Assembly: GCA_001771185.1 (NCBI GenBank)
Contig: METB01000001.1
Span: forward strand, 5,875-69,874
DNA from: a candidate division Kazan bacterium RIFCSPHIGHO2_01_FULL_44_14
Lineage (GTDB): Bacteria > Patescibacteriota > Kazan-3B-28
Direction of reading: 5' to 3'
DNA length: 64,000 bases
Translations under genes and position numbers: made by a program
The notes under the pieces: generated by a model
Told to the model about the DNA's origin: nothing
Seen by the model: the letters and a program-made list of their open reading frames with translations, nothing else
Database searches by the model: none
Shown: positions 1-64,000 of the stretch, piece by piece
Position numbering within the stretch: position 1 is the first letter of the stretch
Layout: every line of letters begins with the position of its first letter

Positions 1-97
1 CTAAATAACAATTACCAAAACAAAAAATAAAGTTTAGAACATTGGGATTTGGGATTTGTTTGAGATTTGGAGCTTGTAATTTGGGATTTAATTATTT

Positions 98-703
98 ATG
101 CGAACATTACCTAAATCAATTGAGCGGTTAATCACCAGTTTGAGTCAGTTGCCTGGTATCGGACCCAAAACGGCCTCACGGCTGGTGTTCTATTTAATCC
201 GACATAATCAAATAGATTTGTCGGGATTGGGCGAAGCGTTCGCTCGATTAAAGGAGGATTTGGTTTACTGCGGAATATGTCACAACATTGCTGATGCTGA
301 TCCGTGCACAATTTGTACTGACAAAAATCGTCATAGCGAAATGGTGTGTGTGGTTGAGGAGCCATTGGATGTAGTAGCGCTGGAGCGAGCCGGGTTTACT
401 GGTCTGTATCATGTTTTGGGTGGTTCAATTTCACCCCTAGAGGGCGTGGGCCCAAACGATTTGCAGATTAATAGTTTGATTGAGCGGTTGGGAGAAAATC
501 CACAGATTAAAGAGGTGATTATTGCCACTAACCCTGATGTCGAAGGGGAGGCCACCGCAACTTATTTAATAAAACTATTGGACGGTTTGTCCGTGAATGT
601 TTCTCGAATCGCGCGCGGATTACCGATGGGAGGGGATTTGGAATATGCGGATGAGTTAACATTAAGTCGGGCACTTGAGGGTAGAAATAAAGTGGGAGTA
701 TGA
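98..703 (+). CDS. recR: Recombination protein RecR (HhH, C4 zinc finger, Toprim)
   Basis: 201 aa. N-terminal GIGPKTA helix-hairpin-helix, a C-x2-C...C-x2-C zinc finger, and a Toprim segment with DVEGE. ATG at 98. Confidence 0.9.
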   Translation: MRTLPKSIERLITSLSQLPGIGPKTASRLVFYLIRHNQIDLSGLGEAFARLKEDLVYCGICHNIADADPCTICTDKNRHSEMVCVVEEPLDVVALERAGFTGLYHVLGGSISPLEGVGPNDLQINSLIERLGENPQIKEVIIATNPDVEGEATATYLIKLLDGLSVNVSRIARGLPMGGDLEYADELTLSRALEGRNKVGV

Positions 704-1614
704 CAAGGATTAACGGTAGAATCAGTTTTGTATTACAGGCACTATTCGTAGTGTTTTTGTGGTCAGCTGCCAAAATCATCATCAAGATGGGGGTGCAAGA
801 AATTCCACCGTTTATGTTTGCGGCTTTGGTTCAGACAATGGCAGTAGTGGGATTGTTAATTTATTACAAATTTCACAAACGGAAATATCGGCTAAAATTT
901 AATCGCCAAGATGTTCAGTTGATGATTTTGTTGGGATTGGTAACTTTTGGAGGATCAACTTTATTTTCAATTATTGGTTTGCAGTATGTGACAGGTGCAA
1001 CCGCTGGGATGATTGCTGCCCTAAACCCGCTGATGGCGGTCGGATTGTCGGTCGTAATTTTGCGGGAACGTCCAGGCGGTTGGCAATATTTGGGACTAAT
1101 CGGAATGCTAGTCGGAGCATATATTTTCCTGGCTCGGGGCGAAGTGACTGGGGCGCTGATTGGGATTGCATTATTGCTTTTAGCAGAAGCCGGGTTTGCT
1201 TTCAGCAATGTCGTGACTCGGTTAATTTCCCGTCAGCCCGGTGATGAATCACTAACGATTACTTTGGTGGGTAATTTGATCGGGGCGGTGACGCTGATTC
1301 CAATCGGTTTGACGGTAGACGGATTGTCATCAATCGCATTTACTCCGCATTTAGTGTCAATTATTGTGACAGTTGGATTAATTTTTGGATTTGGCGGACT
1401 GTTGTGGGCAGGAGTGCTGGATAAACTAAAAGTGGTGGAGGCCACGGTGTTGTCCAATACCATGATTGTCCAAATGGCTATTTTGTCAGTTCTATTCCTA
1501 GGGGAGGCATTAACTGCCAATAATATTACTGGAGGACTGCTGGTTTTGATTGGAGCGTTAGTAATTGATAAGGGTTTAATTTTGCCACCTCGGTTTACAA
1601 TGAAGATGGTATAG
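700..1614 (+). CDS. EamA/DMT-family membrane transporter
   Basis: 304 aa, about 10 predicted TM helices in two EamA-like halves. The ATGA start overlaps the recR stop. Confidence 0.75.
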   Translation: MTRINGRISFVLQALFVVFLWSAAKIIIKMGVQEIPPFMFAALVQTMAVVGLLIYYKFHKRKYRLKFNRQDVQLMILLGLVTFGGSTLFSIIGLQYVTGATAGMIAALNPLMAVGLSVVILRERPGGWQYLGLIGMLVGAYIFLARGEVTGALIGIALLLLAEAGFAFSNVVTRLISRQPGDESLTITLVGNLIGAVTLIPIGLTVDGLSSIAFTPHLVSIIVTVGLIFGFGGLLWAGVLDKLKVVEATVLSNTMIVQMAILSVLFLGEALTANNITGGLLVLIGALVIDKGLILPPRFTMKMV

Positions 1615-1794
1615 GGGACAGTGATAAGTGATAAGTGAGGATTGAGATAGAAGGTGAAGATATTTAATACATTAGGTCACTCCCTCCTTGTCGTCCTGAG
1701 TGAGGCGTGAGCCGAGTCGAAGGATCTAGTTCTGTTATATAGCAGAACGCTATCGCTAGATTCTTCGCTACGTTCAGAATGACAGTAAATCAAT

Positions 1795-3246
1795 ATGAGT
1801 TTAAAACTTTTCAACACACTCGGTCGGAAGAAGCAGGAATTCAAGCCAATCAAACGTGGTCAGGTTTCGATGTACACCTGTGGACCGACGGTCTATCGGT
1901 CTGCGCACATTGGAAATCTGCGGGCTTATCTATCGGCGGATATTTTGCGGCGGACTTTAGAATATAACGGTTACAAGGTGAAGCAGGTGATGAATGTCAC
2001 GGATGTAGGCCATTTAGTATCTGATGCTGATACTGGTGAAGATAAAGTAGAGCGAGAGTCGAGAAAAACCGGTAAAACTGCTAAAGAAATTACCAAGTTT
2101 TATGCGGAGCAATTCGTAAAAGATATTAAGGCGTTGAATATCGAAATGCCGGTGAAGTTTGCTTGGGCGAGCAAATATATTAAAGAACAGATTGATTTAA
2201 TTAAGCGGCTGGAGAAAAAAGGTTATACCTATAAAACAGCTGACGGGATTTATTTTGATACGGCGAAATTTAAGGGATATGGGAAGCTTGGAACAAGCGG
2301 ATTAGCAGGTAAGCAGGTAAGCAGGGTAGCGCATAGTAAAGAAAAGAAAAGAGAGGCCGATTTTGCGTTGTGGAAATTTTCTGGCAAGGAAAAACGGCAG
2401 CAGGAGTGGAAATCTCCGTGGGGGGTGGGATTCCCCGGCTGGCATATTGAGTGTTCGGCAATTTCCACCAAAGAATTGGGCCAGCCGTTCGATATTCATA
2501 CTGGCGGGATTGATCATGTCTTGATTCACCACAATGATGAAATTGCGCAGAGCGAAGCAGCTTATGGTAAGCCGCTGGCCAATTTCTGGGTGCATAATGA
2601 ATTTTTGCTGATGAATGACAAAAAGATAGCTAAGAGTGCCAAGAATTTTTATACCTTGTCGGATATTATAAAATTAGGATTTGAGCCGTTGGTATTGCGG
2701 TATTTTATGATTTCTGGCCAATACAGCAGTAAATTGAATTTTTCGAAAGCGGCGTTAGAGGGGGCGCAAAATTCTCTCAATAAATTACAAGCAGTATTTA
2801 GCATCTCTGCCTCGTCATCACCGACTCGATCGGGGATCCAGAAAGGAAAAACAAAAATGGATTCCCGCCTTCGTGGGAATGACAAAGGGGGAGTGGACGC
2901 AACATACAAAAAACGCTTTTTGTCTGCTTTAAACGACAACCTAAATCTGCCGAAGGCGTTGGCGGTAGTTTGGGAGTTATTGAAGTCGAAAAAGTCGTTG
3001 GCGGACAAACAAGTTACTTTATTGGATTTCGATAAGGTTTTGGGATTGGGATTGAAAGATTATAAACCAGAGGGGATCCCCGCCGAAGTTAAAAAATTGG
3101 CAGCAGAGCGAGAAATTGCCCGAAAGAAAAAAGATTGGAGCAAAGCTGATCAACTAAGGCGGGTAAGCAAAGGGTATTGGAATACCAGACCGATGAGATG
3201 CAAATTCCGCCTCAAGATCCGTGGGACGGACTATACCGTTTCGTAA
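1795..3246 (+). CDS. cysS: Cysteinyl-tRNA synthetase; carries an in-frame repeat-derived insertion at about 2820-2890
   Basis: Class I aaRS: CGPTVY, HIGN, a Zn-binding Cys near WHIECS, and a KIAKS (KMSKS-like) motif. About 20 extra residues (SSSPTRSGIQKGKTKMDSRLRGNDKGG) are encoded by a palindromic repeat module. Confidence 0.9.
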   Translation: MSLKLFNTLGRKKQEFKPIKRGQVSMYTCGPTVYRSAHIGNLRAYLSADILRRTLEYNGYKVKQVMNVTDVGHLVSDADTGEDKVERESRKTGKTAKEITKFYAEQFVKDIKALNIEMPVKFAWASKYIKEQIDLIKRLEKKGYTYKTADGIYFDTAKFKGYGKLGTSGLAGKQVSRVAHSKEKKREADFALWKFSGKEKRQQEWKSPWGVGFPGWHIECSAISTKELGQPFDIHTGGIDHVLIHHNDEIAQSEAAYGKPLANFWVHNEFLLMNDKKIAKSAKNFYTLSDIIKLGFEPLVLRYFMISGQYSSKLNFSKAALEGAQNSLNKLQAVFSISASSSPTRSGIQKGKTKMDSRLRGNDKGGVDATYKKRFLSALNDNLNLPKALAVVWELLKSKKSLADKQVTLLDFDKVLGLGLKDYKPEGIPAEVKKLAAEREIARKKKDWSKADQLRRVSKGYWNTRPMRCKFRLKIRGTDYTVS

Positions 3247-3440
3247 TGTTTGATATCCCGGAACGGAAAAAGCTGGCGCGGGAGGTATTTCGCGGTAAGC
3301 TGGTCCAGCTGGGTTTTAAAAAGATTCAGTATAGCGTTTGGCGACATCAGTATCCCTGTCAGCGGGAAATTGAATTTCTGGTTCATCTTTATGGGATTGC
3401 TGGATATGTTGATGTCGTGGAGGGTAAAAAAATTTCGTAG
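3198..3440 (+). CDS. Cas2-like (Cas2/VapD fold) small protein, solo; overlaps the cysS 3' end
   Basis: The motif RFVMFDIPERKKLAREVFRGKLVQLGFKKIQYSVW matches the Cas2 beta1-Asp...YG.R.Q.SVF core. It is paralogous to the C-terminus of the ORF at 27501-28001. The ATG at 3198 (an alternative TTG lies at 3177) is in a different frame from cysS and overlaps it. Confidence 0.5.
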   Translation: MQIPPQDPWDGLYRFVMFDIPERKKLAREVFRGKLVQLGFKKIQYSVWRHQYPCQREIEFLVHLYGIAGYVDVVEGKKIS

Positions 3441-3490
3441 TTTATCCATCTTTTAATGATAATCAAGGGGAAGAGTGGGAGTCAGAATAC

Positions 3491-3522
3491 GCCGAGTTGA
3501 AGCGGCCGCTTCAACTCGGCGT
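3491..3522. repeat. 32-nt perfect palindrome cgccgagttgaagcGGCCgcttcaactcggcg downstream of the Cas2-like gene
   Basis: The sequence equals its own reverse complement. GTAGGATAGG direct repeats follow it. Confidence 0.7.
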
Positions 3523-4008
3523 GAAGGGTAGGTAGGATAGGGCAGACAGGTAGGATAGGACAGATGCGGAAGTGAGCCATAGATAAATAGTGGAAAAAGT
3601 AAAAGGCCACCCGGGGTAAACCCAAGTGGCCTGTTTTGTGCGCGACAGTCCCAGAACCGTAAACGAAATGAAGGAAGAAAAAGTTTACGGCCTCCGCCTG
3701 GACTCACTCCGTTTCCCATACCACCTTGTATGGTTTGGATTTTCGTCGCGCTTCCGCCCCCTGGCAGCGTTTGGGAGGTGAGTTTTGAAAACAAATCTCA
3801 CGCCTGATTAGGAGCGGAAAGTTAGGAGGGAGATGCAATGGCGGGTGACTTATAAAAAGATGATTGCCAGCGAACGCCGAGTCACCCTAAGGAACATGAT
3901 AGATGATGACAAATAACCCTCCGACTATAAGACGCTATCATATGGCTGATTTTAAGTCAAGCACAAAAACTTGGCTCTAGACCAATAAAAAGTGGTAGGG
4001 GATAGGTG

Positions 4009-4671
4009 TTATTTCTGGTCCTGCTTGAACCAGATAAAGGACATTAGAATTGGTAAACATCCGGCAATCGCAACTCCAACCATGGGAACATAGAAATTGT
4101 AAGGGGTGGGCATAAACGGCGAGAGCAGAAATAGGACGCCGCCGATGGCGAAGGTATAGGCGCCCAGGCGATGAGTTTTTTGCCAGTTGGCTTCGCTGTC
4201 TAATGTCCATGGGGTTCGAATCCCCATAAAAAAATTGGATTTAACTTGAGTCAAATAATTGCCAATAAAGATAAACAAGATTCCAACTGAAACCGGAACG
4301 ATTTTGCCAACAGCGATCGCATTTCCAGTAATCGCAGCGTAGGTGGTTAGTCCGTACATAAAAGCGAAAAATACCATCATAAAATTACGAATCATTTGGT
4401 AGAAACCCCATGATTCAAGGAAGTGCTGACGGCGTGGCTCGATGTGAGGTAGGAGCAAAAAAAGTAGATACAGAGCCAACATCATGCCGGGGAACATCAA
4501 CACATGTCCTAGGGGCGTGGTCCAATCATCAACTTGTCCACTAATTCCCCAATGGGATGGGACTTCACTAGGAAGTAGGGGATAGGCCCAGATGGCGGTG
4601 GCAATCACGGCCACAATTAACAGAATTGATAGCCATTCCGACTTAAAAGTGAATTGGATTTTTTGCATCAT
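4009..4671 (-). CDS. SdpI/YhfL-like multi-pass membrane protein (DUF1648-like)
   Basis: 220 aa, about 6 TM helices. It is co-directional with, and overlaps by 4 nt, an upstream ArsR-type regulator, matching the SdpR-SdpI architecture. Confidence 0.55.
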   Translation of the reverse strand: MMQKIQFTFKSEWLSILLIVAVIATAIWAYPLLPSEVPSHWGISGQVDDWTTPLGHVLMFPGMMLALYLLFLLLPHIEPRRQHFLESWGFYQMIRNFMMVFFAFMYGLTTYAAITGNAIAVGKIVPVSVGILFIFIGNYLTQVKSNFFMGIRTPWTLDSEANWQKTHRLGAYTFAIGGVLFLLSPFMPTPYNFYVPMVGVAIAGCLPILMSFIWFKQDQK

Positions 4672-4937
4672 TTGAATCCCTCCAAAAAATTATTTAATAT
4701 TTCATAGAACACAGTAGCGTTGAGTGAGTAATAGATTTTCTGACCCTCCTTGTCGGCGGTGATGAGGTTGGCGGATTTGAGCAGGGCCAAGTGGTGGGAC
4801 AGGGACGGCTTAGAAATCGGGAAGAAGGTGGTCATCTCCCCTGGGGTCATCGAACGGTTGCGGAGTTTTTTTAGAATATCTCGACGAGTTGGATCGGATA
4901 ATGCTTTGAAAGCCAAAGATACGTCGCGGATAGCCAT
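4668..4937 (-). CDS. ArsR/SdpR-family winged-HTH transcriptional repressor
   Basis: 89 aa. LSDPTRRDILKKL...SLSHHLALLKSANLI is a typical ArsR HTH. Confidence 0.8.
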   Translation of the reverse strand: MAIRDVSLAFKALSDPTRRDILKKLRNRSMTPGEMTTFFPISKPSLSHHLALLKSANLITADKEGQKIYYSLNATVFYEILNNFLEGFK

Positions 4938-4942
4938 AGGTG

Positions 4943-4976
4943 TATATTTAGATATTTGTCTAACTATCTAAATATA
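4943..4976. promoter_or_regulatory. 12-bp perfect inverted repeat (TATATTTAGATA-N10-TATCTAAATATA); candidate operator for the ArsR/SdpR regulator
   Basis: It lies 6 bp upstream of the regulator start codon and is read directly from the sequence. Confidence 0.5.
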
Positions 4977-5540
4977 GTTGAGGTTTCAAAGAGTGTCAAG
5001 AGGGGAGATAATTTCCAGAAGGGTGGTTTTTGAGGTTTTTGGGATTTTCAAATTTCTTTTGTTTATTTTTGTTATTTTTTTTGCAACGCCTGTGTCGCGT
5101 TGCATCGATGGTTTTTGCCACCCCATTTGCTTGTCCAAATGGGGTGGCGCCCCAAAAGACACCCCACTCACCAATTGCTAGCCAAAATAGAAAATCACCC
5201 TTTCTGGTCTCCTCGCCCGCATTGCTACGCAAAGCGTTGCGGGCGGGTAACGCAAACTCGTCGCTACGCTCCTCAAACATGCTGGACCAAGCAGGTGATT
5301 TTCTAATTGGCGAACCCGCCTACCGGCAGGCAGGCGCAATTGGTTCGATGGGTCCTGGTAAGATTAACACCCAGGAGAATTGAGAGGATACCATAACTTT
5401 TAACTATCTCCATCTCTCCCCTGCCTGCCTGCCCGCCTGCCGGAGGACAGGTAGGCCTGCTGGTTTACAAAAAATTGGCCCTGGGCTAGGGCGGCGCCCC
5501 GTAGTGAAAAATTGGCACTGCTTGGCTTTTGGGCGAAGCC

Positions 5541-5568
5541 CTGACAATTTCTACTACCGGGGTATAAT
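5541..5568 (+). promoter_or_regulatory. Sigma70-like promoter (CTGACA-N16-TATAAT) for the tRNA
   Basis: The -10 TATAAT at 5563-5568 is 10 nt upstream of the tRNA 5' end. Confidence 0.45.
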
Positions 5569-5578
5569 CAGGTTGTAT

Positions 5579-5652
5579 TCCCGGATCGTCTAGCGGCAGG
5601 ACACTTGGTTTTGGTCCAAGGAACCGGGGTTCGAATCCCTGTCCGGGAGCCA
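5579..5652 (+). tRNA. tRNA-Gln (anticodon UUG), CCA encoded
   Basis: Acceptor stem tcccgga/tccggga, a GGTTCGAATCC T-loop, an anticodon loop uuUUGgu, and a 3' gCCA. Confidence 0.8.
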
Positions 5653-5775
5653 GAGGTTTCAGTGTGGAATTCTCATCCCATTTGGCGTGAAAATTTATAA
5701 GGAATAAAAAGTTTTCTGGATATAAAAAAGACGAGCGATGCTCGTCTTTTAGTTTTTAAGAACAAGAACAAGAAG

Positions 5776-6129
5776 TCAGGTCACTGCCGGGAAATGGAAA
5801 TCTGGTGGGAGTTTGGCAAGGAGGCGATACGCTTCTTGGTCCATCTGCTTACCCAGACGGCGCTGCTGTTGCTGTTTTGCTCGGATTTCTTCATTAATCT
5901 GCCAGATCGGCATTGGCTCGGGGCCTTCTGCCAGAATCGTCTCAAGTGAGGATGGCATAACCCACGAATAGTCAATCGGAGCGGTTCTCCGCATCTCGAT
6001 GAGCCCTCCTATTTCTCTCTCGACTTCCATGTACTGGTCATCGAGTTTCTTAAAGGATGGTTGGCTCATCAACCAGTCCCACAAGTTATCTCGGCGCTTG
6101 AACTCCCGAACCTTGCGCCGGATTGACAT
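5776..6129 (-). CDS. Hypothetical protein (about 118 aa)
   Basis: The ORF at 5776-6264 is trimmed to the Met at 6129 because a strong promoter lies inside the longer ORF. No recognisable domain. Confidence 0.4.
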   Translation of the reverse strand: MSIRRKVREFKRRDNLWDWLMSQPSFKKLDDQYMEVEREIGGLIEMRRTAPIDYSWVMPSSLETILAEGPEPMPIWQINEEIRAKQQQQRRLGKQMDQEAYRLLAKLPPDFHFPAVT

Positions 6130-6202
6130 CGATCCAAATATAGCACTAATCCGCTTGGCTAAGAAGATAAACAAGGTGCACCTCCAACACAAAGATAGTT
6201 GC

Positions 6203-6231
6203 AGTATAAATGATTTAGGACTTTTAGTCAA
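6203..6231 (-). promoter_or_regulatory. Sigma70 promoter on the minus strand: TTGACT-N17-TATACT
   Basis: The reverse complement of 6203-6231 reads ttgact aaaagtcctaaatcatt tatact. Confidence 0.5.
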
Positions 6232-6306
6232 TAGAAAATCTTGTCTGGGAGCGACTTTTAGCATAAGATAAAAGGGCTATAATTTAAGATAAAGGGGAGC
6301 CAAATC

Positions 6307-6726
6307 ATGAAATATGTTTATTGGATTCTCGGTCTAGTGGTGTTGGCGGGAATTGGTTGGTTAGCATCTCAAAGTCAGCCGGTGATAAATAATTCAGCAG
6401 TCGAAACTGCCGAGGTTATCGTAAACAGTCCGACAGCGAATTCTACCATCACCAGTCCGCTGACGGTGAGCGGAACGGCAGTTGGAAATTGGTATTTTGA
6501 GGCGTCATTTCCAATCGAACTGTTAAATACTAGCAATCAAGTAGTTGGTACTGGTCTGGCTGAAGCGCAGAGTGATTGGATGACATCTAGTCCAGTCCCC
6601 TTTAATGCAAATATTATTTTTCCGACTCAAACCCCAGGCAGTAGTGGAAGTTTGGTACTGCACAAAGATAATCCGTCAGGCGATTCGCAGAATGACGATT
6701 CGTTTACTGTCCCGGTAATGTTCTAG
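6307..6726 (+). CDS. Secreted Gmad2-type Ig-like domain protein
   Basis: A signal anchor is followed by SPLTVSGTAVGNWYFEASFPIEL, typical of the Gmad2 immunoglobulin-like fold. Confidence 0.55.
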   Translation: MKYVYWILGLVVLAGIGWLASQSQPVINNSAVETAEVIVNSPTANSTITSPLTVSGTAVGNWYFEASFPIELLNTSNQVVGTGLAEAQSDWMTSSPVPFNANIIFPTQTPGSSGSLVLHKDNPSGDSQNDDSFTVPVMF

Positions 6727-6801
6727 AAAATTTAAGTAGTTTAAACAAATCCCCCAGTTTCGGATGGGGGATTTTTGCAAACAAAATTAACGACGAAGCA
6801 A

Positions 6802-7755
6802 TTAAGTTGTAATGGTCGATAAATTATGAATGGCGTAGACGGCATAGACAATAAACAGCAATATTCCTTCCCGGCGAGTTAGCATATTTTTTGACCACAT
6901 CAAGATGCCGAATAGCGCGACCGAAACCAGCAAAAAGATGGCCGAGATGTTGGTACTAACTGGAGCCGCGATAGCAAATGGTGAGATTAAAGCCAATAAT
7001 CCAAGGGTGGGTACATTCAACAAAACATTGCCAAGCAAATCTCCGAGGATAAGGTTGTGAGATTGTTTGCGCGATTGAGTTAAGACCAAGGTTACTTCTG
7101 GCAGATTGGTGCCAATGGACAAAATTAATAGACCGATTAGTAGCGGTGAAACCGATAGGGTGGAGGCAACCACTAGGGATGAATTGACCAGATAATGAGC
7201 CAAAACCAAGATGGCAACTAGGGATAACAAAAGTTTAAGGATTTCGATGACCAAATGAGAATTGCGGTGATTCGGAGAGGGAAGAGCGAGATGTTTTTCA
7301 TAGATATTGCGGCGCTGGTACATTCGGCCGATGAATAATAAGTAGGCGCCGATTAGCCAGAGTCCATCAAGTCGAGTCAACTGGCCGTCAAAAATGGCGA
7401 CTACCGGTAGGGCACTAATAATTAGATACATCAGAAAGTCGTCATTTCTCAAAAATCGGTTAATTGATAATTTGCCGGATAAAATCGCTGCCAGGCCGGC
7501 CAAAAGCGATAAAATTACAATACTGGCTCCGAGCAAATTACCCAAAGACAACCCTGGAGCATGCTGAAGAGCGGAATCAATCGCCACCGTGATTTCCGGC
7601 GTAGAAGTAGCCACACCGACTACAAAGAAACCAATCACAAAATCATTGGTATGAAAATATTTGGCGATCCGATGGGCACTCTTGGTGGCGAATTTGGCTG
7701 CCAATCCAAGCGCACAGGATAAACCGAGCAAAAGTAAAATATGAGTAATCAGCAT
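6802..7755 (-). CDS. Ca2+/cation antiporter (CaCA/YrbG family)
   Basis: 317 aa with two alpha-repeat halves. The motifs GNLLGASIVILSL and GTNLPE(V)T are present. Confidence 0.8.
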   Translation of the reverse strand: MLITHILLLLGLSCALGLAAKFATKSAHRIAKYFHTNDFVIGFFVVGVATSTPEITVAIDSALQHAPGLSLGNLLGASIVILSLLAGLAAILSGKLSINRFLRNDDFLMYLIISALPVVAIFDGQLTRLDGLWLIGAYLLFIGRMYQRRNIYEKHLALPSPNHRNSHLVIEILKLLLSLVAILVLAHYLVNSSLVVASTLSVSPLLIGLLILSIGTNLPEVTLVLTQSRKQSHNLILGDLLGNVLLNVPTLGLLALISPFAIAAPVSTNISAIFLLVSVALFGILMWSKNMLTRREGILLFIVYAVYAIHNLSTITT

Positions 7756-7908
7756 GAGTGAGTGATAATCTGAATTATATTATATCAATCTAATTCAATA
7801 AATCAGAGCGGGTTGGGGGCGGATAATGCTTACGCAGTTAATTGGTTAGCGAGATTCCTGCAATTAGATGAACGGCCGTTCAGTATATTGCAAAATATGA
7901 CATAGGGA

Positions 7909-7946
7909 TGACAAAGGACTGACAGAGAATTGACAGAGGGCTGACA
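7909..7946. promoter_or_regulatory. Four TGACA(R)AG boxes at an exact 11-bp period
   Basis: TGACA starts at 7909, 7920, 7931 and 7942, in the divergent region between the CaCA gene and the ORF at 7988. Confidence 0.4.
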
Positions 7947-7987
7947 AAAAACTTAAGTATTCGGAGATTGGTTGATGGGATGGTAAA

Positions 7988-8938
7988 ATGAAACCAATGG
8001 AACAGACAGTCAGATACAACTTTGCCCGAGACGGATTTATCTATCTGTTGAGTTACGCCACCTTGGTGATTACTAGTGTGAGCGTAAACTTTTTGGCTAA
8101 GGCACTGGTGAATCGGTGGATACCGGATGCAGTTAGCAATGAATTCTTGGCGATGGATAGCGCGATTATCGGATTTCTAGCGGCAGCAGTAATCGCTCTG
8201 CCGGTGTTTGTCTATTTGAGTTATTTGGCCAATAAGATGCTGGGGAATAAGACCATGCGGGCGGATAGCGGAGTCCGCCATTGGTTGATTTACATCACGC
8301 TGGTGATAGTGATTTTGATTATTATTTGGCAGTTGGCGGTGTTGTTTTTCTCGTTTCTGAACGGGACATTAATACTCCAGTTTGGCGTCCACACGCTGAT
8401 TACCCTAATTATTTCTGGGTTGATTTTGTGGTATCAATGGTGGCATTTGAAGTTTTTTGCTGGCGAACCAAAAAAACTGGGGATTGGGTTCAAAGTGTTT
8501 GAATGGACAGTTTTATTGGTGGTGGTGGCAATCATTGGCTGGACATTTGCGACCATTGCCAGTCCAGCAGAACAGCGCGCCAAAAATTTGGATAGAATGC
8601 GAGTGGAACGGTTAACTAGTATTCGTGACGCAGTTCAGTCGTTTTACGGTTGGGAGAAGACCAGCGGTCATGCGCGGTTGCCAAAAACTTTGCAAGAACT
8701 GGAAAGTGATGCCAATGTCTACCTGATGGGGGATGCCCTGAAAGATCCAGCGACAAAAGCACAGTTTGATTATCGGATTATTACGGCTACCCAGTATGAG
8801 TTGTGTGCTACGTTTGATACCGAATTTAAAGAAGCCAATACAGCCACTAGACCGATAGCCGAGTCGGTGCCGGATAATCGAACCAAGCAGTTCTATCACG
8901 GCATTGGTCGGAGCTGTTTTGCGCTCTCAACGCAGTAA
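7988..8938 (+). CDS. Polytopic membrane protein with a C-terminal soluble domain, function unknown
   Basis: 316 aa: about 6 N-terminal TM helices, then a roughly 130-aa hydrophilic domain. Confidence 0.5.
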   Translation: MKPMEQTVRYNFARDGFIYLLSYATLVITSVSVNFLAKALVNRWIPDAVSNEFLAMDSAIIGFLAAAVIALPVFVYLSYLANKMLGNKTMRADSGVRHWLIYITLVIVILIIIWQLAVLFFSFLNGTLILQFGVHTLITLIISGLILWYQWWHLKFFAGEPKKLGIGFKVFEWTVLLVVVAIIGWTFATIASPAEQRAKNLDRMRVERLTSIRDAVQSFYGWEKTSGHARLPKTLQELESDANVYLMGDALKDPATKAQFDYRIITATQYELCATFDTEFKEANTATRPIAESVPDNRTKQFYHGIGRSCFALSTQ

Positions 8939-8978
8939 ACTGACGCGGGAGTGAAATTTGGAAGGGAAGAGTAACGGA

Positions 8979-9007
8979 TTGACAAATCTGATTTTTTCTG
9001 GTATAAT
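8979..9007 (+). promoter_or_regulatory. Consensus sigma70 promoter TTGACA-N17-TATAAT
   Basis: ttgaca aatctgattttttctgg tataat, 7 nt upstream of the ATG at 9014. Confidence 0.65.
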
Positions 9008-9013
9008 GGAAAG

Positions 9014-9799
9014 ATGGGTAAATTGACATGGTTAAAACCGTTGAAGATTAAAGGCCAGCGTCGAGGGAAAACGATGGTGCTGTTGTTGTCGGGCCTGATT
9101 CCGTATTCTAAGTCCTTTGGTCGAGCAGTTAACCAACTCACCAAGTTCGGAGATGTTTGGGAGATGAGTTATCCTGACTGCTATGCCAACGGCCAAGATT
9201 TACTGGTGGAAGTGACTCGTGAACTTCGCCAATTAAAGTACTCAAAACTAGTTTTGGTTGGATTATCGTTTGGCGGTACTCTAAGTTATTTATTGCTTAG
9301 ATATTGGCGCCGTCATCGAGTTCCATTTGAAACATTGGGAGTGGTAGCGGTCTCGACTCCATTTGGACCCGAAGATATTACTTGGCGGTCAAAAATTGAA
9401 TTGAATTTTGGGTACGAGATGGATCGACATGCTGATAAATTGTGGCGAACAGTGCTTCAGGTACTATATTGGCTGTGGGAAAACAATCATTGGTCAGATG
9501 GTCACCCTTATACAATCAAAAATTCACTCCAGAGAGTTTATAATGCGGTACGAGTGGGTTATCTATTGCGTCAAACTAGGTTAATCCGCAAAACTTTTCG
9601 GGCGATGCCAGCTTTGCTATTAAACACCGCTCGGGGGATAAAAGATCCGTTCGTGTTACGGACTAACGAAAATCATTTTAAGGAAATTTTCCCGCAGGGA
9701 CAAGTGGTCTATGGATTAACCAAGCATGCTTCCCTTAATAGTCAGCCGACTAGAGTTTATCGTCAACTAAATCGGTTTCTATCGACGGTTACCAGGTAA
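9014..9799 (+). CDS. Alpha/beta-hydrolase fold protein (GLSFGG nucleophile elbow)
   Basis: 261 aa. LVLVGLSFGG matches the G-x-S-x-G motif. Confidence 0.5.
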   Translation: MGKLTWLKPLKIKGQRRGKTMVLLLSGLIPYSKSFGRAVNQLTKFGDVWEMSYPDCYANGQDLLVEVTRELRQLKYSKLVLVGLSFGGTLSYLLLRYWRRHRVPFETLGVVAVSTPFGPEDITWRSKIELNFGYEMDRHADKLWRTVLQVLYWLWENNHWSDGHPYTIKNSLQRVYNAVRVGYLLRQTRLIRKTFRAMPALLLNTARGIKDPFVLRTNENHFKEIFPQGQVVYGLTKHASLNSQPTRVYRQLNRFLSTVTR

Positions 9800-9819
9800 G
9801 GTATAATTAGGGTGAGGGG

Positions 9820-10182
9820 GTGAGCACCTTGAAGGTAATATCTGCGGTCAGGAATTGTTTGCACTACTTGAACAATGGGGGCAAGAACGGGACGGTTTAT
9901 ATGCCAGTTGAGTTGCCTGACGGCAATCGGTTAGAAATGTGGGCCACATTTCAACATCATTCTAAATCCCACCAATCCCATCGGTTGATGGTGGTGAGGG
10001 GCGTGGATTTGAATTATGTTACAGATCGTCTCTTGCCGTTGATTCGCACTAATGGGCGTGATGTTCGAGTGGTTGAGGGTTGGGATCGATCCAGATTACT
10101 ATTTGAATTTGGGTTCAACTTTGATTTACTCGGACCCAATCAGCCCCTGGCTGATCCAACCTGCGTTCTAGTCCTTCAGTAA
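9820..10182 (+). CDS. Hypothetical protein
   Basis: 120 aa, downstream of the hydrolase, followed by a hairpin plus T-tract at about 10185-10225. Confidence 0.35.
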   Translation: MSTLKVISAVRNCLHYLNNGGKNGTVYMPVELPDGNRLEMWATFQHHSKSHQSHRLMVVRGVDLNYVTDRLLPLIRTNGRDVRVVEGWDRSRLLFEFGFNFDLLGPNQPLADPTCVLVLQ

Positions 10183-10309
10183 GCCGTCCTGCTACACAGC
10201 AGAACGGCTTTTTTATGTCCAAAAGGGTTGTCAGGCCACCAAGAGATGTGATATATAAGGGTTGTTGTTGGTTGTCCGCCCAATCGGCAATAGTTTGAAC
10301 CTTTAGGAG

Positions 10310-10543
10310 ATGCTAATGTCAGCTAAACATTCAGTTCCGAGGACGCTACCACCGGGGCATTCGATCAAGAAAGCGCAGGACAAGCTCCAGGAGTATGAGA
10401 AGCAAGCTCGGAATCAGGATGACCACCCCGTTCAGGTACCACTGTCCGTGGTACTGTTTGCGGCACCTGGTGTAGATCCAAATGAGATTATCGCAGACAT
10501 GGACAACTGTGTTCTTGTCGATGACACTCAAGGGTATGGGTAA
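10310..10543 (+). CDS. Small hypothetical protein
   Basis: 77 aa, followed by a strong terminator. Confidence 0.3.
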   Translation: MLMSAKHSVPRTLPPGHSIKKAQDKLQEYEKQARNQDDHPVQVPLSVVLFAAPGVDPNEIIADMDNCVLVDDTQGYG

Positions 10544-10600
10544 ACCGTAATTCGGTTCTCGTCAGGTTTATTTAGTGGTTGTTTCGTTCTTGTTCGTTTT

Positions 10601-10628
10601 GGGCCCCTGCGGGGGCCCTTTTTCTTTA
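10601..10628 (+). terminator. Rho-independent terminator gggcccctgcgggggccc + TTTTTCTTT
   Basis: A perfect GC hairpin followed by a T-tract. Confidence 0.7.
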
Positions 10629-10698
10629 TCCCATTTCTCTGTTCCCACCGCTTGAAAAATAGGGTTTTTTCGGCTATATTTTACCTATAGAAAGGAGA

Positions 10699-11703
10699 TT
10701 GGATTGGATGGAAATTGAGGAAGAAATTACGCCCGAGGAGGTCGCAGAAATAAACCAGGAGGCAACGGAAATGAAAAAACCTAGACGGCCACGGAGTACT
10801 GGTCTGATTTTGACTATCTTTGCTTCGATTATTGTGATTTTGATTGGCGGATTGGCTTCGTATTACTATTACACTTTCCAACGCCAGGGAGTAGCCAGTG
10901 AACAGGAACTGCGCGACATTTGGGACGAAACGGTACTGGCAACCGTTCAATTAACCAACAAATTTAAAACTATCGACCAATTTGAAAAACTGGATGTTAG
11001 CGGAAGTGGCTCGTTTAAAGAGGCCTTAACCGACGCGAATCGGACAGTTAGGGACGGGATGTTTTCGTTGAGAAATCAAACTGGTCTAGCAGTCGGTGCT
11101 AGTACTTTTGCTAGTAAATTAAACGCGTTTTTGGATGATTACAGCAGTATGTTGGCGGAAATGAAGCGAATCGTGGATCGACGAGCTGAAATTGATAACA
11201 TTACCGCGTTGGATCAGTTGCTGGTGTATCAGGATGCGATGGAGAAATCGTATGATGATTTGCTACTGACTAGCCGGGGCTTTATTCAGGCCAACTTATC
11301 GCGGGACATTTTTGATATGCCGGACAAGCTAGTGGATTTGTTAAAGCAACAATTAGATACTCAAGGAACTCAAGATGACCAGGAAAAGGCGGCCAAGCAG
11401 GCAGCTGAAGCGATAGTAACCCAATTCGCCCAGGCCTGGCAAGACCGTAATGCTAGTGCAATGACAGCGGCGCTAACGACTGGGGCGAAGCGAGAGTTTA
11501 ACCAGGCGGTATTGGAGGACTCATCGGATATTGTTAGTTTTCGGATTATTAGCACAACTTTAACCGATCAGACCAAGGCCAATATTACTGGCCAATTAGC
11601 CAAGAAAACCCCAGATGGAGTGACCAAGACGGAGGATTGGCAATTTGTGGTATTGAAAGGAATCGGAGATACTTGGCTGATTGATAGTTGGCAGGCAAAA
11701 TAG
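10699..11703 (+). CDS. Membrane-anchored hypothetical protein (acidic N-tail, one TM, periplasmic/extracellular domain)
   Basis: 334 aa. TM helix LILTIFASIIVILIGGLASYYYY. No recognisable catalytic motif. Confidence 0.45.
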   Translation: MDWMEIEEEITPEEVAEINQEATEMKKPRRPRSTGLILTIFASIIVILIGGLASYYYYTFQRQGVASEQELRDIWDETVLATVQLTNKFKTIDQFEKLDVSGSGSFKEALTDANRTVRDGMFSLRNQTGLAVGASTFASKLNAFLDDYSSMLAEMKRIVDRRAEIDNITALDQLLVYQDAMEKSYDDLLLTSRGFIQANLSRDIFDMPDKLVDLLKQQLDTQGTQDDQEKAAKQAAEAIVTQFAQAWQDRNASAMTAALTTGAKREFNQAVLEDSSDIVSFRIISTTLTDQTKANITGQLAKKTPDGVTKTEDWQFVVLKGIGDTWLIDSWQAK

Positions 11704-11957
11704 TAGAGTAGTTAAGACGCCGGACGGGCTAAGCCAGGCGCTCGAATGTAATTGGCTGACCTTAAGTTTGTAGGTAGATGGCCCAGTAGAAGAAATTTCA
11801 TTGTGCTTTGCACTGATATCCTCCGGATATATGAACTTTTCTCTACCGGGTGACCCCGTAGAGAAATTTAGAATGCCGGCGAGTATTCTCTGCGGAAACC
11901 AGTTATTATAATTTCGTGTCGCCGGTATAATGCATATTTTCTAAATTCTTCTACGGG

Positions 11958-14774
11958 GTGGACGATAATAATCTCGGACAAATAGAATTGCGCGGGCTAG
12001 AGACGGAAATGCAGCAGTCGTATTTAAGTTACGCCATGAGCGTAATTGTGGCTCGGGCATTGCCGGATGTGCGTGATGGATTGAAACCGGTGCATCGGCG
12101 GATTTTGTATGCCATGAGTCGGGAAGGGTTAAGGCATACTGCCAAATATTCCAAATCCGCTGGGGTGGTTGGAGAAATGCTGAAAAAGTATCACCCACAT
12201 GGCGATATGGCGGTTTATGATGCGATGGTGCGGTTGGCCCAGCCCTGGAATATGCGGTATATGTTGGTAGATGGTCAGGGAAACTTTGGCTCAATTGATG
12301 GCGACTCGGCGGCCGCTTATCGGTATACCGAGGCCAGGTTGGCCGCAATTGCTGATGAAGTATTGGCCGATTTAGACAAGGAAACGGTTGAATTCATTCC
12401 CAACTTCGATGACACTACCAAGGAACCGACTGTATTGCCGACCAAGGTGCCTCAACTTTTAATGAACGGAACAGTTGGTATCGCCGTGGGTATGGCGACC
12501 AGTATCCCGCCACATAATTTGAGCGAGTTAATGGATGCAATTGCTCATCTGATTGTTAATCCCGAATCGGAAGTGGACGATTTAATGAAATATATTAAAG
12601 GTCCTGATTTTCCGACTGGTGGAATTATTTTTAATCCGAAAGATATCAAAGAGGCCTACGCGACTGGTCATGGCAAGATTGTGATGCGAGCGGTGGCCGA
12701 GATTGTCGAAGGCAAAAATGGTCATCAGATTATTGTCAGTGAGTTGCCTTATCAGGTGAATAAATCCAATCTAGTGGAGTCGATTGCTGATCTAGTTAAG
12801 AATAAGAAACTAGTTGGGATTGCTGATTTGCGTGACGAATCGGATCGCCGGGGAATTCGAATCGCGGTGGACTTAAAGCGCGACGCTTATCCGCGCAAAA
12901 TTTTGAATCAGTTGTTCAAGATGACACAGATGCAGTCGAGTTTCCATGTGAACTTGCTGGCGTTGGTGGACGGTATTCAGCCCCGGGTGTTAGACCTGCG
13001 GGCGACTTTGCAATATTTCATCGACCATCGGCGGATTGTCGTGACTCGGCGAACCCAGTTTGAATTAAAGAAGGCCGAAGAGCGAGCGCATATTTTGGAA
13101 GGGTTCATGATTGCTTTAAAAAATATTGATGAGGTGATTAAGACCATCAAGCAGTCAGCCACCAAAGAAGAGGCCCATGTCAATTTAAAAAAGAAGTTTA
13201 AGTTATCCGATTTACAGGCCTCGGCCATTTTGGAAATGCGATTGTCGGCCCTAGCTGGGTTAGAACGGAAAAAAGTCGAAGACGAGTATAAAGAAAAGCA
13301 ACAACTCATCAAGGATTTAAGGGCGTTGTTGGCTGACAAAAATAAGATTGATGAAGTAATTAAAGCGGAATGTTTGGAGATTAAGACCAAATATGGCGAT
13401 AAGCGTCGGACCCAAATTAGTGGGACAACGGTTGGCGATTTTACTGACATGGATTTGATTCCCAACGAAGAGGTGGTAGTAACAATGAGCATTGGCGGAT
13501 ATATTAAGCGTCAACAGATTGGCGAATTCCGAACTCAACGCCGAGGCGGTAAGGGAGTGATTGGAATGACTACCAAAGAAGAGGACCAAATTAGCAGTAT
13601 CCAAGTAGCTAAAAACCACGATGATATTCTATTCTTCACCAACCGCGGACGGGTGTTTAAACAGAAAGTATTTGAAGTGCCAAAGGCATCGCGGATTGCT
13701 CGGGGAGCAGCGGTGGTAAATATTATTCAGATTGCACCTGATGAATTAGTCACTTCAGTGATGACGCTATCTGATTTTGATGACAAAGATGACTTGGTGA
13801 TGTTTACCAAGCAGGGAGTAATTAAAAAGACCTCACTGGTGGCCTACGCCAATATTCGGAGTAACGGTTTGATTGCGATTAAGTTAGACGAAGGTGACGA
13901 ACTGACTTGGGTTAGGCGGTCTCGTCCTGGTGATGAAGTGATTATCGCGACGCGTTTAGGCCAGTCGATTCGGTTTAAAGAGACCGATGCCAGGTCGCTT
14001 GGACGATCGACTCGGGGAGTGCGGGCAATTAAATTGCGACCAAAAGACGAAGTGATTGGAGCGGATATTGCCAAACAGGGAGAGGTGATGGCTTTGCTGG
14101 TAATTTCCGAAAAAGGTTCTGGCAAACGGACATTGGTCTCACAGTACACTTTGCAACATCGTGGTGGGATTGGGATTAAGACCATGAATATTACTGACAA
14201 GACCGGTAAATTAATCGGAGCCAAATTGGTGGATAAAGGTCTTAAGAGTGACATGATTGTTACTTCGACTGAAGGCCAAATTATTCGAATGCCACTAAAG
14301 GGGGTGCCGACGCTTGGTCGAGCGACTCAAGGCGTCCGGTTGATGCGACTGAAGGGGAATGACAAGGTGGCTTCTTTCACGGTCTTAATTATGGAAGAAG
14401 CCGATGGTTCGTTGAGTAACCCGAATGAGGAATTAACCGAAAGTGAGCTGGCTAAATTGCCGGTGGTGGAAGTGATGGCGGAAGAAGAAAAACCAACCCC
14501 AGTAAAAGTGGCCAAGCCGGTTTCAGCGAAAATAACTAAACCATCCGCGTTGGTATCTAAATCTAAACCATCATTTGCCAAGCGAACATTAGCCAAGCCG
14601 GTTACTGCCAAGTCAGTTAGTCGAATGAAGGCCAAAGCAACTAAACCAGTAGCCAAGAAATCATTTACCGTGCGTAAATTGGCTAAACCGACCAAAATTA
14701 AATCATCTAGCCGAATCAAACATAAGACAGTTAAACAACCCGTTAAAAGTTTTACCCGCAGGAAACTGCGTTAG
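11958..14774 (+). CDS. gyrA: DNA gyrase subunit A with a lysine-rich (AKP/KPxxK) basic C-terminal tail
   Basis: [29 protein letters not shown], the catalytic Tyr region, and beta-pinwheel repeats. The last ~100 aa are K/A/P-rich. GTG start. Confidence 0.95.
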
Positions 14775-14858
14775 CGTACTCTGTCATCCTGAACTTGTTT
14801 CAGGATCTGTTCTCTCGAGATTCCAAATTCCAACTTCTAAATTTTTATCTCTTCAAAC

Positions 14859-15266
14859 ATGACAATCTTAAACTTATTTAGACCGGATTATTACTTCGAC
14901 AATAACTTGGACTCAATCTTCTTTGGATTTTGGGTTTGGTTGGGTTTAGCGATTCTATTGATTTTGACCAGTGCGATTATGAATCTGAAATCGCGGCAAT
15001 GGAGTTATTTTTATAAACAAATCGTAGCGCGGAGTACTCAAATCGGGACCATTGTCGGATGGATTGGTTTGCTGTGGCTATTTTTCCGTTACGAAGGGAT
15101 TCCGTATTTTACTTGGCGGATTTGGCCTGCCTTATTGTTTGTTTATGTAATCGTTGCGGTTTGGTATCTGGTCAGATTTATTCGGGTAGATTATCCGGCT
15201 CGGCAGGCCAAACGAGGAAGTCGAGCGGATAAGGATGTGTATTTGAAGAGGGTGTTTAGGAAGTAG
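14859..15266 (+). CDS. Small integral membrane protein
   Basis: 135 aa with 3-4 TM helices. Confidence 0.45.
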   Translation: MTILNLFRPDYYFDNNLDSIFFGFWVWLGLAILLILTSAIMNLKSRQWSYFYKQIVARSTQIGTIVGWIGLLWLFFRYEGIPYFTWRIWPALLFVYVIVAVWYLVRFIRVDYPARQAKRGSRADKDVYLKRVFRK

Positions 15267-15698
15267 TTTTTGTTTTCTTTTTCAAGCGTTCTCACCGCGC
15301 TTGACCCGTTAGTATTTCTTCTCGTCATTGCGAGCTGTAGGCGTGGCAATCTAATCCTCCCCTTAAGATAAGGGGAGGATTAGGAAGGGTTATTGACTGA
15401 TTATATTCTTAACTCCCCCTTACTCCTCTTACCTTAAGAGGGGTGACCACAACTATTCATCACAAATCCTTCCGTGGTTCTACTATCTAGTAGAACAAAG
15501 GAGGACCTTTAACTGATTAATAGACAAGTCCTCATCCTAGGGCCAAAAAAAGAAGCAGGAAGCCAACTTGGTTGTTAAATTCTATGTGTAGTGGAAGGAA
15601 ACGGCCGTCTATTTATACAACACGGGGGAAGAAGTGGAATAGATTGATGAATCTGGCGTCTAAATTCGAGATTCTAAATCCCATATTCTAGATTTTAC

Positions 15699-15726
15699 TT
15701 GACTGGGAGCAGGTTTCCTATATACT
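15699..15726 (+). promoter_or_regulatory. Sigma70 promoter TTGACT-N16-TATACT with an AGGAGG RBS downstream
   Basis: ttgact gggagcaggtttccta tatact. RBS at 15741-15746, ATG at 15758. Confidence 0.5.
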
Positions 15727-15757
15727 GGAGTTAGCTCATTAGGAGGTGTATATTGAA

Positions 15758-16381
15758 ATGTCGAAAACGGACCAGCTTGATGATGTCCAAAGAAAGTTGC
15801 AGGATGCTTTAGATAAACTGCATCATTGTCAGGTTGATTTGTATTTTTCAAGAGATCGGATATTCCAAGTTTTAAGGGGTTACGAGACAAAACATTTAAT
15901 GGGTGTAATTGCTCTCGATGCAACGAATCGGTGTCAGCATGAGCAGGATGAAGCCCATATTCAGGAGGTAGAGGACCTAATTGTCTCGTTAAGAGAAGGA
16001 CGACTTGGTCGTCCTCTGGTAAAGGGAGCTTGTATGGATGTAAGGTATCTTTTACCAGAAAAGTATCCCAACTTGGATCGGCTTGTCTGGGAAGATGACT
16101 GGGAAAAGGTTTCTCGCTGTGTGTCAGACGTTGGCGAGAATGTGAGATGGATTCTGGCCATCCAATGGGAGAACGAGAAGGGAAAGAAGGGGCGGGTATC
16201 TACTAGGCGGTCGGTTAAGATAATCACGCCCAAAGGATTCAGCCCGTTTCATACCTCGTACTCGGAGGAAATATTAGTAGACGCTGGTCGTTTTACCCGT
16301 ACTCTACAAGACCAGGTGCTAGAGATTCTATTGGATGCCATGATGAGGATAGTTGACTCAGACGAGGAGTGGTTTCGCTGA
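15758..16381 (+). CDS. Orphan hypothetical protein (GC-elevated cassette 1a)
   Basis: About 207 aa, no recognisable domain, with its own promoter and terminator. Its composition differs from neighbouring genes. Confidence 0.45.
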   Translation: MSKTDQLDDVQRKLQDALDKLHHCQVDLYFSRDRIFQVLRGYETKHLMGVIALDATNRCQHEQDEAHIQEVEDLIVSLREGRLGRPLVKGACMDVRYLLPEKYPNLDRLVWEDDWEKVSRCVSDVGENVRWILAIQWENEKGKKGRVSTRRSVKIITPKGFSPFHTSYSEEILVDAGRFTRTLQDQVLEILLDAMMRIVDSDEEWFR

Positions 16382-16400
16382 TTTCGGTCAGTTTCATTTG

Positions 16401-16426
16401 TGCCCCCGCAAGGGGGCTTTTTCTTG
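16401..16426 (+). terminator. Rho-independent terminator (gcccccgcaagggggc + TTTTTCTT)
   Basis: Hairpin plus T-tract immediately after the ORF ending at 16381. Confidence 0.7.
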
Positions 16427-16508
16427 CTCTGATAGTGGTTTTAATGCTATCTTAGAGCTGACTTGTATTGTCGGGGTTACCCCGAAATTTGAAATTTAGG
16501 AGCAAATC

Positions 16509-17423
16509 ATGAGTCAGAACCCTCTAACCCAGGGCGTATGTAGCGGCAGCGCGCCACTTTACTACATTCTCGAGGTGAGCAAGCTGTATTGTCGGGTCTA
16601 CTCGGCCATTAGTGTAACGATGACCCGTTCTCTATGGCAGATTATCCAGCCGTACCTTGAATCTCCCGCTTCGCTCTTGAGGGGCTGGGAGCGGAACGGC
16701 CTGCCACCTGATGAGTGGGTGGGGCCTAACCTAGCTCCACATGCGAGATGGGGGATGGGCGGAGCCATTGTGAGTATGAGACAGCGCGATCCCAAGAGGA
16801 TGATCGAATTCAGGATCGCTTTGCCTGCCAACGCGGTCGGATGTAGGGATTTGATAGAGACATATGCCAGCTTAGATGTGCTGTTGCGGTGTATGCACCG
16901 CGCGGCTTGTCAGGCGGAATCAATTAATCTGTCTTACAGCCAAAACAATACTCAACTGATCGCGGTTGAGTCGTTGGTGAACGGGGCTAAGCTAGCGGTC
17001 TCCCCTAAATTGATCGACTGGATGACGAAGTCGAGTTTATATTATTGGGGCAGTGCGCTCGAGCATGCCTGCCAGACAATGGCAGAGGTCAGCGATCACT
17101 TAGGGCTGACGGGCTCTTTCTATAAGTACCCGTCGTTGGTTGGCCGGTTGGAGGAGCCACCAAAGGTATCTTTGGAAGGTGAGAATGGGCGTCAACTGCA
17201 CTTTACGATGGGACAGCTTCACCTCTTTCCCCGTAAGGCGCCTACCCAGCGCGACTGCGGATATAAATTGGTTCAAGGTATAGGCAGCGATTCCCTGATT
17301 CCATATCCCCATCGCGTATCGACTGGCTACGATACTCCCGAGATGATAATGGCGACCAATCTCGTCTTTCTCTGCGGGCTAATCCAGATGGCGCATTCCG
17401 CTCTGCACGAGATGTTGCCCTAA
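16509..17423 (+). CDS. Orphan hypothetical protein (GC-elevated cassette 1b)
   Basis: 304 aa with several Cys residues and no recognisable domain. Visibly GC-richer than the flanking genes. Confidence 0.45.
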   Translation: MSQNPLTQGVCSGSAPLYYILEVSKLYCRVYSAISVTMTRSLWQIIQPYLESPASLLRGWERNGLPPDEWVGPNLAPHARWGMGGAIVSMRQRDPKRMIEFRIALPANAVGCRDLIETYASLDVLLRCMHRAACQAESINLSYSQNNTQLIAVESLVNGAKLAVSPKLIDWMTKSSLYYWGSALEHACQTMAEVSDHLGLTGSFYKYPSLVGRLEEPPKVSLEGENGRQLHFTMGQLHLFPRKAPTQRDCGYKLVQGIGSDSLIPYPHRVSTGYDTPEMIMATNLVFLCGLIQMAHSALHEMLP

Positions 17424-17474
17424 ACGACATTGATAGTGCGATGGCCATCCACAAACAACCCAGCATTTAATTTG

Positions 17475-17510
17475 CCCTCTTGGTCGATCAACCAAGAGGG
17501 CTTTTTCTTG
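17475..17510 (+). terminator. Rho-independent terminator (ccctcttggtcgatcaaccaagaggg + CTTTTTCTT)
   Basis: A 10-bp stem followed by a T-tract. Confidence 0.7.
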
Positions 17511-17537
17511 ACTTGAGGGTAGTTCATGGGTTATACT
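17508..17537 (+). promoter_or_regulatory. Promoter TTGACT-N18-TATACT upstream of rpsA
   Basis: ttgact tgagggtagttcatgggt tatact. Confidence 0.45.
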
Positions 17538-17617
17538 CCCCCATATAGCACTATTTGATAAGGTCATACTCTTAAACCGTTGCCTGAAGCATGAAAGTGC
17601 TGTCCAGGTGAGTTTTT

Positions 17618-18937
17618 ATGGCTCCTAAAGGAAAAACAACCAATCCGTTTGCTCAATTGCTCGATGCTGCCGAGAGTAGTTTGCGAATCTATAAAGCCAG
17701 TGATTTAGTGGTGGGCGAAGTGACAGCGGTTACGAAAAATCGGATTTGGATAGAAATCGACGGCGGTCGGTTTATTGGGATGATTAGTAATCGAGAGTTG
17801 ATGGAGGAAGGGATTGCTGCTCCTGACTATCAACCAGGCGACCGAGTAACCGCTTCGGTAATTTTGCCGGAAAATGATGATGGTTTTATGGTCTTGAGTT
17901 TGCGGGATGCGCTTGAGAATAAGGGCTGGGAGGCCTTGGAAGTTCGGCTTTCGGCCGATGAGGTTTTTGATGTTAAAGTTATCGAGGCCAACCGGGGAGG
18001 ATTAATTGTTGAAGCCGATGGTTTACGCGGTTTCTTGCCGGTCAGCCAATTGGCCCCAGAACACTATCCGAGAGTTGGGACTGATAAAGATGAAATTTTG
18101 ACCCGCTTGGCCAAGTTTGAAAATCAAATTTTACAAGTGAAGGTTTTGGATTTAGACAAAAGTGTTAATAAGCTGATTTTTTCAGAGCGGGTGGCTCGCA
18201 AAGGGGAATTTGATGAGTTGGTGTCTGGGATTAAAGTTGGTGATGTATTGGATGGTAAAGTCAGCGGAGTGGTTGACTTTGGTCTGTTTGTCAATCTTGG
18301 TCAGCTTGAGGGACTGGTGCATATTTCGGAAATCAGTTGGGGTAAAGTTGACCATCCGAGTAATTTTGCCAAAGTGGGTGACACAGTCAAGGTTCAAGTG
18401 ATTGGAATTGAAGATGACAAAATTTCTTTGTCAATCAAACGGTTGCAAACCGATCCGTGGCTGTCGATAATCTCTCAATTTGCAATTGGTCAAGAAGTGG
18501 AAGCCAAAGTCACGCAGATTATGCCATTTGGCGTATTTGTAAAGGTGGGAGTCGAAGAAACAGATGGCTTGATTCATATTTCAGAATTAGCTCACGAGCA
18601 TGTGACTGATCCAGCCACAGTAGTAGCGGTGGGTGATAAATTGAAAGTTAAAGTAATTGATTTGGGACCCGACAGTCATCGGTTAGGTTTGAGCTTGAAA
18701 GCCATGCAGTCACCAAAGGTGGCGGAAGTGGTGTCGGCCGATAAAGATTCAGCCGAAAGTGCGCCGACCGGTGATTTGACAGGACTAGAGTTGTCGGCAA
18801 CATTGATCAAAAAGTTACAGACGGCAGGGATTATCTCGTTGAGTGATCTGCAGGACAAAACCCCAGCCGAGTTAGAGGCCTTACCGGGTATTGGTAAAGC
18901 GACGGCAGCCAAAATCGTTGCGGCTATGAAACGTTAA
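17618..18937 (+). CDS. rpsA: Ribosomal protein S1 (4-5 S1 domains) fused to a C-terminal helix-hairpin-helix
   Basis: Repeated S1 OB-fold signatures (GxV.G.V....G.FV.L...EGL.HISE). The C-terminus reads LPGIGKATAAKIVAAMK (HhH). Confidence 0.85.
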   Translation: MAPKGKTTNPFAQLLDAAESSLRIYKASDLVVGEVTAVTKNRIWIEIDGGRFIGMISNRELMEEGIAAPDYQPGDRVTASVILPENDDGFMVLSLRDALENKGWEALEVRLSADEVFDVKVIEANRGGLIVEADGLRGFLPVSQLAPEHYPRVGTDKDEILTRLAKFENQILQVKVLDLDKSVNKLIFSERVARKGEFDELVSGIKVGDVLDGKVSGVVDFGLFVNLGQLEGLVHISEISWGKVDHPSNFAKVGDTVKVQVIGIEDDKISLSIKRLQTDPWLSIISQFAIGQEVEAKVTQIMPFGVFVKVGVEETDGLIHISELAHEHVTDPATVVAVGDKLKVKVIDLGPDSHRLGLSLKAMQSPKVAEVVSADKDSAESAPTGDLTGLELSATLIKKLQTAGIISLSDLQDKTPAELEALPGIGKATAAKIVAAMKR

Positions 18938-19244
18938 TTGTTTTTAATTCGTAACGGGGGTTGGACTGCCAATGGCTAATATTTTTTAAGTCAAAGCAGT
19001 CCTTTTAATAGCCCTCGGAGGGAGACAACCAAAAAGGGTTTTCCCCCTTCCGACGACCGTCATCCGCCAACTGGCGGAGACGGATTGAATCAATATCTTA
19101 ATTTTGAAACATTCAGTCATTCGGATTTGATTCGAAGTTAGTCCGCCAGCTGGCGAATTGGAAATTAAATCTTCAAAAGCGTCAAAATGACGCCACCATA
19201 ACTTTTCACTATTCACTTTTAACTTTTAACTGACTTCTAACGGA

Positions 19245-21011
19245 ATGACAGACGAGAAAAAACAATTAGTTCTACCTGGTGTATTAACGGTCAAGGAATT
19301 GGCTGGATTGATGGATATACCAGTGACAACCGTCATTCGTCAGTTATTGGGTAGCGGAGTGTTGGCGACTATTAATGATAATTTAGATTTCGAAACCGCT
19401 GCGGTAGTAGCCGACGATTTGGGTTTCACTGCTACTTTGGAGCAATCGGAAAGTGAATTATCAGCCGATACCAATCAATACATAAGTGACGCCGAAGGTG
19501 AGCCGCGAGCGCCGATTGTGACTGTGATGGGGCATGTTGATCACGGCAAAACCTCACTGCTGGATTACATCAGGAAAACCAAAGTGGTGGAAGGGGAGTC
19601 GGGCGGAATTACTCAACATATGGGAGCGTATCAAGTTGACTATAAAGGTCGTCGGATTACTTTTTTGGATACTCCCGGGCATGAGGCCTTTTCAACCATT
19701 CGGGCTCAAGGGGCGAAAGTGACGGATGTGGCGATTTTGGTAGTGGCGGCTGATGACGGGATTAAACCCCAGACGATCGAGGCAATTGAATTGGCCCGAG
19801 CCGCCGGGGTACCGTTGGTGGTGGCAATTACCAAAATTGATAAACCCGAAGCCAATGTGATGCGAGTGGAGCAGGAATTAGCAGCCCACAATATCGTGAC
19901 GGAGAAGTGGGGCGGTAAAGATGTGGTAATTGGTGTCTCTGGTAAAACCGGTCAGGGAGTAGATGAATTGTTGGAGTTAGTTTTACTCACGGCTGACTTG
20001 CAAGAACTTAAAGCGCCAGTTGAAGGACCGGGCGAAGGAGTAATCATTGAATCGAAACATGATCCCAAAGTGGGAGCATTGGCGACTTTACTGGTGCAGC
20101 GCGGAACTTTGCGGGTAGGCGATTCGTTTGTGGCGGGAAATCATTTTGGCAAAATCAAAGCGATGGAGGATTTTACGGGTAAACGGATTAAACAGGCCGG
20201 TCCATCCCAACCAGTCCGGGTGACCGGGTTTACGGCTGCACCGAGTGCTGGTGAACGATTGATGACGGTGGCGAGTGATAAAGTAGCCCATGAAATTATT
20301 GCTAAATTAAATAAGCGGGCAACTACTCGTCAATTTTCAGCTCGAACTTCAGATTTAACTCGATTGACCTCGCAAATTCGGTTGGCTCGGTTGCATCACA
20401 TCAATATTGTGTTAAAAGCCGATGTCCAGGGCTCACTGGAGGCGATTAAGCAACAACTCGACAAGATTAAAACCGACAAGGGCCAAATCCGAATTGTGGC
20501 CGAAGGGCTAGGTAATATTACTGAATCAGATGTAATGTCAGCCGCCGGGGAAAATGGGTTTGTGGTTGGGTTCAAAGTGGCAGTCACGCCATCGGCTCGT
20601 CGAACTGCCAAGAAAGATGACATTAAAATCCTGACTTACGATATTATTTATGAATTGACGGACGATTTGACTAGGATTTTGTTGGATTCAATCGGGCCGG
20701 AGAAAATTGAGACCACGGTTGGCCGGGCGACCGTGTTGAAGATTTTTCGAGACGCCAGAAGCGAAAAGATTGTTGGGATGAAAGTTATTTCCGGCAAAGT
20801 TCAACGTGGCAATATTGTTAGATTCTTTGATGAAAACAAAGAACTGGTAGGGGAGGGGGAAGTTAAATTAATCAAGCGAGTAGCCGAAGAAGTGACAGAA
20901 GCCAACGCTGGTGATGATTTTGGTTTCCAAATTACGACTCATGCTAAAATTACCGAAGGAAACGTAGCCGAGTTTATTCGAGTCGATTACAAAAAAGCGG
21001 GTTTGAAGTGA
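19245..21011 (+). CDS. infB: Translation initiation factor IF-2
   Basis: G-domain motifs GHVDHGKTSLLD, DTPGH and TKID(NKxD). The ATG lies within an ATGACAGAC repeat motif. Confidence 0.95.
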   Translation: MTDEKKQLVLPGVLTVKELAGLMDIPVTTVIRQLLGSGVLATINDNLDFETAAVVADDLGFTATLEQSESELSADTNQYISDAEGEPRAPIVTVMGHVDHGKTSLLDYIRKTKVVEGESGGITQHMGAYQVDYKGRRITFLDTPGHEAFSTIRAQGAKVTDVAILVVAADDGIKPQTIEAIELARAAGVPLVVAITKIDKPEANVMRVEQELAAHNIVTEKWGGKDVVIGVSGKTGQGVDELLELVLLTADLQELKAPVEGPGEGVIIESKHDPKVGALATLLVQRGTLRVGDSFVAGNHFGKIKAMEDFTGKRIKQAGPSQPVRVTGFTAAPSAGERLMTVASDKVAHEIIAKLNKRATTRQFSARTSDLTRLTSQIRLARLHHINIVLKADVQGSLEAIKQQLDKIKTDKGQIRIVAEGLGNITESDVMSAAGENGFVVGFKVAVTPSARRTAKKDDIKILTYDIIYELTDDLTRILLDSIGPEKIETTVGRATVLKIFRDARSEKIVGMKVISGKVQRGNIVRFFDENKELVGEGEVKLIKRVAEEVTEANAGDDFGFQITTHAKITEGNVAEFIRVDYKKAGLK

Positions 21012-21421
21012 GTAATCTGCGCAAATCCAAATTAGAGGCCTTGCTCCAGAGCATGATTGCTAAATTTTTTGGTGAACAAAGGGAGGACTGGGGAATTCAT
21101 GAATTAATTACGGTGGATCAAGTATTTTTAGCCCCGGATTTAAAGACGGCTCAAGTTTGGGTTAGTTTTATTCCGCATACGGACAAGACGGCGGAGCGGG
21201 ATTTCACTCGATTAATTAAAAAACTGCCAGAACTTCAGCGGTATGTTTTTTGCGAATTGAGCATGAAGCGGGTACCAAAATTAACCTTGAGGTTAGCCGA
21301 CCCGGAGAAATCTTTTCGGTTGGACCAGATTTTTGATACTCTAGAGAGTCATGGAACAACTGGCCAATCAGATTCTGAAGACGCTTCAGGGAGCGAAGCG
21401 GATACTTCTAGTCAGCCATAA
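21008..21421 (+). CDS. rbfA: Ribosome-binding factor A with an acidic/Ser-rich C-terminal tail
   Basis: 137 aa with an ATGA overlap onto infB. A KH-like RbfA core. Confidence 0.75.
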   Translation: MSNLRKSKLEALLQSMIAKFFGEQREDWGIHELITVDQVFLAPDLKTAQVWVSFIPHTDKTAERDFTRLIKKLPELQRYVFCELSMKRVPKLTLRLADPEKSFRLDQIFDTLESHGTTGQSDSEDASGSEADTSSQP

Positions 21422-22310
21422 AGATCCGGATGGGGATGCGTTGGGAAGTATGTTGGGACTATATGGCATTTTAAGTCATCAATTTGGAATGGGTGTGGGG
21501 CTATCTGCTAGTGGGGACATTCCCCAGGCCTACGCTTATTTACCGTACTTCTTTCGGTTGAGTGACGGATTTGATCCATTGAAGTTTGATACGGTGGTAA
21601 TTTTGGATTGTAGCGGTTGGATCAGGACCGGGTTTTTTGATAGCGACGAATTGAATATCGATTGGCCGGAACGGTTGGTAGTAATTGATCATCATGCGGT
21701 TCAGAGTTTAACGCCCGGATTACACCTAGTAGACAGCACGGCTTCTTCAACTTCGGAACTCATTTGGCGGTTGGCGAAGGAATGGAAGGTTCCTGTTACT
21801 AAGGAAGTGGCGACTTGTTTATTAACCGGTATCTCATTTGATACTGGTTCATTCCAGCACGACAATACCTCTTCGGCCACTTTTCAAGCGGCCGCCGGAT
21901 TAATGGAGGTGGGGGCGGGTTTAAACAAAATTGTCAGCGGAATTTATTTGGGTAAAAGTATTGCCCGGTTGAAGTTGTGGGGAAAAGTATTGCAACGATT
22001 AAAGTACGATTATAATCGTAAATTGAGTGTCTCGGTGGTGACCCAGCAGGATTTAAAAAATTGCGGAGCGAGTAGTGATGATATTGAAGGATTGGTCAAT
22101 TTAATGAATACGGTACCGGGGACTAAATTTACTTTGCTATTAACCGAAGAAAGGGATGGGCAACTGAAAGGAAGTTTTCGAACCGAAGATAATAGTGTGG
22201 ATGTAGCAAAGTTGGCTAAATATTTGGGTGGCGGAGGGCATAAAAAAGCCGCCGGGTTTTCTTTACAGGGGGAGATTGATATAGATGGGGATAATTGGAA
22301 AGTAATTTGA
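21351..22310 (+). CDS. nrnA: DHH/DHHA1 phosphoesterase (NrnA-like oligoribonuclease/pAp phosphatase)
   Basis: SHKDPDGDALGS, VIDHH and a GGGGH (DHHA1) motif. It overlaps the rbfA 3' end. Confidence 0.8.
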   Translation: MEQLANQILKTLQGAKRILLVSHKDPDGDALGSMLGLYGILSHQFGMGVGLSASGDIPQAYAYLPYFFRLSDGFDPLKFDTVVILDCSGWIRTGFFDSDELNIDWPERLVVIDHHAVQSLTPGLHLVDSTASSTSELIWRLAKEWKVPVTKEVATCLLTGISFDTGSFQHDNTSSATFQAAAGLMEVGAGLNKIVSGIYLGKSIARLKLWGKVLQRLKYDYNRKLSVSVVTQQDLKNCGASSDDIEGLVNLMNTVPGTKFTLLLTEERDGQLKGSFRTEDNSVDVAKLAKYLGGGGHKKAAGFSLQGEIDIDGDNWKVI

Positions 22311-22440
22311 TTATTGATGCCCCGAAGAACTGCTTGCCCATCGAAGCCCTGGCGTAGTTGGGAGGGGATACAGTTTTTCTTGTCATTGCGAGTTTACCTA
22401 CCGGAGGTTGGCCGTAGGCGTGGCAATCTATCTTTCTTTA

Positions 22441-22665
22441 TGTCATTCTGAATTTTCTGCCAACTGGCGGATCAGAATCTATTTAATTTCTTTCTGCCAC
22501 CATTTTACTCACCCAATATGCTTTTGCAACGCCACATTGCGTTGCATCAATGCCCGCTTTGTCTTGTCAAAGCTGGGTAAACCGCTGACCAACGTTCTCG
22601 GGTTTATTCATTGGCTAAATCCTCTTTCTGCTTTCCGCCTACTGGCGGAGGGGCAAACTCCTCCC
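22441..22665. repeat. About 225-bp dispersed repeat element, copy 1 (second copy at 46121-46340)
   Basis: The two copies share long near-identical blocks (ccaactggcggatcagaatctatttaatttc..., cttgtcaaagc, attcattggctaaat). Sub-modules ccgccaactggcgg and gccaccccatttg recur elsewhere. Confidence 0.65.
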
Positions 22666-22845
22666 TTTAGTCGTTAAACATACGGCCCTGTCTGCCGATA
22701 GGCAGGTCCACCCACCGAGATTTAGTTCAGTTCAGCCTGCCTGCCGGTAGGCAGGAATAACCCTCGTCCTAGGGCCAATTATAAACGAATCTCTATACTA
22801 GACACTTTTGCCTTGCTCGATGTTATCTGGTTTACTGAATATGTT

Positions 22846-23286
22846 ATGACACAAGACCACGAAGTATCTCTATGGACAGTAGAGGCGGCACAAATTGCTG
22901 CAAAAAATGGCCAACTCCGTCAATGGGTTATTGATTTTCTCGATAGCCCGGCGGGAAAAAACTCTAAGTTTGCTGAAGACCTTCGTAAAAATCCTAGTTG
23001 GGTTTTTGACGCTCCAATTAAATTTCCACTTCAAGAGCTTACTCCTATTAGTGGACAGCCAGAAGATAATCGCCTATTTCACGATTCGCATTGGGACGAT
23101 AATGTATCAGCTATGGTTGAGGCCATTGCTAGTGGTTGGTGTCCTCCTCCACTGATTGTGACGAGTAATCTAGGTATTCCCAATGGCATCTCTGATGGTA
23201 ATCATCGTTGGTCAGCCCTGCGAGAAACTGGTCATACCGAGTATTGGACTATCTTCTACTATCCAAATCCATCCAAGCCATCCTAA
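22846..23286 (+). CDS. ParB/sulfiredoxin-like nuclease-domain protein
   Basis: ISDGNHRWSALRETGH resembles the ParB-like nuclease DGxHR motif. The start was chosen at the ATG at 22846. Confidence 0.45.
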   Translation: MTQDHEVSLWTVEAAQIAAKNGQLRQWVIDFLDSPAGKNSKFAEDLRKNPSWVFDAPIKFPLQELTPISGQPEDNRLFHDSHWDDNVSAMVEAIASGWCPPPLIVTSNLGIPNGISDGNHRWSALRETGHTEYWTIFYYPNPSKPS

Positions 23287-23355
23287 TTTGCTCGATGGGT
23301 TCTACTAAGATATTCCCTGAGCGGAGTCGAAGGGGTACCATAACTTTTCACTATT

Positions 23356-23589
23356 CACTTTTAACTTTTAACTGTCCCCATATCTGATAATCAGCTCCCA
23401 GAGCCACTTTCTGCTTGACAGGATTCTGGTTCAGGAGTATACTCAGGGGGAATTATTGGTCGTTGAAAACTTGACGAAAAGCGCGACGTGACAGACCTGA
23501 TGGTCGGTCGCGAAAAGATACGTTGTTCTGGTAAGCACCTCTTCCTGGTCACTAAGAGGTGCATTGTTCTGAGATCCTAGGAGAGAGAA
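23356..23589 (+). promoter_or_regulatory. Duplicated promoter (TTGACA 23415-23420, N17, TATACT 23438-23443) plus a conserved ~150-nt leader, copy A
   Basis: Near-identical to 37606-37823 through the promoter, and about 75% identical through the leader (conserved core agacctgatggtcggtcgc-aaaagata). Confidence 0.55.
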
Positions 23590-23784
23590 ATGAAAAGATT
23601 TTGGAGTGTTATTATTGCGATTGTTGCTTATACGACGCTATTCGGTTACTGGTTGGGAATTGTCTACTTGGGTGGATTTTCCCATAATCTTATCCTGGCG
23701 AGTGTCATTGCGATGATCGTAACGATAGTTCATTTTGGCATTCTGTGGATGGCCTGTCGTAGTCCTCGTAACAAATCCATTTAA
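23590..23784 (+). CDS. Small two-TM membrane protein
   Basis: 64 aa, strongly hydrophobic, driven by the duplicated promoter/leader. Confidence 0.4.
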   Translation: MKRFWSVIIAIVAYTTLFGYWLGIVYLGGFSHNLILASVIAMIVTIVHFGILWMACRSPRNKSI

Positions 23785-24015
23785 TAGGATTGATTCCGAC
23801 TCTCTGGAGGAGGGGTCGACACATGCTCTAACTGCACTTTTAAAATCGCGGTTGAGGCGTGCCCATTGCCTCGGAGCCGAAAGGTAAAAATGGGAGTGAT
23901 GGGCCGACCATGGTATGAACTGGCGACACGAAAAATTAAAGTAAAGTTCCAAATTATGTGTCTTGACGGATTAGCTCATTTTCAAACTCGCGCTATCTGC
24001 CGAGCATTGTTCATT

Positions 24016-24046
24016 AAAAGGGCGCCTGTAAGGGCGCCCTTTCTCA
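24016..24046. terminator. Bidirectional hairpin terminator (aaaagggcgcc tgta agggcgcccttt)
   Basis: A perfect 9-bp GC stem with flanking A- and T-tracts, between convergent genes. Confidence 0.6.
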
Positions 24047-24222
24047 TACTCAAATTTTATATAAATGTCATCCTCGGGGCCACTCTTGGTGGAGCCCGGG
24101 GATCCAGAACAGAAAAAGGTAGTCCCTCCGTTCGTCGGGAAAACAAATATTCAATATCTTAAAAAAGCGGATATTATCCGCTACCAACATTTTTAATTTT
24201 TCATTTGGAATTTTTAATTGGG

Positions 24223-24903
24223 TTATCCCAATAGCCCCTGCAATGCCTGTTCCGCAGCATGCATTTCGGCTTCACGCTTACTGCTACCGCTTCCGGTAGC
24301 AATTTTTTTGTCTCCAACAAAGAGCCCTACCGTAAATGTCCGATTGTGGTCGGGGCCGGTGGCTTTTTCTAATTTATAATGCGGAGTCGTCCCATCTTGC
24401 TCTTGAACGATTTCTTGGAACCGACTCTTGGCATCAATGTGCTCTGCAGTTTTGATAATGTCGGTCAATCGAGGAAGGAGGAATTTGCCTAAGAATTTTT
24501 CGACAGCGGGCAGACCCTGGTCGAGGAACAGGGCGCCAATAAAGGCCTCGGAAGCGTTACTTAAAATCATGGCTTTGGCTTTATCGGCGTTGCCGGATTC
24601 GCCTTTGCTTAGACGCATATATTTTTCAAATTGTAATTCCTTGCCGATCTCGCTTAAAGTATTTCGGCGAACCAGGGCCGCGCGAAGGTTAGTTAATTCG
24701 CCTTCGGGTTTGTCGGGAAATTGCTCATATAAAAATTGAGTAACGATTAGTTCCACGACAGCATCACCCAGAAACTCTAACCGTTCATTGTGGCCAGTTA
24801 CTTCCGAGTGCTCGTTCAAATATGATCGATGAGTAAAGGCCTGCTCATAGATGGCAGTATTGACCAGCGAAATTCCAATAATTTTAGACAGTTCATCAAA
24901 CAT
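24223..24903 (-). CDS. rnc: Ribonuclease III
   Basis: HRSY, ERLEFLGDAV and a C-terminal dsRBD. Start trimmed to M24 of the ORF (8-nt overlap with nusB). Confidence 0.85.
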   Translation of the reverse strand: MFDELSKIIGISLVNTAIYEQAFTHRSYLNEHSEVTGHNERLEFLGDAVVELIVTQFLYEQFPDKPEGELTNLRAALVRRNTLSEIGKELQFEKYMRLSKGESGNADKAKAMILSNASEAFIGALFLDQGLPAVEKFLGKFLLPRLTDIIKTAEHIDAKSRFQEIVQEQDGTTPHYKLEKATGPDHNRTFTVGLFVGDKKIATGSGSSKREAEMHAAEQALQGLLG

Positions 24904-25345
24904 CGTGTTTTGGTTTCTCGTCCTCCGGTTTATATTTGGCAGAAGTCCGGAAGACAGTGCCCAGAACGCCATTTACAAACTTGCTGGAATTTTCGCCCCC
25001 AAAGGCCTTGGCCAATTCAACTGCTTCGTTAATGGCGGCCTTGGGCGGAACTTCATCATCAAATAATAGTTCAAAAATCGCTAACCGAAGAATACCTAGA
25101 TCGACTTGAGCAATTTGGGGAATTGGCCATTCTGGAGCGGAGGCGGTGATGATGGCATCAATTTCTTCCATATGCTGTTCCAGGCCGACAACGGCTTTGT
25201 GAATGAATTTTAAATTATTGTCCTCAAACTCGTGCTTCTCAAGGTGGCGGGCAATAATTTTTGACAAAACTTCACCCTCGCGTTGTTGCCATTCGTACAA
25301 TGCTTGCATCATGAGAATGCGGGCGAAATGTCGGTTTGAAGCCAT
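24896..25345 (-). CDS. nusB: Transcription antitermination factor NusB
   Basis: 149 aa, all-helical NusB-like sequence (ARILMMQALYEW...). Confidence 0.75.
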   Translation of the reverse strand: MASNRHFARILMMQALYEWQQREGEVLSKIIARHLEKHEFEDNNLKFIHKAVVGLEQHMEEIDAIITASAPEWPIPQIAQVDLGILRLAIFELLFDDEVPPKAAINEAVELAKAFGGENSSKFVNGVLGTVFRTSAKYKPEDEKPKHDV

Positions 25346-25397
25346 AAAAAGTTAATTACCAATCACCAAATTCCAAATAACAAATGCAATCACTAAA

Positions 25398-25730
25398 CTA
25401 TTCTTGGTCGGTGTGGAATTCTGCTCCGGTATTTTTTGGAGTGTTGATGGTCTTGTGAGTAGTTTTTGGTTTAGCCGTTTTCTTAATCCGAGACGGCTTG
25501 GAAGTTATTCTGGACTTAGTTTTTTCTAATGTCTTAGCAACTTTACTTTCGAGTTTAGTCGAGATGACTTTGGCTCGGCCATAATAACCGCATTCTGGAC
25601 AAGCCCGGTGCGGTAACTTGGATGCTTTGCATTTAGCACACAGCGTTAATTTCGGTAAGGCACCATGCCAGTGGGCTCGGCGGGTCTTGCCTCTGACTTT
25701 ACTAATTTTCTTTTTTGGTTGGGCTGACAT
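25398..25730 (-). CDS. rpmF: Ribosomal protein L32 with a Lys-rich C-terminal extension
   Basis: N-terminal KKKISKVRGKTRRAHW..C.C....CP.CG (L32 zinc ribbon), then a roughly 50-aa K/T-rich tail. Confidence 0.8.
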   Translation of the reverse strand: MSAQPKKKISKVRGKTRRAHWHGALPKLTLCAKCKASKLPHRACPECGYYGRAKVISTKLESKVAKTLEKTKSRITSKPSRIKKTAKPKTTHKTINTPKNTGAEFHTDQE

Positions 25731-25819
25731 AAAATAAATTCCAAATTACAAATGACAAATTACAAATGGGGAGAGCAATTTAGGCGGGGAACATTTTGGG
25801 AATCCCTTTTATTATTTAG

Positions 25820-26239
25820 TTAAGCGTCGATTAGGTTGAGATTTTCACCAGTGGTTGAATCTAGTCCTTTGCAATCCGGTTTACAAACGGCTTGTAGAGG
25901 TAAGCTGATGGTTACTTCCTGAATAATGGCTGGATCGGTATCAATTTCGCCGTTATCGACTGCCAGAACCTCGGGATCGTCAGACGGAACTAGCGAATAT
26001 TCGCGATCGAAACTTAGTGGCAGTTGCTCGCGGAACGATTCTAGACATTTGTCGCAATTGAGGTTTAATCCAGCAGTAATGTCGAATTTGGCCAGAATGG
26101 ACTGGTCAAGATGGGTCAACAATACCTTGCCTTGAATCTGGGCGGAGTTGCGATCGGGGATAGTCACTTCATTGTCCAGCTCGTGCTCGGCCGTAGCACC
26201 TGTTTCTTTAGTTATCAGTTTGCTTACGTTAATCTTCAT
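25820..26239 (-). CDS. yceD: YceD/DUF177 family protein (upstream partner of rpmF)
   Basis: C-x2-C...C-x3-C arrangement and conserved synteny with rpmF. Confidence 0.65.
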   Translation of the reverse strand: MKINVSKLITKETGATAEHELDNEVTIPDRNSAQIQGKVLLTHLDQSILAKFDITAGLNLNCDKCLESFREQLPLSFDREYSLVPSDDPEVLAVDNGEIDTDPAIIQEVTISLPLQAVCKPDCKGLDSTTGENLNLIDA

Positions 26240-26350
26240 TGTGTACAGGAGGTATTATAAGAGAGAAAAGTGGGTCTGGCAACCCTCATTCTTGACAGTT
26301 TACGGCTGGACGGATAAAATCCCTATGTATATCAGATAAGCCGAAATACT

Positions 26351-26905
26351 TTGTTAGTACTCCGATTGGCTCGTACTGGACGCCGGAATCAACCGAAATA
26401 TCGTCTAGTAGTGGCCGAAAACAGCAAGCCGATTGACGGGAAAGTGGTTGAAGTGGTGGGGCACTACAATCCAACCGATTTAAATAAACCTCTAGTGTTG
26501 GATAAGGAGGTGATTTCTGCGTGGATTACCAAAGGAGCCAAACCGTCAAATACAGTGGCTAAACTTTTAAATAAAGAAGGTTTTGATTTGCCGGTTCATT
26601 TACATCCGGTGCGTCCGGCTAAAAAGGCATCCAAAGAACCCTCTGTTACCAAGGTCATGGAGGACGGGACGGAATCGGCTCCGGTTGTGAGACCAGCCGA
26701 ACCCGCAAATGAAGAAATGGTAGCGGAAATTGCTCCGGTTGAAGAAACTCCAGTTGAAGTTGTAGCGGAAAAATCAACTTCAGAACCAGTTGCTGAAACG
26801 GAACCGGTGACAGAAGTTACCCTGGCCGACCAGCCAGAGGCGCAGTCCTCCGAAGTTTCAACGCAGGAGGAAGAGAAGCTGGAAGATGAAGGGAATGCTA
26901 GTTAA
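26351..26905 (+). CDS. rpsP: Ribosomal protein S16 with a long acidic C-terminal extension
   Basis: N-terminal LRLARTGRRNQPKYRLVVA...GHYNP, then about 100 aa of an E/P/V-rich tail. TTG start. Confidence 0.85.
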   Translation: MLVLRLARTGRRNQPKYRLVVAENSKPIDGKVVEVVGHYNPTDLNKPLVLDKEVISAWITKGAKPSNTVAKLLNKEGFDLPVHLHPVRPAKKASKEPSVTKVMEDGTESAPVVRPAEPANEEMVAEIAPVEETPVEVVAEKSTSEPVAETEPVTEVTLADQPEAQSSEVSTQEEEKLEDEGNAS

Positions 26906-26947
26906 ATTCGTTTATATTTATATCGTTAACTGTTCGGAAGGAGTGAT

Positions 26948-27319
26948 ATGGCAGAAAAAGATCAGGAATTCGTGGAATATGCGGTGCGGGCAATTGTAGA
27001 AAACCCCGACAAAGTTAAGGTCGAACGAACTATTGATGAACGGGGCGTATTGTTGTCATTGGAAGTCGATCCAGCGGACATGGGCAAAATTATCGGCAAA
27101 GATGGTCGGACGGCAAAAGCCATTCGGACATTGCTTCGAGTGTTGGGTGCCCAGAACGATGCCCGAGTGAACTTAAAGATTATTGAGCCAGAAGGCGGTC
27201 TTGGCCGGGCTTCTGAACGGGCAGAACAGCCAGTTGAACCAGTGGCTGAACCAGTAGCCGTAGTCGATGTGCCCGAGACCACTTCCAAAGAAGACCTTGG
27301 TGTGCTGGACGAAGAATAA
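26948..27319 (+). CDS. KH-domain RNA-binding protein (YlqC-like)
   Basis: IIGKDGRTAKAIRTL is a GxxG KH motif. Canonical position after rpsP. Confidence 0.75.
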   Translation: MAEKDQEFVEYAVRAIVENPDKVKVERTIDERGVLLSLEVDPADMGKIIGKDGRTAKAIRTLLRVLGAQNDARVNLKIIEPEGGLGRASERAEQPVEPVAEPVAVVDVPETTSKEDLGVLDEE

Positions 27320-27348
27320 TTCTTCTGGAACTTTACGATTCAAATAGA

Positions 27349-27370
27349 AAGAGCCCACTCGGGCTCTTTC
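27349..27370 (+). terminator. Hairpin terminator agagcccactcgggctct + TTCC
   Basis: An 8-bp stem after the KH gene with a weak T-tract. Confidence 0.5.
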
Positions 27371-27435
27371 CTGGACCTTGTTTATATGACAACCAGGTAT
27401 CGTTTCTGTGGTAATAAGTTAGGAGAAGAATAGGG

Positions 27436-27475
27436 CTCTTGCCCACTCTGACGACGGCCGTCGTCAGAATGGGCA
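27436..27475. repeat. 40-nt near-perfect palindrome (cttgcccactctgacgacggccgtcgtcagaatgggcaag); left flank of the Cas2-like cassette
   Basis: One mismatch from a perfect self-complement. Its core gacgacggccgtcgtc is repeated at 27966-27998. Confidence 0.65.
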
Positions 27476-27500
27476 AGTTAATTACTGATATAATGATAAT

Positions 27501-28001
27501 ATGAGGACTTCAGGTGGAGCATATCGTTGGCTGATGAGGTTGATGTACGCGACGGATCCTAGATGGGAAGTGAAGGTGGACCGATCGCTCGATCACCGAT
27601 TCGGTAGTCGCCAACCAATTCGATCGCTACGAAGTTTCAGATATCTATGCTCAAAGGGGTACTTAACTCATCTGGAAGGAGATAGATATCAACTAACCGA
27701 TTTAGCGCGGATTAATCTCTTGCAGGAAATGGTTAAGCGGCGTAAGCCGGACGGCAAGTGGCGTGTGGTGGTATTCGACATCCCGGAAAAATTAAGACAA
27801 AATCGCAATGTCTTTCGGCACCATTTGATCAATTTGGGATTTAGGATGAAACAACAGAGTGTGTGGGTATCGCCTCTACCGTGTGAGGATTTGGTGGCAT
27901 TAGTGGTGAAGTACCACGGTTTAGGACAGTTTGTGGAGTTAATAGTAGGAAAAGATGTGCCCCTTAGGACGACGGCCGTCGTCAGAGTGGGCAGGGAATA
28001 G
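27501..28001 (+). CDS. wHTH + Cas2-like domain protein (PaaX-like architecture), solo
   Basis: C-terminal WRVVVFDIPEKLRQNRNVFRHHLINLGFRMKQQSVW matches the Cas2 beta1-Asp/SVF motif and is paralogous to 3198-3440. An N-terminal segment (GYLTHLEGDRYQLTDLAR) resembles a winged helix. It sits where rimM usually lies. Confidence 0.5.
   Translation: MRTSGGAYRWLMRLMYATDPRWEVKVDRSLDHRFGSRQPIRSLRSFRYLCSKGYLTHLEGDRYQLTDLARINLLQEMVKRRKPDGKWRVVVFDIPEKLRQNRNVFRHHLINLGFRMKQQSVWVSPLPCEDLVALVVKYHGLGQFVELIVGKDVPLRTTAVVRVGRE
27966..27998. repeat. Second copy of the gacgacggccgtcgtcagagtgggcagg palindrome, at the 3' end of the Cas2-like ORF
   Basis: Shares a 24-nt identical core with 27436-27475 and encodes the ORF C-terminus (TTAVVRVGRE). 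Confidence 0.6.
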
Positions 28002-28032
28002 TACGGAAAAGGTGGTGTAAGATGAGAGCAAG

Positions 28033-28761
28033 ATGAAATATACGGTTATTACAATTTTTCCGCAGTTAATTGAAGATTATTTCCAGGAAGGGATTTTGTC
28101 TCGAGCTTTGCGGAACAAGCAGGTGGGATTGAAAACGATTAATCCGCGGAAATTTACCAAAGACCGACACCAAACGGTGGATGATATACCGTATGGCGGG
28201 GGAGCGGGACTCGTTATGAAGATTGAGCCGTTAGTAAAAGCGATTAAATCTGCAGCTAGGTCTCGTTTTCGTCATTCCGAACTTGTTTCGGAATCTAGTT
28301 CTAAAACGGAGAAGATCCTGAAACAAGTTCAGGATGACGGGAAAAAAGTAAGAATTATTTTGCTCGACCCAAGAGGCAAAAGATTTACGCAGAAAGAGGC
28401 GAAACGGTTAACGAAATATGATGAGTTGATTTTTGTGTGTGGAAGGTATGAGGGGGTGGATGAAAGAATTAAATATTACATCGACGAGAAGTTGTCGATC
28501 GGGGATTTTGTGCTAATGGGCGGGGAGTTGGGGGCGCTGACCATAATGGAATCCGTGGCGCGGTTAATCCCGGGGGTTCTGCACCATCCCGAGTCGGCAA
28601 AGTTTGAGAGTTTTTCTTTTGGGGATAATTTGGAACACCCGCAATACACTCGGCCGGAGGTATTCGAGGGGCATAAGGTGCCGAAAGTACTCTTGTCGGG
28701 ACATCATGGGAAGGTGGAGGAGTGGCGAGTAAAAAATGGTAAGAATAAGAGAGGAATCTAA
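28033..28761 (+). CDS. trmD: tRNA (guanine37-N1)-methyltransferase; carries an in-frame repeat insertion at about 28266-28340
   Basis: SPOUT-fold TrmD motifs (YGGGAGLVM, CGRYEGVDERI, GGEL). About 22 extra residues between the conserved blocks are encoded by two hairpin modules (ttccgaa-cttgt-ttcggaa and tcctgaa-acaag-ttcagga). Confidence 0.9.
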   Translation: MKYTVITIFPQLIEDYFQEGILSRALRNKQVGLKTINPRKFTKDRHQTVDDIPYGGGAGLVMKIEPLVKAIKSAARSRFRHSELVSESSSKTEKILKQVQDDGKKVRIILLDPRGKRFTQKEAKRLTKYDELIFVCGRYEGVDERIKYYIDEKLSIGDFVLMGGELGALTIMESVARLIPGVLHHPESAKFESFSFGDNLEHPQYTRPEVFEGHKVPKVLLSGHHGKVEEWRVKNGKNKRGI

Positions 28762-29009
28762 TCAATCTCACCAATCTGAACAATCTGTACCAATCTTTTG
28801 GTTAGATCCCTCGGCTTCGCTCGGGATGACAGAAAATTGGATAAATTGGTTAGATTCGCCCAGCAGGGCTAAAAGCTTGACTGGGGGCGATGATTCAGAT
28901 AGGGTGAGGGCGTTAGGTGGGCCTGTGATTTTCAGGGATATCAAACCACCAGCACCTTAACGACTAGGCAAAAATAGTTAGCCGGAAAGGTGAGTAAAAG
29001 GAGACTAAG

Positions 29010-29738
29010 ATGAGTGAAGGAAAACTCTTAGCCGCCTGTAGGAAGATAGAGAACATCTTACATGAGCTTAGGAAACAAGAGTGTGATTCAGAGGGACATG
29101 AGGGACATGGCCAAAGAGCTGCCGAGTTTCTGAAGCAAATCAGATCACTCGATGACGAGCGTGCTCTCGGCAGGTTTCTCCAGCGTGGGAAACACCTTTT
29201 AGAGTTGATGGTAAGGGAACGGATACCTTCTGTGGAGGAATTTCGGAACCTTCTTGACGACTCTTGTCCTCAAATTATTAATTGTGATGCGAAACCAATA
29301 GTCCCGAGTGGACTAAAAATATGGGAGCACACAAAGCAAGGGATGGTGGAGTGGCGTCCGGAGAGATTTCAGTTTTATCGCTCTCCTTTGCAGGAGGGTT
29401 GTTGGCAACTCGGAAAAGGTTGTTCTGGCTCGGTTCTCCTTCAAGAGCTACGGGATAAAAACAAGCAGGTGTGCAACGCCTGTTTGGCAGATTGGTTACT
29501 CGGCAATCCTCGGTTTGTGTTGGGCGATAAGTGGCGTGAAGGTCACTGTAGCCTAGTTAGGGTAATTTTCTGGGGGACAATATTCTCTGAAGTGAGCGGT
29601 AAAAAACGCTATGTCAAACATCTGAGCTTTGGTGGGCCGTTTGGGCTACACACGGGTGTAATTGAACTTGACCAAGTTCGTTTCACCGGTGGAACTAATT
29701 TCGACCAGGACTCTCCTGCATTGATTATGGTTGGTTAG
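29010..29738 (+). CDS. Orphan hypothetical protein (GC-elevated cassette 2), Cys-rich
   Basis: 242 aa with no recognisable domain, followed by a strong terminator. Confidence 0.45.
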   Translation: MSEGKLLAACRKIENILHELRKQECDSEGHEGHGQRAAEFLKQIRSLDDERALGRFLQRGKHLLELMVRERIPSVEEFRNLLDDSCPQIINCDAKPIVPSGLKIWEHTKQGMVEWRPERFQFYRSPLQEGCWQLGKGCSGSVLLQELRDKNKQVCNACLADWLLGNPRFVLGDKWREGHCSLVRVIFWGTIFSEVSGKKRYVKHLSFGGPFGLHTGVIELDQVRFTGGTNFDQDSPALIMVG

Positions 29739-29753
29739 TTAAGTGTTATCCAA

Positions 29754-29783
29754 GGGCGGGTCTTCGGACCCGCCCTTTTTTCG
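29754..29783 (+). terminator. Rho-independent terminator gggcgggtcttcggacccgccc + TTTTTT
   Basis: A 7-bp GC stem with a T6 tract. Confidence 0.75.
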
Positions 29784-29820
29784 TGCCAAAAGGGGATGGG
29801 GTACACTAGAAGAGACGGGG

Positions 29821-30068
29821 AGAGCGCTACGCTAGATCCTTCGGCTTGCTTTGCTCGCTCAGGATGACAGAAGGAGGAGATAAGAATGACGAAAATGGAT
29901 CCTGAAACCCCTCGATAAACTCGGGATACTGTAAATTCAGGATGATGAGAGAGCGCTATGCTAGATTCTTCGCTACGCTCAGAGTGACAAAAGAGGGGCG
30001 GGAATGACGAGGATGGATCCTGAAACCCCTCGATAAACTCGGGATACTGTAAATTCAGGATGACGGGG
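29821..30068. repeat. Two tandem copies of a ~129-bp composite repeat upstream of uvrB
   Basis: Copy 1 runs 29821-29949 and copy 2 runs 29950-30068. They share an identical 49-mer (ggatcctgaaacccctcgataaactcgggatactgtaaattcaggatga). A related unit lies at 56090-56160. Confidence 0.7.
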
Positions 30069-30133
30069 GAAGATGGCTCCTTTCCTCGGCAAGCTCGGAA
30101 CCTTGCTTATCCTCGGAGTATTAAATTAATAAA

Positions 30134-32125
30134 ATGGCAAATAAATTTAAGATTAAGTCAAAATTGAAACCAGCCGGCGATCAGCCGACTGCCATCAAGC
30201 AGTTGGTGGAAGGTTTGAGTAAAAAATACCGCGACCAGACCTTGTTAGGTGTGACGGGGTCGGGGAAAACCTTCACGATGGCGAATGTAATCGAGAAAAC
30301 CCAAAAGCCGACCTTGGTAATTGTTCATAACAAAACTTTGGCGGCACAGTTAGCATCAGAATTTAGAGAATATTTTCCTGACAATGCGGTACATTATTTT
30401 GTATCGTATTACGACTACTATCAGCCGGAGGCGTATATTCCGCGGACGGATACTTATATCGCCAAGGATGCATCGATCAATGATGAAATAGATAGATTGC
30501 GAAATGCGGCGACCGAGGCGCTGTTAACCCGTAAAGATGTGATTATTGTGGCGTCGGTGTCGTGCATTTATGGCTTGGGCAACCCGGAGGTCTACAAAAA
30601 AGAAAGTATCGAACTGAAAGTGGGCAAGACCTACAAGCGGGAGCGGATTTTACGGCAACTGGCGGATATTCAATATCAACGCAACGATATCAACTTTATT
30701 CGGGGGACGTTTCGGGTGCGGGGCGAGATTTTAGAAATCTTTCCGGCGTATGCGGAAATGAGTTATCGGTTTGAGTGGTTTGGTGACAAATTGGAACGGA
30801 TTCGGCAGGTGGATTATTTGACTGGAGAAATTTTGGATGAACCGAAATCGGTGATAATTTTTCCGGCCAAACATTTTATTACTCCGCAAGAACGGTTGAA
30901 AAAAGCGATCGAACAAATTCGAGATGAACTGCGAGAGCGGTTGAAAGAATTTAAGGCCACCAGTAAATTACTGGAAGCCCAACGACTGGAACAGAGGACG
31001 AATTATGATATCGAAATGCTTCAAACGATTGGATATATTTCTGGAATTGAAAATTATTCCAGGTACTTGGATGGACGAAAACCGGGCAGCCCGCCTTCAA
31101 CTTTGCTCCATTATTTTCCCGACGATTTCTTGATGTTTATCGACGAATCGCATATGACTTTGCCGCAAATTCGGGGAATGTATAATGGTGACCGAGCCAG
31201 AAAAGAAGTTTTGATCGAACATGGATTCCGGTTGCCGAGTGCGTTTGACAATCGACCACTGCAGTTTCTGGAATTTGAAAAATTAGTTAATCAAGTAATT
31301 TATACTTCGGCCACTCCGAGCCAAGAGGAACTAAGTAACAGTAAGCAAATTGTCGAACAAATTGTCCGGCCAACTGGATTAGTTGATCCAGCGGTGGAGG
31401 TGCGGCCGATCGAGGGACAAGTGGACGACTTGATGGAAGAAATTCGTAAGCGAGTGAGTGTCCATCAGCGGGTGTTGGTGACAACGCTCACTAAAAAGAT
31501 GGCCGAAGACCTAACGGCGTTTTTGCAAGAAGCCGGAATTAAGGTGCAATATTTACATTCGGACGTGGAAACGCTGGAGCGAATCGATATTTTGCGAGAT
31601 TTGCGCCTGGGTAAATATGATGTGCTGGTGGGAATCAACTTGCTTCGCGAAGGATTGGACTTACCAGAAGTTTCGTTGGTGGCGATACTGGATGCTGACA
31701 AAGAGGGATTTTTGCGGTCTGACACGGCATTAATCCAAACCTTTGGTCGAGCGGCACGGCATTTGGACGGCAGAGTGATTATGTATGCTGACCATATTAC
31801 CGGCTCAATGCAACGAGCGATTGATGAGACCGATCGGCGACGCGAGAAACAAGTTGAATATAATAAACAGCATAAAATTACGCCGACGACGATTGTGAAG
31901 GCCATTAAATCAATTCATCAATCGAAAGAAAGTCCGCCAGTTGGCGGAATTCCGGACAAGGATGAGGTGAATAAGTTCGCTCGAGCGGCTAATGCTGAAG
32001 AATTGAAATCATTGCTTCGTGAGTTAGAAGACGAGATGGATTTGGCGGCGAAGAATCTGGAATTCGAAAAAGCAACGGAACTTCGTGACCGAGTGGAGAT
32101 GCTCAAGAATGAGATACGACAATAG
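30134..32125 (+). CDS. uvrB: Excinuclease ABC subunit B
   Basis: [10 protein letters not shown] Walker A, helicase motifs, and a C-terminal UvrB/UvrC-interaction helix. A small palindrome (ccgccagttggcgg) lies in the linker at about 31925. Confidence 0.95.
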
Positions 32126-32383
32126 GTATCCCCTCAGTTCTTCGGGGTAACAAAATTAAGATGACGGACGAAGATGGATTCCGGCCTGCCTGCCGGTAGG
32201 CGGGCTCAAGGCCGGAATGACATAAAGGGGTGGATTGCCACGCCGACGGCTCGCAATCACAAAAAAAGAGAACGGCTCGCAATCACATTTTCATACTTAC
32301 CCGCCTCTAAGGGCTGATACAAAACAACCAAACAGCAATTGGTGTAGATTGGTGAGATTGGATAAATTGGTTAGATTTGCGCG

Positions 32384-33421
32384 CTACTTAGCCGAGCGAC
32401 TGGTTTTCATCCCGGCCCATTCTTTCAGGATGATGTAAATCATCGAGGTGACGGGAACGGCCAAGAAGATGCCAAGAATACCCATCAATTTGGCTCCGAC
32501 TAGTAAGACAATGATAATCGTAACCGGATGCAATCCAACGGAGTACTGCATGACTTTGGGAACCAGTAATTTATTTTCCAGTTCCTGGACCAGGATGTAA
32601 AAAATAGTCACTAGCAGGGCAGTGGTGGGAGAAATGGTCAGGGCAATCAAAATGGCGGGAATAGCCGAAACAATTGGACCAATGACTGGAATAATTTCAA
32701 ACAAACCAGCCAGTAGGGCCAAGGTTAGAGCATAGGGAATGTTCAGAAAGTAGAGGCCAACATAGACCACGATGCCGATAATAATTCCCAATAGAATTTG
32801 ACCACGGAACCAAGCCCCCAGACCCAGGCCAACTTTATTGGCAACGGTGACTAATTGATTTTTTTGCCGAACGGGCAATAGTGCGACAAAGAATTTTTTG
32901 ATTCCATTTTCGTCCAGTAAGAGATAGAGGGTCAAAACGAATACCGTCAGCATTGCCACAAATCCATTAATGAATCCGCGAGTGGTGTCAAAGATGTTGG
33001 TCGCAAAACTGTTTAGGAAATTGGATAACGCTGTCAGGTTTTGCTGTGATTCATCTAACAAGTGGGTCTGGACTCCAAATTCTTTAATGTTTCTGACGAT
33101 ATTTTCCAAACTAGCAAAATAGGTTGGAAATTGTTCGGCTAATTGGCGAAGTTGGCTGATGACTGGCGGAAGAATAAAGTAAATCATGGCTCCAAACAGG
33201 GCAATGATTAGTAAGTACCAACCCAACACGGTCAGGGCTCGAGGAACGCCTTGTTTAGCCATTCGATCGATGGTTGGGGATAGGGCCGAAGCCAGAATTA
33301 GCGAGACAAACATAATGGCGATAATGTCCCGCACGATAAACACAAACCACAATGACAGTAAAACCAAAATGATTTTGAGAATGCTACCAATCGATATTTC
33401 TAATAGTCCACTAGATTTCAT
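32384..33421 (-). CDS. AI-2E family transporter (PerM/YdiK-like)
   Basis: 345 aa, 7-8 TM helices, and the family signature GLFEIIPVIGP...AVP. Confidence 0.85.
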   Translation of the reverse strand: MKSSGLLEISIGSILKIILVLLSLWFVFIVRDIIAIMFVSLILASALSPTIDRMAKQGVPRALTVLGWYLLIIALFGAMIYFILPPVISQLRQLAEQFPTYFASLENIVRNIKEFGVQTHLLDESQQNLTALSNFLNSFATNIFDTTRGFINGFVAMLTVFVLTLYLLLDENGIKKFFVALLPVRQKNQLVTVANKVGLGLGAWFRGQILLGIIIGIVVYVGLYFLNIPYALTLALLAGLFEIIPVIGPIVSAIPAILIALTISPTTALLVTIFYILVQELENKLLVPKVMQYSVGLHPVTIIIVLLVGAKLMGILGIFLAVPVTSMIYIILKEWAGMKTSRSAK

Positions 33422-33959
33422 TTGGGAAAATGCTTAAACTGCTGGTTTGATTAGTGTTGATATTTTGGAATCGGAAAGTAAGTTGGCTACTGGCTACTAA
33501 ATCGGTCTTGGTTAGTGTGATAAACAGAACCGGCTGGGTGATTACGGCTACATTTGGAGTAGTGAGGGGGGAATTGAGTCGATACTGGAGGGTGGCGACC
33601 GGACCCTGGCGGTGGGCACTAACCATTTCTAAGTGGTATCCAGCGCCGGATTGCGGAGAGGCAATGTAAGCCATCAGCACCTGTTTATCCCAGTTGACGG
33701 TCTTGGTAAACTGTGGGAAAACTTGACGAACCTCGGCGGTGGAGTGGAACAGATGAATTGTATCAGCTAGATTTGGGTCGGTGATATTGGTGCTGATTTC
33801 GATTTCTTTGTAAGTCAGACCATTTCCGGCTTGGTTGTTACGATAGTTGGTAATCCCCAACATCACAGTAGCCACTACGAATACCACAATGGCAACCCCG
33901 ATGTCAGTTAGGAGTTCACGGGACCGACCGATCTGGTTGGATTTTGCAGTTGGAGCCAT
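33411..33959 (-). CDS. Membrane-anchored hypothetical exported protein
   Basis: One N-terminal TM helix (IGVAIVVFVVATVMLGI). Start trimmed to the Met at 33959. Confidence 0.4.
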   Translation of the reverse strand: MAPTAKSNQIGRSRELLTDIGVAIVVFVVATVMLGITNYRNNQAGNGLTYKEIEISTNITDPNLADTIHLFHSTAEVRQVFPQFTKTVNWDKQVLMAYIASPQSGAGYHLEMVSAHRQGPVATLQYRLNSPLTTPNVAVITQPVLFITLTKTDLVASSQLTFRFQNINTNQTSSLSIFPNEI

Positions 33960-33991
33960 CTCTATATTATTATATGTATTATGTATAGGTA

Positions 33992-34846
33992 ATGGAAGTT
34001 GCAACTAACATCAAGCGGATAACGATTCAAGATACTGCATACCCAGTGTGGCTACGGGAAATACCGGATGCCCCGCAGGAAATATATGTGCGGGGAGAAT
34101 TAGCCGAGGCCAAAATACCGCGGATTGCCGTAGTGGGGACGCGGAAACCGACTCCATACGGAATCCAAACAACCGAAAGATTAGTAACAGCAATTTCACC
34201 GCACTGTATAACAATCAGCGGGTTGGCTTATGGAGTAGATGCATTGGCCCACAAAGTGGCTTTGAAATCAGGCGGAATTACTTGGGCGGTATTGGGAACG
34301 GGATTGGATGATGCTAGTATCTATCCGCCACAACACTTGGTACTGGCTCAACAAATCATGGCTTCGGGCGGTGCGCTGATTTCCGAATATCCGCCGGGGA
34401 CACCGCCGATGAAACATCATTTTCCGATGCGGAATCGAATTATTGCTGGTCTAAGTGAAAAAGTAGTGATTATTGAAGCTCCCGAAAGCAGCGGAGCGGT
34501 GATTACCGCCAAATTAGCTCTTGATTACAACCGGGACGTTTTGGCTGTTCCGGGGCCAATTTTCAGTCCTAATTCGGTGGGAACTAATCGATTGATTGCC
34601 GAAGGGGCCAAACCGGTTCTATCGGCCAGCGATATTATTGAAGTCACGACCACAGTTAATTCGGAAAAGTTGACGGAACGGGAAGCAATGATTTATAACG
34701 CTCTTGTGGCTGGTCCCAGACATATTAATGAAGTGGTTCAAATTACCGGTCTGGGTATGGCAATTGTGAGCAGCGAGTTGACATTACTGGAAATTCAAGG
34801 CAAAGTCCGGTGTGTTGGGAATGGTACCTTCACAGTTATCCAATAA
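33992..34846 (+). CDS. dprA: DNA processing protein DprA (Smf)
   Basis: Rossmann-like DprA core: GLAYGVDALAHKVAL...GTGLD...YPP. It sits next to topA. Confidence 0.85.
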   Translation: MEVATNIKRITIQDTAYPVWLREIPDAPQEIYVRGELAEAKIPRIAVVGTRKPTPYGIQTTERLVTAISPHCITISGLAYGVDALAHKVALKSGGITWAVLGTGLDDASIYPPQHLVLAQQIMASGGALISEYPPGTPPMKHHFPMRNRIIAGLSEKVVIIEAPESSGAVITAKLALDYNRDVLAVPGPIFSPNSVGTNRLIAEGAKPVLSASDIIEVTTTVNSEKLTEREAMIYNALVAGPRHINEVVQITGLGMAIVSSELTLLEIQGKVRCVGNGTFTVIQ

Positions 34847-34899
34847 CTGTGAAATAATCAATCACCAAATAACAATAATCAAAAGTATAAAGAAAAAGT

Positions 34900-37104
34900 A
34901 TGAGTAAAAATTTAGTGGTAGTGGAATCGCCGGCTAAGGCGCGCACCATCGAGAAAATTTTGGGGAAAGGATATACCGTAGAGGCCAGTTTTGGGCATGT
35001 CCGGGATTTACCGCAATCAAAGTTAGGGGTAGATATTGAACATGATTTTGAACCACAGTACATTACTCCGACCAAAAATCGTAAAACAATTACTAAATTA
35101 AAAGAACTGTTTGCTAAAGCCGAAACCTTATATCTAGCGACTGACGAAGACCGAGAAGGGGAAGCGATTGCTTGGCATATTCAGCAAGCCCTGAAAGCAC
35201 CGTCAACTCAAATTAAACGGGTGGCGTTTCATGAAATTACCCCTGAGGCAATCGAAGAGGCCTTTCACCATCCGCGGGACTTGAATCAGAATTTGGTGAA
35301 TGCCCAGCAAGCCCGGCGAATTCTGGATCGGTTAGTTGGGTACAAACTTAGTCCGTTACTTTGGAAAAAACTATTTCGGGGGTTGTCGGCTGGCCGAGTT
35401 CAGTCAGTGACTTTGCGGCTACTGGTAGAACGCGAGCGGGAAATCCAGGCGTTTAAGCCAGAAGAATTTTGGAAGATAGAAGTTAAATTTAAAACTTCGG
35501 CTGGAGACGAGTTCAGCGCTTGGGTGTTTGCGGAAAAAGACAAGGAGGTCGAATTAAAGACCGAGGCCGAAGCCAAGAGGTTAGAAGAGGCCGTTAACTC
35601 GGCGACTCAACATCAAATTGATTCACTCACTTCGGCCGAACGGAAACGCTATCCGGCTCCGCCGTTTACTACTTCGACTCTGCAGCAGCAAGCGAGTAAT
35701 CAGTTAGGTTTTACGGTTAAGCGAACGATGATGATTGCTCAACGGCTGTACGAAGGAGTGGATATTAACGGCAGCGGTCCAATCGGATTGATTACTTACA
35801 TGCGGACCGATTCGACCAATGTGGCCAGTTCGGCGATTACGGGGGCCAGGTTAGTGATTGGTCAAAGGTTTGGGAAAGAGTATTTGCCAGATCAGCCAAT
35901 TTTTTATAAAACTAGAATCAAGGGAGCCCAGGAAGCGCATGAAGCTATTCGCCCGACTCGTCCGGACTTAACTCCGGAAATGTTGGAAAATAAATTAACT
36001 CCAGAACAATGGAAGTTATACAAGTTGATTTGGCAGCGATTGATCGCCAGCCAAATGTTGCCAGCGATAATTAATACCCGGGAAGCGATTGTGACTTCGA
36101 ATGAAATTAAAAGCAAAGCGCTGGGGGCCACGGTGATTTTTCCGGGTTTTGCCAAAGTATTTGATAAGTGGCCGTTCCAGGAAAATCAGTTGCCAAAATT
36201 AGTCGAAAATGAATTGGTGAAATTATTGGGCGTGGATCCGACCCAACATTTTACCGAACCACCGGCGCGGTATACCGAAGCCAGTTTGGTAAAACAATTA
36301 GAGCAAATGGGAATTGGTCGGCCTAGTACTTATGCGCCAACGATTACTACGCTGTCGGTGAGAGGATATGTGAAGAAAGAAAAACGATCATTGGTCCCAC
36401 AGGACTTGGGAATTACGGTAAATGATTTTTTGGTGGAGCATTTCCCGGATATTATTGACTACAACTTTACAGCCGAGATGGAAGAGAGTTTGGATGATAT
36501 CGCGGAAGGTAAAAAAGAGTGGGTGCCAGTTATTCGTAATTTTTATGAGCCGTTTGAGGCCCAATTAAAATTGAAGGAAGCCACCGTCGAAAAACAAACT
36601 CCTGAAGATGTTAAAACCGATAAAAAATGTGCACTGTGTGGTTCGGCCTTAGTTATGAAGACCAGTCGGTTTGGTAAGTTTTTGGCGTGTTCTGGTTTTC
36701 CAAAATGTCGGTACACCGAAGCTCTGGATGGTGACGGCAAAAGTCAAACCGAGGCGACTGACAAAATTTGTTCCGATTGCGGTGCGCCGCTAGTCAAAAA
36801 GCGGGGACGGTTTGGGATGTTTTATGGCTGCAGCAATTATCCCAAATGTAAACATATCGAAAATATTGAACCAAAAGCCAGTGATATGGCGTGCCCTAAA
36901 TGTACTGACGGCAAAGTGGTGGAACGCCGAACCAAACGAGGCAAAGTATTTTGGGGTTGTAGTAATTATCCGAAATGCGATTTCGCTTCATGGGATGAAC
37001 CATTGAAGGAACCATGTCCAACTTGTCGTGGGCTAATGACTAAGCCGATAAAGAAAGGGTATCCGGTTTGCACGAAGTGTGGATATGAGGAAAAAGGGGC
37101 ATAG
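34900..37104 (+). CDS. topA: DNA topoisomerase I with multiple C-terminal zinc ribbons
   Basis: Toprim (LVVVESPAKA), catalytic Tyr region (LITYMRTDS), and 3-4 C-x2-C...C-x2-C zinc-ribbon repeats. Confidence 0.95.
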   Translation: MSKNLVVVESPAKARTIEKILGKGYTVEASFGHVRDLPQSKLGVDIEHDFEPQYITPTKNRKTITKLKELFAKAETLYLATDEDREGEAIAWHIQQALKAPSTQIKRVAFHEITPEAIEEAFHHPRDLNQNLVNAQQARRILDRLVGYKLSPLLWKKLFRGLSAGRVQSVTLRLLVEREREIQAFKPEEFWKIEVKFKTSAGDEFSAWVFAEKDKEVELKTEAEAKRLEEAVNSATQHQIDSLTSAERKRYPAPPFTTSTLQQQASNQLGFTVKRTMMIAQRLYEGVDINGSGPIGLITYMRTDSTNVASSAITGARLVIGQRFGKEYLPDQPIFYKTRIKGAQEAHEAIRPTRPDLTPEMLENKLTPEQWKLYKLIWQRLIASQMLPAIINTREAIVTSNEIKSKALGATVIFPGFAKVFDKWPFQENQLPKLVENELVKLLGVDPTQHFTEPPARYTEASLVKQLEQMGIGRPSTYAPTITTLSVRGYVKKEKRSLVPQDLGITVNDFLVEHFPDIIDYNFTAEMEESLDDIAEGKKEWVPVIRNFYEPFEAQLKLKEATVEKQTPEDVKTDKKCALCGSALVMKTSRFGKFLACSGFPKCRYTEALDGDGKSQTEATDKICSDCGAPLVKKRGRFGMFYGCSNYPKCKHIENIEPKASDMACPKCTDGKVVERRTKRGKVFWGCSNYPKCDFASWDEPLKEPCPTCRGLMTKPIKKGYPVCTKCGYEEKGA

Positions 37105-37605
37105 TTTTTTGTTGCCCCGAGGTACCGAGGGGCTACCTTGTTTTGCGAAGCCCTGCGTAGCTCGTTAGAGCGTAGAAGGGTCATCCTTAATTTTTGGTTT
37201 CCCGACGAACGGAGGGACTTCATTGTTTTTTTCAAGGGTCTACGCCACCCTTGATGGGCGGTTACTTTCCTCTTGGGGAAAGTAACCAAAGCCGTCTCCG
37301 CAGTCGCCCTCTTTATTCATCACAACTAATTCTCTTACTGCTCTCGCCAAACTTTCCCGGCAAGCCGGGATTCGAACAGTTGGCTTCGCAACGGAAATTA
37401 GTTGGATTCAGAACACTCGGGCTCCAATGCTCGATTAAGAGGGGATAGTAACTACTCGATGGGTACCAATGAGATTGATACCCTGCCTACCGGCAGGCAG
37501 GCCCGAAGAACTGCTTGCCCATCGAAGCCCTGGCGTAGTTGGGAGGGGATACCATAACTTTTCATCGCAGATCCTTCCGTAGCTTTAGGCGGAGGAGGAC
37601 TTATC

Positions 37606-37823
37606 ACTTTTAACTTTTAACTGTCCCCATATCTGCTAATCAGCTCCCAGAGCCACTTTCTGCTTGACAGGATTCTGGTTCAGGAGTATACTCAAGAGGA
37701 ATTTGGACGTTGAAAATTTGTTGGAAACAAGCGCGGCAGACCTGATGGTCGGTCGCAAAAAGATATTCTGGGCGCCTTCCCCTAGGAGGTAGTATTGTTA
37801 TTACCCCGAGGAGGGGGAAAGAA
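37606..37823 (+). promoter_or_regulatory. Duplicated promoter (TTGACA 37664-37669, N17, TATACT 37687-37692) plus conserved leader, copy B
   Basis: See 23356-23589: the same promoter and leader core (agacctgatggtcggtcgcaaaaagata) sits in front of an unrelated gene. Confidence 0.55.
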
Positions 37824-38699
37824 ATGGTTATTCAGCAGGTTTTGACATCTGTTGGTTTCTTGCTTGTCGCAAGCTGGCTCGTGGGAATGATTTTTGCCTT
37901 TATGGCACTGTATTTTGTCGGCTGTGCTACCGACTTTACAGCGATTCCAGCTGGCAAGAAGCTTAGTTTCTTCCTTCAGACAAGCCTAGGCGTCGGCTTA
38001 TTGTTAGCGGCGCTGGTTGTCTCTTTGAAATTCGCTTTGGGGATCGTTGAAACACAGGTCTTCATGACCTTTGGTTGTATTCTATTCACTTCCCTGGTTT
38101 CCCGGGCGGTGATAAAAAAGTTGAAGCAGTCGAAGGAGGAGAAAGAGACGACTTCCGAAGAAACTCCAAAAACGAAAAGGGAGATGAGAATTGTTGAGAA
38201 TCTTTTGTTCGTGCTCCCGGAGTACAACGAAAGGGCCGTGGCTCTTTCTCTTCGTGATGACTTTTGTGGGAGCACAACCACAACAATCACTCCATCGGAA
38301 GCTGACGAAGTTGGAAAGCCTGGACCTCGGCGTTTGCTGTTGGTCGAGTTTCAAGAGAATCTTAATTTTCATCAGATTCTAGAAACTCAAATGCCAAACA
38401 ATACACGTGCCGCGACCTTAAGGGAAATTATGGTCGCAGCAAAACAGTTCCGGCTTGCGGGTCGGCGGCCTCTGGTGTGTCTTATTAGACAGGGAGAGAA
38501 AGGGTACGGCGGTGGGACCGTTCGCTTCCTTTCCAGTGTAGACTCATTCGGAGGTTATACCACCGGTGATCGGGGCAAGGGGAAATTTCTTCCCGAATAC
38601 CCCGGTAACATGTGGCTCACAGGAGCAAAAGTTGCATTAATAGCGGAGGAGGGGTATGAATCGCAAGAATCATCACCCACTCCAGTCGTCACCGCTTAA
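37824..38699 (+). CDS. Orphan membrane protein (4 TM helices + ~180-aa soluble domain), GC-elevated cassette 3
   Basis: 291 aa with no recognisable domain, driven by the duplicated promoter/leader. Confidence 0.45.
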   Translation: MVIQQVLTSVGFLLVASWLVGMIFAFMALYFVGCATDFTAIPAGKKLSFFLQTSLGVGLLLAALVVSLKFALGIVETQVFMTFGCILFTSLVSRAVIKKLKQSKEEKETTSEETPKTKREMRIVENLLFVLPEYNERAVALSLRDDFCGSTTTTITPSEADEVGKPGPRRLLLVEFQENLNFHQILETQMPNNTRAATLREIMVAAKQFRLAGRRPLVCLIRQGEKGYGGGTVRFLSSVDSFGGYTTGDRGKGKFLPEYPGNMWLTGAKVALIAEEGYESQESSPTPVVTA

Positions 38700-39305
38700 G
38701 AAGCTTAGCAAAAACACGTAACTATTATTTTTCTCAAAGAGGGGAAGAAATGAGCGGTTTTATCTAGGTACGCATAAAAAACTGCGGTCTAGGGGTCGGA
38801 TCGGGATCAGCCCGGACGATTGTTAGATACGTAGCAAAATGCGACAAATGGGCGGGCAGGACTCCGCCGTAGGGTGTTTCTCCCCTGACACCAATCCGTA
38901 ATGACTGATCGCAAGGTCTAAATCGGAAAGTAGAGGATGATTTAAGTGGTTCGGGCAATTTCGGACAATCGGCGCGCGTTATGACCGCGCCACGTCAGCC
39001 CAACCACTGCACTTTTTAAAAGGCGTTCTGCTTAGCAGGACGCCTTTTCTCGTGCCCAAATGATAGGGTAAGGTAGTTCCAAGTAATTTTGAATGATGAA
39101 TTTTGAATTTTGAGTGAATGACCTAATATCTTAATTTTGGAACATTCAGTCATTGGGATTTGATTAGAAATTTGAAATTAGAAATTTAGGTAGCCCCTCA
39201 GTTCTTCGGGGCAACAAAATAATATCACTCCACTTACCCGCTAACCTGCTTTCTCTACGGGGTTGAATAAAACCCGGTTTTCAGGTACTATTGGTGCGTT
39301 AAGAT

Positions 39306-39728
39306 ATGCCCAAGCATAGTTTTATGGAGAAAAAGCGAACAAAATTCTGGTGGGCCAAGCCGTGGTTGTACGGTTTTTGGGTGGCCTTAGGTGCATTTGC
39401 ATTAATATTGATTGCTAAGTTTGGGACGGACATGTTATCGGCCAGCCAAGCGGCCACTGCTGATACGGCTGGTGGGATGGGATTTGACGCTTATCTTTGT
39501 TCGGCCATTACTTATGCCAACGCTCTAATCGGCGTGTTGGCGGTATTTACGGTGATTATGGCGGGGGTTTCGTACATGACATCAAGTGGCGGGAAAGAGG
39601 GGATTAGTACTGCAAAAAGTATGATTGTGGCCGCGATTACCGGCGTGTTGTTGTACGCCATGGGGCAGTTGTTACTGGGGACTTGCGGAACTGGGGCTGG
39701 CGGTTTAATTACCCGATTCTTCAACTGA
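39306..39728 (+). CDS. VirB2/TrbC-like type IV secretion pilin candidate
   Basis: 140 aa: a long signal segment, then two hydrophobic helices separated by a short loop (…ALIGVLAVFTVIMAGVSYMTSSGG…IVAAITGVLLYAMG), as in T-pilin/TrbC subunits. Confidence 0.45.
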   Translation: MPKHSFMEKKRTKFWWAKPWLYGFWVALGAFALILIAKFGTDMLSASQAATADTAGGMGFDAYLCSAITYANALIGVLAVFTVIMAGVSYMTSSGGKEGISTAKSMIVAAITGVLLYAMGQLLLGTCGTGAGGLITRFFN

Positions 39729-39934
39729 TAATTGCTACTGCTCTATTCAATATTGATTATTCCATGAGTGATTCGGCCGTATGACAGAAGAGTCGAAGGG
39801 ACAATCATCTTATGGCTTTCGACCCTGCCCGTAATGCTACGCTCAACAGAAGCGCTGTATCTGTCGCGAGCTGGCATAGCGTTGCAGGCGGATACACTTA
39901 GGCAATAAGGGGAAGATAACAAACCCTATTTTTT

Positions 39935-42760
39935 ATGAAGGATCGTATCGAGGTGCGGGGGGCGAGAGAGCACAACCTCAAGAATATTAGCGTGGACATC
40001 CCCAAAAACCAACTGGTAGTAATTACCGGTCTTTCGGGGTCTGGTAAATCATCACTAGCGTTCGATACGATTTATGCCGAAGGACACCGGCGGTATGTCG
40101 AAAGTTTGTCGGCGTATGCTCGGCAGTTTTTGGGCGCGGCCAATAAACCAGATGTCGATAGTATCGAAGGATTAAGCCCGGCGATTTCGATTGACCAAAA
40201 ATCGTCTTCATCTAATCCCCGGTCAACGGTTGGAACGATTACTGAAATTTATGATTACTTGCGGTTATTGTATGCCAGAATCGGTATTCCTCATTGTCCG
40301 AAGTGCGGTGATGCAGTTGTGCGTCAGAGTATTGATCAAATTATTCCGCAACTAATCGCTTTACAGCTGGAACAAGCGATGATTTTGGCACCGATAGTGG
40401 TAGATCGAAAAGGCGAATTTAAACAGGAATTGGCCGACATCAAAAAATCTGGTTATGTCCGAGTGCGGGTAGACGGCAGTTTGTATGATTTGGATGAATT
40501 ACCGATTTTAGACAAAAATAAGAAACATACGATTGATGCGGTGGTGGATCGATTAAGTTTGCGAATCGAAAGTGGTGATGACCGGATTCGATTGGTGGAT
40601 TCAGTTGAAACAGCACTGAAATTAGGCGGGGGAAAAATCAAGGTGGTAAGCGATGATGAAGAATGGTTTTTCTCGGAAAGTTTATCGTGTCCGAAATGTG
40701 ATATTAGTGTGCCGGAGTTTGAACCACGTCATTTTTCGTTTAATAGTCCGCACGGGGCTTGCCCAAAATGCACTGGTTTGGGAGTGACTTTGGAATTGGA
40801 TCCCGACTTATTAATTGCTAATAAGAAACTAAGTATTTCTGAAGGGGCAATCAAACCGTGGGGCGTGAACATGACTAGCGGCGGCGGCTGGAACCATCGA
40901 ATTTTGATGGCGGTGGCCAAACTGCATAAATTTGATTTGGATATGCCGGTGCGAGATTTGTCGGCTGAGGTCTTGAAAATTATTTTATACGGTACTGACG
41001 AGGAAGAAATTTTGGTGGAATACCAAACCCCGCATGGCAAAATCAATGAATATGTGACCAAGTTCGAAGGGGTAATCCCGAATTTGATGCGGAGATATCA
41101 TGAAACCGAGTCCGAATTCATTCGAACCGAAATTGAGCAATTTATGATGACAAAATTGTGTTCGGAATGCCAAGGGGCACGGCTGAAGCCGGAGGTCTTG
41201 GCGGTAACAGTTGGCGAAAAATCTATAGTTGAAGTATCGCGGATGCCGGTTCGTAGTGCGGCGGAATTTTTTGTCGGTTTGAAGTTAAATAAACAGGATC
41301 AGACGATTGTGGCGCAAATTTTAAAAGAAGTGGGAGAGCGATTAGGATTTTTGCGGAATGTCGGATTGGAATATTTAACTCTGGATCGGTCAGCCAATAC
41401 TTTGTCGGGCGGAGAGGCCCAGCGGATTCGGTTGGCTACTCAAATTGGGTCAGGACTGTCGGGGGTAATTTACATTTTGGATGAACCGTCGATTGGTTTG
41501 CATCAGCATGACAATCGGAGGTTGATTCAGACCTTAATCCGGTTACGGGATTTGGGCAATACAGTTCTAGTGGTGGAACACGACGAAGAAACCATTCGAT
41601 CGAGTGATTGGGTGGTGGATGTGGGACCGTTAGCCGGGAAATTGGGTGGAGAAATTGTGGCTGAAGGGACACCAGCCCAAATTGAGAAAAATAGTAAATC
41701 GTTGACCGGGCAATATTTGTCTGGCAAAAAGAAAATCGAAGTGCCGAGAAAACGGCGTCAGCCCAACGGCAAATGGCTGAAAATTTTAGGGGCAAGTGAA
41801 TTTAATTTAAAGAATTTAGATGTTTCGATTCCGTTGCAATTATTTGTCTGCGTCACTGGCCTATCTGGTTCTGGTAAATCAACGCTGATTAACGAAATCT
41901 TGGCCAAGCGACTATCTAAAGAATTGCATCAAGCCCATACAGTGCCCGGTCGACACAAAGCGATGGAGGGGATTTCGTATTTGGATAAAGTAATTAACAT
42001 TGACCAGTCGCCAATTGGTCGGAGTCCAAGGAGCAATCCGGCGACTTATACTACGGCCTTTACTTACATTCGCGATTTGTTTGCGTCTCTGCCCGAGGCC
42101 AAAGCCAGAGGGTATAAACAAGGGCGGTTTTCTTTCAACGTCAAAGGTGGTCGGTGCGAAAATTGTCGGGGCGATGGGGTGATAAAAATTGAAATGCATT
42201 TCCTGACCGATGTTTATGTGCCATGTGATGTGTGTCAGGGTCGGCGGTATAACAAAGAGACCCTAGAAATCCATTACAAGGGTAAAAGCGTGGCTGATAT
42301 TTTGGATTTGACGGTGGATGACGCTGCTGAATTTTTTGCCAATATTCCGCCAATCAAAACCAAAATGGAAACCCTGCAGGAAGTGGGTTTGGGTTATATC
42401 AAATTAGGTCAGCCAGCGACGCAATTGTCTGGCGGTGAAGCCCAGCGGGTGAAACTTTCGACTGAACTGTCCCGTCGGGCGACTGGGAAGACCTTGTATA
42501 TTTTAGATGAACCAACCACTGGTTTGCATTTTGAAGATACTAAAAAATTACTGCATGTTTTACACCAATTGGTCGAAAAAGGAAATTCGGTACTGGTGAT
42601 TGAACACAACTTGGATGTAATCAAAACCGCTGACTGGATTATTGATTTAGGTCCAGAGGGCGGGGATGCTGGCGGGGAGATTATTGCCGAAGGAACCCCA
42701 GAGCAAGTCGCGAAAATCAAAAAGTCCTACACCGGGAAATATTTGTCTAAACTTTTATAG
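39935..42760 (+). CDS. uvrA: Excinuclease ABC subunit A
   Basis: Two ABC ATPase modules (GLSGSGKSS / GLSGSGKST), LSGGEAQR signatures, and zinc fingers. Confidence 0.95.
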
Positions 42761-43617
42761 GTTAACCGTAATTTTTGGTTTCCCGAGGCACCGCCTGCCC
42801 ATCGAAGCCTTGGCGTAGTTGGGAGGGACTACCTTGATTTCTTTTGCCACCCCATCCGTCGGGATAATTTCTAATTTCTAATTTCTAATCAAATCCCAAT
42901 GACTGAATGTTTCAAAATTAAGATATTAAATCATTCACTCAATCCGTCAGCCCCAAAAGAAAGGGGGGTCTTAGACCCTGACGGACAAAATTACTTGCTG
43001 GGATACCATAACTTTTCACTATCCCTACAGGGTTGACGGGAATTAAATGGTGTGGTAACATAAAAATCGTTGTATCAGAGCGGTTCTGACACCTGACGGG
43101 ACGCTGTTATTTTGGCTGGTGAGTGGGACTCGCAGGGTTCCCCCGGCAAAAACCAAGAACCTCCGCTAAAAACTGGAATTTAAGCAAGATTCCAAGTTCA
43201 GGAGATAAGCTCTCGTTTAGTGAAAGGTGTACCGTACACGATACCTGTCTATGTTCATTGAGGTACGGGAGAGAGGAGGATATGCCGTCCAATGTTGTGG
43301 CGGAAATCAAATCCCTCCCAATTGTTCTGCTGCCAAAAGTAGCATTGCTCTGTTCTTCTCTTTTTTTGTCTCTCTTTTTTGTCCGTAAGGGCCTTGCGGG
43401 AGATCGAGACAATCGCCAGTAGTCCTGCGTTGGGGACATGGATGATTGTATGGACGCAGCGATGCTAACCTGGCTAGCGGATGATGGGGAGCAACTTCCC
43501 CTAACGCGCGCTTTTGGTCGCACCCGTTCTAATTGATGAAGCGAGTAGCGGAGCCAGGGTGGAGGGATGGCCACGAATTTCCGCCAGTCATCCTCTCGGC
43601 CAAAGCGAACAAGTAAG

Positions 43618-43651
43618 AGCCTCGGATTAAAAACCGGGGCTCCTTTTTATT
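43618..43651 (+). terminator. Rho-independent terminator gagcctcgg-attaaaaa-ccggggctc + CTTTTTATT
   Basis: It ends a ~600-nt stretch (43040-43650) that has no credible ORF. Confidence 0.6.
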
Positions 43652-44057
43652 CATACAATTCAGATTGGTGAGATGGGTGAGAAAATGTTATAAAAAGAAA
43701 CGGCCGTCTATTTATAAAACATATTTTCTCTATAGGGTTGACACCGAATTCTGCTGTGGTAATCTGGTCGCGTTCCCTGCTGTTGGACTGTGAGTTTTGC
43801 CCTCCCCCCAAAGGAATCCCATAGGTCCGATATGCGGGTGAATTGTTCTTGAACCGGAAGCCGGCCATAATCTCTCAACTATAGTGCCAGATGTCTGGAA
43901 GCGATAGCATCATGCTGTGACCCAGAGGCATTTTATCAGTTGAAGGCCGCCATTGTCTGCTGAAGATATGGATGGCAAAATGACCGGTATAAATTAAGGG
44001 TCCCCATTGCGCAAGCTGGGGACCTGTTTTTATGTTCGGTCAGGCATAATAGAGGAG

Positions 44058-46106
44058 ATGACCTATAAGTTTTCAGCGAAGAATTTTCCTGACAAACCCG
44101 GTGTGTATTTGATGTACGGGGAGAGATTGCCGCGCTCCGCTCGCAATGACGAGAAGGGGCCAGTTTTGTATGTGGGGAAGGCCAAAAACTTGAAGAAGCG
44201 GCTAAGTTCTTATTTTCAAGGTAGCCTTTCGACTCGCTCCGCTCGCTTAGGGTCTAACGGCAAACTAGTCAGCCCCAAAACGATAGCATTGGTGGAGCGA
44301 ATCCATAAAATCGACACAATTGCAGTGAAGAATGAGCTCGAAGCGTTGTTGCTGGAAAATGAATTAATCAAAAAATATCGGCCAAATTTCAATGTGGTAA
44401 TGCGGGATGATAAATCGTATCTATATATTCGGATTACGGTTAATGAAGAATTCCCGCGAATTTTATTAGCTCGTAAAGTCGCCAAAGATGGGGCGAGATA
44501 TTTTGGGCCGTACGCCAGTTCGGGGCCGGTGTATGAGGGGTTGAAGTTGATCAATCGGACTTTCCCGGTCTGTACCGGCGTGGTGGGGCAAAAAAGAGCG
44601 TGCATGAATTATCATTTGAAGATTTGTCCAGGAGTGTGCGTGGGGCGAGTTAGTTCAAAGGAATATCGGAAGACCATCGATCAGGTGATGCGATTTTTGC
44701 ATGGCAACTATCCACCGGTGATTAAACAATTAAAGGCGGAAATGCAGCGGTTGTCGGCTAATCGGGAGTTTGAGCGGGCGGCGCGGATTCGAGATGGGCT
44801 GAAAGCGCTGGAGGCGATTAATGAACGGCAGAGCGTGGTGCGAGCCAACTTGTCGGTCAGTGAGGACGCGATTGGGGTAGCGCGAGAGCTGAATAAGGCA
44901 ATGGTAGTGCTGTTGCAGGTGCGGTCGGGTAAACTGCTTAATCAACAGCAATATGCGATCGATACTAAATATGAAACGGAACTGCCAGAGATTTTGGCGG
45001 GGTTTTTGCGGGATTATTATAGCGAGGCAGCGGACTTGCCAAAGACGATTTTGTTACCGGAAATGATTGAGGGAAATGAAGCGTTTGAAAGGTGGCTGAC
45101 TAATTTGACTGGTAAAGCTATCGGATTGAAAGTTCCGGCCAAGGGTCGGCAGCGGGCAATAGTCAGATTGGCGCAGTCAAATGCCCAAATGAAATTCAAT
45201 CAAATTTCCGGACGCTGGAAATTGGAAAAAGTAGTGGCGACCGAAGGAGTGAAGGGGTTGAAGAAAATCCTAAAGCTAAAAAAAATCGAGCGGATTGAGG
45301 CCTATGATATCTCCAACCTGCAGGGTACCGATTCGGTCGGGGCGATGGTGGTGTGGGAAAAGGGGCAACTGGATAAAAAACAATATCGCAGGTTTAAGAT
45401 CAAAACCGTAGTTGGTCCGAATGATTTTGCATCGTTGGCCGAGGTACTGAAACGGAGATTTGCATATCTTTCTTCTTCGGTCATCCCCGTCTCTCCTTCC
45501 GTCATTCCCAGGAAGGCGGGAATCCAGATAAAAAAAGACAACAAAGGTAGTCCCTTCCTCCTTCGCCCAAGCCGACTACGCTCTACAAGCTACGACAGGC
45601 CAAGGGCTACGGGCGGGCAGGCGGTTCCTCGGGATGGCAAAACTACCGATGGCAGTTTTGTTGTTTTGCCTGACGTGGTCTTGATTGATGGCGGTAAAGG
45701 ACAAGTTAACACGATTGCGAGGGTATTGAAAGATTACAAAGTGGCGGTGATTGGGATTGCTAAAGGTAGTCATAGTCGGACAAAAGCTAGGGATGAGCTG
45801 ATATTATGGAAGCATTCCTCCTTCGCCAAGGCTTCGGAGGATCTGCGAGATAATTCGCCGACCAAAATGTTGTTGCAGAACATTCGGGATGAAGTGCATC
45901 GCTTTGCTGTCGCATATCACACAAGTTTGCGTAAAAAACGCACGATCACCTCTGGGTTAGAAAAAATTGCTGGGATTGGGGCAGTAACGCGCAAGAAGTT
46001 AATTAAAGCATTTGGGAGTATGGCTGGAGTTAGGGCCGCGTCCGCGGGGGAGATTGCGAAAGTGGTAGGGGAAAATTTAGCGAAAAAAATTAAAGATTCT
46101 TTTTAA
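44058..46106 (+). CDS. uvrC: Excinuclease ABC subunit C; carries a ~55-aa in-frame repeat-derived insertion at about 45470-45660
   Basis: GIY-YIG (PGVYLM...YVGKAKNL), UvrBC-interaction region, RNaseH-like domain (VVLIDGGKGQ) and a (HhH)2 C-terminus. The insertion SSSVIPVSPSVIPRKAGIQIKKDNKG... is encoded by the same module found in cysS, in inverted orientation. Confidence 0.9.
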   Translation: MTYKFSAKNFPDKPGVYLMYGERLPRSARNDEKGPVLYVGKAKNLKKRLSSYFQGSLSTRSARLGSNGKLVSPKTIALVERIHKIDTIAVKNELEALLLENELIKKYRPNFNVVMRDDKSYLYIRITVNEEFPRILLARKVAKDGARYFGPYASSGPVYEGLKLINRTFPVCTGVVGQKRACMNYHLKICPGVCVGRVSSKEYRKTIDQVMRFLHGNYPPVIKQLKAEMQRLSANREFERAARIRDGLKALEAINERQSVVRANLSVSEDAIGVARELNKAMVVLLQVRSGKLLNQQQYAIDTKYETELPEILAGFLRDYYSEAADLPKTILLPEMIEGNEAFERWLTNLTGKAIGLKVPAKGRQRAIVRLAQSNAQMKFNQISGRWKLEKVVATEGVKGLKKILKLKKIERIEAYDISNLQGTDSVGAMVVWEKGQLDKKQYRRFKIKTVVGPNDFASLAEVLKRRFAYLSSSVIPVSPSVIPRKAGIQIKKDNKGSPFLLRPSRLRSTSYDRPRATGGQAVPRDGKTTDGSFVVLPDVVLIDGGKGQVNTIARVLKDYKVAVIGIAKGSHSRTKARDELILWKHSSFAKASEDLRDNSPTKMLLQNIRDEVHRFAVAYHTSLRKKRTITSGLEKIAGIGAVTRKKLIKAFGSMAGVRAASAGEIAKVVGENLAKKIKDSF

Positions 46107-46120
46107 TTACTTTTCTTTTT

Positions 46121-46340
46121 TGTCATCCTGGATTTTCCGCCAACTGGCGGATCAGAATCTATTTAATTTCTTTTGCCACCCCATTTGTTTGTAATCTTTT
46201 TGACCGCGGAATGGCGGTCAATCCATTCCCGCTTTGGCTTGTCAAAGCGGGGCAAAACGCTGGCCTGTGTTCGTCGGGTCTATTCATTGGCTAAATTGCT
46301 AGGCGCTCTCGGCGGACTAAACCGCCTCCGCCCTAGTCGC
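46121..46340. repeat. About 225-bp dispersed repeat element, copy 2
   Basis: See 22441-22665. Confidence 0.65.
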
Positions 46341-46502
46341 AATTTAGCTCAATTCAGTACAACCCTCCTCCAATGGCGGAGGAGGATAAAAGATTGACCC
46401 AGAGCGGGATTTGGGATAGGATAGAGGCGTTAGGTGGGGTCTGAAGTTTAGTAGGACAATTCAACCACCAGCATCTTGAAAAGATGTCGTAAGGAGCTGA
46501 CT

Positions 46503-47210
46503 ATGGGGACCAAAAAGGGAACCGTGCTCGTCTCTGATGTCAAAGGGGAATTTACCGACCTTCTGGCGAAGCTCGGTGGATCCAATGGCGAGGATTGGCA
46601 TAAAGCTCTTGATCGGTTTCTCCGCCGGGAGAATCCTTGGGAGCATGAGAAGCTTCCTACGTGGAAGAATATTCGTGTTCCAGGGAACCATTTGCTAAGT
46701 GGTAGGGAATTTCTTAGCCACTTCCAAGAGCTCAACATTAAAGTTCTCCACCCGTGGCCAAGACGCGTTCTTGATGATGTAAAGACATTTAAGCGCTTAT
46801 GGCACGATTTGCATCTCGTTAGAGTAAGCGCACGGGAGTTGGAGCTTCCTGGGTTTTACTGCGATGTAACGGGGAGGCTAACTCGGCGGGAGCGTGAGGA
46901 TGTCAGCGCGGATAATGTTGCTAGTAACTTGGTATACATCCGGGAACTTAGACAGCACGTGCCAAAGATGGGCTTATCGCCCTGTCCGCCAGAGGCCTTA
47001 TTGTGGCTTCGGCTCCGATACATAGACCAGCCGAAGGGCGAGAAGTTGCTAGTGTGGTGGGAGAGCAAACCGCACGAGCTCAACAACCTGCCAATTCTAG
47101 AGAATTCCGAGGGTGAGCTGTGGATAGGCGCATTTAGCCCGAATGGACTCGAGATGAGCGAGGATGCGTGCATCAACCTTGACCAGGAGATTGTCTTTTT
47201 TAAGGATTAG
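46503..47210 (+). CDS. Orphan hypothetical protein (GC-elevated cassette 4)
   Basis: About 235 aa from the ATG at 46503, which follows an AAGGAG RBS. No recognisable domain. Followed by a terminator. Confidence 0.45.
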   Translation: MGTKKGTVLVSDVKGEFTDLLAKLGGSNGEDWHKALDRFLRRENPWEHEKLPTWKNIRVPGNHLLSGREFLSHFQELNIKVLHPWPRRVLDDVKTFKRLWHDLHLVRVSARELELPGFYCDVTGRLTRREREDVSADNVASNLVYIRELRQHVPKMGLSPCPPEALLWLRLRYIDQPKGEKLLVWWESKPHELNNLPILENSEGELWIGAFSPNGLEMSEDACINLDQEIVFFKD

Positions 47211-47248
47211 CCACATCTTCCCGGTCATCAAAGTAGTTCCTTTAATTG

Positions 47249-47285
47249 AGGCGGTTTGATTAATTTCGAACCGCCTATTTTTTTA
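47249..47285 (+). terminator. Rho-independent terminator ggcggtt...aaccgcc + TATTTTTTT
   Basis: A 7-bp stem with a large loop, followed by a T-tract. Confidence 0.6.
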
Positions 47286-47354
47286 TTCATTGGTTAGATT
47301 GAAATAAATTGGTTAGATTGGTTTAGATTTACCCGTTAGGGCTATAATAGGACT

Positions 47355-47633
47355 ATGAATGGGATGAGAGCAGTTGGAGCAGTGGCGGGAATTGTACTGG
47401 TGCTAGGCGCACTGATGGTGTTTGGTCAGTATTTGAATCGCTCGACTGGCGGGGCAAGTGCGGATGTTATCAATCTGGCAGACCTGCCGAGCCAGGTGGT
47501 TTTAAGTAAGGATGACTACGCTACTGCCTTACAACTGATTGATTCATACAAACAGGCCTATGACCTGCCAACCAAGAATGGGCTGATTGATGACTTGAAG
47601 GCATTGCTGACGGCGGTGGCAATAAGGGAGTGA
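47355..47633 (+). CDS. Small secreted/anchored hypothetical protein
   Basis: 92 aa with an N-terminal hydrophobic segment. Confidence 0.35.
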   Translation: MNGMRAVGAVAGIVLVLGALMVFGQYLNRSTGGASADVINLADLPSQVVLSKDDYATALQLIDSYKQAYDLPTKNGLIDDLKALLTAVAIRE

Positions 47634-47961
47634 AGGGTTAAGAGATATCCCATTCCCTCCGTTCGTCGGGACATCGCTGGTTCCTCGGGGAAGTAGGTAA
47701 GCGGGTTAGCCGGTAAGCAAAACCCACCGAGTGGCTCTTTGATTCTGCTGTACAGCAGAACTACGGAAGGACCTGCGGTGATAGGTGATAAGTGACAAGT
47801 TTAGGGGAAGACGGGTAGGAGAGAGGGAACGACTCGGGATAGTAGCCAGTAAATACGCTCGTGGAGCGTATTTATGTTGATTTTGTCCACATTTTTACAG
47901 GGGTAGAACGCAGTTGACAAACACCTGGCGATATGGTATAATTAGGATGTAGGTAGAGAAC

Positions 47962-49086
47962 ATGGAAAATTCCGACAACAACATGGAGCCAGAATCGGTA
48001 ATCAAATCGATTATGGTTGAACAGGAAGAAAAGAGCCGGGGAGCGCTTGATCCTTTTGTGGTGGCAATCAATGCGATGAATGGTCTTAAAGAAAGAGAGC
48101 GCGATGTGATAATCAACCGCTACGGTTTAGAGAATGGTAAGAAAGTGACATTAGAAGCGGTGGGTAAAAAGTTTAATATTACTCGTGAGCGGGTTCGTCA
48201 GATTGAATCCGCGACTTTGCGCAAACTAATTGAAAAACCAACTAAGGATTTGGTGCAATTGATTAAATTGATCAATAGTCATTTATCTGAAGTTGGCGGA
48301 GTATTGTCGGTTAATGGTTTGACTAGTTATCTAAAATCACCTCAAGCCGATCAGGCGGAACTTAAAACTAATGCTTTGCGGTTAGTGATGGACGTAAACG
48401 AAGCAGTAGTGGCATTACCGAATTTGTCAGAACTGCAGACCGGTTGGATGAAGCGCGGTTTCCCGCAAAATTTAATTACGCCGATTTTATCGGCTTTGGC
48501 CAAGGTTTTGACTGATGCCAATCGGACGATGACCGAAAAAGAATTATGGGAAGCACTATTGCATCAAGAGACCTACCAAACTTATGAATCACAACTTAGC
48601 CCAACAATATTAACTGGACTGCTAAGCATCTCAACTCAAATTGCTCAAGCGGCTGATGGTAAGTGGGGACTGGCTGCCTGGCCAACTGTGGTGCCGAAGC
48701 GAATTCGGGATAAGGTATTTTTGATTTTAGAAGTCAGTGGTAAACCGAAGCATTTTACTGATATTGCTGAAGCGATTAACCGGGCTTATCCGGCGGGAAA
48801 GCCAGTATTGAGTCGGACGGTCCACAATGAATTGATTGGCGACAAGCGGTTTGTGTTGGTCGGTCGAGGGATTTATGCTTTGAAATCCTGGGGGTTCCAG
48901 CCGGGCGTGGTTTTAGATGTGGTGAAAGAAGTTTTGAAACAAGCCGGTCGGCCGTTGTCAGTTGAAGATATTATCGAAGCCGTATTGGCAAAACGGGAAG
49001 TGAAACGAAATACGGTAGTGGCTAACTTACAGAATAAATCGATGTTTAGAAAAGTTGGTCGCGGTTTGTACGAATTGGTGGAATAA
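47962..49086 (+). CDS. Protein with an N-terminal sigma-70 region-4-like HTH and a ~280-aa unknown C-terminal domain
   Basis: [12 protein letters not shown]...[27 protein letters not shown] matches the sigma70 r4 signature. It lies immediately upstream of the HerA/TraD-like ATPase. Confidence 0.5.
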
Positions 49087-49110
49087 TTAGTTAGATTTAA
49101 TAACGCAGAT

Positions 49111-52014
49111 ATGTTCTTGAGCGGATGGAATTTGCTACTCGTCAGCTTACTGGTAACTGGTTGGCTGATTTTGTTTTGGCTGGTTGTTGTTTGGCGGAAG
49201 AATTCGATTAATAGTCGGCCGATGGTGGAACCAACTACTAAACCGGCAGGGTTGGCCGAATCCAAAATTACACCGACCACGGTGCCGATTTCAGCAGAAG
49301 GCAAGAGTCAGGAAGGGGTGGTGTTAGCAATCGAAGTACCAAAAGAAAATGAGACCACGCCATTGGCGGCCGAATTGATGTTCGCTTCTCTGCACGGGAT
49401 TTATCGGCCAGAGTTGGATAAGCGCAAGGATTTAACCCAAGAACATGTTGCGTTTGAATTGCAGGCCAAAGAAAAATCAATTCGATTTTTTGTGTGGGTA
49501 CCGCGTCATTTGCAGGGCTATGTCGAAGGACAAGTTTATGCCCAGTACCCAGGTGTAAATGTGTATGAAGTGAAGGATTATGCCAAGACCGAAAAAGTCG
49601 AGGGTGACTTGAGCGCGGCCGCAGCCGAGTTGTCATTGGTTCGAGAAGATATTTTCCCGATTAAGGGTTTTGATAACTTTGATGTTGATCCATTGGCTGG
49701 GATTACGGCGACTTTGAGCAAACTAGAAGGAGTATCGCAAGTCCGGATCCAAATTTTGATGCGGCCAGAAAGTGACGCCTGGAGAAATCGAGCGATTAAC
49801 TATATCGCAGCAATTAAGGCCGGTAAGAAGGACTTTAAAACTACTCTGATAAAGGGGCTGACCGGCTTGGCTTCGGATGTGGTGCGGACCGCAATTAGCG
49901 GTCAACCAACTCCACCGCTAGTTCCCGGTAAAGTTGAATTAGCGCCAGGGGTAGATGAAGTTTTAAAACGAATTGAAGAGAAAAGTAATAAACTGGGTTT
50001 TCAAACTCGGATTCGGATAGTGGCTCTGGACCAATCTATTCCAACGGCTCGACAGAAATTGGATTTGGTAGTTGGTTCATTCAAACAATTCAATACCACT
50101 AACCTGAATGGTTTTGTAGCATCTCCGATTAGCGCATCGGCGGCAGCAATTTTACGGGCCTATGAACAACGTCAATTTGGTGGCAGCGGTTCGGTATTAA
50201 ATGTCGCGGAACTGGCCAGCATTTATCATTTGCCGAGTAAAACCGTGACTACTCCGCATATTGTGTGGGCGGGAAGTAAGAAGGGGGAGCCACCGGCGAA
50301 TTTGCCGTTGGCGGATGAAATTCCGGCTGAAGAACTGACGAATTTAGGCCTGACTGATTTCCGTGGTAGCACGGAAAAATTTGGGATTAAAATAAAAGAT
50401 CGTCGCCGACATATTTATATCATTGGGAAAAGCGGTGTAGGTAAATCAACATTATTAGAGAATATGACACTCGATGATATTCGCGAACGGAGGGGGGTGG
50501 GGGTAGTGGATCCGCACGGTGAGTATGTGGATTATGTGTTGGAGCGAATTCCGTCTTATCGAGTGAATGATGTGATTATATTTGATCCAGGCGACCGGGC
50601 CTTTCCAATTGGATTTAATGTTTTGGAAGTTGATACTCCAGACCAAAAAGTAGTCACGGCTTCGGGAGTAGTCGGCGTATTCAAAAAAATCTTTGGTGAG
50701 TCGTGGGGGCCACGACTTGAATATTGGTTGTCTTCGGCTATCTTGGCTTTGCTGGACTATCCTGACGCGACTCTGATGATGGTCCCGCGGTTATTCACGG
50801 ATGACATATTTCGGGCAGGAGTAATTGATGTGGTGAAAGATCCAGTAATCAAACAGCGCTGGTTAAATGAATACGATCGGTTGGATCAGCGCCAAAGAAA
50901 TGAAACAATTTCACCAATTTTAAATAAGGTCGGGCAGTTCTTGTCGTCTTCGGTTATCCGTAATATTGTGGGCCAGCCCAAGAGTTCGATTGATATGCGA
51001 CAAGTAATGGATGAAGGCAAAATCGTTTTGATTAAATTGGCCAAGGGGTTGATTGGGGAAGATAACGCGGCGTTACTTGGAGCGTTAATGATTACCAAGT
51101 TACAGTTGGCGGCTTTGAGCCGGGCCGATGTCGAAGAAACCAAACGGCCTGATTTTTTCTTGTATGTGGATGAGTTCCAAAACTTTGCCACTGATTCGTT
51201 TGCCACGATTTTGTCGGAAGCCAGAAAATATCATTTGAGTTTAACATTGGCCAACCAATATATGAGCCAATTGTCCGATACGGTTAAGAACGCAATTTTT
51301 GGTAATGTCGGAACCCTAATTTCATTTAGAGTTGGTGGTGATGACGCAGGATTTTTGACCAAGGAATTTGCGCCAGTATTTGACGAGCAGGACTTGGTCA
51401 ATTTGGACATTTTCAAAATCTATTTGAAATTGTCGATTGACGGGCTGACAGCAAACGCGTTCTCGGCCGTGACTTTGCCGCCTTCAACCGATCAAAATCA
51501 AGGTAATGATAAAATCATTAAGTTGTCGCGGGAGCGGTATGCCAAAGATGTGGCATTCGTGGAGGGCAAGGTGCTATCAAGTGCGGATGTCAGCGCGGCA
51601 CTGTCTTCGGCGGGGCAATCCCGGCCTCCACAGTCGTCTCGATACTCCCAACGGCCACAGATGGGCAATAGAGCGCCTTATGCACCTTCTTATCCGGCCA
51701 GTCCGGCTTATCGTCAACCCGGTCTGTCGGCCAGTTCTTCTGCTCCCACCCGGCAGGGTCCAAAAGTGGATTTGTTGAAGAATTTGATCTCTAAAGTTGA
51801 GCGTCAAAAGCAGACGCCGTTGAGCGAAAGCGAAAAAGCCGATGTGGCAAAGACCTTGATGAATGACTTGAAAGACGCTGACGGTTCAATGAAAGACGCA
51901 CTGGATCGAGCCAGGAAACAGCGGGAAGAGGAACAAAAAAACTCCAGCGAACTAAAACCGAACGAGACAATCAAGTTGGATGATGATTATGATCCGCATA
52001 ATGAGCGGAGATAA
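49111..52014 (+). CDS. Membrane-anchored HerA/DUF87 + TraD/TraG-C-like P-loop ATPase (type IV coupling-protein-like), paralog 1
   Basis: N-terminal TM helix, Walker A GKSGVGKST followed by VVDPHGEY (the HerA-like hallmark), C-terminal FLYVDEFQNF...ARKYHLSLTLANQ (TraD/TraG C-terminal-like), and a disordered S/P/Q-rich tail. Confidence 0.65.
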   Translation: MFLSGWNLLLVSLLVTGWLILFWLVVVWRKNSINSRPMVEPTTKPAGLAESKITPTTVPISAEGKSQEGVVLAIEVPKENETTPLAAELMFASLHGIYRPELDKRKDLTQEHVAFELQAKEKSIRFFVWVPRHLQGYVEGQVYAQYPGVNVYEVKDYAKTEKVEGDLSAAAAELSLVREDIFPIKGFDNFDVDPLAGITATLSKLEGVSQVRIQILMRPESDAWRNRAINYIAAIKAGKKDFKTTLIKGLTGLASDVVRTAISGQPTPPLVPGKVELAPGVDEVLKRIEEKSNKLGFQTRIRIVALDQSIPTARQKLDLVVGSFKQFNTTNLNGFVASPISASAAAILRAYEQRQFGGSGSVLNVAELASIYHLPSKTVTTPHIVWAGSKKGEPPANLPLADEIPAEELTNLGLTDFRGSTEKFGIKIKDRRRHIYIIGKSGVGKSTLLENMTLDDIRERRGVGVVDPHGEYVDYVLERIPSYRVNDVIIFDPGDRAFPIGFNVLEVDTPDQKVVTASGVVGVFKKIFGESWGPRLEYWLSSAILALLDYPDATLMMVPRLFTDDIFRAGVIDVVKDPVIKQRWLNEYDRLDQRQRNETISPILNKVGQFLSSSVIRNIVGQPKSSIDMRQVMDEGKIVLIKLAKGLIGEDNAALLGALMITKLQLAALSRADVEETKRPDFFLYVDEFQNFATDSFATILSEARKYHLSLTLANQYMSQLSDTVKNAIFGNVGTLISFRVGGDDAGFLTKEFAPVFDEQDLVNLDIFKIYLKLSIDGLTANAFSAVTLPPSTDQNQGNDKIIKLSRERYAKDVAFVEGKVLSSADVSAALSSAGQSRPPQSSRYSQRPQMGNRAPYAPSYPASPAYRQPGLSASSSAPTRQGPKVDLLKNLISKVERQKQTPLSESEKADVAKTLMNDLKDADGSMKDALDRARKQREEEQKNSSELKPNETIKLDDDYDPHNERR

Positions 52015-52102
52015 TTTAATCAATCTCACCAATCTAGACCAATCTTTGCCAATCTGGAGAAAACTCCCTTTGGTTAGATTTCTCTTGCAACATGGGTGGT
52101 AA

Positions 52103-54591
<2,489 letters not shown>

Positions 54592-54659
54592 TGTGATACA
54601 TTCAGGCGTCAGTTTTTAGTGTTCTTTTACATGTTGTATTGTTACATCACTGGGAGGTG

Positions 54660-55136
54660 AGTGTATTGTCAGGTAAGAGCAAGGAAGGGGGCAGAGCCGA
54701 TGGGGAGCAAAAATTATCCCTTTCAATGACCACGAAGGTGGGCGGAACGGTGAGGGATTATCTTGAAGTATTCCCACTAGAAGCGAAGATTGCCGATGTG
54801 GCACCTGGGCTAACAGTGTCGTATGCGGAGCCCGAAATGACGGTAGGGGAATATCTGAAAAGGTATCCATACAGATCACAGGGTCGATTTAAACAAAGTC
54901 ATCTAGGGTTCCCAGATCCAAAAGTTCCTACCATTCCGAGACAGACAGCATCTAACTGGACCAATGACAGGGAACACTGCGAACATTTTCGCGAAGAGCG
55001 CTGTATCATTAATGGCGTGTGGATTGGTCAATGCATGATTGATCGGTGCGCAAACCGCCCCGACCTTAGAAGCCACCAGCCGACAGCGCAATCTGAACAA
55101 GTGCATTCCGAGGGGGTGATGACGAGTGGAACGTAA
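54660..55136 (+). CDS. Orphan Cys-rich hypothetical protein (GC-elevated cassette 5a)
   Basis: GTG start after a GGGAGG RBS. No recognisable domain. Confidence 0.35.
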   Translation, partial: SVLSGKSKEGGRADGEQKLSLSMTTKVGGTVRDYLEVFPLEAKIADVAPGLTVSYAEPEMTVGEYLKRYPYRSQGRFKQSHLGFPDPKVPTIPRQTASNWTNDREHCEHFREERCIINGVWIGQCMIDRCANRPDLRSHQPTAQSEQVHSEGVMTSGT

Positions 55137-55262
55137 AGAAGAGGTGAGATTCAGGACGCACCCGGGTGACCATGGTTATCTCGGGTTGGGCCCAATTAGC
55201 ACCGCAAAACGGGTACATGGTTTCCGAGCGTATTTCCAGGCCTGTTGTGACGGCTGGAAAAT

Positions 55263-55619
55263 ATGGATTCGGCGGAGACGGCGACAGATGGCCAGACGGT
55301 GACTGGTGAATCTTTTAGCGGAGATCTAGTCAAAGGAGGTTGGCGAAATCTTATGTCAGGTGAACAGGACGATACGAAATCAAGTGCGACTTTAAAACAG
55401 TGGCGGGACATGGTCCGGCATGCTTTCACCCAAGAACAGTTGCGTTCAATAGAACAAAACCAGCGAATGTTAGGAAAGCAACTGTCACCCATGCATCAGA
55501 CAAAGTTTGAGCGGACTCTCCGGTTGCGTGCCGGAAAAATTCGCCAAGAGGTTTGCCAGAAGGCCATAGAGGAAGCAGAGAAGGATTATCAAGCGACTAT
55601 GGCAAAGATCGGTGACTAA
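55263..55619 (+). CDS. Orphan hypothetical protein (cassette 5b)
   Basis: 118 aa, helical and charged, followed by a terminator. Confidence 0.35.
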   Translation: MDSAETATDGQTVTGESFSGDLVKGGWRNLMSGEQDDTKSSATLKQWRDMVRHAFTQEQLRSIEQNQRMLGKQLSPMHQTKFERTLRLRAGKIRQEVCQKAIEEAEKDYQATMAKIGD

Positions 55620-55650
55620 AGGTCTGATAACGAGATTGTTTCTTTTGCTT

Positions 55651-55687
55651 AACCCGCTCTAGGGTATCTGGAGCGGGTTTTTTCTTT
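55651..55687 (+). terminator. Rho-independent terminator aacccgctc...gagcgggtt + TTTTCTTT
   Basis: A 9-bp stem followed by a T-tract. Confidence 0.7.
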
Positions 55688-55766
55688 GTCTTTGGTCTGA
55701 TTTTTCAGGTATAATGACCCCATAGAATGAGTGTAATAACCAATCACCAAGCACCAAATTCCAAAA

Positions 55767-56075
55767 ATGAAAACGGGGAAATTACCAAAGGAACAAGTTG
55801 ATTGGGTGGCTAAATTGGCCCATATCGGGCTGACTGGGTCAGAAACGTCTAAGTATGCCGAAGAACTGTCGGCGGTTTTGGGGTATGTCGATGAATTACA
55901 GAAAGTGGATACCTCAACGGTGGATGAAACCATGCAGATTACTGATTTAAAAAATGTCACAGCGGTTGATGCAATTGGTAAATGCGAAATTGTTCGCGAA
56001 GAATTTTTACAGCGGGCGCCGACATCAGAAAAAGGTTATATCAAGGTGAAGAAAGTGTTTGACAGAAAAGTATAA
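55767..56075 (+). CDS. gatC: Glu-tRNA(Gln) amidotransferase subunit C
   Basis: About 100 aa. VDWVAKLAHIGLTGSETSKYAEELSAVLGYVDEL is typical of GatC. Confidence 0.85.
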   Translation: MKTGKLPKEQVDWVAKLAHIGLTGSETSKYAEELSAVLGYVDELQKVDTSTVDETMQITDLKNVTAVDAIGKCEIVREEFLQRAPTSEKGYIKVKKVFDRKV

Positions 56076-56163
56076 CTTTTCTGTCATCCTGAACTTGTTT
56101 CAGGATCTAGGTGCTGAAACCCCTCGGTAAATTCGGGACATTGTAAGTTCAGCATGACAGAGT

Positions 56164-57516
56164 ATGAATATTGAAGAAGCGGAAAAATTAGGGATTGAAC
56201 AGGCAACAAAGGAATCGCTGACGACGATTAAAGTCAAATCCGATTTGAATGCAATATTGGCTACTGTTGCCAAACCGATTATTTCAAAAACTGGCATTCT
56301 GAATGTGCCGTATTTGTGCAAAGACAATATTGTCACGCTGGGAACCAAGACGACTGCCGCCTCAAAAATTTTGGAGAATTTTGAGTCGCCATATGAGGCA
56401 ACAGTGGTCAGACGTTTGCGCGAAGCTGGAGCGGTTTTAATCGGCAAAACTAACCTGGATGAATTTGCGATGGGCTCCAGTACCGAAAATTCGGCTTACG
56501 GCGTGACCAAAAACCCAGTTGACGAGACCAGAGTGCCAGGGGGAAGTTCGGGTGGGAGTGCGGCCGCGGTGGCCTCTGGAATGGTCCCATTTGCATTAGG
56601 TAGTGATACGGGTGGCTCGATTCGACAACCGGCTAGTTTTTGTGGAGTAGTGGGGCTGATGCCGACTTATGGTCGAGTTAGCCGGTACGGATTAATTGCG
56701 ATGGCTAGTTCTTTAGATCGAATCGGTCCAATCACGACTTGTGTCAAAGATGCAGCCCGGGTATTGCAAATAATTGCCGGATATGATGAACATGATTCTA
56801 CAACGGTAGATATTGAAGTTCCGGATTATGTGAGTGTGTTGGATGGCGATATTAAGGGCTTGAAGATTGGAGTGCCGAAAGAATATTTTGGCGAGGGGGT
56901 GAATGAAACAATCGTTCAAGTGGTGCGTTTGGGAATTGAAATGTTAGAAAAACAGGGAGCTGTTGTTCGAGAGATTTCTTTGCCCAATTCCAAATATGCC
57001 TTGGCGACTTACTATATTATTCAACCCAGCGAGGTGTCGGCCAACTTAGCCCGGTATGACGGAATTCGATACGGCATTAGTGCTAAGGATGCTAATAATT
57101 TATGGGAAGTGTATGACAAATCGCGGGCCCAAGGTTTTGGAGTGGAAGTGAAGCGCCGAATTATGTTGGGAACTTATACATTGTCGGCGGGTTTTCGCGA
57201 CGCTTATTATGACAAGGCCCAGCGGGTGAGAACTTTAATTAAACAAGATTTTGATAAGGCATTTGAGCAAGTCGATGTAATAATTTCTCCAACTACTCCG
57301 ACGGTAGCTTTTAAAATTGGTGAACGAGTCCAAGACCCTTTGAGCATGTACAGAGCTGATTTATTGACTGCCCCCGCCAGTTTGGCGGGTCTGCCAGCTA
57401 TTTCGGTGCCGGGTGGCGAAGTCGAAGGGCTACCGGTTGGCTTGCAAATCATGGGCCGACAGTTTGATGAAAAGACGATTTTGCGGGTGGCATATGCTTA
57501 TGAACAAGTAAGATAA
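56164..57516 (+). CDS. gatA: Glu-tRNA(Gln) amidotransferase subunit A (amidase signature)
   Basis: Amidase signature [12 protein letters not shown] and the Ser-cisSer-Lys triad context. Confidence 0.95.
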
Positions 57517-57644
57517 GTATTGGGTTACGAATATTAAAAGATTATTTCCTGAGTAAGCGAAGCGCATCGAAGGATTACCATGGAGTAGGTCTTCAACTGC
57601 GCCTAGTCGGCTTCGCTCAGACAATAAATAGAGGATAATAATTT

Positions 57645-58058
57645 ATGATTTACGGCTGGATAATTTTTATTGTGACGTTGGTGGGTGGCGGACTTTTATT
57701 GTACGCCATATCCAAAAAACGAACCCTGTCTGATGCGGATAAGGCAAAAATTCAGCGAACTTGGATCAATCTCGAATTATTAATTGAGGGCGATAATGAA
57801 TCGGAATGGGTTAAAGCCATCTTTGAGGCGGATAAATTGTTGAATTATGTATTGCAGCAAAGGCAGGTGGCTGGCAGTAATCTTGGTGAACGGTTACGAA
57901 ATTCCCGGTCATTGTTCGGCAATGTTGATGTCGCCTGGCAAGCTCACAAGGTTCGAAATGAACTGGCTCACAATATTGATACTAGATTAACGCGATTGCA
58001 AGTGGAAAGAACGATCGATAATTTCCGGCGGGCCTTAAAACAGCTGGGAGCATTATAA
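57645..58058 (+). CDS. TM-anchored small protein with an R-x4-H (HEPN-like) motif, inserted between gatA and gatB
   Basis: N-terminal TM helix, then a predicted all-alpha region containing VRNELAHN (R-N-x3-H). Confidence 0.35.
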   Translation: MIYGWIIFIVTLVGGGLLLYAISKKRTLSDADKAKIQRTWINLELLIEGDNESEWVKAIFEADKLLNYVLQQRQVAGSNLGERLRNSRSLFGNVDVAWQAHKVRNELAHNIDTRLTRLQVERTIDNFRRALKQLGAL

Positions 58059-58098
58059 ATAATCTAATCAATTTCATCCGATCTCACCAATCTAATCA

Positions 58099-59463
58099 AT
58101 GAATAAAACAATCGACAAATATGAGGCGACGATTGGACTGGAAATCCACGTTCAACTTGGAACCAAATCCAAGATGTTTTGTCGGTGCGACAATAATTCG
58201 GATACAGCCAAACCCAATACCAATGTCTGCCCAGTGTGCATGGGCTATCCTGGAACTTTGCCGGTGATTAATGGTCAAACAATCGATTGGGGAATTAAAA
58301 CCGCTCTAGCGTTGGGTTGTTCGATTAATCCAATGCAACGGTTTGATCGCAAAAATTATTTTTATCCTGATTTACCCAAGGGTTATCAAATTTCCCAATT
58401 CTTTTATCCGGTGGGTGAAAAAGGTAATCTGGTGGTGGATTATTTGGGGACTGATCGGAAGACCAAACATGAATTTACAGTCGGGATTACCCGACTCCAT
58501 TTAGAAGAAGATGCCGGAAAACTGGTCCATACTTCGGATGCTACATTGGTGGACTTGAATCGGTGTGGGACTCCATTGGCCGAAATTGTAACCGAACCAG
58601 ACATTAAGTCGCCCGAAGAAGCCAGGGCGTTTATGCAGGAACTGCAATGCCTCGTTCGATTACTGGGTGTGTCATCGGCTGACATGGAAAAAGGTCACCT
58701 GCGGGTGGACGCGAATGTATCGGTCAGACCAATTGGACAGCCAACATTAGGAGCCAAAGTCGAAGTTAAAAACATGAACTCGTTTAAGTTTATGGAACAA
58801 GCGCTCAAATTTGAAATTGTTAGACAGACCGAAATGTTGGAACGGGGCGAGAAAATAGAACAAGAAACCAGGGGCTGGGACGAAAAAACCAATTCAACTG
58901 TGTCGCAACGCAGTAAAGAAGGTTCGGTGGACTATCGGTATTTCCCAGAACCGGATTTGCCACCGATTACTATCAATGATGAACAGATCGAAAAGTGGAA
59001 CCGATCATTGATATTGCCGTCCGTTCTGCGCGAAAGAGCAGAACAAAAAGGTTTAGCATATGACCGGGTTGTTGAATTACAAGATAAAGATAAGTTGGTG
59101 CTGTTTTTGGGGGTGTTGCATTCAAGGGGTGGACTCAATCCTACCCAAGTCGCAAACTGGATTGAAAAATTTAATGACGAGGAAAAGTTAATCGAATTTA
59201 TGGATGTAGTTGGTAAACACAATCTTTCAACTACGGCTGCCAAAAAATATTTAGAAACCGGTAAAATTCCCGAAACAATGGATGATGCTGTTTTGCGAGA
59301 AATGGTCGGTCAGGTATTAGATGAAAATCCGGAGGTGGTAGCCAAGTTTAAGGCCGGTGATGTTAAGGTGTCGGCCTATTTGATGGGGCAAGTGATCAAA
59401 AAGAGTGGGGGAGGGGCAGAACCCGCTCTGGTACAGCAAATTTTGATAGACCTATTGACATAA
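58099..59463 (+). CDS. gatB: Glu-tRNA(Gln) amidotransferase subunit B
   Basis: IGLEIHVQL, a C-x2-C Zn site, and a C-terminal GatB/YqeY domain. Confidence 0.95.
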   Translation: MNKTIDKYEATIGLEIHVQLGTKSKMFCRCDNNSDTAKPNTNVCPVCMGYPGTLPVINGQTIDWGIKTALALGCSINPMQRFDRKNYFYPDLPKGYQISQFFYPVGEKGNLVVDYLGTDRKTKHEFTVGITRLHLEEDAGKLVHTSDATLVDLNRCGTPLAEIVTEPDIKSPEEARAFMQELQCLVRLLGVSSADMEKGHLRVDANVSVRPIGQPTLGAKVEVKNMNSFKFMEQALKFEIVRQTEMLERGEKIEQETRGWDEKTNSTVSQRSKEGSVDYRYFPEPDLPPITINDEQIEKWNRSLILPSVLRERAEQKGLAYDRVVELQDKDKLVLFLGVLHSRGGLNPTQVANWIEKFNDEEKLIEFMDVVGKHNLSTTAAKKYLETGKIPETMDDAVLREMVGQVLDENPEVVAKFKAGDVKVSAYLMGQVIKKSGGGAEPALVQQILIDLLT

Positions 59464-59517
59464 TAAATAAAGTGTGGTATAATAGATTTGAAAGGTAAAA
59501 ATAACGAAAAACCGTTT

Positions 59518-59847
59518 ATGGGACAAGAAAAACGGGGGAATAATAAGCAAGAAGGACAGAAGGGTTCATTTTACGAACAAGATAAAAAACCCCAGCCAAT
59601 TGAGCTAACTGGTTCGAGGATGGCTCCAGACGCCGAGTTTGAGCCAGAGGTGGCGGTGCCTTTTTCTGATCACGAGGCATTTCCAGAGGACGCCAATCAG
59701 AGAGCGGTTGGAATAATGGAAGTAGTTACAGAAAGAAGTTTAGGCCAATCGGATGATATTTACGCCAAGATTGATGAGATTCTCGACTCAAATCTAACGA
59801 CAGATAGTAGAGCGATGTATAAGGTTACAAACGCGCTCAATAACTAA
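59518..59847 (+). CDS. Small acidic hypothetical protein upstream of ATPase paralog 2
   Basis: About 110 aa from the ATG at 59518, rich in E/D/P. Confidence 0.35.
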   Translation: MGQEKRGNNKQEGQKGSFYEQDKKPQPIELTGSRMAPDAEFEPEVAVPFSDHEAFPEDANQRAVGIMEVVTERSLGQSDDIYAKIDEILDSNLTTDSRAMYKVTNALNN

Positions 59848-59856
59848 AACCGAATC

Positions 59857-62262
59857 ATGACTTGGCTGGGGATAATAATTGGATTGGTTGGGCTGGCCAT
59901 TATCGGCTGGTTTATTTTTATGCGCAAAAAGCCAGTAGTTCAGCAAGACGATGTTAGAACTCGGGTTAATTTAATGATTACAGTCCCACAGGGGAAGAGA
60001 GACGACGCCCAAAAAGAACTCAAGGCATTGATTTCGCCAATGGAAGTAATTTTGGGAAACCTGACCGGAGTAGCCGAAGTGGTAGGGGAACGGCACTTTA
60101 CTTTTGAAATTGCGACCGAAGGGGAGTTGATTACATTTTACTTAACTGCGCCTGAAGAACTGGTAGATTTTGTGGAAAAACAAATTACTTCTCAATATCC
60201 GGAAGCGGCGGTGGAACGGGCGCCGTATCCAAATATTTTTCCCAAAGAGGGGAGAACGGCGGCTACTCAACTTAAATTAAAGAAAGAAAGTTGGTTGCCG
60301 ATTGTAACTTTTGAAAAGATGACAACTGACGGATTGAATGCGTTAACCAACGCTTTAAGTAAATTGGTAGATATGAAGTCCGGGGCCAGTATTCAGATTG
60401 CTTTTCGTCCAACTACTAATAGCAAATGGCAAGGAAAAGCCCACGGTATCGCTCGGGCCATGCAACAAGGCAAGGAATCAGGTAGTATCAGTAAAGGAGT
60501 AATTAAAGGCCTGACTGGGCTAGTTGGCCCCCAAGATAAAGACAAGGGTGGCGAAGTTCCGAAGAAGTTGACTCAACTTCAGGAAGAGGTGATTGGCCGG
60601 ATTGAACAAAAGGCCTCAAAACCAGGATTTGATGTAGTAATCCGATTAATCACCGCTGCTCCAGACGAACCATCTGCTAGAATGCACCTCAAGTCATTGG
60701 CAGATAGTTTTTTGCAATTTAGTTCGCCGGAGTTAAATCAATTTGAAGCCAGCAATCAAATCGAACAAGAAGTAATTCGCAATTATGTATTGCGTCAGTT
60801 TGGTGACATAAAAAATAGTTTCATTTTAAATACTGAAGAGTTAGCGACTATTTTCCATATTCCAACAGTTCAGACCGATACACCAAACCTTAGATGGCAA
60901 AAAGCCAAGCGGTTGGCTGGACCGGACAATCTGCCGAGTGAAGGTGTGATTTTGGGTAAAAATGTGTTTCGAGGAGTCGAAAAAACGGTTCGAATCAAAA
61001 CTGATGACCGGCGTCGGCATATTTATACGATTGGTAAAACCGGGACTGGTAAAACTACCTGGATGCAGAATCTGGCCTTGCAGGACATTATCAATGGCGA
61101 GGGAGTGTGTGTAATTGATCCTCACGGCGACATGATTGAATGGATTCTTCAGCGGGTGCCAAAAGACCGGGTAGATGATGTAATCTATTTTTATCCGCCA
61201 GACATTGAACGACCGTTAGGATTGAATTTATTAGAAGCCAAAACCGCGGCCGCGCGCGATATGGTGGTAGCGGAAATGATCGCGATTTTCTATAAGTTAT
61301 TTGATCCGCAGAGTTCAGGAATTGTCGGTCCGATTTTTGAACACTATATGCGAAATTCGATGTTGCTACTACTGGCCGATTCTGAAGAAGGGGCGACGCT
61401 CATTGATATTCCGAGGGTCTTTACTGACAGGGCGTTTCGCGAACGCAAGTTACAACATGTGACCGACCCAACGGTGTTGCGGTTCTGGAAAGAAGAGTTT
61501 GCCCAGGCCGAAAAAAGTAATCAAGTAGGGGAGTTGTTCTCTTATATTGTTTCGAAGGTGGGACGGTTTATTAGCAACGAAATGATGCGGAATATTGTTG
61601 GTCAAACCAAGAGCGCTTTTGATATTCGAGACATTATGGACAACAAAAAGATTTTATTGGTGAACTTGGCTAAGGGCTTAACTGGTGATATTAACAGCAA
61701 CCTGCTCGGATTTATTATTGTGTCAAAACTGCAGATGGCAGCGCTTAGTCGGGCCGATGTGCCAGAAGCCAACCGGCCTGACTTCTATTTGTATATTGAT
61801 GAATTTCAGAATGTAACCACCGATTCAATTTCAACGATTTTGTCAGAGGCCAGAAAGTATCGGCTGAACTTAACTATCGCTCACCAGTTTGTGGCTCAAC
61901 TAGAAGATAAGATTCGTGATGCGGTGCTAGGCAATGTGGGCTCGATTGTGGCCTTCCGAATTGGAGCACTGGACACCGATGTAATCGGCAAGGAATTTGC
62001 GCCAGAAGTGAGTGAGAATGATTTAGTGAATATTGAGAGTCGGAATGCCTATGTGAAATTAATGATTAGTGGAGCCTCTAGCAAGCCCTTTACCATGCAG
62101 ACACTACCCCCAATGGGGTCTGATAACCCTCGAATTGGTCAGGCCATCAAGCAACTGTCACGACTGAAGTTTGGTAAAGATCGCCGGACTGTCGAATTAC
62201 AGGTCGGAGAAAGAATTAAATATGTGAAAGATATTGACCTGTCTGGGAGGTTGCCATTATAG
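59857..62262 (+). CDS. Membrane-anchored HerA/DUF87 + TraD/TraG-C-like ATPase, paralog 2
   Basis: Same architecture as 49111-52014: TM helix, Walker A GKTGTGKTT + VIDPHGDM, and YLYIDEFQNV...ARKYRLNLTIAHQ. The N-terminal ~400-aa domains are also homologous. Confidence 0.65.
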   Translation: MTWLGIIIGLVGLAIIGWFIFMRKKPVVQQDDVRTRVNLMITVPQGKRDDAQKELKALISPMEVILGNLTGVAEVVGERHFTFEIATEGELITFYLTAPEELVDFVEKQITSQYPEAAVERAPYPNIFPKEGRTAATQLKLKKESWLPIVTFEKMTTDGLNALTNALSKLVDMKSGASIQIAFRPTTNSKWQGKAHGIARAMQQGKESGSISKGVIKGLTGLVGPQDKDKGGEVPKKLTQLQEEVIGRIEQKASKPGFDVVIRLITAAPDEPSARMHLKSLADSFLQFSSPELNQFEASNQIEQEVIRNYVLRQFGDIKNSFILNTEELATIFHIPTVQTDTPNLRWQKAKRLAGPDNLPSEGVILGKNVFRGVEKTVRIKTDDRRRHIYTIGKTGTGKTTWMQNLALQDIINGEGVCVIDPHGDMIEWILQRVPKDRVDDVIYFYPPDIERPLGLNLLEAKTAAARDMVVAEMIAIFYKLFDPQSSGIVGPIFEHYMRNSMLLLLADSEEGATLIDIPRVFTDRAFRERKLQHVTDPTVLRFWKEEFAQAEKSNQVGELFSYIVSKVGRFISNEMMRNIVGQTKSAFDIRDIMDNKKILLVNLAKGLTGDINSNLLGFIIVSKLQMAALSRADVPEANRPDFYLYIDEFQNVTTDSISTILSEARKYRLNLTIAHQFVAQLEDKIRDAVLGNVGSIVAFRIGALDTDVIGKEFAPEVSENDLVNIESRNAYVKLMISGASSKPFTMQTLPPMGSDNPRIGQAIKQLSRLKFGKDRRTVELQVGERIKYVKDIDLSGRLPL

Positions 62263-62387
62263 GTTAAAAATAGTATGCTCGGGCATACCAGAATAAATAA
62301 CAAATATCAAATGACAAACAAATTCCAAATTTCAAATACCAAACCAAATACCAAGTTCTAAACAAGATAAACAAGAAAGGAAACAAA

Positions 62388-62918
62388 ATGCCAGACAAAT
62401 CAAAAATCGAAGTCGTCAAACAATTGCTAGAAACCGCTACTGCTAACTTGGCTTCGGCCAAGCAGATTTTAGGTGAACTCTTGGGTACCTCATTTGATGA
62501 CCTGCCGAGTCGGACAATCGGATTAAAGTCCGAAGGTAATGTGGTGGAAGGCGTGTTTGATGGTGAGCATATGCTAGACAAGGACGGCAAGAAGTATCCA
62601 GTGCCGGCTAATTATGCTAGTAAATCAAAATTGGTGGCTGGCGATGTGTTGAAATTAACCATTCAAGATGATGGTTCATTTATCTTTAAACAAATCGGTC
62701 CAATTGAACGGAAGAGTTTAATTGGGACGGTGGTCTATGAAAACGACCAATATAAGGTTGTGGCTGGCGGGAAGTCCTATCAGGTCCTGATGGCCTCTGT
62801 AACATACTTTAAGCTTAAACCAGGGGATCAGGCCACCATACTGGTTCCAGCAGATAATGAGGGCTGTCAGTGGGCCGCGATTGAAAGTGCGGTAATCACA
62901 CCGGGGAGTGAAGGATAA
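62388..62918 (+). CDS. Hypothetical protein downstream of ATPase paralog 2
   Basis: 176 aa: N-terminal helical region plus a beta-rich C-terminus. No recognisable motif. Confidence 0.4.
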   Translation: MPDKSKIEVVKQLLETATANLASAKQILGELLGTSFDDLPSRTIGLKSEGNVVEGVFDGEHMLDKDGKKYPVPANYASKSKLVAGDVLKLTIQDDGSFIFKQIGPIERKSLIGTVVYENDQYKVVAGGKSYQVLMASVTYFKLKPGDQATILVPADNEGCQWAAIESAVITPGSEG

Positions 62919-63257
62919 CTGGGGCAATAATCAATAACCGAGCACCGAATCTCAAATAAGGAGATATCTACTTAGGACTTCGCACAAGATACATTGTGCG
63001 ACATTGTCTATCTTGGTCTCTTGGACCATCCCGAGTGTAGCCGAGGGACCTCCCCCGCCGAATATAAAAATGTCATTTCGAGCGTAGTCGAGAAATCTAT
63101 GTAGATTCTGAAACAAGTTCAGAATGACTAAATAGGTATCACTCCCCCGTTTACGGGTATCGCCCTTAAACAATACGCTCCCAGAGCGATATTTAACTAA
63201 TTTATAGGTGGTTTTAATATGAAAAAGCCCACCATAGTACTGGTGGGCTAAGAGTTG

Positions 63258-63599
63258 CTAATCTTCGGTTGAAATGGGTTTCGGTGGGACTTTGGGAATA
63301 GGTATTATTCGCTTATGTTTCAAGGACGGCATCTGTGAGCGTACCCACGGCTCAAAATCAGCCGGAGAAAAACTAATCTTGAGGTAGCTGGATCGGTTGA
63401 GACGTGCATCAGGTTGGCTGGTGTCGAGACACTGGACATCAAGGCACTCAGTGGTGGTTGTTGCCTCAAATTGCAATGAACCGACTTCAAATGTTCGGGT
63501 CGCTTCGCCCCGAATCACACCTGACATCCAATCAGTGACTGATTGGATGTCTCGTTTACGTTCCGTTCGTTCTTGTTGCTCTTCTTCCTGAGAGCCAAA
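63258..63599 (-). CDS. Hypothetical protein; contains a 29-nt perfect palindrome (63516-63550) in its coding sequence
   Basis: Start trimmed to MFGSQ. A hairpin plus T-tract terminator lies at about 63215-63245 on the minus strand. Confidence 0.35.
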   Translation of the reverse strand, partial: FGSQEEEQQERTERKRDIQSVTDWMSGVIRGEATRTFEVGSLQFEATTTTECLDVQCLDTSQPDARLNRSSYLKISFSPADFEPWVRSQMPSLKHKRIIPIPKVPPKPISTED

Positions 63600-63841
63600 C
63601 ATTACTTCATCACCTCCCAAGTGATTTTTACCAAATGACTTGTTAATGAACTATCTGAATTAAGACATCCGAATACTACTACTTTATCGCTCTGGTGGCA
63701 AATTTATTCCCTTCTGTCATTGTGAGCGACCGAATGGAGCGTGGCAATCTAGATTGTTTCGCGGAGTCCATCCTGAATGGAACTAAAGGACTCGCAATGA
63801 CAGTATAAAAATATACCCCAACCGAAGTTGGGGTATAAACA

Positions 63842-63982
63842 ATGATCGAGAAAGATGCTAAAAAACAGTTCGGTCACCCGAGCCGAAGTCGGTGGCCAGG
63901 TGGCCAGTCCTCGGAATCTTACTACCGTAAGTGGATAAGACGGTTTGCCCAGGCGGGACTGGAGCAATTGCTGGTGGGATAG
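63842..63982 (+). pseudogene. Transposase N-terminal HTH remnant (IS630/IS3-like OrfA fragment), window edge
   Basis: MIEKDAKKQFGHPSRSRW...SESYYRKWIRRFAQAGLEQL resembles the ...S.S..RW.RRF...G HTH of IS transposases. It ends in a stop after 46 aa. Confidence 0.3.
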
Positions 63983-64000
63983 CGATGAGGCCATCGCTTC

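Follow-up and report, generated by a model that had tools for sequence, protein, structure and literature searches.

The palindromic modules that fill the intergenic spacers of a Kazan-clade genome also lie in frame, at loop positions, within essential genes. These modules belong to the CGTC-tagged REP superfamily, as CGTC-1 units, CGTC-2 units and variants, and a second, GGTAG-tagged family accompanies them. Very probably, repeats of both families entered genes and were tolerated in frame at loops, which placed REP-encoded peptides in host proteins. The analysis covered a 64-kb stretch of DNA, referred to here as the window, from candidate division Kazan bacterium RIFCSPHIGHO2_01_FULL_44_14 (CPR/Patescibacteria); its UvrC shows 100% identity to the protein annotated for Kazan. 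The original prediction, that the spacer repeats recur inside coding sequences without breaking the frame, describes a real phenomenon: the insert DNA is that of the spacer repeats and the host ORFs are intact.

Inserts are in frame and absent from related genomes

All five ORFs concerned are uninterrupted, with identities assigned by NCBIfam:

1795-3246, cysS
28033-28761, trmD
30134-32125, uvrB
44007-46106, uvrC
52112-54205, ligA

Insert limits were set by alignment with Kazan-clade orthologs, and P0252 and P0242 served as UvrC relatives for DNA comparison. CysS, TrmD, UvrC and LigA carry 25-64 extra residues that are missing from related Kazan-clade genomes, and every insert keeps the frame and is free of stop codons. 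The ortholog alignments and the mapping to known structures, both proposed with the original prediction, agree with it, as PDB alignments and structural models put the inserts in loops. Clean read-through had also been expected, and the same inserts recur in the independent assemblies L087, L088 and L090, which excludes an assembly artefact. Six control coding segments searched against the window by BLAST gave zero repeat matches. For UvrB, a scan of the genome collection returned best matches of 60-68% identity spread over many phyla and found no close relative, the protein being too conserved.

Repeat units have the architecture of CGTC-tagged REPs

Four families of CGTC-tagged REPs (CGTC-1 to CGTC-4) have been described by Di Nocera, De Gregorio and Rocco (2013, BMC Genomics 14:522; PMC3733652). 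Their units consist of an unpaired, terminal CGTC tag (TGTC or CCTC in many copies), a stem of 8-9 bp that starts with complementary A and T, a loop that measures 4 nt in CGTC-1 and 5 nt in CGTC-2 to CGTC-4 but is longer in some variants, and a tail of three unpaired bases, mostly CCA; they occur mainly as head-to-head dimers, with the tags outermost, and only rarely tail-to-tail (PMC3733652). The window units share this architecture of tag, AT stem, 4-5-nt loop, 3-nt tail and head-to-head dimerization. CGTC (11) or TGTC (13) tags 24 of 31 candidate units, and all nine units in cysS, trmD, uvrC and ligA have CGTC, TGTC or GGTC. Stems are 7-10 bp long and all of the form AT...AT (8 bp in trmD and cysS, 7 bp in ligA). 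Loops are most often 5 nt long, as in CTTGT (trmD), CTCGA (cysS) and CTTGC (ligA), and the cysS minus-strand unit has a 4-nt loop, GAAG; longer loops result from nested palindromes. The commonest tails are CCA (8 units) and CTA (6 units), the latter in a share above the published consensus. Six dimers are head-to-head (cysS, trmD, ligA, 1690/1757, 56082/56110 and 63071/63102), none is tail-to-tail, and one tandem cluster of units lies at 29836-30065. Units measure 26-35 bp and dimers 68-78 bp, and the head-to-head dimers end in inverted GTCAT...ATGAC.

Sequence identity points to the same families. The published supplement lists VIPAKAGI, DSRLRGND and SIPAKAGIQ...DSRLRGNA as CGTC-1 peptides and RHSELVSGS as a CGTC-2 peptide (PMC3733652), and the window peptides VIPxKAGIQ, DSRLRGND and RHSELVSES match CGTC-1 and CGTC-2 peptides among the supplement entries for Rickettsia, Micavibrio and Sulfurovum. 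At the DNA level, a CGTC-1 unit is identical at 26-27 of 27 nt to copies in Azospirillum, Sphingobium, Legionella and Neisseria. The trmD and cysS junctions show no direct duplication, with filled and empty alleles, at 73-83% protein identity, too diverged for certainty. No parent insertion sequence for a MITE origin was seen, and integron attC sites were discarded as an identity on account of their different conserved ends.

Insert composition differs among genes

The cysS insert contains a complete dimer:

2800-2889, whole insert, 30 aa, delimited by ortholog alignment
2813..2840, plus strand, CGTC REP unit (dimer half 1), CGTC-ATCACCGA-CTCGA-TCGGGGAT-CCA, encoding SSPTRSGIQ
2858..2884, minus strand, CGTC-1 REP unit (dimer half 2), TGTC-ATTCCCAC-GAAG-GCGGGAAT-CCA, encoding DSRLRGND

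The halves are arranged head-to-head. The plus-strand unit (8-bp stem, 5-nt loop) is missing from the L082 ortholog and most CysS relatives, and relatives without the insert are 448-457 aa long. DSRLRGND equals CGTC-1 peptides in the supplement of PMC3733652. Residues 338-362 of the CysS model have pLDDT <50. The cysS module had been said to recur inverted in uvrC, and a reverse-complement copy is indeed present there, differing at 2 of 27 nt (shuffles predict 0 matches of this kind).

The trmD insert is likewise a dimer, and the two hairpins originally reported in this gene are its two units:

28264..28338, plus strand, insert of exactly 25 codons, peptide RFRHSELVSESSSKTEKILKQVQDD
28270-28297, plus strand, CGTC-2 unit 1 of the head-to-head dimer
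28312-28339, minus strand, CGTC-2 unit 2 of the head-to-head dimer, after a 14-nt spacer between units

Two intergenic copies, at 14783 and 56083, share 26 of 26 nt with the trmD insert; the assignment to CGTC-2 agrees with the listing of RHSELVSGS as a peptide of that family (PMC3733652). The dimer forms a single hairpin (-38.2 kcal/mol, z = -7.9 vs shuffles), and the structural model shows residues 81-101 as coil, at pLDDT <50. TrmD relatives without the insert have 212 aa. Empty loops occur at scattered positions in the TrmD tree and clades differ in what fills the loop, showing that this one loop was filled several times independently. The canonical CTA tail would read TAG in the trmD frame; the trmD copy has CTT, and a stop codon is thereby avoided.

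In uvrC the original prediction placed one insert, which corresponds to the main site below (45465-45656), but the gene contains four sites:

44121..44153, minus strand, site a, ATTGCGAG-type CGTC unit within the GIY-YIG domain, peptide ERLPRSARNDE
44220..44270, plus strand, site b, 17 extra residues (GSLSTRSARLGSNGKLV) beginning GGTAGC, absent in most relatives
45465..45656, plus strand, site c, main insert, 64-aa stretch (~57 net)
45807..45845, plus strand, site d, palindromic TCCTCC-TTCGCCAAGGCTTC-GGAGGA, peptide WKHSSFAKASEDL, shorter segment in relatives

UvrC relatives have 589-609 aa. Site a matches the intergenic copy at 15318-15335 at 18 of 18 nt; at this position P0242/L085 contains a distinct head-to-head dimer. 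Site b is possibly a degenerate GTAG-type module, an assignment of low confidence. Site c comprises a truncated or outer CGTC unit (from 45479), a CGTC-1 unit (45500-45526, VIPRKAGIQ), a spacer and a GGTAG-tagged module (45546-45640) with an expanded loop of ~70 nt; by PDB alignment it maps between residues 80 and 84 of Thermotoga maritima UvrC (2nrt). The interior of the site c unit differs by +12 nt between the window and the near-identical strain L090, with flanks 100% identical, showing an in-frame swap between near-identical strains.

The remaining genes carry a variant dimer and a very short palindrome:

52433..52549, plus strand, ligA insert, 39 codons, between domain Ia and the adenylation domain
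52443-52468, plus strand, ligA CGTC unit 1, ATCCTGG-CTTGC-CCAGGAT
52482-52516, minus strand, ligA CGTC unit 2, ATTCTGG, 14-nt loop, CCAGAAT
31934..31945, plus strand, uvrB insert, 4 codons (PPVG) within the palindrome CCGCCAGTTGGCGG

LigA has 697 aa here and 658-660 aa in three relatives. Its units form a head-to-head dimer (-31.9 kcal/mol, z = -4.4), with ~30 nt more of insert downstream. BLAST of the insert against the window found no second copy; two related Kazan loci, L082 and L088, contain its stem variant, and its repeat nature thus rests on architecture and on these copies. The uvrB linker, proposed as a probable further case, does contain a repeat-matching palindrome, identical at 17 of 17 nt to 46135-46151 and also nested in the loops of intergenic CGTC units, but the insert amounts to just 4 codons. 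A purely chance palindrome was rejected on the 17/17 nt shared with intergenic modules.

Repeats are concentrated in spacers

The window contains 24 GTCAT-hairpins, against 6.2 (maximum 12) in shuffles. Hairpin density is 2.7 per 10 kb compared with 0.47 per 10 kb in 80 unrelated genomes (1.4 Mb). Repeat units are ~8-fold denser in spacers than in genes, the intergenic copies including:

14782..14809, plus strand, intergenic CGTC-2 unit, 26 nt identical to the trmD minus-strand unit (example copy)
Near 1690, 1757, 15323, 19058, 22381, 22441, 24066 and 28803, other intergenic CGTC copies
Near 29836-30065, 32175, 46121, 56082-56160 and 63071-63129, further intergenic CGTC copies
32123..32156, plus strand, intergenic stem-loop module of family D13, tagged GGTAG/GGTAT, overlapping the uvrB stop codon with its first three bases
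24118, 39189 and 37137 (minus strand), other copies of the GGTAG/GGTAT family
22371, 37553 and 42833 (all minus strand), expanded-loop copies of the GGTAG/GGTAT module

Repeat load varies sharply among related Kazan genomes. Hairpin density in L083 is 0.46 per 10 kb vs 2.7 in the window, and the uvrB-to-gatA block spans about 20.6 kb there and 27.4 kb in the window. L085, like the window genome, has a high load.

Large repeat-derived inserts are confined to cysS, trmD, uvrC and ligA among the 26 genes that could be compared with orthologs from related loci; topA, uvrA, IF-2, dprA, gatA and the other compared genes are free of them. The extrapolation from five of five inspected genes to a genome-wide phenomenon therefore reflects ascertainment bias, the proportion being 4-5 of 26 comparable genes.

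Conservation, folding and turnover of intragenic units

We favour entry of CGTC REPs and GGTAG-tagged modules into genes as the explanation. Spacers packed with stem-loops of both families would supply copies, and those entering coding sequence would mostly be head-to-head dimers of ~70 bp that fold as one long hairpin. Survivors would have a length that is a multiple of three, a stop-free frame and a host loop able to accommodate 10-60 additional disordered residues, and CysS, TrmD, UvrC, LigA and marginally UvrB would then be produced with REP-encoded peptides in surface loops. The constraint on frame and stop codons makes sense only if the inserts are translated, as they probably are, and most would be neutral passengers. 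Copies may spread via a single-strand hairpin intermediate, driven by a putative enzyme or else by inter-copy gene conversion or template switching. Points that count against this explanation are the CTA tails, several 7-bp stems (published 8-9), the lack of a second ligA copy in the window, the failure to find a mobilizing enzyme in the 64 kb covered and the high conservation of the trmD and cysS units described below.

Nesting and interior replacement allow another origin, in which units grow in place as template switching or fold-back during replication creates and lengthens palindromes, and gene conversion spreads the variants, with no transposition. Palindromes are nested in the hairpin loops of intergenic units and of the L089 cysS gene, where 30 nt lie within the loop, showing that new palindromes nest at hairpin loops, coding sequence included. 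Such growth at apices between and within genes, the replaced interior within a retained outer frame (uvrC vs L090) and the lack of a transposase would all fit local growth: a Pfam scan found no transposase domain in 20 otherwise unassigned ORFs of the 64-kb window (of a genome of about 700 kb), and CGTC REPs have no dedicated transposase (PMC3733652). However, 26-nt identical units occupy the distant, unrelated sites 14783, 28313 and 56083 and a 27-nt unit is common to several phyla, both of which need copy transfer between loci, and the conserved tag and tail resemble recognition signals. We regard local growth without transposition as possible but rather doubtful.

Comparison in two gene pairs only (trmD with L087, cysS with L088) showed units more conserved than their host genes. 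The trmD units are identical to L087 at 55 of 56 nt, vs 79.6% for the remainder of the gene, and at third codon positions at 18 of 18 vs 61% (Fisher p = 1e-4); the 14-nt inter-unit spacer has 3 changes. For cysS and L088 the values are 51 of 56 nt vs 75.5% (p = 0.006). This greater conservation is not what a purely neutral passenger model would lead one to expect. Together with dimers that fold far better than shuffles (z -3.5 to -7.9), it would suit intragenic hairpins selected as nucleic-acid elements, such as mRNA stability elements, translational pauses or protein-binding sites. Selection of this kind is nevertheless unlikely: many close relatives have no inserts, and the hairpins are thus not required; each cysS unit of the window has one stem mismatch, and the L088 version has perfect stems; the uvrC unit was remodelled between near-identical strains; and concerted evolution with other copies would equally yield high conservation. 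Single uvrC units fold no better than shuffles (z = -1.7, +0.3 and +0.7), and dimers alone stand out. We see a similarly small chance that hairpins in essential genes are selected at the nucleotide level and are still rewritten by a hairpin-directed mechanism that inserts palindromes at their apices. If that were true, a 27-nt unit found from Alphaproteobacteria to CPR would imply inter-phylum spread or a universal host recognition factor, and this ~700-gene genome would be the smallest known search space for a CGTC REP-mobilizing enzyme.

That the extra segments are ancestral low-complexity linkers lost in relatives, with coincidental palindromes, is very improbable: the CysS region does vary in length across bacteria and a Borrelia CysS structure has a similarly long segment there, but the insert DNA matches intergenic repeats, the TrmD empty state is scattered among clade-specific fills, and the peptides equal REP-encoded ones from unrelated phyla. 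CPR genomes carry intervening sequences in rRNA genes, the sole pointer to inserts that are removed before the mature protein or are assembly artefacts, a reading with no direct support that is scarcely credible given that independent assemblies share the inserts, that intein and group I/II intron signatures are absent and that a tRNA is the sole Rfam match. Intron- or intein-like removal was dropped on the retained frame and absence of stops, including the one tail mutated off TAG.

Relation to known repeat systems

In-gene insertion by this class is already known. Published CGTC REPs are mostly intergenic, with a minority in genes, chiefly uvrA/B/C, DNA ligase and tRNA-synthetase genes, where dimers encode 20-30 aa (PMC3733652). 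The window agrees in its mostly intergenic copies, in the uvr, ligase and tRNA-synthetase genes occupied and in the encoded peptides. It differs in its frequent CTA tails, in many loops expanded by nested palindromes, in a repeat density very high for a ~0.7 Mb genome and in its host, a CPR (Kazan) bacterium; the published hosts are Proteobacteria, Chlorobi, Bacteroidetes, Spirochaetes and Thermotogae (PMC3733652). In the searchable literature we found no account of REPs, MITEs or palindromic repeats from CPR/Patescibacteria, and the novelty first claimed holds for that group, but the class itself was described in 2013 for five other phyla (PMC3733652). What is new is the host phylum, the repeated independent filling of one TrmD loop, nested insertions including those in coding sequence, the strain-level in-frame swap of a unit interior and the conservation of intragenic units above that of their host genes.

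The likeness first drawn to Rickettsia palindromic elements is apt, since RPE-6 and RPE-4 are the CGTC-1 and CGTC-4 families of the superfamily, and R. conorii uvrC carries a CGTC-1 unit (PMC3733652). Both systems place in-frame palindromic repeats in unrelated housekeeping genes, at sites predicted to suit the protein fold. In classical RPE families such as RPE-1, elements of about 100-150 bp encode a conserved 30-50-aa peptide (Ogata et al. 2000, 2002, summarized in PMC10969869), as against 26-35-bp units and ~70-bp dimers here, and Rickettsia is an obligate intracellular alphaproteobacterium, which the Kazan host is not. REPINs consist of two inverted REP units that form one long hairpin, the likely mobile unit (Bertels and Rainey 2011, PMC3116915; PMC3733652), and the window dimers also fold as a single hairpin, with the GGTAG tag of the second family recalling the REPIN tag GTAG. 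Unlike REPINs, which are almost wholly extragenic and tied to RAYT, an IS200/IS605-type tyrosine transposase (PMC3116915, PMC3733652), the main window family is CGTC-tagged, and no RAYT gene was seen within the 64-kb window.

These observations extend CGTC REPs and RPE-like selfish DNA inside genes to CPR, whose genomes are usually considered streamlined. They also advise caution in annotation and phylogeny, as CPR housekeeping proteins can acquire extra segments from repeats and can do so in parallel. A small genome with signs of recent turnover is a place to seek the machinery that moves CGTC REPs.

Heptamer arrays (families D1, D2, D7 and D10) also occur in the window spacers. Such arrays, and nesting, recall the SDR of Nostoc punctiforme, reportedly described by Elhai et al. 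in Genome Research in 2008 as very small hairpins of conserved structure with compensatory stem changes; copies are said to be nested in copies and associated with heptamer tandem repeats. We know of no in-frame occupation of essential genes by SDR, and sequences and host phylum differ from those of the window repeats.

Inserts in the host genes

The original prediction placed palindromic repeat modules in-frame within five genes: cysS, trmD, uvrC, ligA and, probably, uvrB. All five are intact, with ORFs that score as CysS, TrmD, UvrC, LigA and UvrB, and relatives of TrmD and CysS carry the labels Patescibacteria or Kazan. Insert limits were taken from protein alignments with relatives from a large protein collection, in which the extra segments of cysS, trmD, uvrC and ligA lack a counterpart in most relatives.

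Inserts and their limits
2800-2889, cysS insert, 30 extra residues where most relatives read 'D-EK-T.GG'
28264-28338, trmD insert, exactly 25 codons, by DNA-level comparison with the syntenic Kazan locus L081
31934-31945, uvrB insert, only 4 codons
44121-44153, 44220-44270, 45465-45656 and 45807-45845, uvrC inserts at four sites, by protein alignment
52433-52549, ligA insert, one 39-residue block (697 aa versus 658-660 aa in three relatives)

The TrmD linker between '...KAIK..TK' and 'RIILLDPRGK' has 34 residues, versus 9 in 212-aa relatives. The case of uvrB stands in part: its DNA matches a repeat (17/17 nt with 46135-46151, BLAST within the window), but the difference is only four codons long. 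When 26 orthologous gene pairs were compared systematically, large window-specific insertions occurred only in cysS, trmD, uvrC and ligA and were absent from topA, uvrA, IF-2, dprA, gatA and others; the 'five of five' that had hinted at a genome-wide phenomenon is therefore an effect of the genes chosen.

Each insert is in-frame and stop-free. A unit of the CGTC-1 family is open in 5/6 frames; the canonical CGTC-2 unit, which ends in the tail CTA, has just two open frames and gives TAG in the frame of trmD, where the copy has CTT in place of CTA, read as K. Such a constraint on frame and stops would be expected only if ribosomes read through, and because the frame is kept, stops are lacking and the trmD tail is CTT, not CTA, the inserts are probably translated.

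The predicted placement in loops agrees with mapping of the TrmD, CysS, LigA and UvrC sites on structures or models. On a solved TrmD structure the insert maps between residues 78 and 82, and in an AlphaFold model of mean pLDDT 71 the stretch 81-101 is coil (pLDDT <50), with helix 64-79 before it and strand 106-117 after it. Residues 338-362 of the CysS model are likewise coil (pLDDT <50), between helices 318-339 and 369-380; the Borrelia homolog carries a segment of comparable length at this place, which shows the region to be generally variable. In LigA the insert separates domain Ia from the adenylation domain (residues 99-110 of the E. coli enzyme), and the main UvrC insert is flanked by residues 80 and 84 in the structure of the T. 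maritima endonuclease domain. CysS has other variable places. Four relatives (P0129, P0130, P0141 and P0143; columns 315-372 of CysS alignment A2) carry a zinc-ribbon-like insert of ~55 residues with two CxxC pairs just N-terminal to KMSKS, found in some Kazan-clade proteins and lacking from the window CysS. At window 2320-2360 (A2 columns 180-200), TSGLAGKQV stands against APLRQGFGGSSSR in P0121, P0130 and P0141, a peptide resembling the palindromic FAKASED/LRQGFGG-type module peptide at uvrC site d.

Repeat identity of the inserted DNA

A repeat search of the window found dozens of families of short repeats, direct and inverted, mostly in spacers. Each insert was compared by BLAST with the remainder of the window, with six coding segments as controls. 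Modules common to spacers and coding sequence, as originally proposed, were recovered for trmD, uvrB and uvrC: the trmD insert matches intergenic copies at 14783 and 56083 (26/26 nt), uvrC site a matches 15318-15335 (18/18 nt) and site c 42781-42800 (19/20 nt). The cysS and uvrC inserts match one another (25/26 nt), and the cysS module ATGGATTCCCGCCTTCGTGGGAATGAC does recur inverted inside uvrC, as a reverse-complement copy with 2 mismatches (0 expected by chance). None of the six control segments matched elsewhere in the window, nor did BLAST find a second copy of the ligA insert there; the ligA stem variant GTCATYCTGGCTTGYCCAGRATC is present in two related Kazan loci and in 0/80 unrelated genomes. 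GTCAT-stem-loop-stem hairpins number 24 in the window versus 6.2 in shuffles, and hairpin density per 10 kb is 2.7, against 0.47 in unrelated genomes (1.4 Mb) and 0.46 in L083, a compact relative. From uvrB to gatA (30134-57516) the syntenic block spans 27.4 kb versus ~20.6 kb in L083; most of the excess is spacer filled with repeats, and related genomes therefore carry very different repeat loads.

Units of the CGTC REP superfamily

The units follow a fixed plan: after a CGTC or TGTC tag come a 7-9 bp stem whose first bases are AT, a loop usually of 4-5 nt and, last, three tail bases, CCA or CTA.

Representative intragenic units
trmD unit: CGTC-ATTCCGAA-CTTGT-TTCGGAAT-CTA
cysS unit, minus strand: TGTC-ATTCCCAC-GAAG-GCGGGAAT-CCA

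CGTC REPs as described by Di Nocera et al. 2013 (PMC3733652) have a terminal CGTC, often TGTC, stems of 8-9 bp with almost invariably complementary AT at the start, loops of 4 or 5 nt and tails that are mostly CCA, and their dimers are predominantly head-to-head with tags outside. By this definition, the window units are members of the superfamily. The supplement of that paper lists the CGTC-1 peptides VIPAKAGI and DSRLRGND, the CGTC-1 dimer peptide SIPAKAGIQTGPSMDSRLRGNA in a Micavibrio DNA polymerase I family protein and the CGTC-2 peptide RHSELVSGS in Sulfurovum; the window peptides VIPRKAGIQ (UvrC), MDSRLRGND (CysS) and RHSELVSES (TrmD) equal these REP-encoded peptides. The perfect-stem CGTC-1 unit is identical at 26-27/27 nt in Azospirillum, Sphingobium, Legionella, Neisseria and Cupriavidus replicons, one copy lying within an ileS gene.

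Intragenic REPs favour genes for tRNA synthetases and for replication and repair (uvrA/B/C, DNA ligase, polymerases), and dimers or groups encoding 20-30 aa make up more than half of them; in R. conorii, CGTC-1 and CGTC-4 are the same as the Rickettsia palindromic elements RPE-6 and RPE-4, and no dedicated transposase accompanies CGTC REPs (PMC3733652). The window agrees on gene preference, dimers and the RPE link, and no transposase was found among 20 otherwise unassigned ORFs of the 64 kb. The comparison with RPEs is borne out in behaviour, the units themselves belonging to the CGTC superfamily; they behave like RPEs but fall outside the size criterion of the classical RPE-1 type, and are similar to REPINs in dimer structure. 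The 2013 survey found CGTC REPs in five phyla, none CPR (PMC3733652), and the literature searched held no later report from CPR; the claim of an undescribed phenomenon holds to that extent, although the kind has been known since that survey. The finding adds a new phylum, recurrent filling of hot spots, nesting in coding sequence and strain-level turnover.

Organization and nesting

Hairpin and unit searches with reading of spacers, partly by eye, gave ~29 credible units: ~19 in ~11 kb of spacers and ten in ORFs (two each in cysS, trmD and ligA, three in uvrC, one in the hypothetical ORF 54639-55136), a roughly 8-fold greater density between genes. Six dimers are head-to-head and none tail-to-tail. 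Each intragenic dimer folds into one long hairpin (trmD, -38.2 kcal/mol, z = -7.9; ligA, -31.9, z = -4.4; cysS, -27.5, z = -3.5; control folds, z -2.1 to +1.0).

Hairpin loops themselves evidently are insertion targets. The loops of the CGTC units at 22441 and 46121 contain the uvrB palindrome CCGCCAACTGGCGG, the loop of the unit at 22381 is 29 nt long, 19 nt more than that of its relative at 15323 (10 nt), and units at 30014 and 56110 hold another hairpin within the loop. Nesting extends to coding sequence in the cysS of the related locus L089, whose CGTC-1 unit has 30 extra loop nt (10 codons) with the frame kept.

A second family, aGGTAG-(T/C)CCCTC-loop-TCGGG(G/A)-aaCAA, is represented between genes by four short copies and three with expanded loops, and within a gene by one:
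45546-45640, copy in uvrC with a ~70-nt loop, within the reading frame and predicted to be translated

The copy following uvrB, a repeated 34-nt GGTA(G/T)-tagged stem-loop module (family D13, 32123-32156), supplies the uvrB stop codon TAG with its first three bases; stop codons from GTAG REPs were described in 2013 (PMC3733652).

Turnover, conservation and mechanism

In a rough neighbour-joining tree of TrmD, with linker columns left out, the 9-residue empty state is scattered and differing fills stand beside empty sisters in at least 7 places. The loop was clearly filled several times, with different REP types, one example being IASSSKTSRND + MDSRLRGND in the relative P0007. In the related locus L085, UvrC site a is occupied by another head-to-head dimer. 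Between the window and the near-identical strain L090, uvrC flanks are 100% identical over ~150 nt per side and the CGTC-unit interior differs: L090 has a single perfect hairpin, GGTC-ATCCCGCCAT...ATGGCGGGAT-CCA, and the window shares its outer frame with an interior 12 nt longer that holds a nested CGTC-ATTCCC...GGGAAT unit. On this comparison the difference is a very recent in-frame change.

By contrast, the trmD and cysS dimers are older and conserved. Against the related locus L087, the trmD units are 55/56 identical and the remaining gene 79.6% (third codon positions, 18/18 in units versus 61%; p = 1e-4), the insert differing only at three spacer positions and one loop position. For cysS, the units match L088 at 51/56 positions, versus 75.5% (p = 0.006).

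The best-supported account of the inserts is that REP units or dimers would spread by copying, both to fresh sites and into hairpin loops already present, via a single-strand hairpin intermediate; selection would purge coding insertions that break the frame, add a stop or disturb the fold, leaving a few in permissive loops. Gene conversion between copies and template switching may also contribute. Selection on the hairpin may account for the excess conservation of the trmD and cysS units, as may concerted evolution; a functional role seems unlikely.

Other repetitive and possibly mobile features

Between a KH-domain gene and trmD lies a PaaX_M/Cas2-like ORF (27501-28001), present in L087 and absent there in L081. 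Two near-identical 36-nt perfect palindromes, TGCCCACTCTGACGACGGCCGTCGTCAGAATGGGCA, flank it at 27440-27475 and 27958-27993, the second within its 3' end, and the palindrome-bracketed ORF resembles a cassette that has been inserted. Another PaaX/Cas2-like ORF, a partial one (3177-3440), overlaps the 3' end of cysS, where the last ~25 residues of CysS (after ...ADQLR; 3160-3440) diverge from all relatives, including one 96% identical, which suggests replacement of this end through deletion or insertion. Near trmD, L081 (5627-7096) and L087 (3318-4771) have a diversity-generating-retroelement-like pair of bAvd and reverse transcriptase, and the reverse transcriptase ORF of L081 contains a perfect CGTC-1 unit (6579-6601). 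Spacers also hold short arrays of 7-nt units (AATxxCC/AAATxxC, CTTTTxA, AATCTxA) at 25354-25384, 19195-19232, 23337-23374, 28755-28786, 62292-62343 and others, which resemble the heptamer arrays found with small dispersed repeats in Nostoc. The sole Rfam match at gathering threshold in the window is a tRNA gene (5579-5649).

What the first reader, a model, noticed from the sequence alone, without database searches (positions are those of the whole stretch)
3177..3522. Solo Cas2-like gene overlapping the 3' end of cysS, followed by a 32-nt perfect palindrome; no CRISPR array or cas1
The ~80-aa ORF carries the Cas2 core (hydrophobic beta1 + Asp: VMFDIPE; basic helix; LGF.K.QYSVW). It starts inside the last ~50-70 nt of cysS in another frame. 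The cysS C-terminal residues in the annotated frame (…VSKGYWNTRPMRCKFRLKIRGTDYTVS) do not resemble the usual ...GI.LEDTP.GT.W end. The insertion of this gene may therefore have remodelled the cysS terminus. A perfect 32-nt palindrome follows at 3491-3522. No CRISPR-like array exists anywhere in the 64 kb.
Basis: partly seen in the sequence, partly recalled or inferred. Interest (0 to 1): 0.68.

Follow-up and report, generated by a model that had tools for sequence, protein, structure and literature searches.

The report
Deletion remnant of a mini-PaaX gene
The "solo Cas2-like gene" is the leftover back half of a small PaaX-type DNA-binding regulator gene: a recent 437-bp deletion removed its front half together with the last 22 codons of the neighbouring cysS gene, so it is a mutation scar and not a new gene arrangement or a CRISPR relic.

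Summary
ORF 3177-3440 carries a PaaX_M (Cas2-like) domain (Pfam 63.8 bits). True Cas2 profiles stay below threshold. The cysS C-terminus is abnormal: CysS_C breaks off at profile position 32 of 51.

Several public contigs are 100% identical to the window on both sides of position 3153 and show the ancestral state:
- intact cysS of 475 aa, ending ...FGFEIEDTPSGPRVS
- a 124-nt spacer holding a palindrome and an extended -10 promoter
- an intact 176-aa gene (winged helix plus Cas2-like domain)

The window equals these contigs minus 437 bp, with 1 nt of microhomology at the junction. The deletion removed 22 cysS codons, the promoter, the upstream palindrome and the whole winged-helix domain. cysS now reads 30 out-of-frame codons into the remnant.

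The deletion allele is deposited in two Kazan-division MAGs. The intact allele is on more contigs. The remnant is most likely a promoterless pseudogene.

The palindrome is 34 nt (3489-3522). It is the downstream member of a pair that brackets genes of this family, including an intact paralog at 27501-28001. That bracketing is the only part I could not find described.

The parts
1795..3246 (+). cysS, deletion allele. Residues 1-453 are native; the 30 codons from 3154 to 3243 are out-of-frame mini-PaaX sequence; stop TAA is at 3244-3246.
   Evidence: Pfam tRNA-synt_1e 309 bits. CysS_C reaches only profile 3-32/51 at 20.9 bits. The intact allele is 475 aa in L101/L082. The identical 483-aa product is public as OGB73260.1/OGB77505.1.
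3153..3154 (.). Deletion junction. 437 bp are missing relative to L101 7455-7891, with 1-nt (A) microhomology.
   Evidence: Window 1-3153 = L101 4302-7454 and window 3153-6177 = L101 7891-10915, both 100%. Sequences were read.
3154..3440 (+). Remnant of the 176-codon wHTH + PaaX_M (Cas2-like) gene: codons 82-176 plus the stop. The first-stage ORF is 3177-3440. In-frame ATGs lie at 3198 and 3246. Public annotation aa from ATG 3246, which overlaps the cysS stop as TAATG.
   Evidence: PaaX_M 63.8 bits. The C-terminal 95 aa are identical to those of L101 7648-8178. The 64-aa annotation is OGB73261.1. The AF2 model places the linker helix at 83-95 and the ferredoxin-like domain at 109-172.
3489..3522 (.). 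Downstream palindrome of the module: ACGCCGAGTTGAAGCGG/CCGCTTCAACTCGGCGT, 17+17 nt, perfect. As RNA it folds at -28.9 kcal/mol with a GGCC loop and no U-tract.
   Evidence: (motif is unique in the window). Orthologous copies flank the gene in L101, L082, L001, L081 and L083. Covariation is shown.
3530..3564 (+). 1.9 copies of AGGTAGGATAGGACAGAC directly after the palindrome. It resembles the TAGGAT promoter-proximal segment that follows the upstream palindrome in L081.
   Evidence: Window 3489-3541 matches L081 5659-5709 at 90.6%.
27438..27477 (.). Upstream palindrome of the intact paralog module (CTTGCCCACTCTGACGACGGCCGTCGTCAGAATGGGCAAG).
27501..28001 (+). Intact paralog, 166 aa, wHTH-like + PaaX_M. 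It is preceded by the extended -10 TGATATAAT (27486-27494) with 6 nt to the ATG. It sits between a KH-domain gene and trmD.
   Evidence: phmmer E 1.5e-15 against the remnant. P0152 is 100% identical and carries PF20803. Context is; the sequence was read.
27958..27993 (.). Downstream palindrome of the paralog module (TGCCCCTTAGGACGACGGCCGTCGTCAGAGTGGGCA). It overlaps the last codons of the gene.

Best explanation
SHOWN
- In the immediate ancestor, cysS (475 codons) was followed by a 124-nt spacer. The spacer held a 36-nt palindrome and an extended -10 promoter (TGGTAAGAT, then 6 nt, then ATG).
- Next came a 176-codon gene for a small dimer-type regulator: an N-terminal winged helix, a linker helix and a C-terminal Cas2-like PaaX_M domain.
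- A second copy of the palindrome followed the gene.
- A 437-bp deletion with 1 nt of microhomology joined cysS codon 453 to codon 82 of the regulator gene.
- The deletion removed the last 22 CysRS residues (the end of the anticodon-binding CysS_C domain), the spacer, the promoter, the upstream palindrome and the whole winged-helix domain.

INFERRED
- cysS ribosomes now run 30 codons out of frame into the remnant and stop at TAA 3244-3246.
- The remnant has no promoter, no convincing Shine-Dalgarno sequence and no DNA-binding domain, so it is a pseudogene. At most, traces of an 80-aa or 64-aa Cas2-like fragment are made from the cysS mRNA.
- The surviving 34-nt palindrome now serves only as a 3' hairpin of the cysS transcript.
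- In the intact module, the protein probably binds its flanking palindromes as a dimer. The upstream palindrome covers the -35 region of a leaderless promoter, which would give autorepression.
For: Ancestral state and breakpoints:
- L101, L102, L107 and L108 are 100% identical to the window on both flanks and carry the extra 437 bp.
- The near-identical strain L082 shows the same arrangement.
- The more distant L001 (69% CysRS identity) has the same cysS, palindrome, 176-aa gene, palindrome layout.
- The window's frame upstream of the ORF reads STKAGKQRVLEYQTDEMQIP, matching L001's LTKAGKQRVLEYRADEIQIP.

Domains:
- CysS_C is cut at profile position 32/51 in the window, against 44/51 in relatives.
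- The intact CysRS aligns end to end with PDB 3sp1.
- Family members are typically 170-240 aa with the domain at the C-terminus; only about 12 of the best 150 are under 150 aa.
- The AF2 model (pLDDT 84) shows wHTH + linker + ferredoxin-like fold.
- The best PDB fold match is E. coli W PaaX, 8a39.

Expression signals:
- No sigma-70-like promoter is found on the + strand of 2800-4100.
- No SD-like sequence precedes TTG 3177, ATG 3198 or ATG 3246.

The allele is probably real:
- The identical 483-aa product is deposited from two MAGs.
- A JGI contig (L104) ends 3 nt before the breakpoint, as expected at an assembly-graph branch.
Against: - I could not inspect reads, so a consensus or curation error in the source assembly is not excluded.
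- The two MAGs that share the allele come from one project and may not be independent.
- A CysRS that lacks the end of its anticodon-binding domain might be too impaired for an organism with a single cysS. That would argue for an artefact or a minority variant. Only 64 kb could be checked for a second cysS, and none was found.
- The remnant ORF is intact, and its second ATG overlaps the cysS stop (TAATG). Some translation therefore cannot be ruled out.
- The operator role of the palindromes is inferred from geometry only.
Confidence: 0.85

Rival explanations
1. The deletion is an assembly or curation artefact in the source genome. The organism really has the intact cysS and the 176-aa gene.
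For: The intact allele, with 100% identical flanks, is found on many more contigs and samples: the 475/450-aa CysRS on at least 8 contigs and the 176-aa protein on at least 8 contigs. The deletion damages an essential enzyme. The truncated products are absent from the gene-position index.
Against: The same 483-aa product is deposited from two differently named MAGs. The junction has only 1 nt of microhomology and no shared k-mer, which is not how graph assemblers make false joins. Contig L104 stops 3 nt before the breakpoint, as expected if both alleles were present in that sample.
Confidence: 0.15
2. The remnant is a functional stand-alone Cas2-like protein. For example, it could be a dominant-negative partner or anti-repressor of PaaX_M paralogs, expressed from the cysS mRNA by termination-reinitiation at the TAATG overlap.
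For: The ORF is intact. ATG 3246 overlaps the cysS stop codon. In L081 the orthologous gene is split at the same linker by an in-frame TAG, followed 3 codons later by the same ATG. A few family representatives are only 94-131 aa long.
Against: The flanks are 100% identical to intact alleles, so there has been no time for selection to act. The 64-aa product would lack most of strand beta1 (model; Pfam match begins 9 residues upstream of that Met). There is no promoter or SD sequence. The only paralog in the window is a distant relative (phmmer E 1.5e-15). L081's flanking palindromes are also degenerate, which fits decay.
Confidence: 0.07
3. This is a relic of a CRISPR-Cas adaptation module: a true cas2 that outlived cas1 and the array.
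For: There are weak matches to Cas2 profiles: Pfam 19 bits, TIGR01573 24.0 bits, PADLOC Cas2 models at E 1e-5 to 1e-7. The paralog is publicly named 'CRISPR-associated endonuclease Cas2'.
Against: All Cas2 matches cover only beta1-alpha1 and fall below curated cutoffs for the remnant, while PaaX_M scores 63.8 bits. The full-length protein carries an N-terminal winged helix, and its best fold match is PaaX 8a39. No array is present. About 2,200 family clusters share the wHTH + PaaX_M architecture.
Confidence: 0.02
4. There is programmed recoding: a frameshift fuses CysRS to the Cas2-like domain.
For: The two frames overlap, and an A-rich run (AAGAAAAAAG, 3125-3134) lies upstream.
Against: The Cas2-like frame has a TGA at 3147-3149, downstream of the A-run. 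The overlap was created by a deletion absent from identical strains. No relative has such a fusion.
Confidence: 0.01

Closest known systems
PaaX, repressor of phenylacetate catabolism (E. coli W; PDB 8a39; Pfam PF07848 + PF20803 + PF08223)
   Same: It shares the central Cas2-like PaaX_M domain (63.8 bits). The full-length ancestor has an N-terminal winged helix followed by that domain. PaaX is the best fold match (E 4.4e-5, 178 aligned columns). PaaX is a DNA-binding repressor (PMC4498308).
   Different: It has no PaaX_C domain, so no recognisable ligand-sensing part. It is 176 aa against about 305 aa. The TIGR02277 score is 32 bits against a cutoff of 264.55. No paa genes are nearby. The window copy has also lost the winged helix.
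Cas2 (CRISPR adaptation protein)
   Same: Both have the ferredoxin-like beta-alpha-beta-beta-alpha-beta fold with the hydrophobic beta1 + Asp motif (FDIPE; D115 is invariant in the family alignment). Cas2 chains appear among fold matches at E 0.02-0.05.
   Different: Profile matches are sub-threshold and partial. There is no array, and cas1 was not looked for. Here the domain is a module of a DNA-binding regulator.
Rv0674 / PaaX-like proteins of unknown function (PDB 3kfw)
   Same: Two-domain wHTH + Cas2-like layout. It is fold match rank 4.
   Different: It is longer (234 aa). No sequence-level match was found.
Ordinary microhomology-mediated deletion that creates a gene-fusion pseudogene
   Same: Clean 437-bp loss, 1-nt microhomology, imperfect short repeats near both ends (CTGA...CGGGTAA), out-of-frame read-through, and flanks 100% identical to intact alleles.
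   Different: It clips the anticodon-binding domain of the only cysS seen in the window, in a genome of about 0.7 Mb.

Membership tests
PaaX_M domain family (Pfam PF20803) | Profile match above the gathering score | tested here: met
   63.8 bits against 24; residues 14-85 match profile 2-73 of 83.
PaaX proper (TIGR02277; PF07848 + PF20803 + PF08223) | Three-domain architecture including PaaX_C; equivalog score of at least 264.55 | tested here: not met
   22.9 bits (remnant) and 32 bits (intact 176-aa form). There is no PaaX_C or PF07848 hit.
PaaX proper | Genomic association with paa catabolic genes | tested here: not met
   Neighbours are cysS, SdpI-like, ArsR-like, tRNA-Gln and DUF5671 genes.
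Cas2 (CRISPR-associated) | Full-length match above the curated cutoff to a Cas2 profile | tested here: not met
   Pfam CRISPR_Cas2 19.0 against 23.8 (profile 4-35/74). TIGR01573 24.0 against 24.5 (profile 2-40/96).
Cas2 (CRISPR-associated) | Neighbouring CRISPR array | tested here: not met
   No regularly spaced repeat family in 64 kb.
Cas2 (CRISPR-associated) | Neighbouring cas1 | not tested
   The window ORFs were not scanned against a Cas1 profile.
Cas2 (CRISPR-associated) | Ferredoxin-like fold with Asp at the end of beta1 | tested here: met
   AF2 model: beta109-114, alpha118-133, beta137-140, beta143-146, alpha151-160, beta167-172, with pLDDT 93-98. D115 is invariant.
VapD / other Cas2-fold families | Profile match | tested here: not met
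   No VapD family is listed at E <= 1 in Pfam.
Cysteinyl-tRNA synthetase | Class I catalytic domain | tested here: met
   PF01406 309 bits, profile 2-300/301.
Cysteinyl-tRNA synthetase | Complete C-terminal anticodon-binding domain (PF23493) | tested here: not met
   Profile 3-32/51, 20.9 bits, below 23. Intact relatives match 4-44/51 at 35-40 bits. 22 native residues are missing.
Intrinsic (rho-independent) terminator | GC-rich hairpin followed by a U-tract | tested here: not met
   The hairpin is strong (-28.9 kcal/mol) but is followed by GAAGGGUAGG. The terminator scan does not call it.

The most novel reading that the evidence does not exclude
The unit 'long perfect palindrome, wHTH + Cas2-like (PaaX_M) gene, second copy of the same palindrome' may be a widespread, self-contained cassette of Patescibacteria/CPR genomes that the literature I could search does not describe.

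What was observed:
- Each paralog has its own palindrome sequence, centred on CGGCCG, CTATAG or ACACGTGT.
- The two arms co-vary so that perfect symmetry is kept.
- Cassettes sit in different housekeeping contexts (after cysS, between khpA and trmD, after tig).
- Solo, degenerate palindromes occur elsewhere in the window.

This could be a self-regulating insulated gene unit whose hairpins are bound or processed by its own product, or a mobile or recombinogenic cassette.
Probability: 0.3. Interest if true: 0.55.

Novelty: new member of a known kind. Interest (0 to 1): 0.24.

Why it matters
For the finding as stated, the value is mostly corrective.
- Public records call this family 'CRISPR-associated endonuclease Cas2' and call the remnant a hypothetical protein. 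It is neither a CRISPR relic nor an overlapping-gene innovation.
- Two deposited Kazan-division genomes carry a cysS allele without the end of the anticodon-binding domain. This matters for metabolic or essential-gene inference from those MAGs, and it offers a natural test of how much of CysS_C a minimal genome needs.
- The more general lead is that small wHTH + PaaX_M regulators in CPR bacteria are bracketed by cognate perfect palindromes. If confirmed, that would give a function and binding sites to a family of about 2,200 sequence clusters with no known role.

Tried and rejected
- Rfam, on the whole window at gathering threshold and on 3400-4100 at E <= 10, found only tRNA-Gln. Nothing explains the palindrome or the 3523-4008 spacer.
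- ARAGORN found no tmRNA or tRNA near the finding.
- PADLOC gave only weak partial Cas2 hits, so there is no defence-system assignment.
- I first read the hydrophobic N-terminal stretch of the 176-aa protein as a membrane helix. I dropped this after a weak alignment to ArsR-type winged helices (E 0.15) and the AF2 model, which folds most of it into the wHTH region but with low confidence (mean pLDDT 56-67 over residues 21-50; 29-31 below 50).
- A frameshift fusion of CysRS to the Cas2-like domain was rejected, because a TGA sits at 3147-3149 in the target frame.
- dN/dS on the remnant was not attempted. The flanks are 100% identical to intact alleles, so there is no post-deletion divergence to measure.
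- Exact-product look-ups for the truncated CysRS and the 80-aa ORF in the gene-position index failed. The cluster look-up then showed that the 483-aa product is public.
- Literature searches for PaaX with Cas2-like, PF20803 or PaaX_M found nothing on these CPR proteins.
- The first word-index homolog search with the 87-aa ORF returned a single hit. The exhaustive representative search was needed to see the family.

Full report
**1. What is in the window**

cysS occupies 1795-3246 (+). A second ORF runs from 3177 to 3440 in another frame: TTG at 3177, in-frame ATGs at 3198 and 3246, stop at 3438-3440.

Pfam assigns the ORF product to PF20803, 'PaaX protein central Cas2-like domain', at 63.8 bits (E 1.6e-17). 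CRISPR_Cas2 reaches only 19.0 bits (cutoff 23.8). TIGR01573 reaches 24.0 bits (cutoff 24.5) and covers only beta1-alpha1. PADLOC Cas2 models give equally partial matches.

The CysRS catalytic domain is complete at 309 bits. The C-terminal anticodon-binding domain CysS_C stops at profile position 32 of 51 and falls below its cutoff.

The palindrome is 34 nt, 3489-3522, with 17+17 perfect arms. TRF and the direct-repeat scan show no CRISPR-like array.

**2. The ancestral state**

A scan of species-representative genomes with the CysRS found relatives whose homology to the window ends at residue about 455.

- In L001 (69% identity) cysS ends ...ADQLRTQISRLGFAVEDTSSGPKMSRN. A 176-aa gene follows, and its second half is the window's ORF.
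- The window's ORF frame upstream of its first start codon reads STKAGKQRVLEYQTDEMQIP. L001 reads LTKAGKQRVLEYRADEIQIP. The window therefore keeps the middle of that gene but not its start.
- A metagenome scan then found L082, which is 99.85% identical to window 590-3166. It carries an intact 475-aa cysS, a spacer and the intact 176-aa gene.
- Looking up contigs that encode the window's neighbouring EamA protein gave L101, L102, L107 and L108. These are 100% identical to the window on both sides: window 1-3153 = L101 4302-7454, and window 3153-6177 = L101 7891-10915.
- All of them hold 437 extra bases (L101 7455-7891).

**3. The deletion**

- The left end lies after cysS codon 453 (...KADQ). 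The right end lies at codon 82 of the downstream gene. One A is shared at the junction.
- The flanks carry loosely similar short repeats: CTGATCAATTACGGGTAA and CTGACTAAGGCGGGTAA.
- What was lost:
  - 22 CysRS residues (LRVKIAEFGFEIEDTPSGPRVS)
  - the 124-nt spacer
  - residues 1-81 of the downstream protein.
- CysRS now ends in 30 unrelated residues encoded out of frame by the remnant (453 + 30 = 483 aa).
- The intact CysRS aligns end to end with Borrelia CysRS (PDB 3sp1), including the lost segment.

**4. Is the allele real?**

- The exact 483-aa product is public under two accessions, from candidate division Kazan MAGs RIFCSPHIGHO2_01_FULL_44_14 and RIFCSPLOWO2_01_FULL_45_19 (longest contig 699,981 bp).
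- The remnant is annotated there as a 64-aa hypothetical protein that starts at ATG 3246.
- The intact alleles are on more contigs and samples.
- JGI contig L104 ends 3 nt before the breakpoint, as happens where an assembly graph branches.
- The junction has no shared k-mer.
- I therefore judge it a real, very recent polymorphism at about 0.8. Without reads, an artefact cannot be excluded.

**5. What the lost gene is**

- An exhaustive search found 2,205 representative clusters at E <= 1e-3. Members are typically 170-240 aa with the domain at the C-terminus.
- An AlphaFold model of the 176-aa protein (61-sequence alignment, mean pLDDT 84) shows three parts:
  - a winged helix (helices 10-20, 34-42 and 52-64; wing 68-81)
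  - a linker helix (83-95)
  - a ferredoxin-like beta-alpha-beta-beta-alpha-beta domain (109-172).
- Foldseek against the PDB ranks E. coli W PaaX (8a39) first, at E 4.4e-5. Winged-helix proteins and Rv0674 follow, with Cas2 chains at E 0.02-0.05.
- PaaX is a repressor whose DNA binding is relieved by phenylacetyl-CoA (PMC4498308).
- The protein here lacks PaaX_C and scores far below the PaaX equivalog cutoff. It is a 'mini-PaaX', not PaaX.
- The deletion removed exactly its DNA-binding half.

**6. The palindrome**

- In L101, L082, L001 and L081 the gene is bracketed by two copies of the same palindrome; on L083 (a 1,650-bp contig) the downstream copy is perfect and the upstream one degenerate. 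The window keeps only the downstream copy.
- Across nine orthologous copies, 94.7% of arm positions pair. Four pairs show changes on both sides. No shuffle out of 500 reaches the covariation score.
- As read directly from the sequence, the upstream copy ends 7 nt before an extended -10 (TGGTAAGAT, L101 7633-7641). That motif lies 6 nt before the ATG. This is leaderless geometry, with the palindrome over the -35 region.
- The same geometry holds for the window's intact paralog, with TGATATAAT at 27486-27494.

**7. The pattern is general**

- The window holds a second, intact family member at 27501-28001. It sits between a KH-domain gene and trmD and is bracketed by its own palindromes at 27438-27477 and 27958-27993.
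- In 772 kb of fetched loci, 16 of 59 strong palindromes lie in the 1.2% of sequence next to PaaX_M gene ends. The expected number is 0.72 (Poisson P about 1e-16). These loci are not all independent.
- Three orthologs of the paralog (L121, L123, L125) are all bracketed by GAACGGCCGTTC-centred palindromes. Their genomic contexts differ.
- I infer that the protein recognises its flanking palindromes and autoregulates. Arm covariation also fits a hairpin role in RNA or single-stranded DNA. The present data do not separate these two readings.

**8. Consequences in the window (inferred)**

- The remnant has no promoter and no SD-like sequence before any candidate start.
- Termination-reinitiation at TAATG would give a 64-aa product without most of beta1.
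- In L081 the ortholog carries an in-frame TAG at the same linker, and its palindromes are degenerate. The gene therefore appears to be dispensable.
- The remnant is best read as a pseudogene. The truncated CysRS may be an impaired enzyme.

**9. Verdict**

The feature is a recent deletion scar that joins cysS to the back half of a known-family regulator gene. It is ordinary in kind. The palindrome-bracketed mini-PaaX cassette is the only lead of wider interest.

Noticed in passing
window 27438-28001: An intact 166-aa wHTH + PaaX_M paralog (27501-28001) sits between a KH-domain gene (26948-27319) and trmD (28033-28761). It is bracketed by its own CGGCCG-centred palindromes (27438-27477, 27958-27993) and preceded by an extended -10, TGATATAAT, 6 nt before the ATG. 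Public records name it 'CRISPR-associated endonuclease Cas2'. The NCBIfam cas2 score is 27.7 against a cutoff of 24.5, but it covers only profile 2-42/96.
   Followed up: partly
L045 5559-6279; L088 1824-2490; L099 2260-2822; L086 166-215; L091 3329-3366; L016 6076-6117; L121, L123, L125 around 1860-2462: Distant members of the PaaX_M family are flanked by long perfect palindromes of 26-50 nt. Each gene has its own sequence, and the centres are CTATAG, CGGCCG or ACACGTGT. Upstream and downstream copies differ by symmetric (compensated) changes. About half of the genes sampled show this at a strict threshold.
   Followed up: partly
window 7859-7892, 15586-15623, 43679-43728: Three solo, partly degenerate CGGCCG-centred palindromes have 13-15 of 20 arm positions paired, against 4-11 for the other CGGCCG sites. 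15595-15618 and 43695-43718 share GAAACGGCCGTCTATTTATA. 7859-7892 resembles the palindrome of the L123 module. They could be trans targets or relics of lost modules. GCGGCCGC and ACGGCCGT are 8-9 times more frequent than expected in the window.
   Followed up: partly
window 3523-4008: A 485-nt non-coding stretch lies between the palindrome and the convergent SdpI-like gene. Folding z-scores are -3.2 (+ strand) and -3.6 (- strand). A canonical terminator lies on the minus strand at 3632-3604. The stretch is 75% conserved in L083 and has no Rfam match. It could be a long 3' UTR of the sdpI-arsR operon or an unknown RNA.
   Followed up: partly
L081 5989-5991: The ortholog in another MAG (JAZDLM010000021) has an in-frame TAG exactly at the wHTH/Cas2-like linker (LEY*TDEMQIP). 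It is annotated as separate 92-aa and 80-aa genes, and both flanking palindromes carry mismatches. This is a second, independent inactivation of the same gene.
   Followed up: partly
L016 5359-6069; L045 5580-6227; L001 5683-6213: A PaaX_M gene lies directly downstream of cysS in at least three of the 80 cysS loci fetched, and two of these are only about 50% identical in CysRS. That is more often than I would guess for a family with a few copies per genome. No significance test was run.
   Followed up: no
window 3523 onward vs L082 3379 onward / L103 5366 onward: Two strain types diverge completely right after the downstream palindrome. Type A (the window, L101, L102) continues into the SdpI-ArsR-tRNA-Gln block. 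Type B (L082, L103, L105) continues into a 250-259-aa gene and then DUF5671. Identity between the two strain types falls to 93.9% over window 3153-3528, which includes the last part of the regulator gene.
   Followed up: no
window ~2820-2900 (cysS codons ~343-368); also 1755-1784, 29960-29989, 63100-63129: cysS carries an in-frame segment (SGIQKGKTKMDSRLRGNDKG) that looks derived from the short dispersed hairpin repeats littering this genome (...TTCAGAATGACA type). The segment is conserved in the L001, L002 and L082 CysRS. The window has many such repeat families.
   Followed up: no
L104 end (window-equivalent 3150); L107, L108 ends (window-equivalent 3435): Several public contigs of this population break at the deletion breakpoint or just before the downstream palindrome. 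This suggests assembly-graph branching at these two polymorphic points.
   Followed up: no

Follow-up and report, generated by a model that had tools for sequence, protein, structure and literature searches.

A lineage-specific insert upstream of rpsA, and other accessory genes among the housekeeping genes of a candidate division Kazan bacterium

Two genes without recognisable domains lie upstream of rpsA in the chromosome of a groundwater bacterium of candidate division Kazan (CPR), and further orphan genes are found between core genes elsewhere in the stretch of DNA that was analysed (64 kb, hereafter the window); the neighbours of the orphans include gyrA, rpsA, infB, trmD, uvrABC, topA, ligA and gatCAB and no phage genes. 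A first-pass annotation had read these orphans as GC-rich cassettes, each with its own strong promoter and terminator, and had suggested either a cassette-acquisition mechanism or a family of independently expressed accessory proteins. The question raised by the locus is whether such genes were inserted, by what means, and what became of them afterwards. Literature searches returned no description of these loci.

The insert upstream of rpsA and its empty site in relatives

The region 15267-17507 is a real, lineage-specific insert of 2.24 kb with exact borders: on the left the stop codon of a conserved gene for a 135-aa membrane protein (14859..15266, forward strand), which lies outside the insert and anchors the insertion site, and on the right the -35 element of the rpsA promoter. 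The 135-aa gene is immediately 5' of rpsA wherever rpsA is visible (relatives L007-L010, L021 and L022), and its product has amino acid identities of 70-89% in L007, L008 and L033 and 43-48% in L009 and L010. The gap between the two genes is 67-125 bp in L007/L021, L008, L009 and L010/L022, versus 2351 bp here; these four other lineages (S1 identity 71-82%) lack the insert, and all have a tight junction and the same rpsA promoter. Relatives were sampled at 2 to 5 per junction, the closest of them (~85% amino acid identity) spanning the first two junctions only, and a metagenome scan with S1 brought up just two Kazan relatives, neither nearer than those already known. Among the few variant contigs of the population, one of which had 2x coverage, none showed an empty-site allele.

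The rpsA promoter (TTGACT-18-TATACT) and its conserved 5' leader (17508..17617, forward strand) are ancestral and outside any cassette, the same promoter and leader (CATATAGCACT.TTTGATAAGGTCATA) being present in L007 and L008, which have no insert. Several of the supposed cassette promoters belong to core genes in this way: the sites at 47914 and 55686 are directly upstream of a conserved sigma-like gene and of gatC, respectively, not of an orphan. The T-tract of the last terminator in the insert leads directly into the rpsA -35 element, and such an abutment of a terminator and a core promoter occurs twice in the window, at 17501/17508 (rpsA) and 55679/55686 (gatC).

The left part of the insert (15267..15698) is non-coding and consists of palindromic modules, with a GC content of 41% over 15267-15757. 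It contains a hairpin CAAGCG..CGCTTG (15283-15303), read from the sequence as a diverged version of a module whose canonical form, CAAGGGTCTACGCCACCCTTG, is found at 37233 as well as in L007, L017, L019 and L033; a GTCATTGCGAGC..GGCAATC module (15324-15349); and a hairpin with a 15-bp stem (15351-15383). The left-part hairpin has a predicted dG of -25 kcal/mol (z = -4.9), and in variant L036 paired AT->GC changes on both arms (15354/55 and 15379/80) keep the stem. The close relatives L019 and L033 depart from the window at repeat modules. A search of Rfam gave tRNA alone at the gathering threshold, and matches to the insert hairpins were at chance level. The hairpins near orphans are ordinary terminators or genome-wide repeat modules, and the modules are also found far from orphans. 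A possible target-site duplication (CTTGAC at both borders) was rejected, the left copy being part of the Kazan-wide hairpin module and the right copy the rpsA -35 element.

The two genes of the insert

Besides repeat hairpins, the insert contains two stand-alone genes on the forward strand, both of which have a ribosome-binding site as well as an intrinsic terminator; none of 1000 shuffles matched the length of either ORF. The first (orphan 1, 15758..16381) encodes a protein of 207 aa, annotated at NCBI as hypothetical protein A3K24_00130. It is preceded by a putative sigma-70-like promoter, TTGACT-16-TATACT (15699..15726; 10 of 12 positions matching), and a ribosome-binding site AGGAGG (15741-15746), and is followed by an intrinsic terminator, GCCCCCGCAAGGGGGC then TTTTTCTT (16402..16417; dG -14.5 kcal/mol). 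Its GC content of 45.7% is ordinary (z = 0.1), and a word-indexed search of 5.8e9 proteins found only self-matches; with native GC and no detectable homologues, a horizontal origin is not established for this gene. Codons 15-61 (15800-15938) constitute a hypervariable patch: variant L035 differs from the window in orphan 1 by 11 nonsynonymous and no synonymous changes, 10 of the 11 being in these codons, and has nearly identical flanks (11:0 versus 1 change in 713 flanking neutral sites, p = 3e-4).

The second gene (orphan 2, 16509..17423) encodes a member, 304 aa long, of a rare uncharacterised family of ~300-aa proteins. It has a ribosome-binding site AGGAG (16498-16502), and its intrinsic terminator (17474..17501; dG -21.1 kcal/mol, z = -5.7) is the right end of the insert. 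Its GC content of 53.7% (z = +4.7) and GC3 of 62.6% (z = +5.3) are both high, the latter by 17 points over the core. The word-indexed search of 5.8e9 proteins again yielded self-matches only, and relatives surfaced only in a full HMMER scan (phmmer), which was run for this gene alone among the orphans: P0124, P0125 and P0126 (E = 3e-42, 5e-26 and 1e-19) and P0127 (E = 3e-4). These homologues are similar over the full length at 25-39% identity, and the family alignment has 18 invariant columns and the common motifs W..P...HA+WG.GGA, EFR, DHLG and FLCGLI.LA. Conservation of the full length at such identities indicates that the family is a real protein elsewhere, for which no Pfam or PDB relative was found. 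The homologues are encoded on contigs of 49-53% GC with different neighbours, in unrelated contexts, from which it appears likely that orphan 2 was horizontally acquired. The genes upstream of these homologues are unrelated, so the idea that orphan 1 accompanies the orphan 2 family as a conserved partner was discarded.

A nonsense allele of orphan 2 (TGG->TAG at 16717, W70*) affects a tryptophan that is invariant in the family alignment, and truncated gene calls are found in three assemblies. Nonsynonymous and synonymous polymorphic sites number 8:1 in orphan 2 (including W70*) and 0:8 in rpsA (Fisher p = 4e-4). Both genes of the insert are free of the purifying selection that is seen on their neighbours. 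Single-sequence AlphaFold2 models of the two proteins have very low confidence (pLDDT 33 and 40).

Other orphan genes in the window

All of the ORFs listed in the first-pass annotation exist, with the correction that 54660 is not a start codon, the ORF being 54639-55136. Their location among repeat modules, with core genes on either side that keep their synteny in relatives, was confirmed, as was their lack of recognisable domains (no match in Pfam, PHROGs, PADLOC or NCBIfam); PDB sequence profiles gave no match for any orphan either. They are Cys-rich as described (0.8-3.7%, versus a core mean of 0.7%, p = 0.001). The group has an elevated GC content, if modestly (Mann-Whitney p = 2e-4), together with atypical codon usage, and composition along the window is not uniform; the 53-55% GC originally claimed holds for 16509-17423 only, the remaining orphans having 45.7% (orphan 1), 47.5, 48.4, 51.3, 50.1 and 49.0%, where core genes average 45.5% (sd 1.8). 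Besides orphan 2, the gene at 46503 is an outlier (z = +3.3), and the gene at 29010 is not (z = 1.1).

An insert beyond those listed earlier (22311..24222, forward strand) includes an orphan (22813-23286) with the UniRef label ParB/sulfiredoxin-like, a promoter-leader module designated A (23350-23520) and a 64-aa ORF (23590-23784); L007 lacks it, and there the DHH gene abuts rnc. The unit 28877..29777 (forward strand) has a putative promoter TTGACT-17-TAGGGT, a leader stem (28905-28960), an orphan of 242 aa with 9 Cys (29010-29738) and a terminator (29752-29777). This orphan has a homologue at the same position in L007 (28.6% identity), and conserved counterparts of the unit's leader are found in L007 and 5' of 46503. 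The gene 29010-29738 is an old positional one, diverged and fast-evolving; it predates the split of at least two Kazan species, and gain is therefore not a valid description of every unit.

The unit 37599..39048 (forward strand) comprises module A (37599-37765) with a putative promoter TTGACA-17-TATACT at 37664, an orphan of 291 aa (37824-38699) whose hydrophobic N-terminal segments, judged by eye, resemble membrane helices, and a terminator hairpin (39018-39048). The unit 46394..47276 (forward strand) has a weak putative promoter TTGACC-17-TAGGAT, a leader of a second type, module B (46422-46480), an orphan of 235 aa (46503-47210; GC 51.3%, GC3 58%) and a terminator (47249-47276). Both orphans are missing from L017, L032 and the P0008 contig. 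Two more orphans, 54639-55136 (start uncertain) and 55263-55619, occupy 54639..55679 (forward strand) together with a terminator (55651-55679), directly followed by the gatC promoter at 55686; they are missing from L017 and the P0008 contig, which have other small ORFs between ligA and gatC. The promoter-leader modules are common to unrelated orphans, module A being present at 23350 and 37599 and module B at 28877, at 46394 and in L007 at 19416.

Strong hairpins with T-tracts follow the orphans as the first-pass annotation stated (16402, 17474, 29752, 39018, 47249 and 55651). The near-consensus promoter assigned there to every cassette was found for two orphans at 10 or more of 12 positions (15699 and 37664) and not for the others: matches are 10-11 of 12 for orphan 1 and 37824 and are weak or unclear for orphan 2, 46503, 54639 and 55263, and promoter-like sites overall are no commoner than in shuffled sequence.

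Six of the seven listed orphans are missing from the sampled relatives, the exception being 29010-29738; thus, they belong to the accessory genes that are gained or turn over rapidly, not to the ancestral core. Accessory genes differ from genome to genome in the topA/uvrA, uvrC/sigma-like gene, ligA/gatC and 135-aa gene/rpsA intervals. Between uvrC and the sigma-like gene, for instance, there is the 235-aa orphan here, a 92-aa ORF in L017, a polyprenyl synthase and two ORFs in L032, and ORFs of 129 and 92 aa in the P0008 contig. The orphans do not form one protein family, having neither pairwise (BLASTP) nor profile (hhalign) similarity to each other, and their histories differ: acquisition was seemingly horizontal for orphan 2, 29010-29738 has long occupied its position, and the GC of orphan 1 is native.

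Origin and fate of the orphan genes

Phage morons of the HK97/HK022 type are single genes, each with its own promoter and intrinsic terminator, located between genes that are adjacent in related genomes, with a GC content unlike that of their neighbours, dispensable and horizontally acquired (PMC3594210). The focal insert and the other orphans likewise lie between genes adjacent in relatives, all units have convincing terminators (good promoter matches being limited to orphan 1 and 37824), and the GC content of orphan 2 and 46503-47210 is unlike that of their neighbours; that of orphan 1 and 29010 is unremarkable, however, and the orphans lie next to housekeeping genes of a bacterial chromosome rather than within a phage or prophage genome. 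Scans of PHROGs, phage records and IMG/VR yielded no phage homology. Core-gene intervals whose accessory genes differ across genomes, as here, are also the mark of horizontal-transfer hot spots, or genomic islets (Oliveira et al. 2017, PMC5635113), but the islets here are tiny (1-2 genes, in a CPR genome of ~0.7 Mb), contain palindromic repeat modules at high density and use promoter-leader modules more than once. The genes resemble bacterial ORFans in that they are short, evolve fast, have atypical codon usage and no or almost no homologues, and lie in variable regions; typical ORFans are AT-richer than their own genome, whereas the orphan group here is GC-richer.

The orphans are probably independently gained, lineage-specific accessory transcription units, moron-like and without dedicated capture machinery, located at intergenic hot spots in the streamlined chromosome of this Kazan bacterium. 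DNA would enter the cell, probably by natural competence, and recombine into spacers rich in palindromic modules, and an insertion would survive only where it left the core promoter downstream intact and insulated. The genes would then be transcribed independently, some from the promoter-leader modules common to unrelated orphans, and would either diversify rapidly, as orphan 1 (possibly a conflict or interaction protein) may be doing, or decay, as orphan 2 may be doing.

It is rather unlikely that the inserts are functionless relics, that is, foreign or scrambled DNA in tolerant spacers with ORFs that decay neutrally and are of no use to the cell. Such decay would fit the predominance of nonsynonymous changes in both focal genes, the nonsense allele at an invariant residue of orphan 2 in about three assemblies, the poor AlphaFold confidence and the atypical codon usage, but the ORFs are intact at 207-304 aa, well above chance length, and have ribosome-binding sites and terminators; the orphan 2 family is conserved full-length, and the 29010 gene is retained in place across species. 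Uniform decay also predicts otherwise than a cluster of changes in 47 codons of orphan 1 without silent ones. The effector, defence or symbiosis functions named in the first-pass annotation are speculative. A more elaborate proposal, and a doubtful one, sees in the orphans a co-regulated set of rapidly evolving proteins that an episymbiotic CPR bacterium would use in conflicts, either against phages or in dealings with its host. The genes, unrelated to each other, would stand behind the portable modules A and B, and at least one of them, orphan 1 in its codons 15-61, would experience either intense diversifying selection or targeted hypermutation in an otherwise 99% identical population. Extremely little probability attaches to the idea that a diversity-generating retroelement, or another system of targeted hypermutation, acts on orphan 1. 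Such retroelements are reported to be common in CPR, a stretch of 141 bp on a 99% identical background has 10 nonsynonymous changes and not one synonymous change, and three of the ten yield AAY codons; however, the window has no second copy of 15780-15960 (a template repeat) and no reverse transcriptase, the variable patch is N-terminal, not C-terminal, and at several of the differing positions the change is C<->G and neither allele has A.

CPR genomes tend towards reduction, and the diverged positional homologue of 29010-29738 in L007 could suggest that the orphans are ancestral genes lost repeatedly in relatives, with the window preserving the old state. This is improbable in view of the uniformly tight rpsA junction in four other lineages, the high GC3 of orphan 2 with homologues only in unrelated contexts, and the different genes at the same junctions in different relatives. 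Free-standing homing endonuclease genes of phages lie between conserved genes with their own expression signals, as the orphans lie between highly conserved genes with theirs, and the protein of a nearby insert bears the ParB/sulfiredoxin-like label, yet selfish genes of this kind, cutting empty sites between conserved genes, are a very improbable explanation: a nuclease domain was detected in no orphan, the orphans are mutually unrelated, and the homologues of orphan 2 are not at the same target. Integron-like or other dedicated site-specific capture of cassettes, in line with the mechanism first proposed, is scarcely credible. The units do resemble integron gene cassettes in being compact, mostly single-gene, hairpin-bounded, without an annotated function and variably present, but at least some have their own promoters, and they are dispersed over at least five loci with no array, and their hairpins are terminators or repeats of the ordinary kinds. 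There is no attC site near them (all 9 R''/R' pairs in the window are inside core genes, with 11.5 +/- 4.9 expected from shuffles), and no IntI or other integrase, recombinase, transposase or reverse transcriptase is encoded among the ORFs of the 64-kb window.

The pattern is one of ordinary accessory-gene turnover at hot spots of insertion and does not represent a new system for cassette capture, and its general significance is modest because no new mechanism is needed. The unannotated orphan 2 family, the hypervariable patch of orphan 1 and the two reusable promoter-leader modules provide material for further study. The very small genomes of CPR bacteria are usually portrayed as reduced and static, and this locus is a counterexample resolved to the base pair, in which new self-contained genes slot in right upstream of promoters of essential genes, those of rpsA and gatC, leaving both undisturbed, and afterwards diversify or die inside one population.

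Accessory inserts between housekeeping genes

The window (GC 45.6%) encodes the housekeeping genes recR, cysS, gyrA, rpsA, infB, rbfA, rnc, nusB, rpmF, rpsP, trmD, uvrB, dprA, topA, uvrA, uvrC, ligA, dgkA and gatCAB; no integrase, transposase or reverse transcriptase was found in it. The orphan genes among them carry the NCBI label hypothetical protein (A3K24_00130, A3K24_00135 etc.), and lie where the first-pass annotation had placed them, except that 54660 is not a start codon and the ORF there is 54639-55136. The ORF lengths of the focal insert (orphan 1, 15758-16381, plus strand, 207 aa; orphan 2, 16509-17423, plus strand, 304 aa) were reached in none of 1000 shuffles, and those of the other inserts were matched in 0 to 10 per 1000; the orphan ORFs are not chance products. 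As had been noted, they lack recognisable domains (no match in Pfam, PHROGs, PADLOC or NCBIfam) and are enriched in cysteine (p=0.001). No relatedness was found among them, so the suggestion that they form one protein family was rejected.

The gene order gyrA, 135-aa membrane protein, rpsA is shared by the Kazan genome GW2011_GWA1_50_15 (L007; S1 82% identical to that of the window), its metagenome twin L021, and three further relatives that are 71-79% identical (L008, L009 and L010/L022), in all of which the 135-aa gene and rpsA are only about 67-125 bp apart. The stop codon of the 135-aa gene in L007 is followed by 6 bp and then by a TTGACT-N-TATACT promoter and leader (CATATAGCACT.TTTGATAAGGTCATA), which recur in the window at 17508-17617. 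Therefore a 2.24-kb block (15267-17507) separates the stop codon from the rpsA -35 element; by parsimony across relatives of four other lineages, it was gained in the window lineage. Palindromic modules take up about 430 bp of the block (GC 41% across 15267-15757); next come a promoter and AGGAGG ribosome-binding site, orphan 1 and its terminator, and then an AGGAG ribosome-binding site, orphan 2 and a terminator with a T-tract reaching into the rpsA -35 element.

The orphans at 37824-38699, 46503-47210, 54639-55136 and 55263-55619 have no counterpart in three relatives (L017, L032 and the P0008 contig), where the junctions topA|uvrA, uvrC|sigma-like gene and ligA|gatC hold different lineage-specific ORFs or, in L032, a polyprenyl synthase gene. 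For the orphan at 29010-29738, L007 carries a homologue in the corresponding position (28.6% identity, with flanking proteins at 57-87%); this gene is old but fast-evolving. A further 1.9-kb insert (22311-24222), missing from L007 and from the first-pass list, encodes a protein of 146-157 aa with a DGNHRW motif, labelled ParB/sulfiredoxin-like in UniRef and below Pfam and NCBIfam thresholds. The uvrA-uvrC interval (42761-44006, about 1.2 kb) is repeat-rich and without a convincing gene, as is the case for gene content in L017 (8816-10000; about 70-80% aa identity); a minus-strand ORF of 155 aa within it (43107-43574) has a poor coding score. Two TraG/VirD4/HerA-like ATPase paralogues of about 39% identity (49111-52014 and 59857-62262), both compared against L017, have a small conserved gene directly in front of them in each case, and nucleotide self-comparison detected a similar stretch of 290 nt in them (50956-51245, 61585-61874).

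Composition, homologues and variation of the orphans

The orphans had been described as GC-richer (about 53-55%) than their neighbours. The trend holds for the group (Mann-Whitney p=2e-4), but the claimed level is reached by orphan 2 only, which is the GC maximum of the entire window (GC 53.7%, GC3 62.6%; z=+4.7 and +5.3, respectively, relative to a set of 33 core genes). The next highest orphan is 46503-47210 (51.3%), and orphan 1 (45.7%) is indistinguishable from core genes.

An indexed search of 5.8e9 proteins matched orphans 1 and 2 each to nothing but themselves. For orphan 2, four distant relatives emerged from an exhaustive HMMER scan over 1.84e9 representatives (293-329 aa, 25-39% identity; E-values 3e-42, 5e-26, 1e-19 and 3e-4). 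They align over the full length with common motifs, and orphan 2 therefore genuinely belongs to a family that is very rare and uncharacterised, the profile of which had no match in Pfam or PDB. The metagenome contigs that carry these relatives are short (GC 49-53%); neighbouring genes are entirely different, and each relative has a hairpin of its own on the 3' side. The composition of orphan 2, resembling that of these contigs and not that of its current host, favours horizontal acquisition. For orphan 1, GC is native and no relatives were detected; nor does it accompany the orphan 2 family as a conserved partner, the genes upstream of the orphan 2 homologues being unrelated. The models that AlphaFold2 produced for the two proteins in single-sequence mode were unusable (pLDDT 33 and 40).

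Three population variants, 99.0-99.4% identical to the window, were compared. Orphan 2 has 5 nonsynonymous and 1 synonymous changes in L020, in which orphan 1 lies outside the contig, and 6 (including TGG->TAG at codon 70) and 1 in L036, a contig of only 2x coverage; rpsA has 0 and 8 in L020 and 0 and 5 in L036, where infB has 0 and 1 and orphan 1 is unchanged. With polymorphic sites pooled, the ratio is 8:1 in orphan 2 versus 0:8 in rpsA (Fisher p=4e-4). Codon 70 encodes a family-invariant residue, and shortened orphan 2 gene calls in three assemblies are consistent with the stop. The third variant, L035, has 11 nonsynonymous and 0 synonymous changes in orphan 1, none in the 135-aa gene and one in the 491-bp spacer (its orphan 2 mismatches, at the contig end only, were disregarded, and rpsA lies outside it). 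Ten of these 11 changes fall within codons 15-61, compared with 1 change in 713 flanking neutral sites (p=3e-4). Thus both focal genes escape the purifying selection to which their neighbours are subject. Orphan 2 gives the appearance of a dispensable gene in partial decay. The localised excess of amino-acid replacements in orphan 1 is compatible with hypermutation, with diversifying selection or with a recombination tract of short length; neither a template repeat nor a reverse transcriptase is present in the window, and within it the comparison with a diversity-generating retroelement (DGR) fails. The Lys/Ala-rich C-terminal extension of GyrA (14511-14554, codons 852-866) has 5 nonsynonymous and 1 synonymous changes in L036, and therefore this tail is also free to evolve.

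Expression signals and repeats

A strong hairpin and T-tract are present 3' of all units, as claimed. Of the near-consensus promoters attributed to each, those upstream of orphan 1 (15699) and 37824-38699 (37664) match well, but that at 17508 is the rpsA promoter; core genes are preceded by sites as good or better (47914, 59455, 26292), and the total of promoter-like sites in the window equals that expected from shuffled sequence. The terminator at 55651-55679 abuts a promoter at 55686 upstream of gatC, the same arrangement as at rpsA.

Two promoter-leader modules are shared between units. Module A (23350-23520 and 37599-37765, about 170 nt each) lies upstream of the unrelated ORFs 23590-23784 and 37824-38699; its copies are about 90% identical across 166 nt (95% in a 105-nt core), with a near-consensus promoter (TTGACA-17-TATACT) followed by about 80 nt of conserved leader, and it is absent among the relatives' sequences fetched. 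Module B (28877-28960, 46394-46480, and 19416-19510 of L007) precedes the orphans at 29010 and 46503 as well as the homologue of the former in L007. A long-range stem of 12 bp (GGCGTTAGGTGG...CCACCAGCAYC) is part of it, as is a downstream hairpin that differs between copies (CACCTT/AAGGTG versus CATCTT/AAGATG); conservation is higher in the leader than in the protein downstream, and Rfam has no match to the leader. The rpsA leader, likewise not in Rfam, is kept across Kazan species (window 17538-17617; L007 9926-10000; L008 about 497-575) and may be an S1 autoregulatory element.

Palindromic modules (e.g. CAAGGGTCTACGCCACCCTTG) are common to Kazan species. In L036, paired AT->GC changes (15354-15355, 15379-15380) alter both arms of a 15-bp-stem hairpin and keep the palindrome, which suggests that the structure is under selection or that the sequence was copied from a different member of the repeat. 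Such modules also occur, with the frame intact, within conserved coding genes, namely trmD (28033-28761) at 28267-28344 and uvrC at 44139-44150 and 45491-45526; further sites are 27958-27993 and 2858-2893, and 18659-18682 of L007. The Pfam domains of trmD and ligA are split into two stretches, and UvrC has 699 aa in the window versus 589-668 aa in relatives. These in-gene modules resemble the Rickettsia palindromic elements, which insert into genes in frame.

Proposed mode of gain

The close relatives L019 and L033 cease to match the window at palindromic modules, which fits recombination in repeat-rich spacers, though the metagenome assemblies may be chimeric at the repeats. L019 (1588-4077) shares 94.7% identity with the 3' half of uvrC, and its match to the window (46107 onward) ends about 86 bp past the stop codon, beyond which are repeat modules and then different genes (DNA polymerase III delta'-like, on the opposite strand); this break is either a repeat-mediated rearrangement or a chimeric assembly.

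The core of the first observation stands, the feature being real, but its interpretation as a cassette-acquisition system does not hold; within the window, the comparison with integrons fails on attC sites, integrase and array structure alike. The units are like phage morons in being putatively autonomous promoter-gene-terminator units, sometimes of deviant GC, between genes adjacent in relatives (PMC3594210); unlike them, they reside in a cellular chromosome, and no phage features were found around them. At genome scale the pattern is that of horizontal-transfer hot spots located between core genes (PMC5635113). Small accessory units would be gained repeatedly and unassisted in tolerant spacers, selection would filter for insertions that end their own transcript and spare the downstream core promoter, and the inserted units would later diversify fast or decay. 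We consider this account, in which DNA entry, recombination and expression are all inferred, moderately probable.

The leads worth noting are the orphan 2 family, the hypervariable patch of orphan 1, the portable promoter-leader modules and the in-ORF repeats of core genes. The locus itself is a well-resolved, conceptually ordinary instance of accessory-gene turnover in a CPR genome.

Follow-up and report, generated by a model that had tools for sequence, protein, structure and literature searches.

Genomes of CPR (Patescibacteria) are regarded as compact. The DNA described here comes from an ultrasmall CPR bacterium of candidate division Kazan that inhabits Rifle groundwater, and the analysis covers a stretch of 64,000 nt, called the window throughout. 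Nearly all genes of the window lie on the plus strand. They include recR, cysS, gyrA, infB, a DHH/DHHA1 gene, rnc, nusB, rpsP and trmD, and the further housekeeping genes uvrB, dprA, topA, uvrA and uvrC. At two places in this series, neighboring conserved genes are separated by about 2 kb of DNA with orphan open reading frames (ORFs):

22311-24222, plus strand: insertion INS-1, between the DHH/DHHA1 gene and rnc; carries ORF157, copy A of the duplicated segment and ORF64
23590-23784, plus strand: ORF64, a two-helix hydrophobic orphan of 64 aa that is absent from the NCBI annotation
37105-39305, plus strand: insertion INS-2, between topA and the conserved pilin-like orf140; carries copy B and ORF291
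37824-38699, plus strand: ORF291, with three N-terminal membrane helices and a C-terminal domain of unknown fold; NCBI lists it as hypothetical protein A3K24_00245

A segment shared by two unrelated genes

Copy A (~23285-23592) and copy B (~37450-37826) lie 14.2 kb apart, and each precedes an orphan predicted membrane-protein ORF. An earlier note on this DNA had described a nearly identical segment in front of both ORFs, and self-BLAST of the window bears this out: positions 23350-23520 align with 37599-37765 over 171 nt at 88.9% identity (E = 2e-48). The note had placed the beginning of copy B at 37606, which is off by one, as CACTTTTAACTTTTAACTGTCCCC starts at 23356 in copy A and at 37605 in copy B.

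Similarity between the copies is highest in the promoter block, where 93 of 97 positions are identical (96%; z = 42.7 versus shuffles). From the predicted transcription start (near 23450 in copy A and 37699 in copy B) to the end of the conserved core, 59 of 70 positions agree (84%; z = 19), and between the end of the core and the ATG the figure is 42 of 53 aligned positions plus several gaps (~60%; z = 8). The conservation that had been reported to continue past the promoter into the leader is therefore real, and it extends up to the start codon. There it stops. Over their first 150 nt, the coding regions lack similarity (z = -0.7 versus shuffles), and direct comparison of the ORF64 and ORF291 proteins finds them unrelated, as had been claimed for the two genes. 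Because the paralogy ends exactly where translation would start, in front of unrelated coding regions, the arrangement is not a simple gene duplication.

The leader contains a 20-mer core, CAGACCTGATGGTCGGTCGC, which occurs exactly twice in the window, with 0 occurrences expected by chance. On the 5' side of the promoter block the similarity is weaker and takes the form TCGATGGG...TACCATAACTTTTCA, which is interrupted in copy B by two inserted modules.

Near-consensus promoters and unusually long leaders

The promoter block of each copy comprises the following elements:

23356-23446, plus strand: promoter block A, differing from copy B at one position; contains CACTTTTAACTTTTAACTG and the palindrome CTGATAATCAG
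23415-23420 and 23438-23443, plus strand: -35 box (TTGACA) and -10 box (TATACT) of promoter A
37605-37695, plus strand: promoter block B, with its -35 box at 37664-37669 and its -10 box at 37687-37692

The sole mismatch inside this block falls within the palindrome, which reads CTGATAATCAG in copy A and CTGCTAATCAG in copy B. Both copies have the TTGACA-N17-TATACT arrangement that the earlier note had pointed out. Relative to the sigma-70-type pattern (TTGACA, TATAAT, 17 ± 1 nt), each matches 11 of the 12 consensus positions and has a 17-nt spacer. Each copy is thus a near-consensus sigma-70-type promoter as predicted from sequence, and we infer that it is active. Comparable promoters stand directly before a tRNA gene, rpsP and other genes of the window, and since these are equally good, this type of promoter appears to be used in this genome. 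Predicted sigma-70-type promoters with 10 to 12 of the 12 consensus positions are found at window positions 5541, 8979, 10652, 15699, 26292, 47914 and 59455.

Elsewhere in the window, near-consensus promoters lie only 4-30 nt before start codons or the tRNA gene, or 80 nt in the case of the S1 gene. Given the norm of 4-30 nt, the promoter-to-ATG distances of 146 nt (copy A) and 131 nt (copy B) are unusual here, and the predicted leaders of ~140 and ~125 nt, respectively, are unusually long for this genome. Judging from these predicted promoter positions, mRNAs of this genome seem as a rule to have a very short leader or none at all.

Lineage-specific insertions built from dispersed repeats

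Sister Kazan loci were picked around TopA homologs that are 84% (loci L044 and L045) or 69% (L046) identical. These loci are perfectly syntenic with the window, but compact. The DHH gene and rnc are separated by 9-10 nt in L046 versus 1912 nt of repeats and orphan ORFs here. Likewise, the gap between topA and the ortholog of orf140 (71% identical to the L044 ORF) measures 34-94 nt in L044 and L045 and 63 nt in L046. Because the sister gaps are short at both sites, INS-1 (1.9 kb) and INS-2 (2.2 kb) are lineage-specific insertions that are absent from the orthologous sites of relatives. From infB to uvrC, the same gene order occupies 26.9 kb here versus ~18.3 kb in L046, and none of the repeat modules described below are present in 50 kb of three sister genomes.

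The intergenic regions of the window are mosaics of dispersed modules, and INS-1 and INS-2 have modules in common, both with one another and with other expanded intergenic regions. For example, TACCATAACTTTTCA occurs five times in the window versus 0.37 occurrences expected, CACTTTTAACTTTTAACTG occurs three times, including one site at 19214 directly before infB, a 51-nt block also occurs three times, and many further modules are repeated as well. Another family consists of a REP-like palindromic module, ATTTTTGTTGCCCCGAAGAACTGAGGGGCTACCT, whose long form has a 28-nt insert. The modules that flank the insertions or lie upstream of the two promoter blocks are the following:

22313-22373, plus strand: REP-like module, long form, at the left end of INS-1, directly after the DHH stop codon; 100% identical to 37502-37552
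23285-23355, plus strand: upstream modules of copy A, TCGATGGG...GGGGTACC, then TACCATAACTTTTCA; 73% identical to 5338-5407
24107-24151, minus strand: REP-like module, short form, at the right end of INS-1, in reverse orientation
37105-37138, plus strand: REP-like module at the left end of INS-2, in forward orientation
37450-37604, plus strand: upstream modules of copy B, consisting of TCGATGGG, a long REP-like module (37502-37552), TACCATAACTTTTCA (37550-37564) and a 39-nt insert
39188-39225, minus strand: REP-like module at the right end of INS-2, forming a 38-nt inverted repeat with the left end (37105-37138) at 87% identity

REP-like sites are located at 22313-22373, 24107-24151, 32123-32156, 37105-37138, 37189-37233, 37502-37552, 39188-39225 and 42770-42832. 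At both INS-1 and INS-2 they are oriented forward at the left and reversed at the right, so the insertions are bounded by terminal inverted repeats, a trait of MITEs and other transposon-like insertions. The module also lies directly 3' of the stop codons of the DHH gene, topA, uvrA and uvrB. Because it occurs singly after other stop codons, it may mark the ends of genes rather than the ends of elements. Inspection of the INS-1 and INS-2 flanks revealed no clear target-site duplication, and the two insertions are not full-length near-identical copies of each other; they have only some modules in common. Within the promoter-leader module itself, the only terminal inverted repeat found is a weak one of 16 nt in copy A (23344-23359 / 23582-23597, 75% complementary), which is absent in copy B. 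BLAST comparison of INS-1 and INS-2 to phage and plasmid records gave no match.

Copies A and B are not the only duplicated non-coding sequences of this kind. A second block of 185 nt (22437-22620 / 46117-46296; 78% identical) precedes two unrelated orphan ORFs, one of 157 aa at 22813 and another of 244 aa at 46476, so duplication of upstream blocks before unrelated ORFs is general in this genome. The earlier note had named a finding that would count against a regulatory role, namely that the copies are just another dispersed repeat without preference for sites upstream of genes. Part of this applies, as both copies belong to a lineage-specific system of dispersed mosaic repeats, although each of them does precede an ORF.

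A promoter-like pair at 28867-28921 and 46384-46438 precedes ORF242 and ORF244. In addition, UvrC (44007-46106) is 699 aa long here versus 598-609 aa in two sister Kazan genomes, and the excess is made up of four insertions (10, 13, 56 and 6 aa) that are in frame and lineage-specific. The largest, of 56 aa (~45490-45660), lies at the same place as a long-form REP-like module on the minus strand and as one arm of an inverted repeat (2858-2893/45491-45526) whose other arm lies inside cysS.

The two downstream ORFs are orphans

A search of 5.8 billion proteins returned for ORF64 only its match to itself. For ORF291, no homolog was found among 5.8 billion proteins or, with HMMER, among 1.84 billion representatives, and neither protein matches an entry of Pfam, PHROG, NCBIfam or PADLOC. 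The AlphaFold model of ORF291, computed from the single sequence, has a pLDDT of 45.6 and is confident for residues 1-107 only, which include the three N-terminal helices. Neither the HMMER scan nor the model points to a function of ORF291. Codon scores are frame-consistent and low for both ORFs (0.094 for ORF291 and 0.021 for ORF64, with confident genes at 0.08-0.34); the score of ORF291 is comparable to those of other membrane proteins of the window.

A small hydrophobic protein such as ORF64 could in principle be the toxin of a type I toxin-antitoxin pair, in which a small membrane peptide with a long structured 5' UTR is accompanied by an overlapping antisense RNA. No minus-strand promoter-like site is present in 23000-24300, and the second copy of the segment precedes a protein of 291 aa, which does not fit such a system.

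Strain comparison reveals little variation in the leaders. Leader A is identical across 10 contigs, and leader B has two SNPs in a single contig, located no more than 20 nt from the contig end and probably errors. One strain variant (L004) of ORF291 has five SNPs, four of them non-synonymous (C85G, E125V, G248S and G267V), with 0 SNPs in 130 nt of leader and 0 in the 298 nt downstream of ORF291. This pattern, drawn from one strain and few SNPs, fits an ORF that may be evolving rapidly or may be unconstrained.

Probable recombination between the copies of a putative expression module

Between the two copies, a tract of ~110 nt at ~99% identity is flanked on both sides by sequences of 60-84% identity, which is the pattern expected of a recent gene-conversion tract. 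As we infer from this profile, the best explanation for a promoter at ~99% next to a leader at 60-84% is that the copies have recently undergone recombination or gene conversion, and the promoter part has probably been homogenized in this way.

Contigs from other Rifle samples contain junctions between the copies. In L009 (1-1431) and L013, the region upstream of copy B is joined to leader A and ORF64, and in L041 the region upstream of copy A is joined to leader B and ORF291. Thus, both reciprocal types are represented, and all three crossovers fall within identical runs of the promoter block. These hybrid contigs are short (1.0-3.7 kb), and for this reason they could be low-coverage assembly chimeras. 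Either they are such chimeras or, if they are real recombinants, they reflect tandem duplication and deletion of the 14.2-kb segment. The ~99% tract within less similar flanks and the hybrid junctions in population contigs both resemble what is seen with segmental duplication accompanied by gene conversion.

We consider the most probable explanation to be that a module comprising a promoter, a 5' UTR and a ribosome-binding site was duplicated within a lineage-specific expansion of intergenic mosaic repeats, and that its copies reside in insertions that carry orphan ORFs. The two segments would then be paralogous copies of an expression module of ~240-300 nt, arranged from 5' to 3' as dispersed upstream repeats, a near-consensus sigma-70-type promoter, a 5' UTR of 125-140 nt with two conserved stem-loops, and a ribosome-binding site ending at the ATG. 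Each copy sits inside a ~2-kb lineage-specific insertion of an otherwise compact and syntenic Kazan chromosome. The insertions are themselves mosaics of lineage-only repeat modules, bounded by inverted REP-like copies and each bearing an orphan membrane-protein ORF. Such a module would supply transcription and translation signals to whatever ORF follows, and identical promoters imply that the two unrelated ORFs would be co-expressed.

Structures predicted for the leader RNAs

In a repeat-rich genome, conservation from promoter to leader can arise through duplication and gene conversion, and two paralogs are insufficient to establish a regulatory RNA. The leaders nonetheless have predicted features that bear on possible RNA functions:

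23456-23478, plus strand: stem-loop 1 of leader A, stem UU.GUCG / UGAC.AA with the conserved loop UUGAAAACU
23488-23520, plus strand: stem-loop 2 of leader A, GUGAC-A-GACC-UGAU-GGUC-G-GUCGC with the A-rich tail GAAAAGAUA; the conserved island
23535-23562, plus strand: 9-bp hairpin of leader A, GCACCUCUU/AAGAGGUGC, then AUUGUU
23580-23585, plus strand: ribosome-binding site of ORF64, GGAGAG, predicted to be mostly unpaired
37703-37725, plus strand: stem-loop 1 of leader B, loop UUGAAAAUU, from RNAalifold
37733-37765, plus strand: stem-loop 2 of leader B, GCGGC-A-GACC-UGAU-GGUC-G-GUCGC plus AAAAAGAUA
37774-37790, plus strand: hairpin of leader B, GCCUUC/GGAGGU, then AGUAUUGUUA; weakly terminator-like, and the counterpart of the 9-bp hairpin of leader A
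37810-37817, plus strand: ribosome-binding site of ORF291, GGAGGGGG, predicted to be paired with CCUUCCCC

The earlier note had proposed folding the two leaders with RNAalifold as a check for compensatory structure. This analysis yields two shared hairpins. Stem-loop 1 has a conserved loop, UUGAAAAYU, on a stem that contains one compensatory pair (U-A versus A-U) and two wobble changes. Stem-loop 2, with the consensus GYGRC-A-GACC-UGAU-GGUC-G-GUCGC, has two one-sided wobble changes and is present in the minimum-energy and centroid folds of both leaders. As a whole, the leaders fold no better than shuffled sequences (z = -0.47 and -1.59). The conserved island, measured as a run of 20 positions or as 28 of 30, exceeds the prediction of uniform divergence (permutation p ~0.012-0.015). 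This long island, the compensation and kept wobble pairing, and the length of the leaders hint at selection on the RNA, not just shared ancestry.

These hints underlie the main rival explanation, which holds that stem-loops 1 and 2 and the A-rich tail form a cis-element in the 5' UTR that is bound by a trans-acting factor or stabilizes the mRNA. The factor could be an RNA-binding protein, a small RNA or an RNase, and both genes would be co-regulated post-transcriptionally. An island with p ~0.012 in unusually long leaders argues for such an element, as do the conserved loop on a variable stem (one compensatory and two wobble changes) in stem-loop 1, the two wobble-compensated positions of stem-loop 2, and the recovery of stem-loop 2 in both types of fold for both copies. 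Against these points, the comparison involves only two sequences of common ancestry, the overall folding is no more stable than that of shuffles, the element is absent from sister genomes, and no candidate for the binding factor has been identified. We therefore regard a cis-element as unlikely, while noting that it is compatible with a module spread by duplication. The other idea of the earlier note, a regulator-binding site common to a small regulon of membrane proteins, is also a possibility.

A bolder version of this idea strikes us as rather doubtful. It would make the segment a recombination-spread or mobile expression cassette of this CPR lineage, whose 5' UTR is a new cis-regulatory RNA for orphan membrane-protein genes. 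It is similarly doubtful that the RNA of such a cassette links newly acquired or newly arisen orphan genes to common post-transcriptional control. If the cassette reading is true, shared RNA control would exist in a genome whose leaders otherwise seem to be very short or absent.

Beyond the shared hairpins, RNAalifold predicts a helix in which an anti-ribosome-binding-site tract pairs with the ribosome-binding site. The default states predicted for the two copies are opposite: copy A forms the local 9-bp hairpin and leaves the site open, whereas in copy B the site is paired and closed. A switch that sequesters the ribosome-binding site was consequently rejected as a mechanism common to both copies. 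The terminator scan did not call the 9-bp hairpin of copy A, whose loop is 10 nt long and whose tail reads AUUGUUCU. No conserved antiterminator was found in the leaders, and the terminator-like site of copy B (37774-37790) is weak. A conserved leader peptide was likewise considered and rejected. A peptide read from the ATG in the core begins with MVGR(E/K)KI in A and B alike and then diverges immediately, and this ATG has no ribosome-binding site. Minus-strand ORFs are not conserved.

Searches for related RNAs and further copies

When the whole window was scanned with Rfam 15 at gathering thresholds, the only match was one tRNA. At E values up to 10, copy A had chance matches (U4 and a snoRNA) and copy B had none. 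The covariance scan suggested by the earlier note thus uncovered no relevant family at gathering or permissive thresholds.

We also constructed a covariance model (R1) of the 78-nt 5' domain, with nine base pairs, and ran it with filters off. Copies A and B score 104 and 96 bits, respectively, and everything else in the window scores 14 bits or less. In the flanking 10 kb at each end of the window the model identified no additional copy, and it had no match in the sister-genome loci L044 and L045. Similarly, a 29-mer from the promoter and the 20-mer core each have only their two known occurrences in the ~84 kb so covered, which is roughly 12% of the ~0.7-Mb genome.

Among public sequences, the 20-mer core has three chance matches in GC-rich coding DNA of a genome contig collection, and a 19-mer version has 13 matches in a metagenome contig collection, all by chance. 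A 22-mer from the promoter has 0 matches in the latter, from which it follows that this collection is without contigs of this organism. Two patterns searched in a viral contig collection also gave 0 matches. The earlier note had suggested a search for further copies, and none beyond A and B turned up in the ~84 kb of genome or in the public collections scanned.

These results bear on the earlier note's proposal of a riboswitch or attenuator. In such a ligand-sensing riboswitch or transcription attenuator, the conserved 5' domain of the leader would be the sensor and its variable 3' region the expression platform. The layout of the leader is fitting, since a long 5' UTR with a conserved 5' part and a diverged 3' part, together with alternative anti-ribosome-binding-site pairings, is what riboswitch and attenuator families in Rfam also display. 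Moreover, the 3' pyrimidine tract has two possible pairing partners, a nearby purine tract and the ribosome-binding site, and a hairpin followed by AUUGUU is present in both copies. In contrast to riboswitch families, only two paralogs in one species are at hand, conservation across species is lacking, and the genes that follow are orphans without a metabolic link. No Rfam family fits even at E values up to 10, the conserved part amounts to two small hairpins only, the predicted states of the ribosome-binding sites are opposite (A open, B closed), and no homolog appeared in sister genomes or among the genome, metagenome and viral contigs scanned. With folding no better than that of shuffles and no further copy in the ~84 kb or the collections searched, this proposal is very improbable.

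The 3' hairpins raise another possibility, that the promoter drives a separate small RNA of ~110 nt ending at the hairpin and AUUGUU, with the ORFs being incidental or translated by read-through. In both copies a hairpin and a weak U-containing tract do lie ~25-35 nt before the ATG, and ORF64 has a weak codon score and was not called as a gene by NCBI. Such a small RNA is nevertheless extremely unlikely, because the similarity runs past the hairpin through the ribosome-binding site to end exactly at the ATG, the U-tracts are poor, and ORF291 is long, frame-consistent and scores like the other membrane proteins of the window. Just as implausible is a DNA operator for a dimeric transcription factor at GYGRC-N-GACC-N4-GGTC-N-GTCGC or at the palindrome CTGATAATCAG near -55: each of these sequences is an inverted repeat, and copies A and B have the same core, but the core lies at ~+40 to +60 downstream of the predicted start, which would be unusual for an operator, the only mismatch of the promoter block falls in the palindrome, and no regulator gene is adjacent.

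Comparison with known repeat systems

The probable explanation given above, duplication of an expression module within a mosaic-repeat expansion, has partial precedents. The Correia elements and NIMEs of Neisseria and the REP and BIME sequences of E. coli are short intergenic modules that occur in variable order, often right after stop codons. Some repeats of these types carry -35 and -10 boxes, promote transcription of the neighboring gene and become part of its 5' UTR, where they form hairpins. Correia elements in particular are units of ~100-160 nt with their own terminal inverted repeats and a high copy number. The closest known kinds for the Kazan module would be promoter-bearing dispersed repeats and intergenic mosaic elements of the Correia/NIME and REP/BIME types, which it resembles in being lineage-specific and absent from the orthologous sites of relatives. 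Unlike Correia elements, the promoter-leader module lacks terminal inverted repeats that belong to it and is present in two copies only in ~84 kb. It also differs from all of these families in that the sequences are unrelated, no target-site duplication was found, and it resides in a CPR bacterium whose genome measures ~0.7 Mb.

The palindromic elements of Rickettsia (RPE) offer a second parallel: a reduced genome with palindromic repeats and an in-frame insertion in an essential gene, here the 56 additional aa of UvrC. This likeness is limited to the REP-like family and does not extend to the promoter-leader module, and it involves no sequence relationship.

In one Kazan lineage, then, a syntenic stretch of 18 kb has grown to 27 kb by lineage-specific mosaic repeats, with the in-frame insertions of UvrC included. 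The ~2-kb insertions bring strong predicted promoters together with orphan membrane-protein ORFs. If these ORFs are expressed, such insertions would provide a route by which CPR bacteria gain lineage-specific surface proteins with ready-made expression signals.

Other variable sites in the region

Variation among relatives is also apparent at two sites away from the duplicated segments. Between trmD and uvrB, one of the sister loci with 84% identity (L045, 3525-4978) contains a reverse transcriptase gene and a bAvd gene, an arrangement like that of a diversity-generating retroelement. The same place in the window (29010-30070) holds an orphan ORF of 242 aa and a tandem 97-nt repeat with copies at 29856-29952 and 29976-30070, whose 69-nt core (29884-29952 / 30002-30070) differs mostly at adenines. 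Furthermore, a contig of the same species from another sample (L028, 13250-13780) has ~437 nt more than the window (~3300-3900) between cysS and an sdpI-like gene. The extra segment includes a 176-aa ORF of the PaaX_M (Cas2-like) type and represents a strain-level indel in a repeat-rich region.
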